Positions 1 to 64,000 of a stretch of 64,000 nt of DNA are shown piece by piece (position 1 is the first letter of the stretch; each line of letters begins with the position of its first letter). The notes beneath the pieces were generated by a model. It ran no database searches, had not been told where the DNA came from, and worked only from the letters and a program-made list of their open reading frames with translations. The position numbers were made by a program, and so were the translations under genes. Source of the stretch: Auanema rhodensis (Eukaryota > Animalia > Nematoda); contig OZ059899.1 of NCBI GenBank assembly GCA_964057225.1, forward strand, positions 16,988,001-17,052,000, written 5' to 3'.

Positions 1-3000
1 TGCACTATACAACATTGAGAAACGCTTAATACAAAAATTAGTTATGATCGTTTGAAAAAAGACGCATTAGTGTATGTTGATTTTCCATGTACACTCAACA
101 TTGCTTCCAAAAACATTTTGACAAAAATTTTTTCGAAAAATTTCAAAATAATTTCGCAAAAAGTAAATGTTTTTAGATTCCTTTTTTTAAGGCAAAGACG
201 ATGGACAATGTTATTCAACGAAAAAATTAATTCTGCAGGGTGAAAATCGAGGATATAAGTGTGAACTTATATCAGTTGATATCTCGGTGCATTTTTAAGC
301 TAGCGCAAATCTGATAACACAGATCGACGCAGCTTAAAAATCCGCATCGAATGCACTATACTACATTGAGAAACGCCCAATACAAAAATTAGTTATGATC
401 GTTTGAAAAATGATGCATTAGTGTATGTTGAGTTTCCATGTACACTCAACATTGCTTCCAAAAACATTTTGACAAAAATTTTTTCGAAAAATTTCAAAAT
501 AATTTCGCAAAAAGTAAATGTTTTTAGATTCCTTTTTTTAAGGCAAAGACGATGGACAATGTTATTCAACGAAAAAATTAATTCTGCAGGGTGAAAATCG
601 AGGATATAAGTGTGAACTTATATCAGTTGATATCTCGGTGCATTTTTAAGCTAGCGCAAATCTGATAACACAGATCGACGCAGCTTAAAAATCCACATCG
701 AATGCACTATACAACATTGAGAAACGTTTAATACAAAAATTAGTTATGATCGTTTGAAAAATGATGCATTAGTGTATGTTGAGTTTCCATGTACACTCAA
801 CATTGCTTCCAAAAACATTTTGACAAAAATTTTTTCGAAAAATTTCAAAATAATTTCGCAAAAAGTAAATGTTTTTAGATTCCTTTTTTTAAGGCAAAGA
901 CGATGGACAATGTTATTCAACGAAAAAATTAATTCTGCAGGGTGAAAATCGAGGATATAAGTGTGAACTTATATCAGTTGATATCTCGGTGCATTTTTAA
1001 GCTAGCGCAAATCTGATAACACAGATCGACGCAGCTTAAAAATCCGCATCGAATGCACTATACAACATTGAGAAACGCTTAATACAAAAATTAGTTATGA
1101 TCGTTTGAAAAAAGACGCATTAGTGTATGTTGAGTTTCCATGTACACTCAACATTGCTTCCAAAAACATTTTGACAAAAATTTTTTCGAAAAATTTCAAA
1201 ATAATTTCGCAAAAAGTAAATGTTTTTAGATTCCTTTTTTTAAGGCAAAGACGATGGACAATGTTATTCAACGAAAAAATTAATTCTGCAGGGTGAAAAT
1301 CGAGGATATAAGTGTGAACATATATCAGTTGATATCTCGGTGAATTTTTAAGCTAGCGCAAATCTGATAACACAGATCGACGCAGCTTAAAAATCCGCAT
1401 CGAATGCACTATACAACATTGAGAAACGCTTAATACAAAAATTAGTTATGATCGTTTGAAAAAAGACGCATTAGTGTATGTTGAGTTTCCATGTACACTC
1501 AACATTGCTTCCAAAAACATTTTGACAAAAATTTTTTCGAAAAATTTCAAAATAATTTCGCAAAAAGTAAATGTTTTTAGATTCCTTTTTTTAAGGCAAA
1601 GACGATGGACAATGTTATTCAACGAAAAAATTAATTCTTCAGGGTGAAAATCGAGGAAGTTCACACTTATATCAGTTGATATCTCGGTGCATTTTTAAGC
1701 TAGCGCAAATCTGATAACACAGATCGACGCAGCTTAAAAATCCACATCGAATGCACTATACAACATTGAGAAACGTTTAATACAAAAATTAGTTATGATC
1801 GTTTGAAAAATGATGCATTAGTGTATGTTGAGTTTCCATGTACACTCAACATTGCTTCCAAAAACATTTTGACAAAAATTTTTTCGAAAAATTTCAAAAT
1901 AATTTCGCAAAAAGTAAATGTTTTTAGATTCCTTTTTTTAAGGCAAAGACGATCGACAATGTTATTCAACGAAAAAATTAATTCTGCAGGGTGAAAATCG
2001 AGGATATAAGTGTGAACTTATATCAGTTGATATCTCGGTGCATTTTTAAGCTAGCGCAAATCTGATAACACAGATCGACGCAGCTTAAAAATCCGCATCG
2101 AATGCACTATACAACATTGAGAAACGCTTAATACAAAAATTAGTTATGATCGTTTGAAAAAAGACGCATTAGTGTATGTTGAGTTTCCATGTACACTCAA
2201 CATTGCTTCCAAAAACATTTTGACAAAAATTTTTTCGAAAAATTTCAAAATAATTTCGCAAAAAGTAAATGTTTTTAGATTCCTTTTTTTAAGGCAAAGA
2301 CGATGGACAATGTTATTCAACGAAAAAATTAATTCTTCAGGGTGAAAATCGAGGAAGTTCACACTTATATCAGTTGATATCTCGGTGAATTTTTAAGCTA
2401 GCGCAAATCTGATAACACAGATCGACGCAGCTTAAAAATCCGCATCGAATGCACTATATTACATTGAGAAACGCTCAATACAAAAATTAGTTATGATTGT
2501 TTGAAAAATGATGCATTAGTGTATGTTGAGTTTCCATGTACACTCAACATTGCTTCCAAAAACATTTTGACAAAAATTTTCCCGAAAAATTTCAAGATAA
2601 TTTCACAAAAAGTAGATGTTTTTAGATTCATTTTTTCAAGGCAAAGATGATGGACAATGTTATTCAACGAAAAAATTAATTCTTCAGGGTGAAAATCGAG
2701 GAAGTTCACACTTATATCAGTTGATATCTCGGTGAATTTTTAAGCTAGCGCAAATCTGATAACACAGATCGACGCAGCTTAAAAATCCGCATCGAATGCA
2801 CTATACAACATTGAGAAACGCTTAATACAAAAGTTAGTTATGATCGTTTGGAAAATGATGCATTAGTGTATGTTGAGTTTCCATGTACACTCAACATTGC
2901 TTCCAAAAACATTTTGACAAAAATTTTTTCGAAAAATTTCAGAATATTTTAGCAAAAAATAGTTGTTTTTAGATTCCTTTTTTCAAGGCAAAGACGATGG

Positions 3001-6000
3001 ACAATGTTATTCAACGAAAAAATTAATTCTTCAGGGTGACAATCGAGGATATAAGTGTGAACTTATATCAGTTGATATCTCGGTGAATTTTTAAGCTAGC
3101 GCAAATCTGATAACACAGATCGACGCAGCTTAAAAATCCACATCGAATGCACTATACAACATTGAGAAACGCTTAATACAAAAATTAGTTATGATCGTTT
3201 GAAAAAAGACGCATTAGTGTATGTTGATTTTCCATGTACACTCAACATTGCTTCCAAAAACATTTTGACAAAAATTTTTTCGAAAAATTTCAAAATAATT
3301 TCGCAAAAAGTAAATGTTTTTAGATTCCTTTTTTTAAGGCAAAGACGATGGACAATGTTATTCAACGAAAAAATTAATTCTGCAGGGTGAAAATCGAGGA
3401 TATAAGTGTGAACTTATATCAGTTGATATCTCGGTGCATTTTTAAGCTAGCGCAAATCTGATAACACAGATCGACGCAGCTTAAAAATCCGCATCGAATG
3501 CACTATACTACATTGAGAAACGCCCAATACAAAAATTAGTTATGATCGTTTGAAAAATGATGCATTAGTGTATGTTGAGTTTCCATGTACACTCAACATT
3601 GCTTCCAAAAACATTTTGACAAAAATTTTTTCGAAAAATTTCAAAATAATTTCGCAAAAAGTAAATGTTTTTAGATTCCTTTTTTTAAGGCAAAGACGAT
3701 GGACAATGTTATTCAACGAAAAAATTAATTCTGCAGGGTGAAAATCGAGGATATAAGTGTGAACTTATATCAGTTGATATCTCGGTGCATTTTTAAGCTA
3801 GCGCAAATCTGATAACACAGATCGACGCAGCTTAAAAATCCACATCGAATGCACTATACAACATTGAGAAACGTTTAATACAAAAATTAGTTATGATCGT
3901 TTGAAAAATGATGCATTAGTGTATGTTGAGTTTCCATGTACACTCAACATTGCTTCCAAAAACATTTTGACAAAAATTTTTTCGAAAAATTTCAAAATAA
4001 TTTCGCAAAAAGTAAATGTTTTTAGATTCCTTTTTTTAAGGCAAAGACGATGGACAATGTTATTCAACGAAAAAATTAATTCTGCAGGGTGAAAATCGAG
4101 GATATAAGTGTGAACTTATATCAGTTGATATCTCGGTGCATTTTTAAGCTAGCGCAAATCTGATAACACAGATCGACGCAGCTTAAAAATCCGCATCGAA
4201 TGCACTATACAACATTGAGAAACGCTTAATACAAAAATTAGTTATGATCGTTTGAAAAAAGACGCATTAGTGTATGTTGAGTTTCCATGTACACTCAACA
4301 TTGCTTCCAAAAACATTTTGACAAAAATTTTTTCGAAAAATTTCAAAATAATTTCGCAAAAAGTAAATGTTTTTAGATTCCTTTTTTTAAGGCAAAGACG
4401 ATGGACAATGTTATTCAACGAAAAAATTAATTCTGCAGGGTGAAAATCGAGGATATAAGTGTGAACATATATCAGTTGATATCTCGGTGAATTTTTAAGC
4501 TAGCGCAAATCTGATAACACAGATCGACGCAGCTTAAAAATCCGCATCGAATGCACTATACAACATTGAGAAACGCTTAATACAAAAATTAGTTATGATC
4601 GTTTGAAAAAAGACGCATTAGTGTATGTTGAGTTTCCATGTACACTCAACATTGCTTCCAAAAACATTTTGACAAAAATTTTTTCGAAAAATTTCAAAAT
4701 AATTTCGCAAAAAGTAAATGTTTTTAGATTCCTTTTTTTAAGGCAAAGACGATGGACAATGTTATTCAACGAAAAAATTAATTCTTCAGGGTGAAAATCG
4801 AGGAAGTTCACACTTATATCAGTTGATATCTCGGTGAATTTTTAAGCTAGCGCAAATCTGATAACACAGATCGACGCAGCTTAAAAATCCGCATCGAATG
4901 CACTATATTACATTGAGAAACGCTCAATACAAAAATTAGTTATGATTGTTTGAAAAATGATGCATTAGTGTATGTTGAGTTTCCATGTACACTCAACATT
5001 GCTTCCAAAAACATTTTGACAAAAATTTTCCCGAAAAATTTCAAGATAATTTCACAAAAAGTAGATGTTTTTAGATTCATTTTTTCAAGGCAAAGATGAT
5101 GGACAATGTTATTCAACGAAAAAATTAATTCTTCAGGGTGAAAATCGAGGAAGTTCACACTTATATCAGTTGATATCTCGGTGAATTTTTAAGCTAGCGC
5201 AAATCTGATAACACAGATCGACGCAGCTTAAAAATCCGCATCGAATGCACTATACAACATTGAGAAACGCTTAATACAAAAGTTAGTTATGATCGTTTGG
5301 AAAATGATGCATTAGTGTATGTTGAGTTTCCATGTACACTCAACATTGCTTCCAAAAACATTTTGACAAAAATTTTTTCGAAAAATTTCAGAATATTTTA
5401 GCAAAAAATAGTTGTTTTTAGATTCCTTTTTTCAAGGCAAAGACGATGGACAATGTTATTCAACGAAAAAATTAATTCTTCAGGGTGACAATCGAGGATA
5501 TAAGTGTGAACTTATATCAGTTGATATCTCGGTGAATTTTTAAGCTAGCGCAAATCTGATAACACAGATCGACGCAGCTTAAAAATCCACATCGAATGCA
5601 CTATACAACATTGAGAAACGCTTAATACAAAAATTAGTTATGATCGTTTGAAAAAAGACGCATTAGTGTATGTTGATTTTCCATGTACACTCAACATTGC
5701 TTCCAAAAACATTTTGACAAAAATTTTTTCGAAAAATTTCAAAATAATTTCGCAAAAAGTAAATGTTTTTAGATTCCTTTTTTTAAGGCAAAGACGATGG
5801 ACAATGTTATTCAACGAAAAAATTAATTCTGCAGGGTGAAAATCGAGGATATAAGTGTGAACTTATATCAGTTGATATCTCGGTGCATTTTTAAGCTAGC
5901 GCAAATCTGATAACACAGATCGACGCAGCTTAAAAATCCGCATCGAATGCACTATACTACATTGAGAAACGCCCAATACAAAAATTAGTTATGATCGTTT

Positions 6001-8779
6001 GAAAAATGATGCATTAGTGTATGTTGAGTTTCCATGTACACTCAACATTGCTTCCAAAAACATTTTGACAAAAATTTTTTCGAAAAATTTCAAAATAATT
6101 TCGCAAAAAGTAAATGTTTTTAGATTCCTTTTTTTAAGGCAAAGACGATGGACAATGTTATTCAACGAAAAAATTAATTCTGCAGGGTGAAAATCGAGGA
6201 TATAAGTGTGAACTTATATCAGTTGATATCTCGGTGCATTTTTAAGCTAGCGCAAATCTGATAACACAGATCGACGCAGCTTAAAAATCCACATCGAATG
6301 CACTATACAACATTGAGAAACGTTTAATACAAAAATTAGTTATGATCGTTTGAAAAATGATGCATTAGTGTATGTTGAGTTTCCATGTACACTCAACATT
6401 GCTTCCAAAAACATTTTGACAAAAATTTTTTCGAAAAATTTCAAAATAATTTCGCAAAAAGTAAATGTTTTTAGATTCCTTTTTTTAAGGCAAAGACGAT
6501 GGACAATGTTATTCAACGAAAAAATTAATTCTGCAGGGTGAAAATCGAGGATATAAGTGTGAACTTATATCAGTTGATATCTCGGTGCATTTTTAAGCTA
6601 GCGCAAATCTGATAACACAGATCGACGCAGCTTAAAAATCCGCATCGAATGCACTATACTACATTGAGAAACGCCCAATACAAAAATTAGTTATGATCGT
6701 TTGAAAAATGATGCATTAGTGTATGTTGAGTTTCCATGTACACTCAACATTGCTTCCAAAAACATTTTGACAAAAATTTTTTCGAAAAATTTCAAAATAA
6801 TTTCGCAAAAAGTAAATGTTTTTAGATTCCTTTTTTTAAGGCAAAGACGATGGACAATGTTATTCAACGAAAAAATTAATTCTGCAGGGTGAAAATCGAG
6901 GATATAAGTGTGAACTTATATCAGTTGATATCTCGGTGCATTTTTAAGCTAGCGCAAATCTGATAACACAGATCGACGCAGCTTAAAAATCCACATCGAA
7001 TGCACTATACAACATTGAGAAACGCTTAATACAAAAATTAGTTATGATCGTTTGAAAAATGATGCATTAGTGTATGTTGAGTTTCCATGTACACTCAACA
7101 TTGCTTCCAAAAACATTTTGACAAAAATTTTTTCGAAAAATTTCAAAATAATTTCGCAAAAAGTAAATGTTTTTAGATTCCTTTTTTTAAGGCAAAGACG
7201 ATGGACAATGTTATTCAACGAAAAAATTAATTCTGCAGGGTGAAAATCGAGGATATAAGTGTGAACTTATATCAGTTGATATCTCGGTGCATTTTTAAGC
7301 TAGCGCAAATCTGATAACACAGATCGACGCAGCTTAAAAATCCGCATCGAATGCACTATACTACATTGAGAAACGCCCAATACAAAAATTAGTTATGATC
7401 GTTTGAAAAATGATGCATTAGTGTATGTTGAGTTTCCATGTACACTCAACATTGCTTCCAAAAACATTTTGACAAAAATTTTTTCGAAAAATTTCAAAAT
7501 AATTTCGCAAAAAGTAAATGTTTTTAGATTCCTTTTTTTAAGGCAAAGACGATGGACAATGTTATTCAACGAAAAAATTAATTCTGCAGGGTGAAAATCG
7601 AGGATATAAGTGTGAACTTATATCAGTTGATATCTCGGTGCATTTTTAAGCTAGCGCAAATCTGATAACACAGATCGACGCAGCTTAAAAATCCGCATCG
7701 AATGCACTATACTACATTGAGAAACGCTTAATACAAAAATTAGTTATGATCGTTTGAAAAATGATGCATTAGTGTATGTTGAGTTTCCATGTACACTCAA
7801 CATTGCTTCCAAAAACATTTTGACAAAAATTTTTTCGAAAAATTTCAGAATATTTTAGCAAAAAATAGTTGTTTTTAGATTCCTTTTTTCAAGGCAAAGA
7901 CGATGGACAATGTTATTCAACGAAAAAATTAATTCTGCAGGGTGAAAATCGAGGATATAAGTGTGAACTTATATCAGTTGATATCTCGGTGAATTTTTAA
8001 GCTAGCGCAAATCTGATAAAACAGATCGACGCAGCTTAAAAATCCGCATTGAATGCACTATACAACATTGAGAAACGCTTAATACAAAAATTAGTTATGA
8101 TCGTTTGAAAAAAGACGCATTAGTGTATGTTGAGTTTCCATGTACACTCAACATTGCTTCCAAAAACATTTTGACAAAAATTTTTTCGAAAAATTTCAGA
8201 ATATTTTAGCAAAAAATAGTTGTTTTTAGATTCCTTTTTTCAAGGCAAAGACGATGGACAATGTTATTCAACGAAAAAATTAATTCTGCAGGGTGAAAAT
8301 CGAGGATATAAGTGTGAACATATATCAGTTGATATCTCGGTGAATTTTTAAGCTAGCGCAAATCTGATAACACAGATCGACGCAGCTTAAAAATCCGCAT
8401 CGAATGCACTATACAACAATGAGAAACGCTTAATACAAAAATTAGTTATGATCGTTTGAAAAAAGACGCATTAGTGTATGTTGAGTTTCCATGTACACTC
8501 AACATTGCTTCCAAAAACATTTTGACAAAAATTTTTTCGAAAAATTTCAAAAAAATTTCGCAAAAAGTAAATGTTTTTAGATTCCTTTTTTTAAGGCAAA
8601 GACGATGGACAATGTTATTCAACGAAAAAATTAATTCTGCAGGGTGAAAATCGAGGATATAAGTGTGAACTTATATCAGTTGATATCTCGGTGCATTTTT
8701 AAGCTAGCGCAAATCTGATAACACAGATCGACGCAGCTTAAAAATCCGCATCGAATGCACTATACAACATTGAGAAACG

Positions 8780-11700
8780 CTCAATACAAAATTTATTTAT
8801 GATTGTTTGAAAAAAGATGCATTAGTGTATGTTGAGTTTCCATGTACGCTCAACATTGCTTCCAAAAACAGTTTGAGAAAACTTTTTCCGAAAAATTTCA
8901 GAATCATTTCACAAAAAGTAGATGTTTTTAGATTCCTTTTTTTAAGGCGAAGACGATGGACAATGTTATTCAACGAAAAAATTAATTCTCCAGGGTGAAA
9001 ATCGAGGATATAAGTGTGAACTTATATCAGTTGATATCTCGGTGCATTTTTAAGCTAGCGCAAATCTGATAACACAGATCGACGCAGCTTACAAATCCGC
9101 ATCGAATACACTATACTACATTGAGAAACGCTCGATACAAAAATTAGTTATGATCGTTTGAAAAATGATGCATTAGTGTATGTTGAGTTTCCATGTACGC
9201 TCAACATTGCTTCCAAAAAAAATTTGAGAAAAATTTTTCCGAAAAATTTCAGAATCATTTCACAAAAAGTAGATGTTTTTAGATTCCTTTTTTCAAGGCA
9301 AAAACGATGGACAATGTTATTCAACGAAAAAATTAATTCTTCAGGGTGAAAATCGAGGATATAAGTGTGAACTTATATCAGTTGATATCTCGGTGCATTT
9401 TTAAGCTAGCGCAAATCTGATAACACAGATCGACGCAGCTTACAAATCCGCATCGAATGCACTATACTACGTTGAGAAACGCTCAATACAAAATTTATTT
9501 ATGATCGTTTGAAAAATGATGCATTAGTGTATGTTGAGTTTCCATGTACGCTCAACATTGCTTCCAAAAACAGTTTGAGAAAAATTTTTCCGAAAAATTT
9601 CAGAATCATTTCACAAAAAGTAGATGTTTTTAGATTCCTTTTTTCAAGGCAAAAACGATGGACAATGTTATTCAACGAAAAAATTAATTCTTCAGGGTGA
9701 AAATCGAGGATATAAGTGTGAACTTATATCAGTTGATATCTCGGTGCATTTTCAAGCTAGCGCAAATCTGATAACACAGATCGACGCAGCTTACAAATCC
9801 GCATCGAATGCACTATACTACATTGAGAAACGCTCAATACAAAATTTATTTATGATTGTTTGAAAAAAGATGCATTAGTGTATGTTGAGTTTCCATGTAC
9901 GCTCAACATTGCTTCCAAAAACATTTTGAGAAAAATTTTTCCGAAAAATTTCAGAATCATTTCACAAAAAGTAGATGTTTTTAGATTCCTTTTTTTAAGG
10001 CGAAGACGATGGACATTGTTATTCAACGAAAAAATTAATTCTTCAGGGTGAAAATCGAGGATATAAGTGTGAACTTATATCAGTTGATATCTCGGTGCAT
10101 TTTTAAGCTAGCGCAAATCTGATAACACAGATCGACGCAGCTTACAAATCCGCATCGAATGCACTATACTACATTGAGAAACGCTCGATACAAAAATTAG
10201 TTATGATCGTTTGAAAAATGATGCATTAGTGTATGTTGAGTTTCCATGTACGCTCAACATTGCTTCCAAAAACATTTTGAGAAAAATTTTTCCGAAAAAT
10301 TTCAAGATAATTTTACTAGTAGATGTTTTTAGATTCCTTTTTTCAAGGCAAAAACGATGGACAATGTTATTCAACGAAAAAATTAATTCTTCAGGGTGAA
10401 AATCGAGGATATAAGTGTGAACTTATATCAGTTGATATCTCGGTGCATTTTCAAGCTAGCGCAAATCTGATCACACAGATCGACGCAGCTTAAAAATCCG
10501 CATCGAATGCACTATACTACATTGAGAAACGCTCAATACAAAATTTATTTATGATTGTTTGAAAAAAGATGCATTAGTGTATGTTGAGTTTCCATGTACG
10601 CTCAACATTGCTTCCAAAAACATTTTGAGAAAAATTTTTCCGAAAAATTTCAGAATCATTTCACAAAAAGTAGATGTTTTAAGATTCCTTTTTTTAAGGC
10701 GAAGACGATGGACAATGTTATTCAACGAAAAAATTAATTCTTCAGGGTGAAAATCGAGGAAGTTCACACTTATATCAGTTGATATCTCGGTGCATTTTTA
10801 AGCTAGCGCAAATCTGATAACACAGATCGACGCAGCTTACAAATCCGCATCGAATGCACTATACTACATTGAGAAACGCTCAATACAAAATTTATTTATG
10901 ATTGTTTGAAAAATGATGCATTAGTGTATGTTGAGTTTCCATGTACACTCAACATTGCTTCCAAAAACATTTTGACAAAAATTTTTCCGAAAAATTTCGA
11001 AATAATTTCGCAAAAAGTAGATGTTTTTAGATTCCTTTTTTCAAGGCAAAGACGATGGACAATGTTATTCAACGAAAAAATTAATTCTTCAGGGTGAAAA
11101 TCGAGGATATAAGTGTGAACTTATATCAGTTGATATCTCGGTGCATTTTTAAGCTAGCGCAAACCTGATAACACAGATCGACACAACTTAAAAATCCGCA
11201 TCGAATGCGCTATACTACATTGAGAAACGCTTAATACAAAAATTAGCTATGATCGTTTGAAAAATGATGCATTAGTGTATGTTGAGTTTCCATGTACGCT
11301 CAACATTGCTTCCAAAAACATTTTGAGAAAAATTTTTCCGAAAAATATCAGAATCATTTCACAAAAAGTAGATGTTTTTAGATTCCTTTTTTTAAGGCGA
11401 AGACGATGGACAATGTTATTCAACGAAAAAATTAATTCTTCAGGGTGAAAATCGAGGAAGTTCACACTTATATCAGTTGATATCTCGGTGCATTTTTAAG
11501 CTAGCGCAAATCTGATAACACAGATCGACGCAGCTTACAAATCCGCATCGAATGCACTATACTACATTGAGAAACGCTCGATACAAAATTTATTTATGAT
11601 TGTTTGAAAAAAGATGCATTAGTGTATGTTGAGTTTCCATGTACGCTCAACATTGCTTCCAAAAACATTTTGAGAAAACTTTTTCCGAAAAATTTCAGAA

Positions 11701-14700
11701 TCATTTCACAAAAAGTAGATGTTTTTAGATTCCTTTTTTTAAGGCGAAGACGATGGACAATGTTATTCAACGAAAAAATTAATTCTCCAGGGTGAAAATC
11801 GAGGATATAAGTGTGAACTTATATCAGTTGATATCTCGGTGCATTTTTAAGCTAGCGCAAATCTGATAACACAGATCGACGCAGCTTACAAATCCGCATC
11901 GAATGCACTATACTACGTTGAGAAACGCTCAATACAAAATTTATTTATGATTGTTTGAAAAAAGATGCATTAGTGTATGTTGAGTTTCCATGTACGCTCA
12001 ACATTGCTTCCAAAAACATTTTGAGAAAACTTTTTCCGAAAAATTTCAGAATCATTTCACAAAAAGTAGATGTTTTTAGATTCCTTTTTTTAAGGCGAAG
12101 ACGATGGACAATGTTATTCAACGAAAAAATTAATTCTCCAGGGTGAAAATCGAGGATATAAGTGTGAACTTATATCAGTTGATATCTCGGTGCATTTTTA
12201 AGCTAGCGCAAATCTGATAACACAGATCGACGCAGCTTACGAATCCGCATCGAATGCACTATACTACATTGAGAAACGCTCAATACAAAATTTATTTATG
12301 ATTGTTTGAAAAAAGATGCATTAGTGTATGTTGAGTTTCCATGTACGCTCAACATTGCTTCCAAAAACATTTTGAGAAAACTTTTTCCGAAAAATTTCAG
12401 AATCATTTCACAAAAAGTAGATGTTTTTAGATTCCTTTTTTCAAGGCAAAAACGATGGACAATGTTATTCAACGAAAAAATTAATTCTTCAGGGTGAAAA
12501 TCGAGGATATAAGTGTGAACTTATATCAGTTGATATCTCGGTGCATTTTCAAGCTAGCGCAAATCTGATAACACAGATCGACGCAGCTTAAAAATCCGCA
12601 TCGAATGCACTATACTACATTGAGAAACGCTCAATACAAAAATTATTTATGATCGTTTGAAAAAAGATGCATTAGTGTATGTTGAGTTTCCATGTACGCT
12701 CAACATTGCTTCCAAAAACATTTTGATAAAAATTTTTCCGAAAAATTTCAAGATAATTTTACAAAAAGTAGATGTTTTTAGATTCCTTTTTTTAAGGCGA
12801 AGACGATGGACAATGTTATTCAACGAAAAAATTAATTCTTCAGGGTGAAAATCGAGGATATAAGTGTGAACTTATATCAGTTGATATCTCGGTGCATTTT
12901 TAAGCTAGCGCAAACCTGATAACACAGATCGACACAACTTAAAAATCCGCATCGAATGCGCTATACTACATTGAGAAACGCTTAATACAAAAATTAGCTA
13001 TGATCGTTTGAAAAATGATGCATTAGTGTATGTTGAGTTTCCATGTACGCTCAACATTGCTTCCAAAAACATTTTGAGAAAAATTTTTCCGAAAAATATC
13101 AGAATCATTTCACAAAAAGTAGATGTTTTTAGATTCCTTTTTTTAAGGCGAAGACGATGGACAATGTTATTCAACGAAAAAATTAATTCTTCAGGGTGAA
13201 AATCGAGGAAGTTCACACTTATATCAGTTGATATCTCGGTGCATTTTTAAGCTAGCGCAAATCTGATAACACAGATCGACGCAGCTTACAAATCCGCATC
13301 GAATGCACTATACTACATTGAGAAACGCTCGATACAAAATTTATTTATGATTGTTTGAAAAAAGATGCATTAGTGTATGTTGAGTTTCCATGTACGCTCA
13401 ACATTGCTTCCAAAAACATTTTGAGAAAAATTTTTCCGAAAAATTTCAGAATCATTTCACAAAAAGTAGATGTTTTTAGATTCCTTTTTTTAAGGCGAAG
13501 ACGATGGACAATGTTATTCAACGAAAAAATTAATTCTCCAGGGTGAAAATCGAGGATATAAGTGTGAACTTATATCAGTTGATATCTCGGTGCATTTTTA
13601 AGCTAGCGCAAATCTGATAACACAGATCGACGCAGCTTACAAATCCGCATCGAATGCACTATACTACGTTGAGAAACGCTCAATACAAAATTTATTTATG
13701 ATTGTTTGAAAAAAGATGCATTAGTGTATGTTGAGTTTCCATGTACGCTCAACATTGCTTCCAAAAACATTTTGAGAAAACTTTTTCCGAAAAATTTCAG
13801 AATCATTTCACAAAAAGTAGATGTTTTTAGATTCCTTTTTTTAAGGCGAAGACGATGGACAATGTTATTCAACGAAAAAATTAATTCTCCAGGGTGAAAA
13901 TCGAGGATATAAGTGTGAACTTATATCAGTTGATATCTCGGTGCATTTTTAAGCTAGCGCAAATCTGATAACACAGATCGACGCAGCTTACGAATCCGCA
14001 TCGAATGCACTATACTACATTGAGAAACGCTCAATACAAAATTTATTTATGATTGTTTGAAAAAAGATGCATTAGTGTATGTTGAGTTTCCATGTACGCT
14101 CAACATTGCTTCCAAAAACATTTTGAGAAAACTTTTTCCGAAAAATTTCAGAATCATTTCACAAAAAGTAGATGTTTTTAGATTCCTTTTTTCAAGGCAA
14201 AAACGATGGACAATGTTATTCAACGAAAAAATTAATTCTTCAGGGTGAAAATCGAGGATATAAGTGTGAACTTATATCAGTTGATATCTCGGTGCATTTT
14301 CAAGCTAGCGCAAATCTGATAACACAGATCGACGCAGCTTAAAAATCCGCATCGAATGCACTATACTACATTGAGAAACGCTCAATACAAAAATTATTTA
14401 TGATCGTTTGAAAAAAGATGCATTAGTGTATGTTGAGTTTCCATGTACGCTCAACATTGCTTCCAAAAACATTTTGATAAAAATTTTTCCGAAAAATTTC
14501 AAGATAATTTTACAAAAAGTAGATGTTTTTAGATTCCTTTTTTTAAGGCGAAGACGATGGACAATGTTATTCAACGAAAAAATTAATTCTTCAGGGTGAA
14601 AATCGAGGATATAAGTGTGAACTTATATCAGTTGATATCTCGGTGCATTTTTAAGCTAGCGCAAATCTGATAACACAGATCGACGCAGCTTACAAATCCG

Positions 14701-14780
14701 CATCGAATGCACTATACTACATTGAGAAACGCTCAATACAAAATTTATTTATGATTGTTTGAAAAAAGATGCATTAGTGT
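8780..14780. repeat. Diverged sub-family block of the same satellite (~17 monomers), containing a duplicated 5-mer (1751 bp)
   Basis: Diagnostic variants are concentrated here: TGTACGCTC, TTGAGAAAA, AGAATCATTTCAC, AGGCGAAGAC, GCTTACAAATCC, ATTTATTTATG. Units at 11257 and 13008 share private variants, and 1751 = 4x351+347. Confidence 0.93.
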
Positions 14781-15122
14781 ATGTTGAGTTTCCATGTACA
14801 CTCAACATTGCTTCCAAAAACATTTTGACAAAAATTTTTTCGAAAAATTTCAGAATATTTTAGCAAAAAATAGTTGTTTTTAGATTCCTTTTTTCAAGGC
14901 AAAGACGATGGACAATGTTATTCAACGAAAAAATTAATTCTGCAGGGTGAAAATCGAGGATATAAGTGTGAACTTATATCAGTTGATATCTCGGTGCATT
15001 TTTAAGCTAGCGCAAATCTGATAACACAGATCGACGCAGCTTAAAAATCCGCATCGAATGCACTATACTACATTGAGAAACGCTTAATACAAAAATTAGT
15101 TATGATCGTTTGAAAAATGATG

Positions 15123-15126
15123 CATT
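15123..15126. other. Target-site duplication CATT (left copy)
   Basis: The satellite normally reads GATG-CATT-AGTG. Here it reads GATGCATT|TGTAAT on the left and TAACA|CATTAGTG on the right. Confidence 0.95.
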
Positions 15127-15525
15127 TGTAATATCCTTATGTTGGATATTAATATTCCATGATTGACCCTTAGATTGATGTGTTGTAAAAGAAACAATAA
15201 GATTTGAGGAAGAGAGAAAGATTTATTATAAATAAAAAACATTTAAACAATAAACAAATAAAGATAAAGATAAGTCCGCCAACTGAAGATTCAGTTGAAT
15301 GGCAAGCTTATATAGCGAATGTTATCAGCATTTTCCACGAAAGGTTATAAGTTGTCAATGACAATTATAACTATCTCAGAAAATGCTGAGGCTGCAAAAT
15401 ATAACTGATAACATAATACACTAAGACAAGAAACTAGAATTATAAAATATAAAATATAAAACACAGAATAAAGAAATACATAAAAATTATAGAAAGAATA
15501 AAGTAAAGAATTATAAAGTATAACA
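15127..15525 (-). repeat. 3' LTR (399 bp)
   Basis: Direct repeat of 24106-24504 with no mismatch found by eye. Minus strand reads TGTTATA...ATTACA. Confidence 0.97.
15222..15227 (-). terminator. Candidate polyadenylation signal AATAAA in the 3' LTR
   Basis: The + strand TTTATT gives AATAAA on minus, about 60 nt downstream of the predicted initiator. The AT-rich context lowers specificity. Confidence 0.5.
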
Positions 15526-15538
15526 TGCTACCGCTCTT
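15526..15538 (-). other. Polypurine-tract position (imperfect PPT, AAGAGCGGTAGCA)
   Basis: Abuts the 3' LTR on the minus strand; 10 of 13 nt are purines. Confidence 0.55.
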
Positions 15539-15582
15539 GAAGTCCTGTGTCCTCACAGGTATGCATAAGGTTTCCAAAATTT

Positions 15583-16641
15583 TCATAATGTTGCAGCAAG
15601 CTTTTTGATGAGATCCTTATGTACTTTTCTCATCTTTCCTTGACTCATTTCCAATTCCACATATGAGTTGTATACGCCTGTAATTTTGAACGGTTCATTA
15701 TAAGTGGGTCGCAATTTGCCGTGAACCGTCATATCCTTCAATAGTACCATTTCACCTATTTCAAATATACGTGATGCTATTCGGTTACTATTATTCAGCC
15801 GATTTTGTTGTTCAATTGATTTTAATTGAATTTTTTCTTGAATAGAATCCCAGGTATTTTTCCGGTTTTCATTTCTTTCCAATAATTCGTCATCTTCAGG
15901 AGAATTTAGATGAGGTTGTCCTGGTAATTGACGGTCCATAGGTAGTCGTGCGTCTCTTCCAAATAGAGCAATGTATGGGCTGATTCCGGTAGTTGTACTT
16001 GGGATTGTATTTAATGCGAATGTGATTTTAGGTAATTGTGAGGCCCATTGAGAGACACGGTTTTCAGCACAAGTGGATAAACATTCCTGGATGGTTCAAT
16101 GTAGTCGTTCCACTTGACCGTTTGTATTTTTGTGATATGGCAGAGAGAAGGTTTGTACAATTCCAAATTCGTTGCACATTAACTTGAATTCTTTAGATAT
16201 AAAATTTCCTCCATTGTCAGACACGATGCTCACTGGTGGTCCAAAAATGAAGACGAAATTCGTCAGGAACTTTCGGACTGTTTCTTCGGCATTCTGTGTG
16301 CGTAAAGGTATGCTCGTTATCCATTTCGAAAAAGCATCTTGAATAGAAAGAATATATTTAAATCCATTAGTGCTAGGGGAAAAAGGTCCTGTCACATCCA
16401 TATGAATCCTATCAAATGGTTTTTGTGGGGTAACAAACTTTCCATATGGTTCTCTCGTTGTATCATGTTGATTTATTTTCCTTTTTGCGCATGTCAGGCA
16501 TTGGCTGACGATCTCTTTCGCATCTTCCATCATATTTGTCCAATGGAATCTTCTTGATAATGCTGCATGTGTTCTTTTGATTCCTTGATGCGCTCCAATT
16601 CTTGCGTCTTCATGAAAAAGTTTCGCAAGTACTTGATTCAT
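15583..16641 (-). pseudogene. Integrase (HHCC zinc finger, DD(35)E core, GPY/F-like C-terminus), out of frame with pol and interrupted by an in-frame TGA at 16096-16098
   Basis: FHEDARIGAHQG...CLTC; HMDVTGPF; SDNGGNF followed by 35 residues then NGQVE. Past the stop the frame continues (TIQECL...WASQLPKITFALNT...TTGISPYIALFGR) into track ORF 15583-15939, which contains KLRPTYNEPFKI. Confidence 0.93.
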
Positions 16642-19600
16642 GTCTTTTGTTTTGGAATCATAATCCTTGGAGTAAGATATTGTTTGTTAGGTCGAGCATG
16701 CAAAACTCCGTCGATAACAATATATCTATCGCTATTAATCTGTTTAGGTTGTTCCGTTAACATATCAGCAATAGTTTCCTTAATCCATGGTGTTCCTTGT
16801 TGTAACTGAATTAGTTTGTCGGTATCCAGAGTTTCCACATTGGTTACATTTATGAGATAGTTGATGGTTTCTTGGATATCCGTTAAACTTGTTGTTGGCG
16901 TTGTCTTCTGTAGCTTCGGTTTAGGACCATCGTTAGCTTCGTTGCCTATGTATCTGGATAGTGCATCACATACACTATTCATACGTCCTGGACAGTACAT
17001 AATCACAATATCATATTCCTGGATCATTAACTGATATTTCGCTAGTCTTCCAATAAGATCTCTTCTACTCATTAGACTGGTTAGTGGTCGATGATCCGTT
17101 ATTAGCTTAGTTGACGTGCCTAAAACATATGTGCGAAATTGTTGTAATGCGTAGACGAGTGCCAAAGCTTCTAATTCGATAGGTGGGTATTCTCTTTCTG
17201 TAGGTGAGAGCTTCCTACTTGCGAACGCAACAGGGTGTAATCTATTTCCTGTATCTTGTAGTAAGACTGCTCCAATTGCAATAGTACTAGCGTCACTTTC
17301 AATAACAAAAGGTGCTCCATTTGTTGGTGGCTTCAGAACTGGTGCTGTGCATAGAGCTTTCTTGAGAGTCTCGAATGCTTTTTCACGTTCTTCCGTCCAT
17401 TCGAAATCTTGATCCTTGTGTGTGAGTTGATACAACGGTTCGGCTATTTTGGCGTAGTCTCTGATGAATCGCCGAAAATAATTTGTCATTCCAAGGAATG
17501 AACGAATAGCGGTGACCGTTTTAGGAGTTGAAAATTTCTTAACGGCTGTAATTTTTGATGGATCAGGTTGTATTCCATCGCGACCAATTATAAATCCAAG
17601 AAATTTAACTTGTGTAGCTGCAAATTTGCATTTACTTAGTTTTGCTTTCATTCCTAATCCTTGTAAAGCTTGTAACACTTCTTCTATATCCTCCAGATGT
17701 TGTTCAGCTGTGTTTGATATAATGAGTAGATCATCCAGATAAACAAAAAGTCGACATTTTACTTGATTTTGCAAATAGCGAACAGCTGATTGAAATGTAT
17801 GTGGAGCTCCACAGAGACCCATCGGCATTCTGCAATATTGATAAACTCCTGATGAGGTCACAAATGCAGTGAGGTGACGGTCTTCTTCACGTAAAGGAAT
17901 TTGAAAAAATCCCGATACGAGATCGATGTTTGTGAAGTATCGAGCTCCTGCAGTGCTGTCGATTATTTCTGGTATATGAGGAATAGAATAAGTCTGTTTC
18001 TGTGTGACACTATTGAGTGCACGGAAGTCCGTTACAAAGCGGAATGAGTTGTCTTTCTTCTTGACTAAGACGACTGGACTTGTAAAACTTGATGTTGATG
18101 TTTCTATTACTCCTTGGTCCAGCATTTCTTTTACTTGACGTTCAACTTCATCCTGTTTACCCAAAGGAACTCGATATGATCGAGATTTGGGCAGGTCCAT
18201 ATCGGTTCTCAAAGTGATTGAATGTTCTATTGGTCCTTTGAATAATCCAATGTTCCGATCTTCGTTAAAAAAAGCATTTTTGAATCTTCTCAACATAGTT
18301 TTGAGATTTTGACGTTGATTTTTAGATAGATCCGTTGATTCGAATTTTAAGTTATCGAAAGGATTCTTCTCAAAAATAGGCAATTTATCTGACCAATCAG
18401 CTTCTGGTGGAATATAGTCCGGTATATGTGGGATTCCAATTTCTTCTGGTATTTTTCCTTTTCCAATAATGGTGTTTCCTGTTAACTTCACCTCATAATT
18501 TGCTGTATTGATGGCGAATATTGTGAGTGGTGAAGTCTTGATAGCAGTAGGTGTGAATTGAATAGGTCCATTTCCACATCGTATAAGAGCGTATTGTTTT
18601 GGTTGTAGTTCTTTTGCCAATTGTAGACGAATCATAGCTTTAGTTCGGGGTGGAATAATAGATTCTCTAATGTTTATAATTGAAACGGTGTCTGAACTGA
18701 TGCGAAAGCTCTTCTGGTTAGCGGATAATAATGGTAGAAAATGGTTTCCAACTATTAATTGCTTGCGTAGAGCTTGTAGAGAAGTTGTTATTCCTTTTTC
18801 TTCTAATGCTTTCATGATGTCCAAACCAAGTAACATTTCAGTAGGACAATGTTTATCCTCAGAGATTAAAAATGTGTGTGAAAGATGGTATCCAGCAATA
18901 ACAATGTCCAACGTTATTGTACCCAGAAAGTTGAATATTGATCCATTTGCTGCGGTGGCAGAGATTTTAGTTGAGTTGAAATTCTCTTTTCCTAAATAGC
19001 GTACTGATGATTCCTTCAAATATGAAACAGATGCTCCGCTATCCCATAAAGCTACGAGTCCTCTGCCTTCTGCTTCAATTCTTATATATGGGAGTTCTCT
19101 TTTGTTCGTTGCACAGCATCCAACAAAAGGTATAATAATAGGAATAAAAGTGATGACAGTAGGAAAATATCTTCGAATAGTTTCGTCGTCGGCTGGAACA
19201 TCGATGTCAGCGTTGAGTAGTTCGTGTTGTTCAACTGCATTCACATTTAAGATAGGAACTTTCTCTTTGATATAAGATACAACAATAATGTATAATGCTG
19301 ATCCAAAGATTAATATAACTATCATAACACCTGCAGAGATAAACATTCTGTTGAGGGATCCAGCAAAGAAATCAACTCCTCGTTCCCATAGTGATGATGC
19401 AATATTTTGAGTAGAACTAAAAAGTTCGTTACTTTTTGTAAACCATTCTGATAAGCCTGGCAAATTCGCTTGATTCGTGATAACTCGTAGAAAATTTCTA
19501 TGAGGATTGGTAGCGAAAATGTGTCCATATGTTAAGCTTATTGTTCTAACTAAGTTTTCATCGGTGATATTTTCATAAAGATTTCTTTGTGAAAATCGAA

Positions 19601-22600
19601 TGGCTGCTAGATCGGGATACTGATCTGAACCAATGTTTAAAGCAGTTACGTTTGTAACTCCGTTGAGGGATTTCCATTCTCCATCCTCTTTCCATATATC
19701 ATTTTCTACTGTTTCACATGGAATTTCAGTTCCATATGCTTCCAAATCTGCTGAATCTTGAGGTGCAAAGTAGAGGCGGTCATCATCCGTGATGACGGGT
19801 GTTTCTAAATAACACTTATCTTTGTATGTGTGGTTGCGATAAATGTGAATTGGTTCTATTGGCTGACAGGTTGAAACCCGAATAAGATTCCGTCCAATTA
19901 TTCGAGCCACTACATCATCTCGTTGCATAATAGATCGGATAGCAATCGTAGGATTGATATTAAATATAGCTTGCCATGTCTTAATAAGTTCAAGTTGAGC
20001 ATGACATATGCTGTGATGTTGATGATGAAATTCTTCGACCAGTATGGTTCTCATTCGTTCAAATCCATAGTTGAGTTTGTTGATGGTAGTTAATGCATCT
20101 CGATGTCGAAGTATAGTATTCTGGTGATCAGTTAAGTGAGTGCCGAATAATTCTTGAGCTTTCTCTATGCTTCCAATCATGGGTTGCATTGATGTCATCC
20201 CTTGAATAGTACTAATTGTTTGTTTTGTAGTAGATGATGTATTTACAACAGGTTTTGAGGTAGCACTAAGAAATCGTGCAGTTGGCGTAGTTTTAGTGGT
20301 GATAGAGCGACTGAATACTCTTTTTGTAATCTCTTCAGGTGCTGGTTTTGAAAACCATGACATTAAATCAGTTAATTGTTTAGCGTCAATATTGATGTTA
20401 CGGCTGTAGAGATCTTCTTTATTCGAAGGCATCGGTATTCCAAAATTGGTTTCTCGGTTTCTGAGTGTCCAGTTATCCAACAGCTTTAATTTCATTTCAT
20501 ATACTTGATCTTTCACTTGTCGTTGCATAAAATGACTATGAAAGAACAGTTTCATTCGATAATATTCTATCAGTTGAGGTTGAGAATACTGATAGCGTAG
20601 TTCACGAAGTAATTCTTTTGCTTTATATACCACAGAACGTGGATCTCCAAATGTGAAGTTGAGATGGTTTTGATATACTGTGAATATCAAAAATTCGAGT
20701 GGTGGCACATATTCTGTTTCGGATAAGATTGCAGGTATTTGTATCAATTCCCATAATTTATCTCTTGCAACCGAAATTGTAGAATTGCCTGGTTTAACTA
20801 TTCTTTTTATATAATTGATAGGAAGTCGGTGTGCTAGTTGACCGATGACAAAACTAGGCTCCATTTGTTCGATCCACATTTTTGTAATCATCTTGCTTTC
20901 TTCTCCTCCTAGAGCATGTAGTAAGAGAATATTCGGATCGCGGAAGTCTTTTAAATTTGCCCAGTAATCTATAGTATGATCAGTAATGTTCAAAATATGG
21001 ACAGCTGACAGCAAAAATTGATGATATCGAGCAATAACAGTCAGGTTCTGATATTCGTTGCTAACTGATTGATAGTGATACCAGTTATGAATATATCGTA
21101 TGGTATTTCCGCCAGACGTGACAGTATATCTAGCAAACGGTAGATCCAATATTTGAATAGGAGTTAACTTATATTCCATTTCTGAGCGAAATGACGCAAT
21201 TAAGGATGAATTTGTTGAACGTTTATAGCGTTGGCGTGAAGGATCCATTTGATTATCCAAATAACTTGTTAGATCCAGTAGAGAATATGCATGCGGATAA
21301 TCAATAAACGAGACAAGAGTCTCAGTAGTGGATTCAAAAATTGGTGAAGAAAAACAAGATTGAGTTGTAGTAGATGCTGAGGTGTTGGCTAAGACAAGTG
21401 CTGTTTCTAGACTTGATATTAGCAGTGTTTGATCTCCAAGTATTCCATACAGAGGTCCAATACGTGTGTATTGGCATGGTGCTCGGGGTGTGGGTGGTTT
21501 CCAAACTACTGAACCATCTCCAAATGTACAGCTTCCCATTTGAGCTTTACAGCCTTCGGCGTTGACAATTAAGTCAGATACAATAGTATTGTCCTTTAAA
21601 TTTGTAATAACTCCTCGCTCCATCACAAATTGAGTTAAGTTGGCGCATTGAGTAAAACTGAAGAAACGTTCCGGTTCATATACTGGCTTAGGAGCTTCAT
21701 ATGTAAGTGGATTAGCGCTCAACAGTTTTTCATTTTTCCATTTCTTGTCTCGAGCAGCTATACGGCATTCTTCTACAGATACATATCCATTACCAATGAT
21801 GGTGTCATTGCTTTCTCGGAACCAAAATTGATCCGTTACACATAATCGATAGATGCGTGTATAACATTTCCACGCTTCCCATGTTACGACGGTTTGTTTA
21901 GGAATGAACAATTCAACGTTAACTTGATGAGCTTGTTGAATTGCTTTCCGTTGGCATCCTGTTATCTCTGGTGGTGTCATCAGAATTCCTCCTTTATGAG
22001 CTAAACATAGTTGATATGAAGCATTCACAGTGGGAAGCAGAAATGTGCAGATTATTGTTGTGAGCAGGAATGGTAATGCAATAGTATTTATATTGAATCG
22101 AGGTTTCCATCGTCGTTGATTGCCTTGATTCTCTCTTGGATAATTGTCGCGATTATTCCTGGCAAAGTTGTCTCGATTTTCTCTTTGATAATTGTTGCGA
22201 GGTTCTCTCGAATGGTGATTACTCTCCATTGAGTAGTTGTTTCCATAATTTTGTCGAGGGCCAGAGTTCCTGCTGAATTTATTTTTGAAATTCTTCCAAG
22301 GGTTTCTTGAATTGTTGCCATTGTTCCGTTCGAAATCTCGTGGCTGCTGATGGTTCCTTTGGTTCCTATTTTCCTTCATGGTGATCTTTTGAACTGCAGA
22401 GATCAACTCTTGCATAGTTGAGTTTTCTTCATGCTGTTTTTTATAGTTAGCACGAATTGCTTCTTCAAAACGTGCTGTCCTTTTTGCTTCCTCATAAGTC
22501 TTCGGATCTTTTCCTTGAACAATTATGCCTAAATCAGCGTTCAATCCATTTAAGAAAGCTGATCTTAATATGAGCTCTCTTTCTCGATCAGTTGGGCTCA

Positions 22601-23108
22601 TAATACTGGAAGCCATTTCTTCCAAGTATGAGGCAAACTGAGTAACAGTTTTCTCTCCTTGCGTCGAGCGTAGCAACTTCGCGATCGTGAAATTCCTTTC
22701 CGTGGCAGGGCAAAGTAACTCTGCCAATTGTGAAACAAGGTCTTTCCAAGGTCCTCGTTCACGAATTTCGGAAGGAATCGAGTTATATGCAGAGATCGCA
22801 GAATCATTCTGCTGAAGCAGCAGAGGAAGAAGAAAAATTCTTTCAATTACAGAAAGTCCCGCAGCATTCGCGAATCGGTTAAATATATCGATGTACGATC
22901 GAAAGCTTCGGCTACCATCGTATTTGGGGCAGTGTGGACTGCCTAGAACTTTTGTTAAGTTTTTGGTCAACTCTGGAGATGCCATTAAATTAGGCGTTTC
23001 CAGAGTTGAATCTCTGTTTGATTGCTCATGTGGTCTCATGTTGAGTAGGAGCTTCAGAGGTAGTTTTTCGCGCTGGGGAGTTTTTTCTTTTTTCGGTGTT
23101 ACAGCCAA
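16638..23108 (-). CDS. Gag-Env(gB-like)-PR-RT-RNase H polyprotein, 2156 aa as tracked. True start uncertain: first ATG at 23039, frame open back to 23285
   Basis: Single stop-free frame containing capsid-like Gag, a signal peptide, a Cys-rich glycoprotein, a TM helix, LWDSGAS, YLDD and RNase H motifs. Confidence 0.95.
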   Translation of the reverse strand: MAVTPKKEKTPQREKLPLKLLLNMRPHEQSNRDSTLETPNLMASPELTKNLTKVLGSPHCPKYDGSRSFRSYIDIFNRFANAAGLSVIERIFLLPLLLQQNDSAISAYNSIPSEIRERGPWKDLVSQLAELLCPATERNFTIAKLLRSTQGEKTVTQFASYLEEMASSIMSPTDRERELILRSAFLNGLNADLGIIVQGKDPKTYEEAKRTARFEEAIRANYKKQHEENSTMQELISAVQKITMKENRNQRNHQQPRDFERNNGNNSRNPWKNFKNKFSRNSGPRQNYGNNYSMESNHHSREPRNNYQRENRDNFARNNRDNYPRENQGNQRRWKPRFNINTIALPFLLTTIICTFLLPTVNASYQLCLAHKGGILMTPPEITGCQRKAIQQAHQVNVELFIPKQTVVTWEAWKCYTRIYRLCVTDQFWFRESNDTIIGNGYVSVEECRIAARDKKWKNEKLLSANPLTYEAPKPVYEPERFFSFTQCANLTQFVMERGVITNLKDNTIVSDLIVNAEGCKAQMGSCTFGDGSVVWKPPTPRAPCQYTRIGPLYGILGDQTLLISSLETALVLANTSASTTTQSCFSSPIFESTTETLVSFIDYPHAYSLLDLTSYLDNQMDPSRQRYKRSTNSSLIASFRSEMEYKLTPIQILDLPFARYTVTSGGNTIRYIHNWYHYQSVSNEYQNLTVIARYHQFLLSAVHILNITDHTIDYWANLKDFRDPNILLLHALGGEESKMITKMWIEQMEPSFVIGQLAHRLPINYIKRIVKPGNSTISVARDKLWELIQIPAILSETEYVPPLEFLIFTVYQNHLNFTFGDPRSVVYKAKELLRELRYQYSQPQLIEYYRMKLFFHSHFMQRQVKDQVYEMKLKLLDNWTLRNRETNFGIPMPSNKEDLYSRNINIDAKQLTDLMSWFSKPAPEEITKRVFSRSITTKTTPTARFLSATSKPVVNTSSTTKQTISTIQGMTSMQPMIGSIEKAQELFGTHLTDHQNTILRHRDALTTINKLNYGFERMRTILVEEFHHQHHSICHAQLELIKTWQAIFNINPTIAIRSIMQRDDVVARIIGRNLIRVSTCQPIEPIHIYRNHTYKDKCYLETPVITDDDRLYFAPQDSADLEAYGTEIPCETVENDIWKEDGEWKSLNGVTNVTALNIGSDQYPDLAAIRFSQRNLYENITDENLVRTISLTYGHIFATNPHRNFLRVITNQANLPGLSEWFTKSNELFSSTQNIASSLWERGVDFFAGSLNRMFISAGVMIVILIFGSALYIIVVSYIKEKVPILNVNAVEQHELLNADIDVPADDETIRRYFPTVITFIPIIIPFVGCCATNKRELPYIRIEAEGRGLVALWDSGASVSYLKESSVRYLGKENFNSTKISATAANGSIFNFLGTITLDIVIAGYHLSHTFLISEDKHCPTEMLLGLDIMKALEEKGITTSLQALRKQLIVGNHFLPLLSANQKSFRISSDTVSIINIRESIIPPRTKAMIRLQLAKELQPKQYALIRCGNGPIQFTPTAIKTSPLTIFAINTANYEVKLTGNTIIGKGKIPEEIGIPHIPDYIPPEADWSDKLPIFEKNPFDNLKFESTDLSKNQRQNLKTMLRRFKNAFFNEDRNIGLFKGPIEHSITLRTDMDLPKSRSYRVPLGKQDEVERQVKEMLDQGVIETSTSSFTSPVVLVKKKDNSFRFVTDFRALNSVTQKQTYSIPHIPEIIDSTAGARYFTNIDLVSGFFQIPLREEDRHLTAFVTSSGVYQYCRMPMGLCGAPHTFQSAVRYLQNQVKCRLFVYLDDLLIISNTAEQHLEDIEEVLQALQGLGMKAKLSKCKFAATQVKFLGFIIGRDGIQPDPSKITAVKKFSTPKTVTAIRSFLGMTNYFRRFIRDYAKIAEPLYQLTHKDQDFEWTEEREKAFETLKKALCTAPVLKPPTNGAPFVIESDASTIAIGAVLLQDTGNRLHPVAFASRKLSPTEREYPPIELEALALVYALQQFRTYVLGTSTKLITDHRPLTSLMSRRDLIGRLAKYQLMIQEYDIVIMYCPGRMNSVCDALSRYIGNEANDGPKPKLQKTTPTTSLTDIQETINYLINVTNVETLDTDKLIQLQQGTPWIKETIADMLTEQPKQINSDRYIVIDGVLHARPNKQYLTPRIMIPKQKT
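16950..17320 (-). other. RNase H domain (Ty3/Gypsy type); boundaries approximate
   Basis: FVIESDAS...GAVLLQ...VAFASRKL...ELEALA...TDHRPL...DALSR. Confidence 0.93.
17321..18290 (-). other. Reverse transcriptase domain plus connection; boundaries approximate
   Basis: SPVVLVKKKD..FRFVTDFRALN, IDLVSGFFQI, MPMGLCGAPHTFQ, YLDD (17730-17741), KFLGFII, IRSFLGMTNYFRRFI. Confidence 0.97.
18720..19100 (-). other. Retroviral-type aspartic protease domain; boundaries approximate
   Basis: ALWDSGASVSY (DSG at 19035-19043), AANG flap, MLLGLDIM. Confidence 0.93.
19269..22082 (-). other. Envelope-like type I membrane glycoprotein, herpesvirus-gB/chuvirus-G-like class III fusogen (aa ~343-1280 of the polyprotein)
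   Basis: Signal peptide 22020-22082; Cys-rich ectodomain with at least 12 N-x-S/T sequons; furin site RYKR at 21219-21230; gB-like core CHAQ..W..INPT..R..VVAR..G..VSTCQP at 19860-20006; CYLETPV; TM helix at 19269-19346. Confidence 0.85.
22083..23039 (-). other. Gag: capsid-like domain followed by an N/Q/R-rich tail, no CCHC knuckle
   Basis: PKYDG..SF..YI..F, LLRSTQGEKTVTQFA..LE.MA, and AFLNGL..PKTYEEA resemble the Gypsy/Arc-type capsid pattern; the position is first in the ORF. Confidence 0.85.
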
Positions 23109-24092
23109 GTGTGTTGGCGTTTTTTCGTCGTCCGATGGACTTAAATCGTTGTCAAACGAGTCGTCACTATCGGGAAAAGGAAATCGAGAAATACGATTTC
23201 TCTTGTCTCTTAATCTTTGAGAGGTACGGAAAGGCGTATCCGTATAATTATTCTTGGAGGTTGCCGTTTTGGAAAAGGAGGAAAGTCAGAACAATCTACA
23301 ATGTAAAATAGTGGAATAAGTTAGTAAACAAGATAAGAATATGAATAGTTAATAGTGAATAAATTAGTGAATAACGTGAAAAAAAAAATCAAAGAAAAAA
23401 AAAGATATATAATAATATGGGTTGAAGATTAATTAATTAATGAACTCATACAAAAACAAACTATAGAGAGGAAAAAAAAAAGTGAATATAATTAATTGTT
23501 AAGATGATGATAGGATATGATTATGTGACAATGTGATTCATAAATTAGAGAAGTGAGTATGGCGGACAAATCAAAATCTCAATTGTTACTGAATAACAAT
23601 GAATTACCAAACAAGGCATCTTTCAAATTCCAAAGTCTTTGTTTCAACTTGAATCAACAATCAAAAAATTATGAGAGGAAGGTTTAAATTCAAATATGAC
23701 AAATGATACAGCGGATGTTATTTTCTTACAGTGGCCATTCTGTTAGTACAAACTTGTAATCTTTATCAAAAATATCGCAAATTGACTTTATTAAGGTCCA
23801 ATTTTGCTTATATCAAACAGCTTTTCCATTTCCAAAAAATATATATTTTTCGCCACAATGAAAAATCAAAAGTACAACTGCGCAGAAACAAAAAGAAATC
23901 GAAAAGTTGGCCAATTCAGTATCTCACCCTTGCGCAAAATATCAACCCTGTTTATTAAAAAAATGAGTGAGACCCTTCGTACTGAATTGGAAAGAGAGGT
24001 GGTAGCCCAGGGAAATAGCTCAAAAAAATTCTCTTTAACTGAATGATAATTCATAATTTAATCGAGTTCAAAAAATCGTAAAAAGATTCTAA

Positions 24093-24105
24093 GGTGGAAC
24101 CTCCA
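24093..24105 (-). other. Primer-binding site TGGAGGTTCCACC, tRNA-Gln type
   Basis: Directly follows the 5' LTR. The + strand GGTGGAACCTCCA equals the 3' end of metazoan tRNA-Gln as I recall it (...CTCGGTGGAACCT+CCA). Confidence 0.85.
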
Positions 24106-24504
24106 TGTAATATCCTTATGTTGGATATTAATATTCCATGATTGACCCTTAGATTGATGTGTTGTAAAAGAAACAATAAGATTTGAGGAAGAGAGAAAGA
24201 TTTATTATAAATAAAAAACATTTAAACAATAAACAAATAAAGATAAAGATAAGTCCGCCAACTGAAGATTCAGTTGAATGGCAAGCTTATATAGCGAATG
24301 TTATCAGCATTTTCCACGAAAGGTTATAAGTTGTCAATGACAATTATAACTATCTCAGAAAATGCTGAGGCTGCAAAATATAACTGATAACATAATACAC
24401 TAAGACAAGAAACTAGAATTATAAAATATAAAATATAAAACACAGAATAAAGAAATACATAAAAATTATAGAAAGAATAAAGTAAAGAATTATAAAGTAT
24501 AACA
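24106..24504 (-). repeat. 5' LTR (399 bp)
   Basis: Direct repeat of 15127-15525; followed on the minus strand by the PBS. Confidence 0.97.
24260..24293 (-). promoter_or_regulatory. LTR core promoter: TATATAA plus initiator-like TCAGTT
   Basis: Minus strand reads GCTATATAAGCTTGCCATTCAACTGAATCTTCAGTT. The first T of the TATA (24293) lies 30 nt upstream of the A of TCAGTT (24263). Confidence 0.65.
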
Positions 24505-24508
24505 CATT
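24505..24508. other. Target-site duplication CATT (right copy)
   Basis: Matches 15123-15126; the satellite resumes in register. Confidence 0.95.
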
Positions 24509-27500
24509 AGTGTATGTTGAGTTTCCATGTACACTCAACATTGCTTCCAAAAACATTTTGACAAAAATTTTTTCGAAAAATTTCAAAATAATTTCGCAAA
24601 AAGTAAATGTTTTTAGATTCCTTTTTTTAAGGCAAAGACGATGGACAATGTTATTCAACGAAAAAATTAATTCTGCAGGGTGAAAATCGAGGATATAAGT
24701 GTGAACTTATATCAGTTGATATCTCGGTGCATTTTTAAGCTAGCGCAAATCTGATAACACAGATCGACGCAGCTTAAAAATCCGCATCGAATGCACTATA
24801 CTACATTGAGAAACGCTTAATACAAAAATTAGTTATGATCGTTTGAAAAAAGACGCATTAGTGTATGTTGAGTTTCCATGTACACTCAACATTGCTTCCA
24901 AAAACATTTTGACAAAAATTTTTTCGAAAAATTTCAAAATAATTTCGCAAAAAGTAAATGTTTTTAGATTCCTTTTTTTAAGGCAAAGACGATGGACAAT
25001 GTTATTCAACGAAAAAATTAATTCTGCAGGGTGAAAATCGAGGATATAAGTGTGAACTTATATCAGTTGATATCTCGGTGCATTTTTAAGCTAGCGCAAA
25101 TCTGATAACACAGATCGACGCAGCTTAAAAATCCGCATCGAATGCACTATACTACATTGAGAAACGCTTAATACAAAAATTAGTTATGATCGTTTGAAAA
25201 ATGATGCATTAGTGTTTGTTGAGTTTCCATGTACACTCAACATTGCTTCCAAAAACATTTTGACAAAAATTTTTTCGAAAAATTTCAAAATAATTTCGCA
25301 AAAAGTAAATGTTTTTAGATTCCTTTTTTTAAGGCAAAGACGATGGACAATGTTATTCAACGAAAAAATTAATTCTGCAGGGTGAAAATCGAGGATATAA
25401 GTGTGAACATATATCAGTTGATATCTCGGTGAATTTTTAAGCTAGCGCAAATCTGATAACACAGATCGACGCAGCTTAAAAGTCCGCATCGAATGCACTA
25501 TACAACATTGAGAAACGCTTAATACAAAAATTAGTTATGATCGTTTGAAAAAAGACGCATTAGTGTATGTTGAGTTTCCATGTACACTCAACATTGCTTC
25601 CAAAAACATTTTGACAAAAATTTTTTCGAAAAATTTCAAAATAATTTCGCAAAAAGTAAATGTTTTTAGATTCCTTTTTTTAAGGCAAAGACGATGGACA
25701 ATGTTATTCAACGAAAAAATTAATTCTGCAGGGTGAAAATCGAGGATATAAGTGTGAACTTATATCAGTTGATATCTCGGTGCATTTTTAAGCTAGCGCA
25801 AATCTGATAACACAGATCGACGCAGCTTAAAAATCCGCATCGAATGCACTATATTACATTGAGAAACGCTCAATACAAAAATTAGTTATGATTGTTTGAA
25901 AAATGATGCATTAGTGTATGTTGAGTTTCCATGTACACTCAACATTGCTTCCAAAAACATTTTGACAAAAATTTTCCCGAAAAATTTCAAGATAATTTCA
26001 CAAAAAGTAGATGTTTTTAGATTCATTTTTTCAAGGCAAAGATGATGGACAATGTTATTCAACGAAAAAATTAATTCTTCAGGGTGAAAATCGAGGAAGT
26101 TCACACTTATATCAGTTGATATCTCGGTGAATTTTTAAGCTAGCGCAAATCTGATAACACAGATCGACGCAGCTTAAAAATCCGCATCGAATGCACTATA
26201 CAACATTGAGAAACGCTTAATACAAAAGTTAGTTATGATCGTTTGGAAAATGATGCATTAGTGTATGTTGAGTTTCCATGTACACTCAACATTGCTTCCA
26301 AAAACATTTTGACAAAAATTTTCCCGAAAAATTTCAAGATAATTTCACAAAAAGTAGATGTTTTTAGATTCCTTTTTTTCAAGGCAAAGACGATGGACAA
26401 TGTTATTCAACGAAAAAATTAATTCTTCAGGGTGACAATCGAGGATATAAGTGTGAACTTATATCAGTTGATATCTCGGTGAATTTTTGAGCTAGCGCAA
26501 ATCTGATAACACAGATCGACGCAGCTTAAAAATCCACATCGAATGCACTATACAACATTGAGAAACGCTTAATACAAAAATTAGTTATGATCGTTTGAAA
26601 AAAGACGCATTAGTGTATGTTGATTTTCCATGTACACTCAACATTGCTTCCAAAAACATTTTGACAAAAATTTTTTCGAAAAATTTCAAAATAATTTCGC
26701 AAAAAGTAAATGTTTTTAGATTCCTTTTTTTAAGGCAAAGACGATCGACAATGTTATTCAACGAAAAAATTAATTCTGCAGGGTGAAAATCGAGGATATA
26801 AGTGTGAACTTATATCAGTTGATATCTCGGTGCATTTTTAAGCTAGCGCAAATCTGATAACACAGATCGACGCAGCTTAAAAATCCGCATCGAATGCACT
26901 ATACTACATTGAGAAACGCCCAATACAAAAATTAGTTATGATCGTTTGAAAAATGATGCATTAGTGTATGTTGAGTTTCCATGTACACTCAACATTGCTT
27001 CCAAAAACATTTTGACAAAAATTTTTTCGAAAAATTTCAAAATAATTTCGCAAAAAGTAAATGTTTTTAGATTCCTTTTTTTAAGGCAAAGACGATGGAC
27101 AATGTTATTCAACGAAAAAATTAATTCTGCAGGGTGAAAATCGAGGATATAAGTGTGAACTTATATCAGTTGATATCTCGGTGCATTTTTAAGCTAGCGC
27201 AAATCTGATAACACAGATCGACGAAGCTTAAAAATCCACATCGAATGCACTATACAACATTGAGAAACGCTTAATACAAAAATTAGTTATGATCGTTTGA
27301 AAAAAGACGCATTAGTGTATGTTGATTTTCCATGTACACTCAACATTGCTTCCAAAAACATTTTGACAAAAATTTTTTCGAAAAATTTCAAAATAATTTC
27401 GCAAAAAGTAAATGTTTTTAGATTCCTTTTTTTAAGGCAAAGACGATGGACAATGTTATTCAACGAAAAAATTAATTCTGCAGGGTGAAAATCGAGGATA

Positions 27501-30500
27501 TAAGTGTGAACTTATATCAGTTGATATCTCGGTGCATTTTTAAGCTAGCGCAAATCTGATAACACAGATCGACGCAGCTTAAAAATCCGCATCGAATGCA
27601 CTATACTACATTGAGAAACGCCCAATACAAAAATTAGTTATGATCGTTTGAAAAATGATGCATTAGTGTATGTTGAGTTTCCATGTACACTCAACATTGC
27701 TTCCAAAAACATTTTGACAAAAATTTTTTCGAAAAATTTCAAAATAATTTCGCAAAAAGTAAATGTTTTTAGATTCCTTTTTTTAAGGCAAAGACGATGG
27801 ACAATGTTATTCAACGAAAAAATTAATTCTGCAGGGTGAAAATCGAGGATATAAGTGTGAACTTATATCAGTTGATATCTCGGTGCATTTTTAAGCTAGC
27901 GCAAATCTGATAACACAGATCGACGCAGCTTAAAAATCCGCATCGAATGCACTATACTACATTGAGAAACGCTTAATACAAAAATTAGTTATGATCGTTT
28001 GAAAAATGATGCATTAGTGTATGTTGAGTTTCCATGTACACTCAACATTGCTTCCAAAAACATTTTGACAAAAATTTTTTCGAAAAATTTCAAAATAATT
28101 TCGCAAAAAGTAAATGTTTTTAGATTCCTTTTTTTAAGGCAAAGACGATGGACAATGTTATTCAACGAAAAAATTAATTCTGCAGGGTGAAAATCGAGGA
28201 TATAAGTGTGAACATATATCAGTTGATATCTCGGTGAATTTTTAAGCTAGCGCAAATCTGATAACACAGATCGACGCAGCTTAAAAGTCCGCATCGAATG
28301 CACTATACAACATTGAGAAACGCTTAATACAAAAATTAGTTATGATCGTTTGAAAAAAGACGCATTAGTGTATGTTGAGTTTCCATGTACACTCAACATT
28401 GCTTCCAAAAACATTTTGACAAAAATTTTTTCGAAAAATTTCAAAATAATTTCGCAAAAAGTAAATGTTTTTAGATTCATTTTTTTAAGGCAAAGACGAT
28501 GGACAATGTTATTCAACGAAAAAATTAATTCTGCAGGGTGAAAATCGAGGATATAAGTGTGAACTTATATCAGTTGATATCTCGGTGCATTTTTAAGCTA
28601 GCGCAAATCTGATAACACAGATCGACGCAGCTTAAAAATCCGCATCGAATGCACTATACTACATTGAAAAACGCTTAATACAAAAATTAGTTATGATCGT
28701 TTGAAAAATGATGCATTAGTGTATGTTGAGTTTCCATGTACACTCAACATTGCTTCCAAAAACATTTTTACAAAAATTTTTCCGAAAAATTTCAAAATAA
28801 TTTCGCAAAAAGTAGATGTTTTTAGATTCCTTTTTTTAAGGCAAAGACGATGGACAATGTTATTCAACGAAAAAATTAATTCTGCAGGGTGAAAATCGAG
28901 GATATAAGTGTGAACTTATATCAGTTGATATCTCGGTGCATTTTTAAGCTAGCGCAAATCTGATAACACAGATCGACGCAGCTTAAAAATCCGCATCGAA
29001 TGCACTATACAACATTGAGAAACGCTTAATACAAAAATTAGTTATGATTGTTTGAAAAATGATGCATTAGTGTATGTTGAGTTTCCATGTACACTCAACA
29101 TTGCTTCCAAAAACATTTTGACAAAAATTTTTTCGAAAAATTTCAGAATATTTTCGCAAAAAGTAAATGTTTTTAGATTCCTTTTTTTAAGGCAAAGACG
29201 ATGGACAATGTTATTCAACGAAAAAATTAATTCTGCAGGGTGAAAATCGAGGATATAAGTGTGAACTTATATCAGTTGATATCTCGGTGCATTTTTAAGC
29301 TAGCGCAAATCTGATAACACAGATCGACGCAGCTTAAAAATCCGCATCGAATGCACTATACTACATTGAGAAACGCTTAATACAAAAATTAGTTATGATC
29401 GTTTGAAAAATGATGCATTAGTGTATGTTGAGTTTCCATGTACACTCAACATTGCTTCCAAAAACATTTTGACAAAAATTTTTTCGAAAAATTTCAGAAT
29501 ATTTTAGCAAAAAATAGTTGTTTTTAGATTCCTTTTTTCAAGGCAAAGACGATGGACAATGTTATTCAACGAAAAAATTAATTCTGCAGGGTGAAAATCG
29601 AGGATATAAGTGTGAACTTATATCAGTTGATATCTCGGTGAATTTTTAAGTTAGCGCAAATCTGATAAAACAGATCGACGCAGCTTAAAAATCCGCATTG
29701 AATGCACTATACAACATTGAGAAACGCTTAATACAAAAATTAGTTATGATCGTTTGAAAAAAGACGCATTAGTGTATGTTGAGTTTCCATGTACACTCAA
29801 CATTGCTTCCAAAAACATTTTGACAAAAATTTTTTCGAAAAATTTCAGAATATTTTAGCAAAAAATAGTTGTTTTTAGATTCCTTTTTTCAAGGCAAAGA
29901 CGATGGACAATGTTATTCAACGAAAAAATTAATTCTGCAGGGTGAAAATCGAGGATATAAGTGTGAACATATATCAGTTGATATCTCGGTGAATTTTTAA
30001 GCTAGCGCAAATCTGATAACACAGATCGACGCAGCTTAAAAATCCGCATCGAATGCACTATACAACATTGAGAAACGCTTAATACAAAAATTAGTTATGA
30101 TCGTTTGAAAAAAGACGCATTAGTGTATGTTGAGTTTCCATGTACACTCAACATTGCTTCCAAAAACATTTTGACAAAAATTTTTTCGAAAAATTTCAAA
30201 AAAATTTCGCAAAAAGTAAATGTTTTTAGATTCCTTTTTTTAAGGCAAAGACGATGGACAATGTTATTCAACGAAAAAATTAATTCTGCAGGGTGAAAAT
30301 CGAGGATATAAGTGTGAACTTATATCAGTTGATATCTCGGTGCATTTTTAAGCTAGCGCAAATCTGATAACACAGATCGACGCAGCTTAAAAATCCGCAT
30401 CGAATGCACTATACTACATTGAGAAACGCTTGATACAAAAATTAGTTATGATCGTTTGAAAAATGATGCATTAGTGTATGTTGAGTTTCCATGTACACTC

Positions 30501-33500
30501 AACATAGCTTCCAAAAACATTTTGACAAAAATTTTCCCGAAAAATTTCAAGATAATTTCACAAAAAGTAGATGTTTTTAGATTCATTTTTTCAAGGCAAA
30601 GATGATGGACAATGTTATTCAACGAAAAAATTAATTCTTCAGGGTGAAAATCGAGGAAGTTCACACTTATATCAGTTGATATCTCGGTGCATTTTTAAGA
30701 TAGCGCAAATCTGATAACATAGATCGACGCAGCTTAAAAATCCGCATCGAATGCACTATACTACATTGAGAAACGCTCAATACAAAAATTAGTTATAATC
30801 GTTTGAAAAATGATGCATTAGTGTATGTTGAGTTTCCATGTACACTCAACATTGCTTCCAAAAACATTTTGACAAAAATTTTTCCGAAAAATTTCAAGAT
30901 AATTTCACAAAAAGTAGATGTTTTTAGATTCATTTTTTCAAGGCAAAGATGATGGACAATGTTATTCAACGAAAAAATTAATTCTTCAGGGTGAAAATCG
31001 AGGAAGTTCACACTTATATCAGTTGATATCTCGGTGCATTTTTAAGATAGCGCAAATCTGATAACATAGATCGACGCAGCTTAAAAATCCGCATCGAATG
31101 CACTATACAACATTGAGAAACGCTTAATACAAAAGTTAGTTATGATCGTTTGGAAAATGATGCATTAGTGTATGTTGAGTTTCCATGTACACTCAACATT
31201 GCTTCCAAAAACATTTTGACAAAAATTTTTTCGAAAAATTTCAGAATATTTTAGCAAAAAATAGTTGTTTTTAGATTCCTTTTTTCAAGGCAAAGACGAT
31301 GGACAATGTTATTCAACGAAAAAATTAATTCTTCAGGGTGACAATCGAGGATATAAGTGTGAACTTATATCAGTTGATATCTCGGTGAATTTTTAAGCTA
31401 GCGCAAATCTGATAACACAGATCGACGCAGCTTAAAAATCCACATCGAATGCACTATACAACATTGAGAAACGCTTAATACAAAAATTAGTTATGATCGT
31501 TTGAAAAAAGACGCATTAGTGTATGTTGAGTTTCCATGTACACTCAACATTGCTTCCAAAAACATTTTGACAAAAATTTTTTCGGAAAATTTCAGAATAT
31601 TTTAGCAAAAAATAGTTGTTTTTAGATTCCTTTTTTCAAGGCAAAGACGATGGACAATGTTATTCAACGAAAAATTAATTCTGCAGGGTGAAAATCGAGG
31701 ATATAAGTGTGAACTTATATCAGTTGATATCTCGGTGAATTTTTAAGCTAGCGCAAATCTGATAACACAGATCGACGCAGCTTAAAAATCCACATCGAAT
31801 GCACTATACAACATTGAGAAACGCTTAATACAAAAATTAGTTATGATCGTTTGAAAAAAGACGCATTAGTGTATGTTGAGTTTCCATGTACACTCAACAT
31901 TGCTTCCAAAAACATTTTGACAAAAATTTTTTCGAAAAATTTCAAAATAATTTCGCAAAAAGTAAATGTTTTTAGATTCCTTTTTTTAAGGCAAAGACGA
32001 TGGACAATGTTATTCAACGAAAAAATTAATTCTGCAGGGTGAAAATCGAGGATATAAGTGTGAACTTATATCAGTTGATATCTCGGTGCATTTTTAAGCT
32101 AGCGCAAATCTGATAACACAGATCGACGCAGCTTAAAAATCCGCATCGAATGCACTATACTACATTGAGAAACGCTTAATACAAAAATTAGTTATGATCG
32201 TTTGAAAAATGATGCATTAGTGTATGTTGAGTTTCCATGTACACTCAACATTGCTTCCAAAAACATTTTGACAAAAATTTTTTCGAAAAATTTCAAAATA
32301 ATTTCGCAAAAAGTAAATGTTTTTAGATTCCTTTTTTTAAGGCAAAGACGATGGACAATGTTATTCAACGAAAAAATTAATTCTGCAGGGTGAAAATCGA
32401 GGATATAAGTGTGAACTTATATCAGTTGATATCTCGGTGCATTTTTAAGCTAGCGCAAATCTGATAACACAGATCGACGCAGCTTAAAAATCCGCATCGA
32501 ATGCACTATACTACATTGAGAAACGCTTAATACAAAAATTAGTTATGATCGTTTGAAAAATGATGCATTAGTGTATGTTGAGTTTCCATGTACACTCAAC
32601 ATTGCTTCCAAAAACATTTTGACAAAAATTTTTTCGAAAAATTTCAAAATAATTTCGCAAAAAGTAAATGTTTTTAGATTCCTTTTTTTAAGGCAAAGAC
32701 GATGGACAATGTTATTCAACGAAAAAATTAATTCTGCAGGGTGAAAATCGAGGATATAAGTGTGAACTTATATCAGTTGATATCTCGGTGCATTTTTAAG
32801 CTAGCGCAAATCTGATAACACAGATCGACGCAGCTTAAAAATCCGCATCGAATGCACTATACTACATTGAGAAACGCTTAATACAAAAATTAGTTATGAT
32901 CGTTTGAAAAATGATGCATTAGTGTATGTTGAGTTTCCATGTACACTCAACATTGCTTCCAAAAACATTTTGACAAAAATTTTTTCGAAAAATTTCAAAA
33001 TAATTTCGCAAAAAGTAAATGTTTTTAGATTCCTTTTTTTAAGGCAAAGACGATGGACAATGTTATTCAACGAAAAAATTAATTCTGCAGGGTGAAAATC
33101 GAGGATATAAGTGTGAACTTATATCAGTTGATATCTCGGTGCATTTTTAAGCTAGCGCAAATCTGATAAAACAGATCGACGCAGCTTAAAAATCCGCATC
33201 GAATGCACTGTACAACATTGAGAAACGCTTAATACAAAAATTAGTTATGATCGTTTGAAAAATGATGCATTAGTGTATGTTGAGTTTCCATGTACACTCA
33301 ACATTGCTTCCAAAAACATTTTGACAAAAATTTTTTCGAAAAATTTCAGAATATTTTAGCAAAAAATAGTTGTTTTTAGATTCCTTTTTTCAAGGCAAAG
33401 ACGATGGACAATGTTATTCAACGAAAAAATTAATTCTGCAGGGTGAAAATCGAGGATATAAGTGTGAACTTATATCAGTTGATATCTCGGTGAATTTTTA

Positions 33501-36500
33501 AGCTAGCGCAAATCTGATAAAACAGATCGACGCAGCTTAAAAATCCGCATCGAATGCACTATACAACATTGAGAAACGCTTAATACAAAAATTAGTTATG
33601 ATCGTTTGAAAAATGATGCATTAGTGTATGTTGAGTTTCCATGTACACTCAACATTGCTTCCAAAAACATTTTGACAAAAATTTTTTCGAAAAATTTCAG
33701 AATATTTTAGCAAAAAATAGTTGTTTTTAGATTCCTTTTTTCAAGGCAAAGACGATGGACAATGTTATTCAACGAAAAAATTAATTCTGCAGGGTGAAAA
33801 TCGAGGATATAAGTGTGAACATATATCAGTTGATATCTCGGTGAATTTTTAAGCTAGCGCAAATCTGATAACACAGATCGACGCAGCTTAAAAATCCGCA
33901 TCGAATGCATCATACTACATTGAGAAACGCTTAATACAAAAATTAGTTATGATCGTTTGAAAAATGATGCATTAGTGTATGTTGAGTTTCCATGTACACT
34001 CAACATTGCTTCCAAAAACATTTTGACAAAAATTTTTTCGAAAAATTTCAGAATATTTTAGCAAAAAATAGTTGTTTTTAGATTCCTTTTTTCAAGGCAA
34101 AGACGATGGACAATGTTATTCAACGAAAAAATTAATTCTGCAGGGTGAAAATCGAGGATATAAGTGTGAACTTATATCAGTTGATATCTCGGTGAATTTT
34201 TAAGCTAGCGCAAATCTGATAACACAGATCGACGCAGCTTAAAAATCCACATCGAATGCACTATACAACATTGAGAAACGCTTAATACAAAAATTAGTTA
34301 TGATCGTTTGAAAAAAGACGCATTAGTGTATGTTGAGTTTCCATGTACACTCAACATTGCTTCCAAAAACATTTTGACAAAAATTTTTTCGAAAAATTTC
34401 AAAATAATTTCGCAAAAAGTAAATGTTTTTAGATTCCTTTTTCTAAGGCAAAGACGATGGACAATGTTATTCAACGAAAAAATTAATTCTGCAGGGTGAA
34501 AATCGAGGATATAAGTGTGAACTTATATCAGTTGATATCTCGGTGCATTTTTAAGCTAGCGCAAATCTGATAACACAGATCGACGCAGCTTAAAAATCCG
34601 CATCGAATGCACTATACTACATTGAGAAACGCTTAATACAAAAATTAGTTATGATCGTTTGAAAAATGATGCATTAGTGTATGTTGAGTTTCCATGTACA
34701 CTCAACATTGCTTCCAAAAACATTTTGACAAAAATTTTTTCGAAAAATTTCAAAATAATTTCGCAAAAAGTAAATGTTTTTAGATTCCTTTTTTTAAGGC
34801 AAAGACGATGGACAATGTTATTCAACGAAAAAATTAATTCTGCAGGGTGAAAATCGAGGATATAAGTGTGAACTTATATCAGTTGATATCTCGGTGCATT
34901 TTTAAGCTAGCGCAAATCTGATAACACAGATCGACGCAGCTTAAAAATCCGCATCGAATGCACTATACTACATTGAGAAACGCTTAATACAAAAATTAGT
35001 TATGATCGTTTGAAAAATGATGCATTAGTGTATGTTGAGTTTCCATGTACACTCAACATTGCTTCCAAAAACATTTTGACAAAAATTTTTTCGAAAAATT
35101 TCAAAATAATTTCGCAAAAAGTAAAAGTTTTTAGATTCCTTTTTTTAAGGCAAAGACGATGGACAATGTTATTCAACGAAAAAATTAATTCTGCAGGGTG
35201 AAAATCGAGGATATAAGTGTGAACATATATCAGTTGATATCTCGGTGCATTTTTAAGCTAGCGCAAATCTGATAACACAGATCGACGCAGCTTAAAAATC
35301 CGCATCGAATGCATTATACTACATTGAGAAACGCTTAATACAAAAATTAGTTATGATCGTTTGAAAAATGATGCATTAGTGTATGTTGAGTTTCCATGTA
35401 CACTCAACATTGCTTCCAAAAACATTTTGACAAAAATTTTTTCGAAAAATTTCAGAATATTTTAGCAAAAAATAGTTGTTTTTAGATTCCTTTTTTCAAG
35501 GCAAAGACGATGGACAATGTTATTCAACGAAAAAATTAATTCTGCAGGGTGAAAATCGAGGATATAAGTGTGAACTTATATCAGTTGATATCTCGGTGAA
35601 TTTTTAAGCTAGCGCAAATCTGATAACACAGATCGACGCAGCTTAAAAATCCACATCGAATGCACTATACAACATTGAGAAACGCTTAATACAAAAATTA
35701 GTTATGATCGTTTGAAAAAAGACGCATTAGTGTATGTTGAGTTTCCATGTACACTCAACATTGCTTCCAAAAACATTTTGACAAAAATTTTTTCGAAAAA
35801 TTTCAAAATAATTTCGCAAAAAGTAAATGTTTTTAGATTCCTTTTTTTAAGGCAAAGACGATGGACAATGTTATTCAACGAAAAAATTAATTCTGCAGGG
35901 TGAAAATCGAGGATATAAGTGTGAACTTATATCAGTTGATATCTCGGTGCATTTTTAAGCTAGCGCAAATCTGATAACACAGATCGACGCAGCTTAAAAA
36001 TCCGCATCGAATGCACTATACTACATTGAGAAACGCTTAATACAAAAATTAGTTATGATCGTTTGAAAAATGATGCATTAGTGTATGTTGAGTTTCCATG
36101 TACACTCAACATTGCTTCCAAAAACATTTTGACAAAAATTTTTTCGAAAAATTTCAAAATAATTTCGCAAAAAGTAAATGTTTTTAGATTCCTTTTTTTA
36201 AGGCAAAGACGATGGACAATGTTATTCAACGAAAAAATTAATTCTGCAGGGTGAAAATCGAGGATATAAGTGTGAACTTATATCAGTTGATATCTCGGTG
36301 CATTTTTAAGCTAGCGCAAATCTGATAACACAGATCGACGCAGCTTAAAAATCCGCATCGAATGCACTATACTACATTGAGAAACGCTTAATACAAAAAT
36401 TAGTTATGATCGTTTGAAAAATGATGCATTAGTGTATGTTGAGTTTCCATGTACACTCAACATTGCTTCCAAAAACATTTTGACAAAAATTTTTTCGAAA

Positions 36501-39500
36501 AATTTCAAAATAATTTCGCAAAAAGTAAATGTTTTTAGATTCCTTTTTTTAAGGCAAAGACGATGGACAATGTTATTCAACGAAAAAATTAATTCTGCAG
36601 GGTGAAAATCGAGGATATAAGTGTGAACTTATATCAGTTGATATCTCGGTGCATTTTTAAGCTAGCGCAAATCTGATAACACAGATCGACGCAGCTTAAA
36701 AATCCGCATCGAATGCACTATACTACATTGAGAAACGCTTAATACAAAAATTAGTTATGATCGTTTGAAAAATGATGCATTAGTGTATGTTGAGTTTCCA
36801 TGTATACTCAACATTGCTTCCAAAAACATTTTGACAAAAATTTTTTCGAAAAATTTCAAAATAATTTCGCAAAAAGTAAATGTTTTTAGATTCCTTTTTT
36901 TAAGGCAAAGACGATGGACAATGTTATTCAACGAAAAAATTAATTCTGCAGGGTGAAAATCGAGGATATAAGTGTGAACTTATATCAGTTGATATCTCGG
37001 TGCATTTTTAAGCTAGCGCAAATCTGATAACACAGATCGACGCAGCTTAAAAATCCGCATCGAATGCACTATACTACATTGAGAAACGCTTAATACAAAA
37101 ATTAGTTATGATCGTTTGAAAAATGATGCATTAGTGTATGTTGAGTTTCCATGTACACTCAACATTGCTTCCAAAAACATTTTGACAAAAATTTTTTCGA
37201 AAAATTTCAAAATAATTTCGCAAAAAGTAAATGTTTTTAGATTCCTTTTTTTAAGGCAAAGACGATGGACAATGTTATTCAACGAAAAAATTAATTCTGC
37301 AGGGTGAAAATCGAGGATATAAGTGTGAACTTATATCAGTTGATATCTCGGTGCATTTTTAAGCTAGCGCAAATCTGATAACACAGATCGACGCAGCTTA
37401 AAAATCCGCATCGAATGCACTATACTACATTGAGAAACGCTTAATACAAAAATTAGTTATGATCGTTTGAAAAATGATGCATTAGTGTATGTTGAGTTTC
37501 CATGTACACTCAACATTGCTTCCAAAAACATTTTGACAAAAATTTTTTCGAAAAATTTCAAAATAATTTCGCAAAAAGTAAATGTTTTTAGATTCCTTTT
37601 TTTAAGGCAAAGACGATGGACAATGTTATTCAACGAAAAAATTAATTCTGCAGGGTGAAAATCGAGGATATAAGTGTGAACATATATCAGTTGATATCTC
37701 GGTGAATTTTTAAGCTAGCGCAAATCTGATAACACAGATCGACGCAGCTTAAAAATCCGCATCGAATGCATCATACTACATTGAGAAACGCTTAATACAA
37801 AAATTAGTTATGATCGTTTGAAAAATGATGCATTAGTGTATGTTGAGTTTCCATGTACACTCAACATTGCTTCCAAAAACATTTTGACAAAAATTTTTTC
37901 GAAAAATTTCAGAATATTTTAGCAAAAAATAGTTGTTTTTAGATTCCTTTTTTCAAGGCAAAGACGATGGACAATGTTATTCAACGAAAAAATTAATTCT
38001 GCAGGGTGAAAATCGAGGATATAAGTGTGAACTTATATCAGTTGATATCTCGGTGAATTTTTAAGCTAGCGCAAATCTGATAAAACAGATCGACGCAGCT
38101 TAAAAATCCGCATCGAATGCACTATACAACATTGAGAAACGCTTAATACAAAAATTAGTTATGATCGTTTGAAAAAAGACGCATTAGTGTATGTTGAGTT
38201 TCCATGTACACTCAACATTGCTTCCAAAAACATTTTGACAAAAATTTTTTCGAAAAATTTCAGAATATTTTAGCAAAAAATAGTTGTTTTTAGATTCCTT
38301 TTTTCAAGGCAAAGACGATGGACAATGTTATTCAACGAAAAAATTAATTCTGCAGGGTGAAAATCGAGGATATAAGTGTGAACTTATATCAGTTGATATC
38401 TCGGTGCATTTTTAAGCTAGCGCAAATCTGATAACACAGATCGACGCAGCTTAAAAATCCGCATCGAATGCACTATACTACATTGAGAAACGCTTAATAC
38501 AAAAATTAGTTATGATCGTTTGAAAAATGATGCATTAGTGTATGTTGAGTTTCCATGTACACTCAACATTGCTTCCAAAAACATTTTGACAAAAATTTTT
38601 TCGAAAAATTTCAAAATAATTTCGCAAAAAGTAAATGTTTTTAGATTCCTTTTTTTAAGGCAAAGACGATGGACAATGTTATTCAACGAAAAAATTAATT
38701 CTGCAGGGTGAAAATCGAGGATATAAGTGTGAACATATATCAGTTGATATCTCGGTGAATTTTTAAGCTAGCGCAAATCTGATAACACAGATCGACGCAG
38801 CTTAAAAATCCGCATCGAATGCATCATACTACATTGAGAAACGCTTAATACAAAAATTAGTTATGATCGTTTGAAAAATGATGCATTAGTGTATGTTGAG
38901 TTTCCATGTACACTCAACATTGCTTCCAAAAACATTTTGACAAAAATTTTTTCGAAAAATTTCAGAATATTTTAGCAAAAAATAGTTGTTTTTAGATTCC
39001 TTTTTTCAAGGCAAAGACGATGGACAATGTTATTCAACGAAAAAATTAATTCTGCAGGGTGAAAATCGAGGATATAAGTGTGAACTTATATCAGTTGATA
39101 TCTCGGTGAATTTTTAAGCTAGCGCAAATCTGATAACACAGATCGACGCAGCTTAAAAATCCGCATGGAATGCACTATACAACATTGAAAAACGCTTAAT
39201 ACAAAAATTAGTTATGATCGTTTGAAAAAAGACGCATTAGTGTATGTTGAGTTTCCATGTACACTCAACATTGCTTCCAAAAACATTTTGACAAAAATTT
39301 TTTCGAAAAATTTCAAAATAATTTCGCAAAAAGTAAATGTTTTTAGATTCCTTTTTTTAAGGCAAAGACGATGGACAATGTTATTCAACGAAAAAATTAA
39401 TTCTGCAGGGTGAAAATCGAGGATATAAGTGTGAACTTATATCAGTTGATAGCTCGGTGAATTTTTAAGCTAGCGCAAATCTGATAACACAGATCGACGC

Positions 39501-42500
39501 AGCTTAAAAATCCGCATGGAATGCACTATACAACATTGAGAAACGCTTAATACAAAAATTAGTTATGATCGTTTGAAAAATGATGCATTAGTGTATGTTG
39601 AGTTTCCATGTACACTCAACATTGCTTCCAAAAACATTTTGACAAAAATTTTTTCGAAAAATTTCAAAATAATTTCGCAAAAAGTAAATGTTTTTAGATT
39701 CCTTTTTTTAAGGCAAAGACGATGGACAATGTTATTCAACGAAAAAATTAATTCTGCAGGGTGAAAATCGAGGATATAAGTGTGAACTTATATCAGTTGA
39801 TATCTCGGTGCATTTTTAAGCTAGCGCAAATCTGATAACACAGATCGACGCAGCTTAAAAATCCGCATCGAATGCACTATACTACATTGAGAAACGCTTA
39901 ATACAAAAATTAGTTATGATCGTTTGAAAAATGATGCATTAGTGTATGTTGAGTTTCCATGTATACTCAACATTGCTTCCAAAAACATTTTGACAAAAAT
40001 TTTTTCGAAAAATTTCAAAATAATTTCGCAAAAAGTAAATGTTTTTAGATTCCTTTTTTTAAGGCAAAGACGATGGACAATGTTATTCAACGAAAAAATT
40101 AATTCTGCAGGGTGAAAATCGAGGATATAAGTGTGAACTTATATCAGTTGATATCTCGGTGCATTTTTAAGCTAGCGCAAATCTGATAACACAGATCGAC
40201 GCAGCTTAAAAATCCGCATCGAATGCACTATACTACATTGAGAAACGCTTAATACAAAAATTAGTTATGATCGTTTGAAAAATGATGCATTAGTGTATGT
40301 TGAGTTTCCATGTACACTCAACATTGCTTCCAAAAACATTTTGACAAAAATTTTTTCGAAAAATTTCAAAATAATTTCGCAAAAAGTAAATGTTTTTAGA
40401 TTCCTTTTTTTAAGGCAAAGACGATGGACAATGTTATTCAACGAAAAAATTAATTCTGCAGGGTGAAAATCGAGGATATAAGTGTGAACTTATATCAGTT
40501 GATATCTCGGTGCATTTTTAAGCTAGCGCAAATCTGATAACACAGATCGACGCAGCTTAAAAATCCGCATCGAATGCACTATACTACATTGAGAAACGCT
40601 TAATACAAAAATTAGTTATGATCGTTTGAAAAATGATGCATTAGTGTATGTTGAGTTTCCATGTACACTCAACATTGCTTCCAAAAACATTTTGACAAAA
40701 ATTTTTTCGAAAAATTTCAAAATAATTTCGCAAAAAGTAAATGTTTTTAGATTCCTTTTTTTAAGGCAAAGACGATGGACAATGTTATTCAACGAAAAAA
40801 TTAATTCTGCAGGGTGAAAATCGAGGATATAAGTGTGAACATATATCAGTTGATATCTCGGTGAATTTTTAAGCTAGCGCAAATCTGATAACACAGATCG
40901 ACGCAGCTTAAAAATCCGCATCGAATGCATCATACTACATTGAGAAACGCTTAATACAAAAATTAGTTATGATCGTTTGAAAAATGATGCATTAGTGTAT
41001 GTTGAGTTTCCATGTACACTCAACATTGCTTCCAAAAACATTTTGACAAAAATTTTTTCGAAAAATTTCAGAATATTTTAGCAAAAAATAGTTGTTTTTA
41101 GATTCCTTTTTTCAAGGCAAAGACGATGGACAATGTTATTCAACGAAAAAATTAATTCTGCAGGGTGAAAATCGAGGATATAAGTGTGAACTTATATCAG
41201 TTGATATCTCGGTGAATTTTTAAGCTAGCGCAAATCTGATAAAACAGATCGACGCAGCTTAAAAATCCGCATCGAATGCACTATACAACATTGAGAAACG
41301 CTTAATACAAAAATTAGTTATGATCGTTTGAAAAAAGACGCATTAGTGTATGTTGAGTTTCCATGTACACTCAACATTGCTTCCAAAAACATTTTGACAA
41401 AAATTTTTTCGAAAAATTTCAGAATATTTTAGCAAAAAATAGTTGTTTTTAGATTCCTTTTTTCAAGGCAAAGACGATGGACAATGTTATTCAACGAAAA
41501 AATTAATTCTGCAGGGTGAAAATCGAGGATATAAGTGTGAACTTATATCAGTTGATATCTCGGTGCATTTTTAAGCTAGCGCAAATCTGATAACACAGAT
41601 CGACGCAGCTTAAAAATCCGCATCGAATGCACTATACTACATTGAGAAACGCTTAATACAAAAATTAGTTATGATCGTTTGAAAAATGATGCATTAGTGT
41701 ATGTTGAGTTTCCATGTACACTCAACATTGCTTCCAAAAACATTTTGACAAAAATTTTTTCGAAAAATTTCAAAATAATTTCGCAAAAAGTAAATGTTTT
41801 TAGATTCCTTTTTTTAAGGCAAAGACGATGGACAATGTTATTCAACGAAAAAATTAATTCTGCAGGGTGAAAATCGAGGATATAAGTGTGAACATATATC
41901 AGTTGATATCTCGGTGAATTTTTAAGCTAGCGCAAATCTGATAACACAGATCGACGCAGCTTAAAAATCCGCATCGAATGCATCATACTACATTGAGAAA
42001 CGCTTAATACAAAAATTAGTTATGATCGTTTGAAAAATGATGCATTAGTGTATGTTGAGTTTCCATGTACACTCAACATTGCTTCCAAAAACATTTTGAC
42101 AAAAATTTTTTCGAAAAATTTCAGAATATTTTAGCAAAAAATAGTTGTTTTTAGATTCCTTTTTTCAAGGCAAAGACGATGGACAATGTTATTCAACGAA
42201 AAAATTAATTCTGCAGGGTGAAAATCGAGGATATAAGTGTGAACTTATATCAGTTGATATCTCGGTGAATTTTTAAGCTAGCGCAAATCTGATAACACAG
42301 ATCGACGCAGCTTAAAAATCCGCATGGAATGCACTATACAACATTGAGAAACGCTTAATACAAAAATTAGTTATGATCGTTTGAAAAAAGACGCATTAGT
42401 GTATGTTGAGTTTCCATGTACACTCAACATTGCTTCCAAAAACATTTTGACAAAAATTTTTTCGAAAAATTTCAAAATAATTTCGCAAAAAGTAAATGTT

Positions 42501-45500
42501 TTTAGATTCCTTTTTTTAAGGCAAAGACGATGGACAATGTTATTCAACGAAAAAATTAATTCTGCAGGGTGAAAATCGAGGATATAAGTGTGAACTTATA
42601 TCAGTTGATAGCTCGGTGAATTTTTAAGCTAGCGCAAATCTGATAAAACAGATCGACGCAGCTTAAAAATCCGCATCGAATGCACTATACAACATTGAGA
42701 AACGCTTAATACAAAAATTAGTTATGATCGTTTGAAAAAAGACGCATTAGTGTATGTTGAGTTTCCATGTACACTCAACATTGCTTCCAAAAACATTTTG
42801 ACAAAAATTTTTTCGAAAAATTTCAAAATAATTTCGCAAAAAGTAAATGTTTTTAGATTCCTTTTTTTAAGGCAAAGACGATGGACAATGTTATTCAACG
42901 AAAAAATTAATTCTGCAGGGTGAAAATCGAGGATATAAGTGTGAACTTATATCAGTTCATATCTCGGTGCATTTTTAAGCTAGCGCAAATCTGATAACAC
43001 AGATCGACGCAGCTTAAAAATCCGCATCGAATGCACTATACTACATTGAGAAACGCTTAATACAAAAATTAGTTATGATCGTTTGAAAAAAGACGCATTA
43101 GTGTATGTTGAGTTTCCATGTACACTCAACATTGCTTCCAAAAACATTTTGACAAAAATTTTTTCGAAAAATTTCAAAATAATTTCGCAAAAAGTAAATG
43201 TTTTTAGATTCCTTTTTTTAAGGCAAAGACGATGGACAATGTTATTCAACGAAAAAATTAATTCTGCAGGGTGAAAATCGAGGATATAAGTGTGAACTTA
43301 TATCAGTTGATATCTCGGTGCATTTTTAAGCTAGCGCAAATCTGATAACACAGATCGACGCAGCTTAAAAATCCGCATCGAATGCACTATACTACATTGA
43401 GAAACGCTTAATACAAAAATTAGTTATGATCGTTTGAAAAATGATGCATTAGTGTATGTTGAGTTTCCATGTACACTCAACATTGCTTCCAAAAACATTT
43501 TGACAAAAATTTTTTCGAAAAATTTCAAAATAATTTCGCAAAAAGTAAATGTTTTTAGATTCCTTTTTTTAAGGCAAAGACGATGGACAATGTTATTCAA
43601 CGAAAAAATTAATTCTGCAGGGTGAAAATCGAGGATATAAGTGTGAACTTATATCAGTTGATATCTCGGTGCATTTTTAAGCTAGCGCAAATCTGATAAC
43701 ACAGATCGACGCAGCTTAAAAATCCGCATCGAATGCACTATACTACATTGAGAAACGCTTAATACAAAAATTAGTTATGATCGTTTGAAAAATGATGCAT
43801 TAGTGTATGTTGAGTTTCCATGTACACTCAACATTGCTTCCAAAAACATTTTGACAAAAATTTTTTCGAAAAATTTCAAAATAATTTCGCAAAAAGTAAA
43901 TGTTTTTAGATTCCTTTTTTTAAGGCAAAGACGATGGACAATGTTATTCAACGAAAAAATTAATTCTGCAGGGTGAAAATCGAGGATATAAGTGTGAACT
44001 TATATCAGTTGATATCTCGGTGCATTTTTAAGCTAGCGCAAATCTGATAACACAGATCGACGCAGCTTAAAAATCCGCATCGAATGCACTGTACAACATT
44101 GAGAAACGCCCAATACAAAAATTAGTTATGATCGTTTGGAAAATGATGCATTAGTGTATGTTGAGTTTCCATGTACACTCAACATTGCTTCCAAAAACAT
44201 TTTGACAAAAATTTTTTCGAAAAATTTCAGAATATTTTAGCAAAAAATAGTTGTTTTTAGATTCCTTTTTTCAAGGCAAAGACGATGGACAATGTTATTC
44301 AACGAAAAAATTAATTCTGCAGGGTGAAAATCGAGGATATAAGTGTGAACTTATATCAGTTGATATCTCGGTGAATTTTTAAGCTAGCGCAAATCTGATA
44401 AAACAGATCGACGCAGCTTAAAAATCCGCATCGAATGCACTATACAACATTGAGAAACGCTTAATACAAAAATTAGTTATGATCGTTTGAAAAAAGACGC
44501 ATTAGTGTATGTTGAGTTTCCATGTACACTCAACATTGCTTCCAAAAACATTTTGACAAAAATTTTTTCGAAAAATTTCAGAATATTTTAGCAAAAAATA
44601 GTTGTTTTTAGATTCCTTTTTTCAAGGCAAAGACGATGGACAATGTTATTCAACGAAAAAATTAATTCTGCAGGGTGAAAATCGAGGATATAAGTGTGAA
44701 CATATATCAGTTGATATCTCGGTGAATTTTTAAGCTAGCGCAAATCTGATAACACAGATCGACGCAGCTTAAAAATCCGCATCGAATGCATCATACTACA
44801 TTGAGAAACGCTTAATACAAAAATTAGTTATGATCGTTTGAAAAATGATGCATTAGTGTATGTTGAGTTTCCATGTACACTCAACATTGCTTCCAAAAAC
44901 ATTTTGACAAAAATTTTTTCGAAAAATTTCAGAATATTTTAGCAAAAAATAGTTGTTTTTAGATTCCTTTTTTCAAGGCAAAGACGATGGACAATGTTAT
45001 TCAACGAAAAAATTAATTCTGCAGGGTGAAAATCGAGGATATAAGTGTGAACTTATATCAGTTGATATCTCGGTGAATTTTTAAGCTAGCGCAAATCTGA
45101 TAACACAGATCGACGCAGCTTAAAAATCCGCATGGAATGCACTATACAACATTGAGAAACGCTTAATACAAAAATTAGTTATGATCGTTTGAAAAAAGAC
45201 GCATTAGTGTATGTTGAGTTTCCATGTACACTCAACATTGCTTCCAAAAACATTTTGACAAAAATTTTTTCGAAAAATTTCAGAATATTTTAGCAAAAAA
45301 TAGTTGTTTTTAGATTCCTTTTTTCAAGGCAAAGACGATGGACAATGTTATTCAACGAAAAAATTAATTCTGCAGGGTGAAAATCGAGGATATAAGTGTG
45401 AACTTATATCAGTTGATAGCTCGGTGAATTTTTAAGCTAGCGCAAATCTGATAAAACAGATCGACGCAGCTTAAAAATCCGCATCGAATGCACTATACAA

Positions 45501-48500
45501 CATTGAGAAACGCTTAATACAAAAATTAGTTATGATCGTTTGAAAAAAGACGCATTAGTGTATGTTGAGTTACCATGTACACTCAACATTGCTTCCAAAA
45601 ACATTTTGACAAAAATTTTTTCGAAAAATTTCAGAATATTTTAGCAAAAAATAGTTGTTTTTAGATTCCTTTTTTCAAGGCAAAGACGATGGACAATGTT
45701 ATTCAACGAAAAAATTAATTCTGCAGGGTGAAAATCGAGGATATAAGTGTGAACATATATCAGTTGATATCTCGGTGAATTTTTAAGCTAGCGCAAATCT
45801 GATAACACAGATCGACGCAGCTTAAAAATCCGCATCGAATGCACTATACAACATTGAGAAACGCTTAATACAAAAATTAGTTATGATCGTTTGAAAAAAG
45901 ACGCATTAGTGTATGTTGAGTTTCCATGTACACTCAACATTGCTTCCAAAAACATTTTGACAAAAATTTTTTCGAAAAATTTCAAAAAAATTTCGCAAAA
46001 AGTAAATGTTTTTAGATTCCTTTTTTTAAGGCAAACACGATGGACAATGTTATTCAACGAAAAAATTAATTCTGCAGGGTGAAAATCGAGGATATAAGTG
46101 TGAACTTATATCAGTTGATATCTCGGTGCATTTTTAAGCTAGCGCAAATCTGATAACACAGATCGACGCAGCTTAAAAATCCGCATCGAATGCACTATAC
46201 TACATTGAGAAACGCTTGATACAAAAATTAGTTATGATCGTTTGAAAAATGATGCATTAGTGTATGTTGAGTTTCCATGTACACTCAACATAGCTTCCAA
46301 AAACATTTTGACAAAAATTTTCCCGAAAAATTTCAAGATAATTTCACAAAAAGTAGATGTTTTTAGATTCATTTTTTCAAGGCAAAGATGATGGACAATG
46401 TTATTCAACGAAAAAATTAAATCTTCAGGGTGAAAATCGAGGAAGTTCACACTTATATCAGTTGATATCTTGGTGCATTTTTAAGCTAGCGCAAATCTGA
46501 TAACACAGATCGACGCAGCTTAAAAATCCGCATCGAATGCACTATACTACATTGAGAAACGCTTGATACAAAAATTAGTTATGATCGTTTGAAAAATGAT
46601 GCATTAGTGTATGTTGAGTTTCCATGTACACTCAACATAGCTTCCAAAAACATTTTGACAAAAATTTTCCCGAAAAATTTCAAGATAATTTCACAAAAAG
46701 TAGATGTTTTTAGATTCATTTTTTCAAGGCAAAGATGATGGACAATGTTATTCAACGAAAAAATTAAATCTTCAGGGTGAAAATCGAGGAAGTTCACACT
46801 TATATCAGTTGATATCTCGGTGCATTTTTAAGATAGCGCAAATCTGATAACATAGATCGACGCAGCTTAAAAATCCGCATCGAATGCACTATACTACATT
46901 GAGAAACGCCCAATACAAAAATTAGTTATGATCGTTTGGAAAATGATGCATTAGTGTATGTTGAGTTTCCATGTACACTCAACATTGCTTCCAAAAACAT
47001 TTTGACAAAAATTTTTTCGAAAAATTTCAGAATATTTTAGCAAAAAATAGTTGTTTTTAGATTCCTTTTTTCAAGGCAAAGACGATGGACAATGTTATTC
47101 AACGAAAAAATTAATTCTGCAGGGTGAAAATCGAGGATATAAGTGTGAACTTATATCAGTTGATATCTCGGTGAATTTTTAAGCTAGCGCAAATCTGATA
47201 ACACAGATCGACGCAGCTTAAAAATCCGCATCGAATGCACTATACAACATTGAGAAACGCTTAATACAAAAGTTAGTTATGATCGTTTGGAAAATGATGC
47301 ATTAGTGTATGTTGAGTTTCCATGTACACTCAACATTGCTTCCAAAAACATTTTGACAAAAATTTTTTCGAAAAATTTCAAAATAATTTCGCAAAAAGTA
47401 AATGTTTTTAGATTCCTTTTTTTAAGGCAAAGACGATGGACAATGTTATTCAACGAAAAAATTAATTCTGCAGGGTGAAAATCGAGGATATAAGTGTGAA
47501 CTTATATCAGTTGATATCTCGGTGCATTTTTAAGCTAGCGCAAATCTGATAACACAGATCGACGCAGCTTAAAAATCCGCATCGAATGCACTATACAACA
47601 TTGAGAAACGCTTAATACAAAAATTAGTTATGATCGTTTGAAAAATGATGCATTAGTGTATGTTGAGTTTCCATGTACACTCAACATAGCTTCCAAAAAC
47701 ATTTTGACAAAAATTTTCCCGAAAAATTTCAAGATAATTTCACAAAAAGTAGATGTTTTTAGATTCATTTTTTCAAGGCAAAGATGATGGACAATGTTAT
47801 TCAACGAAAAAATTAAATCTTCAGGGTGAAAATCGAGGAAGTTCACACTTATATCAGTTGATATCTCGGTGCATTTTTAAGCTAGCGCAAATCTGATAAC
47901 ACAGATCGACGCAGCTTAAAAATCCGCATCGAATGCACTATACTACATTGAGAAACGCTTGATACAAAAATTAGTTATGATCGTTTGAAAAATGATGCAT
48001 TAGTGTATGTTGAGTTTCCATGTACACTCAACATAGCTTCCAAAAACATTTTGACAAAAATTTTCCCGAAAAATTTCAAGATAATTTCACAAAAAGTAGA
48101 TGTTTTTAGATTCATTTTTTCAAGGCAAAGATGATGGACAATGTTATTCAACGAAAAAATTAAATCTTCAGGGTGAAAATCGAGGAAGTTCACACTTATA
48201 TCAGTTGATATCTCGGTGCATTTTTAAGATAGCGCAAATCTGATAACATAGATCGACGCAGCTTAAAAATCCGCATCGAATGCACTATACTACATTGAGA
48301 AACGCTCAATACAAAAATTAGTTATAATCGTTTGAAAAATGATGCATTAGTGTATGTTGAGTTTCCATGTACACTCAACATTGCTTCCAAAAACATTTTG
48401 ACAAAAATTTTTCCGAAAAATTTCGAAATAATTTCGCAAAAAGTAGATGTTTTTAGATTCATTTTTTCAAGACAAAGACGATGGACATTGTTATTCAACG

Positions 48501-51500
48501 AAAAAATTGATTCTTCAGGGTGAAAATAGAGGATATAAGTGTGAACTTATATCAGTTGATATCTCGGTGCATTTTTAAGCTAGCGCAAATCTGATAATAC
48601 AGATCGACGCAGCTTAAAAATCCGCATCGAATGCACTATACAACATTGAGAAACGCTTAATACAAAAGTTAGTTATGATCGTTTGGAAAATGATGCATTA
48701 GTGTATGTTGAGTTTCCATGTACACTCAACATTGCTTCCAAAAACATTTTGACAAAAATTTTTTCGAAAAATTTCAGAATATTTTAGCAAAAAATAGTTG
48801 TTTTTAGATTCCTTTTTTCAAGGCAAAGACGATGGACAATGTTATTCAACGAAAAAATTAATTCTGCAGGGTGAAAATCGAGGATATAAGTGTGAACTTA
48901 TATCAGTTGATATCTCGGTGAATTTTTAAGCTAGCGCAAATCTGATAACACAGATCGACGCAGCTTAAAAATCCGCATCGAATGCACTATACAACATTGA
49001 GAAACGCTTAATACAAAAATTAGTTATGATCGTTTGAAAAAAGACGCATTAGTGTATGTTGAGTTTCCATGTACACTCAACATTGCTTCCAAAAACATTT
49101 TGACAAAAATTTTTTCGAAAAATTTCAAAATAATTTCGCAAAAAGTAAATGTTTTTAGATTCCTTTTTTTAAGGCAAAGACGATGGACAAAGTTATTCAA
49201 CGAAAAAATTAATTCTGCAGGGTGAAAATCGAGGATATAAGTGTGAACTTATATCAGTTGATATCTCGGTGCATTTTTAAGCTAGCGCAAATCTGATAAC
49301 ACAGATCGACGCAGCTTAAAAATCCGCATCGAATGCACTATACTACATTGAGAAACGCTTAATACAAAAATTAGTTATGATCGTTTGAAAAATGATGCAT
49401 TAGTGTATGTTGAGTTTCCATGTACACTCAACATTGCTTCCAAAAACATTTTGACAAAAATTTTTTCGAAAAATTTCAAAATAATTTCGCAAAAAGTAAA
49501 TGTTTTTAGATTCCTTTTTTTAAGGCAAAGACGATGGACAATGTTATTCAACGAAAAAATTAATTCTGCAGGGTGAAAATCGAGGATATAAGTGTGAACT
49601 TATATCAGTTGATATCTCGGTGCATTTTTAAGCTAGCGCAAATCTGATAACACAGATCGACGCAGCTTAAAAATCCGCATCGAATGCACTGTACAACATT
49701 GAGAAACGCTTAATACAAAAATTAGTTATGATCGTTTGAAAAATGATGCATTAGTGTATGTTGAGTTTCCATGTACACTCAACATTGCTTCCAAAAACAT
49801 TTTGACAAAAATTTTTTCGAAAAATTTCAGAATATTTTAGCAAAAAATAGTTGTTTTTAGATTCCTTTTTTCAAGGCAAAGACGATGGACAATGTTATTC
49901 AACGAAAAAATTAATTCTGCAGGGTGAAAATCGAGGATATAAGTGTGAACTTATATCAGTTGATATCTCGGTGAATTTTTAAGCTAGCGCAAATCTGATA
50001 AAACAGATCGACGCAGCTTAAAAATCCGCATCGAATGCACTATACAACATTGAGAAACGCTTAATACAAAAATTAGTTATGATCGTTTGAAAAAAGACGC
50101 ATTAGTGTATGTTGAGTTTCCATGTACACTCAACATTGCTTCCAAAAACATTTTGACAAAAATTTTTTCGAAAAATTTCAGAATATTTTAGCAAAAAATA
50201 GTTGTTTTTAGATTCCTTTTTTCAAGGCAAAGACGATGGACAATGTTATTCAACGAAAAAATTAATTCTGCAGGGTGAAAATCGAGGATATAAGTGTGAA
50301 CATATATCAGTTGATATCTCGGTGAATTTTTAAGCTAGCGCAAATCTGATAACACAGATCGACGCAGCTTAAAAATCCGCATCGAATGCATCATACTACA
50401 TTGAGAAACGCTTAATACAAAAATTAGTTATGATCGTTTGAAAAATGATGCATTAGTGTATGTTGAGTTTCCATGTACACTCAACATTGCTTCCAAAAAC
50501 ATTTTGACAAAAATTTTTTCGAAAAATTTCAGAATATTTTAGCAAAAAATAGTTGTTTTTAGATTCCTTTTTTCAAGGCAAAGACGATGGACAATGTTAT
50601 TCAACGAAAAAATTAATTCTGCAGGGTGAAAATCGAGGATATAAGTGTGAACTTATATCAGTTGATATCTCGGTGAATTTTTAAGCTAGCGCAAATCTGA
50701 TAACACAGATCGACGCAGCTTAAAAATCCGCATGGAATGCACTATACAACATTGAGAAACGCTTAATACAAAAATTAGTTATGATCGTTTGAAAAAAGAC
50801 GCATTAGTGTATGTTGAGTTTCCATGTACACTCAACATTGCTTCCAAAAACATTTTGACAAAAATTTTTTCGAAAAATTTCAAAATAATTTCGCAAAAAG
50901 TAAATGTTTTTAGATTCCTTTTTTTAAGGCAAAGACGATGGACAATGTTATTCAACGAAAAAATTAATTCTGCAGGGTGAAAATCGAGGATATCAGTGTG
51001 AACTTATATCAGTTGATAGCTCGGTGAATTTTTAAGCTAGCGCAAATCTGATAAAACAGATCGACGCAGCTTAAAAATCCGCATCGAATGCACTATACAA
51101 CATTGAGAAACGCTTAATACAAAAATTAGTTATGATCGTTTGAAAAAAGACGCATTAGTGTATGTTGAGTTTCCATGTACACTCAACATTGCTTCCAAAA
51201 ACATTTTGACAAAAATTTTTTCGAAAAATTTCAGAATATTTTAGCAAAAAATAGTTGTTTTTAGATTCCTTTTTTCAAGGCAAAGACGATGGACAATGTT
51301 ATTCAACGAAAAAATTAATTCTGCAGGGTGAAAATCGAGGATATAAGTGTGAACATATATCAGTTGATATCTCGGTGAATTTTTAAGCTAGCGCAAATCT
51401 GATAACACAGATCGACGCAGCTTAAAAATCCGCATCGAATGCACTATACAACATTGAGAAACGCTTAATACAAAAATTAGTTATGATCGTTTGAAAAAAG

Positions 51501-54500
51501 ACGCATTAGTGTATGTTGAGTTTCCATGTACACTCAACATTGCTTCCAAAAACATTTTGACAAAAATTTTTTCGAAAAATTTCAAAAAAATTTCGCAAAA
51601 AGTAAATGTTTTTAGATTCCTTTTTTTAAGGCAAACACGATGGACAATGTTATTCAACGAAAAAATTAATTCTGCAGGGTGAAAATCGAGGATATAAGTG
51701 TGAACTTATATCAGTTGATATCTCGGTGCATTTTTAAGCTAGCGCAAATCTGATAACACAGATCGACGCAGCTTAAAAATCCGCATCGAATGCACTATAC
51801 TACATTGAGAAACGCTTAGTACGAAAATTAGTTATGATCGTTCGAAAAATGATGCATTAGTGTATGTTGAGTTTCCATGTACACTCAACATAGCTTCCAA
51901 AAACATTTTGACAAAAATTTTCCCGAAAAATTTCAAGATAATTTCACAAAAAGTAGATGTTTTTAGATTCATTTTTTCAAGGCAAAGATGATGGACAATG
52001 TTATTCAACGAAAAAATTAAATCTTCAGGGTGAAAATCGAGGAAGTTCACACTTATATCAGTTGATATCTCGGTGCATTTTTAAGATAGCGCAAATCTGA
52101 TAACATAGATCGACGCAGCTTAAAAATCCGCATCGAATGCACTATACTACATTGAGAAACGCCCAATACAAAAATTAGTTATGATCGTTTGGAAAATGAT
52201 GCATTAGTGTATGTTGAGTTTCCATGTACACTCAACATTGCTTCCAAAAACATTTTGACAAAAATTTTTTCGAAAAATTTCAAAAAAATTTCGCAAAAAG
52301 TAAATGTTTTTAGATTCCTTTTTTTAAGGCAAACACGATGGACAATGTTATTCAACGAAAAAATTAATTCTGCAGGGTGAAAATCGAGGATATCAGTGTG
52401 AACTTATATCAGTTGATAGCTCGGTGAATTTTTAAGCTAGCGCAAATCTGATAAAACAGATCGACGCAGCTTAAAAATCCGCATCGAATGCACTATACAA
52501 CATTGAGAAACGCTTAATACAAAAATTAGTTATGATCGTTTGAAAAAAGACGCATTAGTGTATGTTGAGTTTCCATGTACACTCAACATTGCTTCCAAAA
52601 ACATTTTGACAAAAATTTTTTCGAAAAATTTCAGAATATTTTAGCAAAAAATAGTTGTTTTTAGATTCCTTTTTTCAAGGCAAAGACGATGGACAATGTT
52701 ATTCAACGAAAAAATTAATTCTGCAGGGTGAAAATCGAGGATATAAGTGTGAACATATATCAGTTGATATCTCGGTGAATTTTTAAGCTAGCGCAAATCT
52801 GATAACACAGATCGACGCAGCTTAAAAATCCGCATCGAATGCACTATACAACATTGAGAAACGCTTAATACAAAAATTAGTTATGATCGTTTGAAAAAAG
52901 ACGCATTAGTGTATGTTGAGTTTCCATGTACACTCAACATTGCTTCCAAAAACATTTTGACAAAAATTTTTTCGAAAAATTTCAAAAAAATTTCGCAAAA
53001 AGTAAATGTTTTTAGATTCCTTTTTTTAAGGCAAACACGATGGACAATGTTATTCAACGAAAAAATTAATTCTGCAGGGTGAAAATCGAGGATATAAGTG
53101 TGAACTTATATCAGTTGATATCTCGGTGCATTTTTAAGCTAGCGCAAATCTGATAACACAGATCGACGCAGCTTAAAAATCCGCATCGAATGCACTATAC
53201 TACATTGAGAAACGCTTAGTACGAAAATTAGTTATGATCGTTCGAAAAATGATGCATTAGTGTATGTTGAGTTTCCATGTACACTCAACATAGCTTCCAA
53301 AAACATTTTGACAAAAATTTTCCCGAAAAATTTCAAGATAATTTCACAAAAAGTAGATGTTTTTAGATTCATTTTTTCAAGGCAAAGATGATGGACAATG
53401 TTATTCAACGAAAAAATTAAATCTTCAGGGTGAAAATCGAGGAAGTTCACACTTATATCAGTTGATATCTCGGTGCATTTTTAAGATAGCGCAAATCTGA
53501 TAACATAGATCGACGCAGCTTAAAAATCCGCATCGAATGCACTATACTACATTGAGAAACGCCCAATACAAAAATTAGTTATGATCGTTTGGAAAATGAT
53601 GCATTAGTGTATGTTGAGTTTCCATGTACACTCAACATTGCTTCCAAAAACATTTTGACAAAAATTTTTTCGAAAAATTTCAGAATATTTTAGCAAAAAA
53701 TAGTTGTTTTTAGATTCCTTTTTTCAAGGCAAAGACGATGGACAATGTTATTCAACGAAAAAATTAATTCTGCAGGGTGAAAATCGAGGATATAAGTGTG
53801 AACTTATATCAGTTGATATCTCGGTGAATTTTTAAGCTAGCGCAAATCTGATAAAACAGATCGACGCAGCTTAAAAATCCGCATTGAATGCACTATACAA
53901 CATTGAGAAACGCTTAATACAAAAGTTAGTTATGATCGTTTGGAAAATGATGCATTAGTGTATGTTGAGTTTCCATGTACACTCAACATTGCTTCCAAAA
54001 ACATTTTGACAAAAATTTTTTCGAAAAATTTCAGAATATTTTAGCAAAAAATAGTTGTTTTTAGATTCCTTTTCTCAAGGCAAAGACGATGGACAATGTT
54101 ATTCAACGAAAAAATTAATTCTGCAGGGTGAAAATCGAGGATATAAGTGTGAACTTATATCAGTTGATATCTCGGTGCATTTTTAAGCTAGCGCAAATCT
54201 GATAACACAGATCGACGCAGCTTAAAAATCCGCATCGAATGCACTATACAACATTGAGAAACGCTTAATACAAAAATTAGTTATGATCGTTTGAAAAATG
54301 ATGCATTAGTGTATGTTGAGTTTCCATGTACACTCAACATAGCTTCCAAAAACATTTTGACAAAAATTTTCCCGAAAAATTTCAAGATAATTTCACAAAA
54401 AGTAGATGTTTTTAGATTCATTTTTTCAAGGCAAAGATGATGGACAATGTTATTCAACGAAAAAATTAAATCTTCAGGGTGAAAATCGAGGAAGTTCACA

Positions 54501-57500
54501 CTTATATCAGTTGATATCTCGGTGCATTTTTAAGCTAGCGCAAATCTGATAACACAGATCGACGCAGCTTAAAAATCCGCATCGAATGCACTATACTACA
54601 TTGAGAAACGCTTGATACAAAAATTAGTTATGATCGTTTGAAAAATGATGCATTAGTGTATGTTGAGTTTCCATGTACACTCAACATAGCTTCCAAAAAC
54701 ATTTTGACAAAAATTTTCCCGAAAAATTTCAAGATAATTTCACAAAAAGTAGATGTTTTTAGATTCATTTTTTCAAGGCAAAGATGATGGACAATGTTAT
54801 TCAACGAAAAAATTAAATCTTCAGGGTGAAAATCGAGGAAGTTCACACTTATATCAGTTGATATCTCGGTGCATTTTTAAGATAGCGCAAATCTGATAAC
54901 ATAGATCGACGCAGCTTAAAAATCCGCATCGAATGCACTATACTACATTGAGAAACGCTCAATACAAAAATTAGTTATAATCGTTTGAAAAATGATGCAT
55001 TAGTGTATGTTGAGTTTCCATGTACACTCAACATAGCTTCCAAAAACATTTTGACAAAAATTTTCCCGAAAAATTTCAAGATAATTTCACAAAAAGTAGA
55101 TGTTTTTAGATTAATTTTTTCAAGGCAAAGATGATGGACAATGTTATTCAACGAAAAAATTAAATCTTCAGGGTGAAAATCGAGGAAGTTCACACTTATA
55201 TCAGTTGATATCTCGGTGCATTTTTAAGATAGCGCAAATCTGATAACATAGATCGACGCAGCTTAAAAATCCGCATCGAATGCACTATACTACATTGAGA
55301 AACGCTCAATACAAAAATTAGTTATAATCGTTTGAAAAATGATGCATTAGTGTATGTTGAGTTTCCATGTACACTCAACATTGCTTCCAAAAACATTTTG
55401 ACAAAAATTTTTCCGAAAAATTTCGAAATAATTTCGCAAAAAGTAGATGTTTTTAGATTCATTTTTTCAAGGCAAAGATGATGGACAATGTTATTCAACG
55501 AAAAAATTAAATCTTCAGGGTGAAAATCGAGGAAGTTCACACTTATATCAGTTGATATCTCGGTGAATTTTTAAGCTAGCGCAAATCTGATAAAACAGAT
55601 CGACGCAGCTTAAAAATCCGCATCGAATGCACTATACAACATTGAGAAACGCTTAATACAAAAATTAGTTATGATCGTTTGAAAAAAGACGCATTAGTGT
55701 ATGTTGAGTTTCCATGTACACTCAACATTGCTTCCAAAAACATTTTGACAAAAATTTTTTCGAAAAATTTCAGAATATTTTAGCAAAAAATAGTTGTTTT
55801 TAGATTCCTTTTTTCAAGGCAAAGACGATGGACAATGTTATTCAACGAAAAAATTAATTCTGCAGGGTGAAAATCGAGGATATAAGTGTGAACATATATC
55901 AGTTGATATCTCGGTGAATTTTTAAGCTAGCGCAAATCTGATAACACAGATCGACGCAGCTTAAAAATCCGCATCGAATGCATCATACTACATTGAGAAA
56001 CGCTTAATACAAAAATTAGTTATGATCGTTTGAAAAATGATGCATTAGTGTATGTTGAGTTTCCATGTACACTCAACATTGCTTCCAAAAACATTTTGAC
56101 AAAAATTTTTTCGAAAAATTTCAGAATATTTTAGCAAAAAATAGTTGTTTTTAGATTCCTTTTTTCAAGGCAAAGACGATGGACAATGTTATTCAACGAA
56201 AAAATTAATTCTGCAGGGTGAAAATCGAGGATATAAGTGTGAACTTATATCAGTTGATATCTCGGTGAATTTTTAAGCTAGCGCAAATCTGATAACACAG
56301 ATCGACGCAGCTTAAAAATCCGCATGGAATGCACTATACAACATTGAGAAACGCTTAATACAAAAATTAGTTATGATCGTTTGAAAAAAGACGCATTAGT
56401 GTATGTTGAGTTTCCATGTACACTCAACATTGCTTCCAAAAACATTTTGACAAAAATTTTTTCGAAAAATTTCAAAATAATTTCGCAAAAAGTAAATGTT
56501 TTTAGATTCCTTTTTTTAAGGCAAAGACGATGGACAATGTTATTCAACGAAAAAATTAATTCTGCAGGGTGAAAATCGAGGATATCAGTGTGAACTTATA
56601 TCAGTTGATAGCTCGGTGAATTTTTAAGCTAGCGCAAATCTGATAAAACAGATCGACGCAGCTTAAAAATCCGCATCGAATGCACTATACAACATTGAGA
56701 AACGCTTAATACAAAAATTAGTTATGATCGTTTGAAAAAAGACGCATTAGTGTATGTTGAGTTTCCATGTACACTCAACATTGCTTCCAAAAACATTTTG
56801 ACAAAAATTTTTTCGAAAAATTTCAGAATATTTTAGCAAAAAATAGTTGTTTTTAGATTCCTTTTTTCAAGGCAAAGACGATGGACAATGTTATTCAACG
56901 AAAAAATTAATTCTGCAGGGTGAAAATCGAGGATATAAGTGTGAACATATATCAGTTGATATCTCGGTGAATTTTTAAGCTAGCGCAAATCTGATAACAC
57001 AGATCGACGCAGCTTAAAAATCCGCATCGAATGCACTATACAACATTGAGAAACGCTTAATACAAAAATTAGTTATGATCGTTTGAAAAAAGACGCATTA
57101 GTGTATGTTGAGTTTCCATGTACACTCAACATTGCTTCCAAAAACATTTTGACAAAAATTTTTTCGAAAAATTTCAAAAAAATTTCGCAAAAAGTAAATG
57201 TTTTTAGATTCCTTTTTTTAAGGCAAACACGATGGACAATGTTATTCAACGAAAAAATTAATTCTGCAGGGTGAAAATCGAGGATATAAGTGTGAACTTA
57301 TATCAGTTGATATCTCGGTGCATTTTTAAGCTAGCGCAAATCTGATAACACAGATCGACGCAGCTTAAAAATCCGCATCGAATGCACTATACTACATTGA
57401 GAAACGCTTGATACAAAAATTAGTTATGATCGTTTGAAAAATGATGCATTAGTGTATGTTGAGTTTCCATGTACACTCAACATAGCTTCCAAAAACATTT

Positions 57501-60500
57501 TGACAAAAATTTTCCCGAAAAATTTCAAGATAATTTCACAAAAAGTAGATGTTTTTAGATTCATTTTTTCAAGGCAAAGATGATGGTCAATGTTATTCAA
57601 CGAAAAAATTAAATCTTCAGGGTGAAAATCGAGGAAGTTCACACTTATATCAGTTGATATCTCGGTGCATTTTTAAGCTAGCGCAAATCTGATAACACAG
57701 ATCGACGCAGCTTAAAAATCCGCATCGAATGCACTATACTACATTGAGAAACGCTTAGTACGAAAATTAGTTATGATCGTTCGAAAAATGATGCATTAGT
57801 GTATGTTGAGTTTCCATGTACACTCAACATAGCTTCCAAAAACATTTTGACAAAAATTTTCCCGAAAAATTTCAAGATAATTTCACAAAAAGTAGATGTT
57901 TTTAGATTCATTTTTTCAAGGCAAAGATGATGGACAATGTTATTCAACGAAAAAATTAAATCTTCAGGGTGAAAATCGAGGAAGTTCACACTTATATCAG
58001 TTGATATCTCGGTGCATTTTTAAGATAGCGCAAATCTGATAACATAGATCGACGCAGCTTAAAAATCCGCATCGAATGCACTATACTACATTGAGAAACG
58101 CCCAATACAAAAATTAGTTATGATCGTTTGGAAAATGATGCATTAGTGTATGTTGAGTTTCCATGTACACTCAACATTGCTTCCAAAAACATTTTGACAA
58201 AAATTTTTTCGAAAAATTTCAGAATATTTTAGCAAAAAATAGTTGTTTTTAGATTCCTTTTTTCAAGGCAAAGACGATGGACAATGTTATTCAACGAAAA
58301 AATTAATTCTGCAGGGTGAAAATCGAGGATATAAGTGTGAACTTATATCAGTTGATATCTCGGTGAATTTTTAAGCTAGCGCAAATCTGATAACACAGAT
58401 CGACGCAGCTTAAAAATCCGCATCGAATGCACTATACAACATTGAGAAACGCTTAATACAAAAGTTAGTTATGATCGTTTGGAAAATGATGCATTAGTGT
58501 ATGTTGAGTTTCCATGTACACTCAACATTGCTTCCAAAAACATTTTGACAAAAATTTTTTCGAAAAATTTCAAAATAATTTCGCAAAAAGTAAATGTTTT
58601 TAGATTCCTTTTTTTAAGGCAAAGACGATGGACAATGTTATTCAACGAAAAAATTAATTCTGCAGGGTGAAAATCGAGGATATAAGTGTGAACTTATATC
58701 AGTTGATATCTCGGTGAATTTTTAAGCTAGCGCAAATCTGATAACACAGATCGACGCAGCTTAAAAATCCGCATCGAATGCACTATACAACATTGAGAAA
58801 CGCTCAATACAAAAGTTAGTTATGATCGTTTGGAAAATGATGCATTAGTGTATGTTGAGTTTCCATGTACACTCAACATTGCTTCCAAAAACATTTTGAC
58901 AAAAATTTTTTCGAAAAATTTCAGAATATTTTAGCAAAAAATAGTTGTTTTTAGATTCCTTTTCTCAAGGCAAAGACGATGGACAATGTTATTCAACGAA
59001 AAAATTAATTCTGCAGGGTGAAAATCGAGGATATAAGTGTGAACTTATATCAGTTGATATCTCGGTGCATTTTTAAGCTAGCGCAAATCTGATAACACAG
59101 ATCGACGCAGCTTAAAAATCCGCATCGAATGCACTATACAACATTGAGAAACGCTTAATACAAAAATTAGTTATGATCGTTTGAAAAATGATGCATTAGT
59201 GTATGTTGAGTTTCCATGTACACTCAACATAGCTTCCAAAAACATTTTGACAAAAATTTTCCCGAAAAATTTCAAGATAATTTCACAAAAAGTAGATGTT
59301 TTTAGATTCATTTTTTCAAGGCAAAGATGATGGACAATGTTATTCAACGAAAAAATTAAATCTTCAGGGTGAAAATCGAGGAAGTTCACACTTATATCAG
59401 TTGATATCTCGGTGCATTTTTAAGCTAGCGCAAATCTGATAACACAGATCGACGCAGCTTAAAAATCCGCATCGAATGCACTATACAACATTGAGAAACG
59501 CTTAATACAAAAATTAGTTATGATCGTTTGAAAAATGATGCATTAGTGTATGTTGAGTTTCCATGTACACTCAACATAGCTTCCAAAAACATTTTGACAA
59601 AAATTTTCCCGAAAAATTTCAAGATAATTTCACAAAAAGTAGATGTTTTTAGATTCATTTTTTCAAGGCAAAGATGATGGACAATGTTATTCAACGAAAA
59701 AATTAAATCTTCAGGGTGAAAATCGAGGAAGTTCACACTTATATCAGTTGATATCTCGGTGCATTTTTAAGCTAGCGCAAATCTGATAACACAGATCGAC
59801 GCAGCTTAAAAATCCGCATCGAATGCACTATACTACATTGAGAAACGCTTGATACAAAAATTAGTTATGATCGTTTGAAAAATGATGCATTAGTGTATGT
59901 TGAGTTTCCATGTACACTCAACATAGCTTCCAAAAACATTTTGACAAAAATTTTCCCGAAAAATTTCAAGATAATTTCACAAAAAGTAGATGTTTTTAGA
60001 TTCATTTTTTCAAGGCAAAGATGATGGACAATGTTATTCAACGAAAAAATTAAATCTTCAGGGTGAAAATCGAGGAAGTTCACACTTATATCAGTTGATA
60101 TCTCGGTGCATTTTTAAGATAGCGCAAATCTGATAACATAGATCGACGCAGCTTAAAAATCCGCATCGAATGCACTATACTACATTGAGAAACGCTCAAT
60201 ACAAAAATTAGTTATAATCGTTTGAAAAATGATGCATTAGTGTATGTTGAGTTTCCATGTACACTCAACATTGCTTCCAAAAACATTTTGACAAAAATTT
60301 TTCCGAAAAATTTCGAAATAATTTCGCAAAAAGTAGATGTTTTTAGATTCATTTTTTCAAGACAAAGACGATGGACATTGTTATTCAACGAAAAAATTGA
60401 TTCTTCAGGGTGAAAATAGAGGATATAAGTGTGAACTTATATCAGTTGATATCTCGGTGCATTTTTAAGCTAGCGCAAATCTGATAATACAGATCGACGC

Positions 60501-63500
60501 AGCTTAAAAATCCGCATCGAATGCACTATACAACATTGAGAAACGCTTAATACAAAAATTAGTTATGATCGTTTGAAAAAAGACGCATTAGTGTATGTTG
60601 AGTTTCCATGTACACTCAACATTGCTTCCAAAAACATTTTGACAAAAATTTTTTCGAAAAATTTCAAAATAATTTCGCAAAAAGTAAATGTTTTTAGATT
60701 CCTTTTTTTAAGGCAAAGACGATGGACAATGTTATTCAACGAAAAAATTAATTCTGCAGGGTGAAAATCGAGGATATAAGTGTGAACTTATATCAGTTGA
60801 TATCTCGGTGCATTTTTAAGCTAGCGCAAATCTGATAACACAGATCGACGCAGCTTAAAAATCCGCATCGAATGCACTATACTACATTGAGAAACGCTTA
60901 ATACAAAAATTAGTTATAATCGTTTGAAAAATGATGCATTAGTGTATGTTGAGTTTCCATGTACACTCAACATTGCTTCCAAAAACATTTTGACAAAAAT
61001 TTTTCCGAAAAATTTCGAAATAATTTCGCAAAAAGTAGATGTTTTTAGATTCATTTTTTCAAGACAAAGACGATGGACATTGTTATTCAACGAAAAAATT
61101 GATTCTTCAGGGTGAAAATAGAGGATATAAGTGTGAACTTATATCAGTTGATATCTCGGTGCATTTTTAAGCTAGCGCAAATCTGATAATACAGATCGAC
61201 GCAGCTTAAAAATCCGCATCGAATGCACTATACAACATTGAGAAACGCTTAATACAAAAGTTAGTTATGATCGTTTGGAAAATGATGCATTAGTGTATGT
61301 TGAGTTTCCATGTACACTCAACATTGCTTCCAAAAACATTTTGACAAAAATTTTTTCGAAAAATTTCAGAATATTTTAGCAAAAAATAGTTGTTTTTAGA
61401 TTCCTTTTTTCAAGGCAAAGACGATGGACAATGTTATTCAACGAAAAAATTAATTCTGCAGGGTGAAAATCGAGGATATAAGTGTGAACTTATATCAGTT
61501 GATATCTCGGTGAATTTTTAAGCTAGCGCAAATCTGATAACACAGATCGACGCAGCTTAAAAATCCGCATCGAATGCACTATACAACATTGAGAAACGCT
61601 TAATACAAAAATTAGTTATGATCGTTTGAAAAAAGACGCATTAGTGTATGTTGAGTTTCCATGTACACTCAACATTGCTTCCAAAAACATTTTGACAAAA
61701 ATTTTTTCGAAAAATTTCAAAATAATTTCGCAAAAAGTAAATGTTTTTAGATTCCTTTTTTTAAGGCAAAGACGATGGACAATGTTATTCAACGAAAAAA
61801 TTAATTCTGCAGGGTGAAAATCGAGGATATAAGTGTGAACTTATATCAGTTGATATCTCGGTGCATTTTTAAGCTAGCGCAAATCTGATAACACAGATCG
61901 ACGCAGCTTAAAAATCCGCATCGAATGCACTATACTACATTGAGAAACGCTTAATACAAAAATTAGTTATGATCGTTTGAAAAATGATGCATTAGTGTAT
62001 GTTGAGTTTCCATGTACACTCAACATTGCTTCCAAAAACATTTTGACAAAAATTTTTTCGAAAAATTTCAAAATAATTTCGCAAAAAGTAAATGTTTTTA
62101 GATTCCTTTTTTTAAGGCAAAGACGATGGACAATGTTATTCAACGAAAAAATTAATTCTGCAGGGTGAAAATCGAGGATATAAGTGTGAACTTATATCAG
62201 TTGATATCTCGGTGAATTTTTAAGCTAGCGCAAATCTGATAACACAGATCGACGCAGCTTAAAAATCCGCATCGAATGCACTATACAACATTGAGAAACG
62301 CTTAATACAAAAATTAGTTATGATCGTTTGAAAAAAGACGCATTAGTGTATGTTGAGTTTCCATGTACACTCAACATTGCTTCCAAAAACATTTTGACAA
62401 AAATTTTTTCGAAAAATTTCAAAATAATTTCGCAAAAAGTAAATGTTTTTAGATTCCTTTTTTTAAGGCAAAGACGATGGACAATGTTATTCAACGAAAA
62501 AATTAATTCTGCAGGGTGAAAATCGAGGATATAAGTGTGAACTTATATCAGTTGATATCTCGGTGCATTTTTAAGCTAGCGCAAATCTGATAACACAGAT
62601 CGACGCAGCTTAAAAATCCGCATCGAATGCACTATACTACATTGAGAAACGCTCAATACAAAAATTAGTTATGATCGTTTGAAAAATGATGCATTAGTGT
62701 ATGTTGAGTTTCCATGTACACTCAACATTGCTTCCAAAAACATTTTGACAAAAATTTTTTCGAAAAATTTCAGAATATTTTAGCAAAAAATAGTTGTTTT
62801 TAGATTCCTTTTTTCAAGGCAAAGACGATGGACAATGTTATTCAACGAAAAAATTAATTCTGCAGGGTGAAAATCGAGGATATAAGTGTGAACTTATATC
62901 AGTTGATATCTCGGTGAATTTTTAAGCTAGCGCAAATCTGATAACACAGATCGACGCAGCTTAAAAATCCGCATCGAATGCACTATACAACATTGAGAAA
63001 CGCTCAATACAAAAGTTAGTTATGATCGTTTGGAAAATGATGCATTAGTGTATGTTGAGTTTCCATGTACACTCAACATTGCTTCCAAAAACATTTTGAC
63101 AAAAATTTTTTCGAAAAATTTCAGAATATTTTAGCAAAAAATAGTTGTTTTTAGATTCCTTTTCTCAAGGCAAAGACGATGGACAATGTTATTCAACGAA
63201 AAAATTAATTCTGCAGGGTGAAAATCGAGGATATAAGTGTGAACTTATATCAGTTGATATCTCGGTGCATTTTTAAGCTAGCGCAAATCTGATAACACAG
63301 ATCGACGCAGCTTAAAAATCCGCATCGAATGCACTATACAACATTGAGAAACGCTTAATACAAAAGTTAGTTATGATCGTTTGGAAAATGATGCATTAGT
63401 GTATGTTGAGTTTCCATGTACACTCAACATTGCTTCCAAAAACATTTTGACAAAAATTTTTTCGAAAAATTTCAAAATAATTTCGCAAAAAGTAAATGTT

Positions 63501-64000
63501 TTTAGATTCCTTTTTTTAAGGCAAAGACGATGGACAATGTTATTCAACGAAAAAATTAATTCTGCAGGGTGAAAATCGAGGATATAAGTGTGAACTTATA
63601 TCAGTTGATATCTCGGTGCATTTTTAAGCTAGCGCAAATCTGATAACACAGATCGACGCAGCTTAAAAATCCGCATCGAATGCACTATACTACATTGAGA
63701 AACGCTTAATACAAAAATTAGTTATGATCGTTTGAAAAATGATGCATTAGTGTATGTTGAGTTTCCATGTACACTCAACATTGCTTCCAAAAACATTTTG
63801 ACAAAAATTTTTTCGAAAAATTTCAAAATAATTTCGCAAAAAGTAAATGTTTTTAGATTCCTTTTTTTAAGGCAAAGACGATGGACAATGTTATTCAACG
63901 AAAAAATTAATTCTGCAGGGTGAAAATCGAGGATATAAGTGTGAACTTATATCAGTTGATATCTCGGTGCATTTTTAAGCTAGCGCAAATCTGATAACAC
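24505..64000. repeat. Continuation of the 351/347-bp satellite array (~113 copies), same orientation; runs off the window end
   Basis: Same monomer and periodicity, with local higher-order duplications. Confidence 0.99.

Follow-up and report, generated by a model that had tools for sequence, protein, structure and literature searches.

The 64-kb stretch of Auanema rhodensis DNA analysed here (the window) contains a 9,378-bp Ty3/gypsy element on the minus strand (24504-15127). It is probably a recent, integrase-broken copy in which Gag, a predicted gB-like fusogen and the Pol enzymes share one frame, likely as a membrane-threaded polyprotein for enveloped particles. The element constitutes a new family within the known nematode GAG-ENV-POL layout, and the architecture itself is not new.

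Element boundaries and copy state

The copy is a recent insertion in a satellite array, and is delimited by the following features:

24106-24504, minus strand: 5' LTR, 399 bp, with TG...CA ends
15127-15525, minus strand: 3' LTR, 399 bp
24094-24105, minus strand: primer-binding site, directly adjoining the 5' LTR and complementary to the 3' end of tRNA-Gln
24505-24508, minus strand: target-site duplication, left copy, 4 bp
15123-15126, minus strand: target-site duplication, right copy, 4 bp
1-15126, no strand given: 351-bp satellite array, left flank, with one unit interrupted by the element
24505-64000, no strand given: 351-bp satellite array, right flank, on the opposite side of the insertion

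The two LTRs are identical, with 0 differences between the 5' and 3' copies, and empty-site joints in contigs from 4/4 DNA runs skip 9,382 bases, which corresponds to the element and 4 further bases (9,378 + 4). The Pol order (PR-RT-RH-IN), the LTRs with TG...CA ends, the short target duplication and the tRNA primer site are those of Ty3/gypsy (Metaviridae) elements. The initial annotation had spoken of a gypsy-type endogenous retrovirus; the first part of that name stands on the Pol order, LTRs and primer site, but the second does not, the element being a Metaviridae-type Ty3/gypsy retrotransposon and not a Retroviridae ERV. The family was found in 9 runs from 3 studies, counting runs that hold at least half of the query words; none of the runs listed is recorded as RNA. 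The stretch before the 3' LTR is purine-rich yet interrupted, and no clear polypurine tract is seen there. None of these boundary features, from LTRs to target duplication, had been noticed in the initial annotation, nor had the primer site.

The broken integrase and putative antisense transcripts

The integrase region of the window copy lies in two pieces, and short gaps occur across it in contigs of putative RNA from the opposite strand:

16096-16686, minus strand: integrase zinc finger and core (Integrase_H2C2, rve), off-frame from the long ORF and terminating at a stop
15583-16095, minus strand: remaining integrase behind the stop, assigned by position and frame, without an integrase Pfam match
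15989-16031, plus strand: 43-nt GT..AG gap in these contigs, which run antisense to the element
16151-16196, plus strand: 46-nt GT..AG gap, likewise in antisense contigs of putative RNA

The breaks consist of a frame change near 16639 and an in-frame stop at 16096-16098, and the contigs of 4/4 DNA runs differ from the window at both. This damage is the sole reason why the long frame described below ends at 16638, a point overlooked initially. The copy cannot supply a whole integrase and would need one from a sister copy.

The putative RNA contigs come from runs X12-X14, which are guessed to be RNA; their cover is thin, with none over env, which says nothing about expression. A third antisense GT..AG gap is inferred from them at 15854-15899. 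DNA contigs read through 15989-16031 and 16151-16196 without skipping. An antisense protein gene was considered and rejected, because the longest open frame of the exon chain is 94 codons.

The long reading frame and its domains

A single stop-free frame of 2,215 codons, the longest ORF in the window, encodes everything from Gag to RNase H; the only other ORFs of at least 150 aa in the window are the two integrase pieces. Its parts are as follows:

16638-23285, minus strand: Gag-Env-PR-RT-RH frame, first Met at 23039 (aa 83)
22086-23039, minus strand: Gag, with a capsid-like domain and a basic N/R/Q-rich tail
22020-22082, minus strand: predicted internal signal peptide (aa 402-422; hydrophobic stretch aa 402-420)
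21246-22019, minus strand: Env N-terminal half, predicted gB domains I-II (model pLDDT mostly >85, fold match, conserved Cys)
21219-21230, minus strand: furin-type motif RYKR (aa 686-689)
20316-21218, minus strand: lineage-specific insert of ~300 aa, with an S/T-rich stretch (aa 991-1040) behind it
19662-20135, minus strand: Env C-terminal core, predicted to form the helix of gB domain III plus domain IV (PF24664, PF00606, model)
19278-19334, minus strand: predicted TM stop-transfer helix (aa 1318-1336)
18807-19091, minus strand: aspartyl protease (Pfam aa 1403-1492; DSG at aa 1415)
17586-18065, minus strand: reverse transcriptase (RVT_1 aa 1741-1900, E 8e-35; YLDD at aa 1849)
17013-17399, minus strand: RNase H (Pfam aa 1963-2091)

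Residues are numbered here from stop to stop, so that aa 364-1280 of the initial annotation is aa 423-1339. That annotation had read Gag, signal peptide, glycoprotein, TM helix, PR, RT and RH from one frame, with env in frame between gag and pol, and both statements are borne out by the 2,215-codon ORF, the Pfam order and hydropathy. The Gag assignment includes a Retrotrans_gag match below the Pfam cut-off (aa 169-249, E 6e-4), and no CCHC knuckle was seen in the Gag sequence. A contig of run X1 covers 19130-22250, where Gag ends, env follows and the protease region begins; it is gapless and differs at 3 letters. The gag-env-pol junctions are therefore not a misassembly.

The envelope protein

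The ectodomain is predicted to adopt a gB-like class III fold, as had been proposed from motifs recognized by eye (the ICHAQLEL segment, from aa 1093, and CYLETPV, from aa 1158). Monjiviricetes_fusion (PF24664) matches aa 1051-1208 above the Pfam cut-off (E 8.5e-12), and Glycoprotein_B (PF00606) matches aa 1068-1148 below it (E 1.4e-4). When the predicted model was compared with known structures by Foldseek, the fold check suggested in the initial annotation, the top PDB matches were all herpes gB (best E 1.4e-10), and matches in a viral structure library were mono/chu-like G and gB. With VIA-align, which took in model range 1-809, the best match was prefusion EBV gB (Z 14.4, rmsd 5.9, 379 residues aligned). 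The core of the model has pLDDT >85, 388/879 residues have pLDDT <50, and TM-scores over the whole model are low (0.17-0.25). A sequence search of the PDB with env gave 0 matches, and an Atlas search led to class III clusters at 0.89, which is a lead only.

The predicted model combines a gB-like multi-domain fold with two hydrophobic loops in domain I, the combination that marks class III fusogens. The motifs FWF (21819-21827) and FFSF (21654-21665), which had been put forward as candidate fusion loops, are located as described and fall at predicted loop tips, with F487-W488 at the turn of a long hairpin and FFSF just before a long return strand. In the env alignment, a hydrophobic residue occurs at F487 in 63/67 rows and at F541 in 65/69, with gappy adjoining columns; the two motifs align unevenly among relatives and are partly conserved. 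The ectodomain has 13 sequons. Of its 14 cysteines, 13 recur in 72-100% of the rows that cover them.

The linker that follows the N-terminal half is 450 aa long in the element, while the median for 100 proteins is 92, and it is hypervariable across relatives (61-557 aa); an R-x-K/R-R motif occurs in it in 44/100 proteins. The ~300-aa insert is common only to the element and the Auanema-labelled P0002 among the stored proteins. A model of the isolated insert reached pLDDT 38, too poor for a fold search, and a word-based homologue search with the insert gave no match, a weak blank. Saccharopine dehydrogenase C-terminal identity was rejected for the insert as a chance resemblance (Atlas 0.85-0.86, few shared features).

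Topology and proposed mechanism

The predicted topology recurs among relatives: a signal-like stretch is present in 71/75 proteins that have an env start, and a single TM helix lies between env and PR in 36/40. The element has a second hydrophobic stretch ahead of PR (aa 1374-1392) which, were it membrane-crossing, would place Pol in the lumen; because just 3/40 proteins have such a stretch, it was rejected as a true TM. Likely protease-site motifs flank env, at aa 397-402 before the signal peptide and at aa 1346-1351 after the TM. The motif [IVLA][NH][ANSTVM][IVLM] occurs in 19/33 Gag ends (on average 2.1 and at most 6 after shuffling; 1/33 in the ectodomain control) and in 22/38 pre-PR linkers (on average 4.7 and at most 12 after shuffling; 6/38 in the control), an enrichment that is partly circular since the motif was picked after inspecting these sequences.

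Gag is probably synthesised in the cytosol, after which the internal signal would direct the chain into the ER and be cut by signal peptidase. The ectodomain would be glycosylated at its sequons, furin would cleave it at RYKR, and PR-RT-RH-IN would remain cytosolic because the TM halts transfer. The element's protease would next release Gag and Pol by cutting at the two I/V-N-A/T-type motifs flanking Env. Equal amounts (1:1:1) of Gag, Env and Pol would result, initially tethered to one membrane, so that budding there would be favoured. Env would let particles pass from cell to cell; soma to germline, the route demonstrated for Drosophila gypsy, is the most likely. Infectious enveloped particles are plausible.

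A wider reading, which joins an actively spreading, infectious, retrovirus-like nematode agent, flavivirus-like ER threading, the insert as a receptor-binding domain of new fold and the gag-only derivative described below as a source of extra capsid, is unlikely as a whole. Under it the insert, as a captured receptor-binding domain, would take the part that gH/gL plays for herpes gB, giving a one-protein class III entry machine.

Relatives and alternative explanations

A full phmmer search found 223 env homologues at E 0.001 or better, in view of which the failure of word-based searches to find a relative is a weak blank. Gypsy RT/RH/IN was detected in 32/150 env homologues and follows env in the same protein in 32/32, and Gag, Env and IN occur together in one protein in 7; the Pfam scan took in 20 long homologues. 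The RT tree, which holds env-selected relatives only, joins the element with P0153 (63% identity) and P0008 (55%) at support 100/99. The env tree joins it with P0153, P0008, P0002, P0004, P0005 and P0014 at support 99.8/100. These relatives are labelled Caenorhabditis and Auanema; the labels and the 43-46-nt antisense introns would fit a rhabditid nematode host. Both RT and env are closest to nematode elements of gag-env-pol layout (database proteins, not the sequences of Chary & Hayashi). Sister elements of the same order and separate RT and Env phylogenies had both been called for at the outset; the order proves not to be one-off, and the subclades are congruent. Because the env and RT trees give the same Caenorhabditis-labelled relatives, env came down with pol in this clade instead of being newly captured, and the initial proposal that this lineage captured the fusogen is not supported.

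The same data bear on the idea that this family acquired a viral glycoprotein in a single new event, or that the assembly is chimeric, which is extremely improbable. The word-based searches would fit a one-off capture, but the phmmer homologues, the identical order in all informative relatives and the congruent subclades speak against it, and contigs from independent runs that bridge the junctions speak against a chimera. It is also very unlikely that the long frame is not one protein, with splicing or separate starts giving unequal Gag, Env and Pol. A 1:1:1 stoichiometry is unusual among LTR elements, the leader of 1,066 nt holds 6 upstream ATGs, and the host splices short introns from putative RNA of the element, though antisense. 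However, no sense-strand splice joint is seen in the thinly covering contigs, and the spacing of signal, TM and motifs is conserved as a polyprotein would require.

Env could also be kept without infectious particles, as an anchor, an assembly scaffold or a means of budding or fusion in internal compartments, with transposition within one cell only. An env-less, gag-only deletion derivative is present in contigs of 5/5 DNA runs examined, and the discussion in PMC13524379 describes the transmission mechanism of gB-type elements as unknown, both of which accord with such a role. It is nevertheless unlikely, given a predicted class III fold, both loop positions, the furin motif and 13 conserved Cys, all kept across relatives at 20-30% identity; a mere anchor would not need them. 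The polyprotein for enveloped particles remains the preferred reading.

Comparison with known systems

The gene order had been presented initially as novel, a claim that fails because Chary & Hayashi (eLife 2026, PMC13524379) already report GAG-ENV-POL order together with a gB-type env from nematodes, bryozoans and flatworms. The gB-type nematode elements described there share the gene order, the type of env and a similar total length, and their LTRs of 170-470 bp are like those of 399 bp here; the env of the present element, HSV/gB-type by predicted model, sits between predicted signal peptide and predicted TM. The best RT identity of 63%, to database relatives, marks a new family relative to the Nematoda_Chromadorea_Clat_errantivirus_4 / Ctro_errantivirus_1 kind, and env core identity is 45% to an Auanema-labelled protein and does not exceed 27% elsewhere. 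In Clat_errantivirus_4, the eight cysteines of domains I-II match those of the element by eye; the row of this errantivirus is very like P0014, which belongs to the element's env clade. The element table of PMC13524379 names no Auanema element, although two Auanema assemblies gave ENV-POL matches. Its text does not state a one-frame fusion of the ORFs, whereas the present element is one frame. Its inclusion rule asks for full-length RT and IN in continuous ORFs, and the two integrase breaks place the window copy outside it, which bears on this copy and not on the family.

Outside this layout, Atlas virus and the nematode belpaoviruses (Merchant et al., PMC9094657) share with the element a single stop-free polyprotein including Env, identical LTRs and a nematode host. 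Unlike the element, they are BEL/Pao, with Env last (Gag-Pol-Env) and a phlebovirus-like fusogen of class II. Where BEL/Pao proteins carry the element's type of gB-like env, they too place it last (3/20 scanned: P0031, P0065, P0073); Peptidase_A17, DUF1759 and DUF5641 are present in these three and had no Pfam match in the element. BEL/Pao membership was rejected, these domains being absent and env not lying after integrase. Drosophila gypsy and ZAM errantiviruses likewise combine a Ty3/gypsy pol with an env gene and have a soma-to-germline spread model, but their env is F-type, in a separate ORF after integrase; here no ORF follows integrase and env is class III by predicted model. Herpesvirus gB and mono/chu-like G share the predicted domain I-IV fold and have a furin motif between domains II and III, in the linker, at 7-16% identity to the element's env. 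In contrast to herpesvirus gB, this env sits in a retroelement polyprotein, carries the ~300-aa insert and lacks a gH/gL-like partner gene.

Sacco et al. (2022, J Gen Virol 103:1739) are said to have described a continuous gag-env-pro-pol ORF in nematode elements (NERVs), with an env like RNA-virus glycoproteins. NERVs reportedly also carry extra ORFs (a small protein and a helicase), which are absent from the element, there being no other ORF of at least 150 aa beyond the integrase pieces. As cited in PMC13524379, NERVs (Sacco 2022) place env ahead of pol in nematode metaviruses. No further paper on a gag-env-pro-pol or single-ORF layout was found in the literature searched.

Cell entry by gB-type elements is unexplained according to PMC13524379. 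The present element offers testable handles in the predicted cut sites flanking env, the single-pass topology across relatives and the hypervariable linker, where a receptor-binding part could sit. If fusion or particles were confirmed, nematodes would have a retroelement enveloped by means of a class III protein, and gB action without partners would have a simple model.

The tRNA-Gln rows of the PMC13524379 element table are Caenorhabditis in 8/10 cases, and 2 match the primer site of the element exactly over its 12 nt (Clat_errantivirus_4 and Ctro_errantivirus_1). The primer site is thus of the tRNA-Gln type of the Caenorhabditis subgroup.

Element structure and insertion site

The Ty3/gypsy retrotransposon is 9,378 bp long, lies on the minus strand and is the sole interruption of the satellite in the window. 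Its boundaries and surroundings are as follows:

24504-24106, minus strand, 5' LTR (399 bp, TG...CA ends)
15525-15127, minus strand, 3' LTR (399 bp, TG...CA ends)
1-15126 and 24505-64000, satellite array, filling the rest of the window

There are no differences between the two 399-bp LTRs, a 12-nt primer site immediately follows the 5' LTR, and a 4-bp target duplication flanks the element. The duplication is confirmed by satellite sites without the element, where the skipped length is 9,382 bases in all four DNA runs compared. The AT-rich satellite unit of 351 bp is present in 156 copies and covers about 97% of the window outside one gap. Units are 94-100% alike, some being 347 bp long, and the DNA runs contain the 351-bp satellite in very large amounts. 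Germline-limited DNA exists in some rhabditids.

The long frame and published elements

A stop-free frame of 2,215 codons (16638-23285, minus strand) contains, in Pfam order, Gag, a Monjiviricetes fusion protein, protease, RT and RNase H, and the fusion protein match overlaps a weak match to herpes gB. Every motif and coordinate reported in the initial annotation was found in the sequence. Translation from the first in-frame Met would leave a leader of 1,066 nt (23040-24105, minus strand) with six upstream ATGs, and the frame is already open for the 82 codons ahead of that Met.

The element is real and well formed, but it belongs to a kind already described. Chary & Hayashi (PMC13524379) present nematode, bryozoan and flatworm elements with gB-type env only, in the order GAG-ENV-POL, and the novelty initially claimed for this order therefore falls away. 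Their table includes 36 nematode elements and gives a tRNA-Gln label on 10 rows, 8 of them Caenorhabditis; the primer site of the window element matches two of these tRNA-Gln elements exactly. They attribute the flipped order to Sacco et al. 2022. Figures apart, the terms 'single ORF', 'fused' and 'polyprotein' are absent from the text of PMC13524379 and from passages of its preprint. Atlas virus, as described in PMC9094657, is a single polyprotein with Env last, whereas Env lies between Gag and Pol here. A search of a limited literature collection for an in-frame gag-env-pol fusion found no further paper. Sacco et al. reportedly described one continuous ORF, which would put such a fusion in print.

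Layout and inheritance among relatives

A phmmer search with aa 423-1340 (stop-to-stop numbering) against 1.84 billion representatives returned 223 env homologues at E <= 0.001, and the best 150 were used in the env analyses. Gypsy RT, RNase H or IN was detected in 32 of these 150, always after env in the same protein; the order is thus the same in 32/32 informative homologues. None of the three domains was detected in the other 118, which are mostly fragments. Seven proteins carry Gag through IN in a single chain. A Pfam scan of 20 long homologues bore this out and assigned three of the 20 (P0031, P0065 and P0073) to BEL/Pao, with a gB-like env of this type at the C-terminus. The genera named for relatives are Caenorhabditis, Auanema, Diploscapter, Acrobeloides and Aphelenchus. 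The gag-env-pol layout is shared across the clade.

In a tree of RT-RNase H, built from 21 rows matching over nearly the full length, the window element groups with P0153 and P0008 (support 100/99). A tree of env, with 29 rows after omission of P0135 and P0106, each of which lacks one half, unites the same three with four more (99.8/100). Deeper branches are not resolved in either tree. Since the partners are shared, env was inherited together with pol in this subclade, contrary to the initial suggestion of capture by this lineage.

By position, P0076, P0139 and P0141 are also BEL/Pao with a C-terminal gB-like env, and five of these six BEL/Pao proteins fall in one supported group of the env tree. 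Two or three protease-like domains occur in tandem in P0007, P0010 and P0037, and by eye in P0013; in P0066 an RRM domain separates Gag from Env.

Envelope fold and linker

The env model, built from an alignment of 101 homologues and one window row, is confident in the N-half (gB domains I-II) and the C-core (domain III/IV), with the middle unresolved; as 388 of its 879 residues are not resolved, TM-scores over the whole model are low. The model supports the gB-like fold first proposed by eye: among the Foldseek matches listed against the PDB, all are herpes gB, and the top VIA-align match is prefusion gB (Z 14.4; 379 residues aligned across both halves at rmsd 5.9). Predicted viral structures matching the model are mono/chu-like G and gB. 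Thirteen of the 14 env cysteines are conserved. In the model, FWF sits at the turn of a long hairpin and FFSF at the end of a second loop, positions that would be expected of fusion loops.

The linker between the halves, which carries the furin motif RYKR, is 450 aa long in the window versus a median of 92 (n=100 proteins; range 61-557 aa, excluding one artefact value from overlap). Some 300 aa of it, past the furin motif, can be aligned only with P0002, a protein labelled Auanema sp. Domains seem to have been gained repeatedly at this furin linker. Env linkers of 400-560 aa unrelated to the window insert occur in P0037, P0105, P0026, P0016 and P0124, that of P0026 having seven cysteines.

Proposed topology and processing

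Counting the window element, 71 of 75 proteins have a signal-like stretch ahead of env, and in 36 of 40 a single hydrophobic helix separates env from protease. Together these predict the topology that a polyprotein would require, with Gag cytosolic, Env lumenal and Pol cytosolic. A short I/V-N-A-type motif, picked after inspection of the same sequences, precedes the signal in 19/33 and the protease in 22/38, and is enriched relative to shuffles and ectodomain controls. Such motifs are presumably gypsy protease sites. The polyprotein is probably targeted to the ER, where signal peptidase and furin would then cut, after which the element protease would free Gag and Pol; budding would occur at the membrane tethering all parts. 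This route would resemble that of flavivirus precursors.

State of this copy

The integrase zinc finger and core (16686-16096, minus strand) lie in a different frame from the long ORF and end at a stop, behind which the remaining integrase sits; it is only this damage to the integrase that ends the long frame at 16638. Both break sites read differently in contigs from each of the four DNA runs compared, which makes the breaks specific to this copy or its assembly. Across three studies, nine runs contain half or more of the words of the element; one of these runs may be the source of the window.

Among 40 listed of 215 differences, 23 were counted in the long frame: 7 replacement and 1 silent in pol, 5 and 7 in gag, and 1 and 2 in env. 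These counts are a hint that pol in this copy has drifted free of selection even though the LTRs are identical. A defective template copied with the help of a sister copy would account for both.

A deletion derivative joins the gag end to the integrase end (joint 15914-22167) in all five DNA runs compared, and the same joint is found in one putative RNA run, X12. The gag-only derivative skips 6,252 bases, with 6 bases of microhomology at the joint. Contig depth is greater over gag than over env.

Putative spliced antisense RNA

Putative RNA contigs from one study (runs X12 and X13) are antisense to the element over the integrase (15854-16307, plus strand). Two gaps in them, of 43 and 46 nt, are bounded by GT..AG, and a loose contig end suggests a third gap of 46 nt; one contig departs at a donor-like site into sequence outside the window. 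No long frame results from these spliced contigs. The simplest reading would be cryptic splicing of an antisense copy within a host transcript. DNA contigs continue unskipped across the gap sites.

Follow-up and report, generated by a model that had tools for sequence, protein, structure and literature searches.

The window, a stretch of 64,000 nucleotides from the nematode Auanema rhodensis (contig OZ059899.1), contains a Ty3/gypsy LTR element of 9.4 kb that sits within a 351-bp satellite and whose features are collected in Table 1. Between the LTRs, the order of the Pol domains is protease (PR), reverse transcriptase (RT), RNase H and integrase (IN), as in Ty3/gypsy, and in the PDB the family profile matches Ty3 Gag-Pol best. 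The reverse complement of the primer binding site (PBS) agrees in 12 of 12 bases with a Gln PBS of 12 nt that PMC13524379 (supplementary file 1) gives for two Caenorhabditis elements. Gag (aa 87-167), Env (aa 341-1257) and protease (aa 1317-1411) follow each other in a single frame, and no stop or frame change is found from gag to RNase H, so that the single frame without a gag/pol frameshift, as originally predicted, is confirmed up to this point, the integrase beyond it being broken. A search for a programmed frameshift at the gag end gave no slippery heptamer in codons 1-478 of the ORF, and the six heptamers present lie 3' of codon 478, none of them close to the gag/env border. The frame change and the stop in the integrase indicate either that the copy is defective or that the sequence contains an error, and no intact integrase can be made from the sequence as it stands; PMC13524379 uses an intact integrase to recognize intact copies and not to define the family.

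Table 1. Features of the element, given as positions of the window (aa, residues of the main ORF)
Feature	Position	Strand	Description
5' LTR	24106..24504	-	399 bp, TG...CA, 0 mismatches vs 3' LTR
Primer binding site	24094..24105	-	tRNA-Gln type
gag-env-pro-RT-RNase H ORF	16638..23039	-	2133 aa from first ATG; 82 further codons open upstream
Gag capsid region, Retrotrans_gag, aa 87-167	22539..22781	-	E 5e-4, under Pfam cut-off; 25% identity to P0002 N-terminal part
INTI, aa 317-320	22080..22091	-	likely cytosolic protease site freeing Gag from signal sequence
Internal signal sequence, aa 320-340	22020..22082	-	predicted signal peptidase site TVNA|SY
Env ectodomain, aa 341-1232	19344..22019	-	gB-like class III fusogen, 14 Cys, 13 sequons
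Furin-type site RYKR, aa 604-607	21219..21230	-	
Long variable Env region, aa 608-905	20325..21218	-	low-confidence helical model
Env transmembrane helix, aa 1233-1257	19269..19343	-	predicted stop-transfer; KEK next
ILNVNAV, aa 1263-1269	19233..19253	-	likely protease site freeing Pol from Env tail
Proline-rich hydrophobic stretch, aa 1292-1309	19113..19166	-	not a conserved TM; end likely marks protease N-terminal cut
Aspartic protease, aa 1317-1411	18807..19091	-	catalytic D1333 (LWDSGAS), Ddi1-like retropepsin fold
Reverse transcriptase (YLDD) and RNase H, aa 1659-2009	17013..18065	-	
LINVTNV, aa 2062-2068	16836..16856	-	RNase H/integrase junction motif, weakly supported
Integrase, broken	15583..16686	-	other frame than main ORF from about 16640-16690 on; stop at 16096-16098
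3' LTR	15127..15525	-	399 bp
Target-site duplication AATG	both flanks of element		4 bp

Relationship to nematode GAG-ENV-POL elements

The relatives are predicted proteins and were compared at the protein level. The same architecture was found in 20 of 23 of them (Pfam), and the RT-RNase H region is 61-66% identical to that of rhabditid elements, among which it is nested. In a quick tree of 48 rows, built without the sequences from the papers describing nematode GAG-ENV-POL elements, the 23 rows with env before the protease form one branch (SH-aLRT 100), and the element lies inside a rhabditid subclade of 10 rows (98). The location of the element in a satellite array, which is hard to assemble, and its broken integrase could point to chance hydrophobic or Asn-rich stretches or to an assembly chimera, a reading to which we give practically no credence: the open frame extends over 6.4 kb, the LTRs are identical, a target-site duplication is present, and the conservation across relatives refutes it. 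The order signal, Env, transmembrane segment (TM) and protease also occurs in P0051, outside the nematode clade, while none of 89 loci from scans of viral contigs and metagenomes had an Env profile match.

The first description of such elements, under the term non-canonical nematode endogenous retroviruses, is reportedly that of Sacco et al. 2022 (J Gen Virol 103:1739), where they are said to have been named NERV and to possess a continuous gag-env-pro-pol frame. Nematode GAG-ENV-POL elements with an HSV/gB-type Env have been published as errantiviruses by Chary and Hayashi 2026, whose paper covers gag-env-pol elements that are continuous and carry a gB-type Env between a signal peptide and a TM, as well as some gB-type ectodomains lying between two TMs (PMC13524379). 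The element belongs to this published group, with which it shares a Pol of Ty3/gypsy type, an env located between gag and pol, a tRNA-Gln PBS and a gB-type Env with signal and TM on its flanks; there is no difference in kind, this copy having a long Env variable region and a broken integrase. Since both the gene order and the signal- and TM-flanked gB-type Env are already published, the copy alone is ordinary, and what is added to the known gene order of the family is the likely cutting sites. The words polyprotein, frameshift and fused and the stem splic- are absent from the main text of PMC13524379, which thus does not treat the processing map, and our literature search found no earlier account of signal peptidase use in such elements.

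The envelope and its flanking hydrophobic segments

The Env matches the profile PF24664 (E 8e-12), and its structural model matches HSV gB (2gum, E 6e-10) as well as nyavirus and rhabdo-like glycoproteins, the model being weak overall (mean pLDDT 58.8; TM-scores 0.17-0.27). Across 13 sequences, 11 of its 14 Cys are invariant. Sequons number 13 in Env, where 7.3 are expected, and 3 in Pol, where 4.8 are expected, and their density is higher in Env than in Pol in all 13 relatives compared; a furin-type R-x-K/R-R is present in the Env of 11 of 13. The variable region has no Pfam match and no phmmer match among the 23 relatives, and its Atlas matches reach only 0.84-0.85, with low recognition; the span between two conserved Env Cys amounts to 451 aa in the element and ranges from 131 to 544.

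With hydropathy scales entered by hand, the three highest 19-residue Kyte-Doolittle (KD) peaks of the whole protein (2.75, 2.14 and 2.08) coincide with its three hydrophobic stretches. The original prediction had placed a TM helix at aa 1255-1280, before KEK; the predicted helix is present and conserved in relatives, but it occupies aa 1233-1257, KEK itself being aa 1258-1260. A KD peak of at least 2.0 between Env and protease/RT is present in 23 of 23 relatives, and in 20 of 23 the net charge rises across the TM (+56 after vs +3 before, summed), the element's own positive-inside signal being weak (KEK, net +1).

At the other end of Env, the basic Gag tail NQRRWKPRF (aa 307-315), overlapping RFNINTI (aa 314-320), is followed by the hydrophobic stretch IALPF...TVNA (aa 320-340) and then SY. 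The peptides and the signal-peptidase-like site noticed at first are thus present, and the signal is conserved in relatives: a hydrophobic h-region stands right before the first invariant Env Cys in all 14 proteins, the element's own among them, whose Env start is intact, with a (-3,-1) small-residue site at most 10 residues away in the same 14 of 14, against a background of 0.56 per search window. In 9 of the 14, a Pro lies near the predicted site, and the c-regions are polar (TVNA, TDA, TES, AEA). A short h-region, a polar c-region, Pro and the (-3,-1) site together make the segment look like an efficient signal peptidase substrate. These same features speak against an alternative in which the stretch serves as a signal anchor that is cut slowly or not at all and Gag-Env-Pol remains a hairpin crossing the membrane twice until cleavage by the viral protease, as does the 19-residue insertion score of +1.0, compared with -2.5 for the TM. 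Such a hairpin would keep Gag and Pol covalently joined via the Env loop during assembly and would so solve Pol packaging, the stretch does reach a KD of 2.14 over 19 residues, flavivirus C-prM offers a known case of delayed cleavage (PMC7601889), and the two-TM-flanked ectodomains of some elements (PMC13524379) imply that a signal may stay uncut; on balance, the uncut anchor is judged unlikely.

Junction motifs and the protease

Asn/aliphatic motifs had been noticed at three domain borders, and at two of them, RFNINTI and ILNVNAV, they occur in relatives above chance. A motif V/I-N-x-V/I is found before the signal in 7 of 13 relatives (missing in 6; shuffle mean 0.37) and after the TM in 14 of 23 (shuffle mean 0.77), values reached by 0 of 2000 shuffles in either case, although the motif was defined after the relatives' junctions had been inspected, so that the count is not a blind test, and the shuffle controls do not remove relatedness among the sequences. 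Its density is 16 per 1000 aa in these two junction windows and 0.66 in Env. The third border, LINVTNV, did not hold up: after RNase H the strict motif occurs in 2 of 12 relatives, which is not above chance (347 of 2000 shuffles reach 2), and in 3 of 51 other Ty3/gypsy proteins, likewise not above chance, and a wide form of the motif occurs in 6 of 12 vs 1.9. The interval first proposed, 19113 to 22100, ends exactly at RFNINTI and at the Cys-Cys (CC) pair, and LINVTNV falls outside it. The motif presumably resembles the cleavage sites of the Ty3 protease, and its copies at the first two borders are likely sites for the element's own protease.

The hydrophobic stretch ending in Cys-Cys before the protease (FPTV...GCC, aa 1292-1309) is present as described, but its standing as a membrane segment is not conserved. 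It could have been a third membrane segment or a second signal that anchors the protease or directs it to the lumen, being the third-highest hydropathy peak of the protein and following basic residues in a few relatives, in the manner of a signal sequence. Against this, it has an insertion score of +3.7 and three prolines; among 22 proteins the aligned stretch scores at or below 0 in none, has a KD of at least 1.6 in only 9 and carries CC in 3; and in distant members the aligned segment is polar. In addition, RT and integrase in the lumen could not replicate the element. This alternative is highly improbable, and a third TM or a palmitoyl anchor at this place is rejected.

Proposed topology and its meaning for Pol delivery

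Taken from sequence features and modelling, the most probable arrangement is one in which the signal directs Env into the ER lumen, the TM returns Pol to the cytosol, and the protease of the element probably cuts at the junction motifs. The cytosolic Gag, lumenal Env and cytosolic Pol foreseen at the outset find support in conservation, the charge bias, the sequon bias, the furin-type sites and the gB fold. In the proposed sequence of events, the internal signal (aa 320-340) would send the gB-like Env into the lumen, and signal peptidase would cut at TVNA|S while the chain is being made, Gag staying held by the signal. The TM (aa 1233-1257) would then bring protease-RT-integrase back to the cytosol, where Pol would hang from the Env tail and aa 1292-1309 would remain on the cytosolic side. 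Furin may cut Env at RYKR, and the protease would free Gag near INTI and Pol near VNAV and trim its own N-terminus near aa 1308-1310.

From one RNA, Gag, Env and Pol would by logical default arise as 1:1:1, and the questions raised, on which PMC13524379 does not touch, are how Pol reaches the capsid and how an excess of Gag comes about with Env in between. In Ty1/Ty3, Gag-Pol is about 5% of Gag (PMC4974528), so that a 1:1:1 ratio would be unusual. This favours an alternative in which the bulk of Gag and Pol is made from other RNAs, with splicing past signal-Env-TM giving an ordinary cytosolic Gag-Pol or early polyadenylation giving Gag alone, and in which the threaded polyprotein mainly supplies Env. 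A GT donor at 22222 (codon 273) and a TTCCAG acceptor at 19192 (codon 1283) share the same phase, and the Gag tail contains an AATAAA (22283). However, the donor is weak, a strict TTTCAG is absent from the element, three of four loose acceptors in the interval considered share the phase, so that a match arises easily by chance, and the protease motifs flanking Env are conserved, as would be expected if the entire chain is processed; such RNAs are thus a rather improbable main source, slightly more so than the uncut anchor.

The proposed topology invites comparison with other systems. Flaviviruses have a class II fusogen and a serine protease, unlike the element with its class III fold and retropepsin. 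The flavivirus C-prM-E-NS polyprotein shares with it an internal signal after a basic capsid protein and enzymes downstream of the envelope (PMC7601889), and also, by sequence, sites bordering the signal for the viral protease, facing the cytosol, and for signal peptidase, facing the lumen. The two are not homologous, flaviviruses make many more membrane passes, and the anchor C c-region is nonpolar and deliberately poor (PMC7601889), whereas that of the element is polar. The flavivirus likeness is therefore by analogy only, and the flavivirus-like mechanism first suggested is not supported, given the polar c-region, the class III fusogen and the aspartic protease. Atlas virus and the nematode Belpaoviridae are, similarly, nematode LTR elements with one polyprotein (Gag-Pol-Env) and a captured viral fusogen, but they differ in being BEL/Pao, with a class II phlebovirus-like Env at the C-terminus (PMC9094657), so that Gag-Pol is contiguous and Pol never follows a TM. 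With foamy viruses the element would share, as a prediction, the packaging of Pol without a Gag fusion; in foamy viruses, however, Pol is made as a soluble precursor of its own, with RNA as the bridge (PMC3196705), whereas Pol of the element would start as the Env cytoplasmic tail.

If signal peptidase splits the chain between Gag and Pol as it is translated, a Gag-Pol fusion would never form. A tentative and, in our view, somewhat doubtful extension is that Pol is delivered to the particle as the cytoplasmic tail of Env, and that the Env trimer, holding proteases 70-145 residues from the TMs, may dimerise and activate the protease, which would release Gag and Pol at V/I-N-x-V/I. The junction map over about twenty relatives predicts the position of each cut. 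Should it be true that Pol rides on the Env tail, this would be a third route of enzyme packaging, besides the Gag-Pol fusion and the foamy-virus route.

The element and its setting

A satellite array with a 351-bp unit in 156 copies fills the window except for one minus-strand Ty3/gypsy LTR element, beyond which the array picks up again in register; the insertion is marked by a 4-bp target duplication, AATG. The two LTRs show 0 mismatches, and all 12 bases of the primer site equal the tRNA-Gln site given for two Caenorhabditis elements in the available part of supplementary file 1 of Chary and Hayashi (2026; PMC13524379). The main ORF encodes, in order, Gag (a weak match, aa 87-167), a viral fusion glycoprotein (Env; family PF24664, E 8e-12), an aspartic protease, RT and RNase H; the integrase lies in a different frame and also contains a stop. 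Identical LTRs combined with a broken integrase suggest that a defective copy inserted recently, or else that the sequence contains errors.

The 1-kb leader has a pyrimidine-rich stretch ending TGTAG and two GT(A)AG donors, signals which suggest that it holds an intron and that the true start of the ORF may differ. Upstream of the first ATG, the main frame remains open, with charged, protein-like sequence and higher GC. The protease-RT spacer is beta-rich, opens with another I-N-I motif, SIINIR (EMINAE in the related database protein P0002), and has no Pfam match; it is reminiscent of the degenerate dUTPase-like segment that some Ty3/gypsy elements carry.

Coordinates of the array, the element and its features
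Feature	Position	Strand	Details
Satellite array	1-15122 and 24509-64000		unit 351 bp, some 347 bp; most of 30 listed copies 93-100% alike
5' LTR	24106-24504	-	399 bp
Leader GT(A)AG donors	23927 and 23729		
Stretch ending TGTAG	near 23295		
Open codons before first ATG	23040-23285		82 codons
Main ORF	23039-16638	-	single frame, 2133 codons
GT donor; TTCCAG acceptor	22222; 19192		same phase
Env region without family match	20325-21218		~300 residues
Protease-RT spacer	18440-18690		~aa 1452-1535
LINVTNV	16856-16836		
Integrase stop	16096-16098		
3' LTR	15127-15525	-	399 bp

Relatives of the element

Nematode, bryozoan and flatworm elements with a gB-type Env and the order GAG-ENV-POL, their ectodomains bounded by a signal peptide and a TM or by two TMs, are described in the accessible text of Chary and Hayashi (2026; PMC13524379), where Sacco et al. 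(2022) are credited for such elements and may already have described the topology. The present element is a new, defective member of this published family. A search with aa 300-1340 gave 1 protein from 7989 candidates and one with aa 1230-1900 gave 538, from the best 120 of which 23 relatives were chosen as nematode-named, Env-bearing, or unnamed with a high list place; all are predicted proteins, known at protein level only. A glycoprotein family lies upstream of the protease or RT in 20/23, and the remaining three (P0013, P0033 and P0041) start late in Env or shortly before the TM.

A rapidly built RT-RNase H tree with 48 rows places the query and 22 relatives on one branch (SH-aLRT 100; P0046, which has no RT, was left out of this count), with the query nested among Caenorhabditis, Diploscapter, Auanema and Heterorhabditis elements (support 98), to which its RT-RNase H identity is 61-66%. 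This placement makes a nematode host likely. P0051, an unnamed protein of 2603 aa, is not in the nematode RT branch and has the signal-Env-TM-protease order of the query. The database proteins P0014 and P0021 look like chimeric gene models: in one of them the element is fused to a GTPase of EF-Tu type, and in the other a BEL/Pao-type element contributes an additional, phlebovirus-like glycoprotein.

Signal, Env and transmembrane segment

Judged from sequence, the predicted signal-Env-TM-Pol topology is real and conserved among the relatives. Every peptide quoted in the original prediction is present, and its three hydrophobic stretches are the top three 19-residue hydropathy peaks of the query; the TM helix before KEK, placed there at aa 1255-1280, spans aa 1233-1257. 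A hydrophobic core lies directly upstream of Env in the query and in each of the 13 relatives whose Env start is intact, followed within ten residues by a small residue at -1 and, at -3, one that is small or aliphatic in 14/14 proteins, against a background of 540/965 random Env windows; the query has a single such site, TVNA|SY. The proposed likeness to flaviviruses holds as an analogy for the Gag/signal junction but no further. The c-regions are polar, whereas that of flavivirus C-prM is nonpolar and delays cleavage (PMC7601889).

Env carries 13 sequons against 7.3 expected and Pol 3 against 4.8, with density higher in Env in 13/13 relatives; 11 of 14 Env cysteines are invariant across 13 sequences, and a furin-type site occurs in 11/13 relatives. 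An AlphaFold model of aa 341-1232, built from 20 sequences with the last ~45 alignment columns misaligned, is confident towards both termini, its middle being poorly modelled (overall mean pLDDT 58.8); it matches herpesvirus gB at E 6e-10, and glycoproteins of nyavirus and rhabdo-like type at E 1e-15 to 1e-13, all with low TM-scores. A single strong TM follows Env in 23/23 relatives, with net charge higher after than before it in 20/23, a bias that is weak in the query. The span between two conserved Env cysteines varies from 131 to 544 residues, P0046 and the query being longest. Past the furin-type site, a region without family match, helical in a low-confidence model, may be an extra domain that serves in receptor binding or shielding.

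Predicted processing and possible delivery of Pol

In the 45 residues ahead of the signal, the motif V/I-N-x-V/I is present in 7/13 relatives against a shuffle mean of 0.37, and in the 45 residues that follow the TM it is present in 14/23 (mean 0.77); 0/2000 shuffles reached either count. The motif had also been proposed after RNase H, as LINVTNV, which lies outside the 19113-22100 region to which it was assigned; there it recurs in only 2/12 relatives, equalled by 347/2000 shuffles, and a wide form reaches 6/12 against 1.9 (11/2000). Because the pattern was chosen once the junctions had been seen and shuffles ignore kinship, the enrichment at the first two junctions is support for, not proof of, putative cut sites. 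Both are predicted to face the cytosol, within possible reach of the protease that the element encodes.

The stretch ending in Cys-Cys, noted as a second hydrophobic segment before the protease, is rejected as an anchor: the insertion score is favourable in 0/22 proteins, CC occurs in 3/22, KD is at least 1.6 in 9/22, and its counterparts are xPPllTYIPIIIPLICxV in close relatives and polar segments ending VNAV, IYAI or IYQI in distant ones. It is predicted to lie outside the Ddi1-like protease fold (pLDDT ~50). The wide motif occurs 15-40 residues upstream of the catalytic Asp in 15/21 relatives (shuffle 3.0), which is about where a retropepsin begins (cf. HIV protease Asp25), and the stretch is read as leading up to the cut that the protease would make at its own N-terminus.

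Most likely, synthesis would start with Gag in the cytosol, the internal signal would begin translocation and be cut at A340, Env would fold, be glycosylated and be cleaved by furin, the TM would stop transfer so that Pol folds at the cytosolic face, and the protease would then release Gag and Pol. A pair of splice signals in the same phase would skip Env and connect Gag with the linker behind the TM; this pair is weak and could easily have arisen by chance. A literature search that reached few subscription papers found no publication with a processing map of GAG-ENV-POL elements. Atlas virus makes one Gag-Pol-Env chain that ends in Env (PMC9094657), whereas here Env lies between Gag and Pol; foamy viruses package Pol without fusion to Gag (PMC3196705); and Ty1/Ty3 make Gag-Pol at ~5% of Gag (PMC4974528), whereas here Pol would hang on Env. 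Threaded in this way, Pol would therefore be attached to Env rather than Gag; a ride on the tail of Env would, if shown, be the point of main interest beyond a further member of the family.
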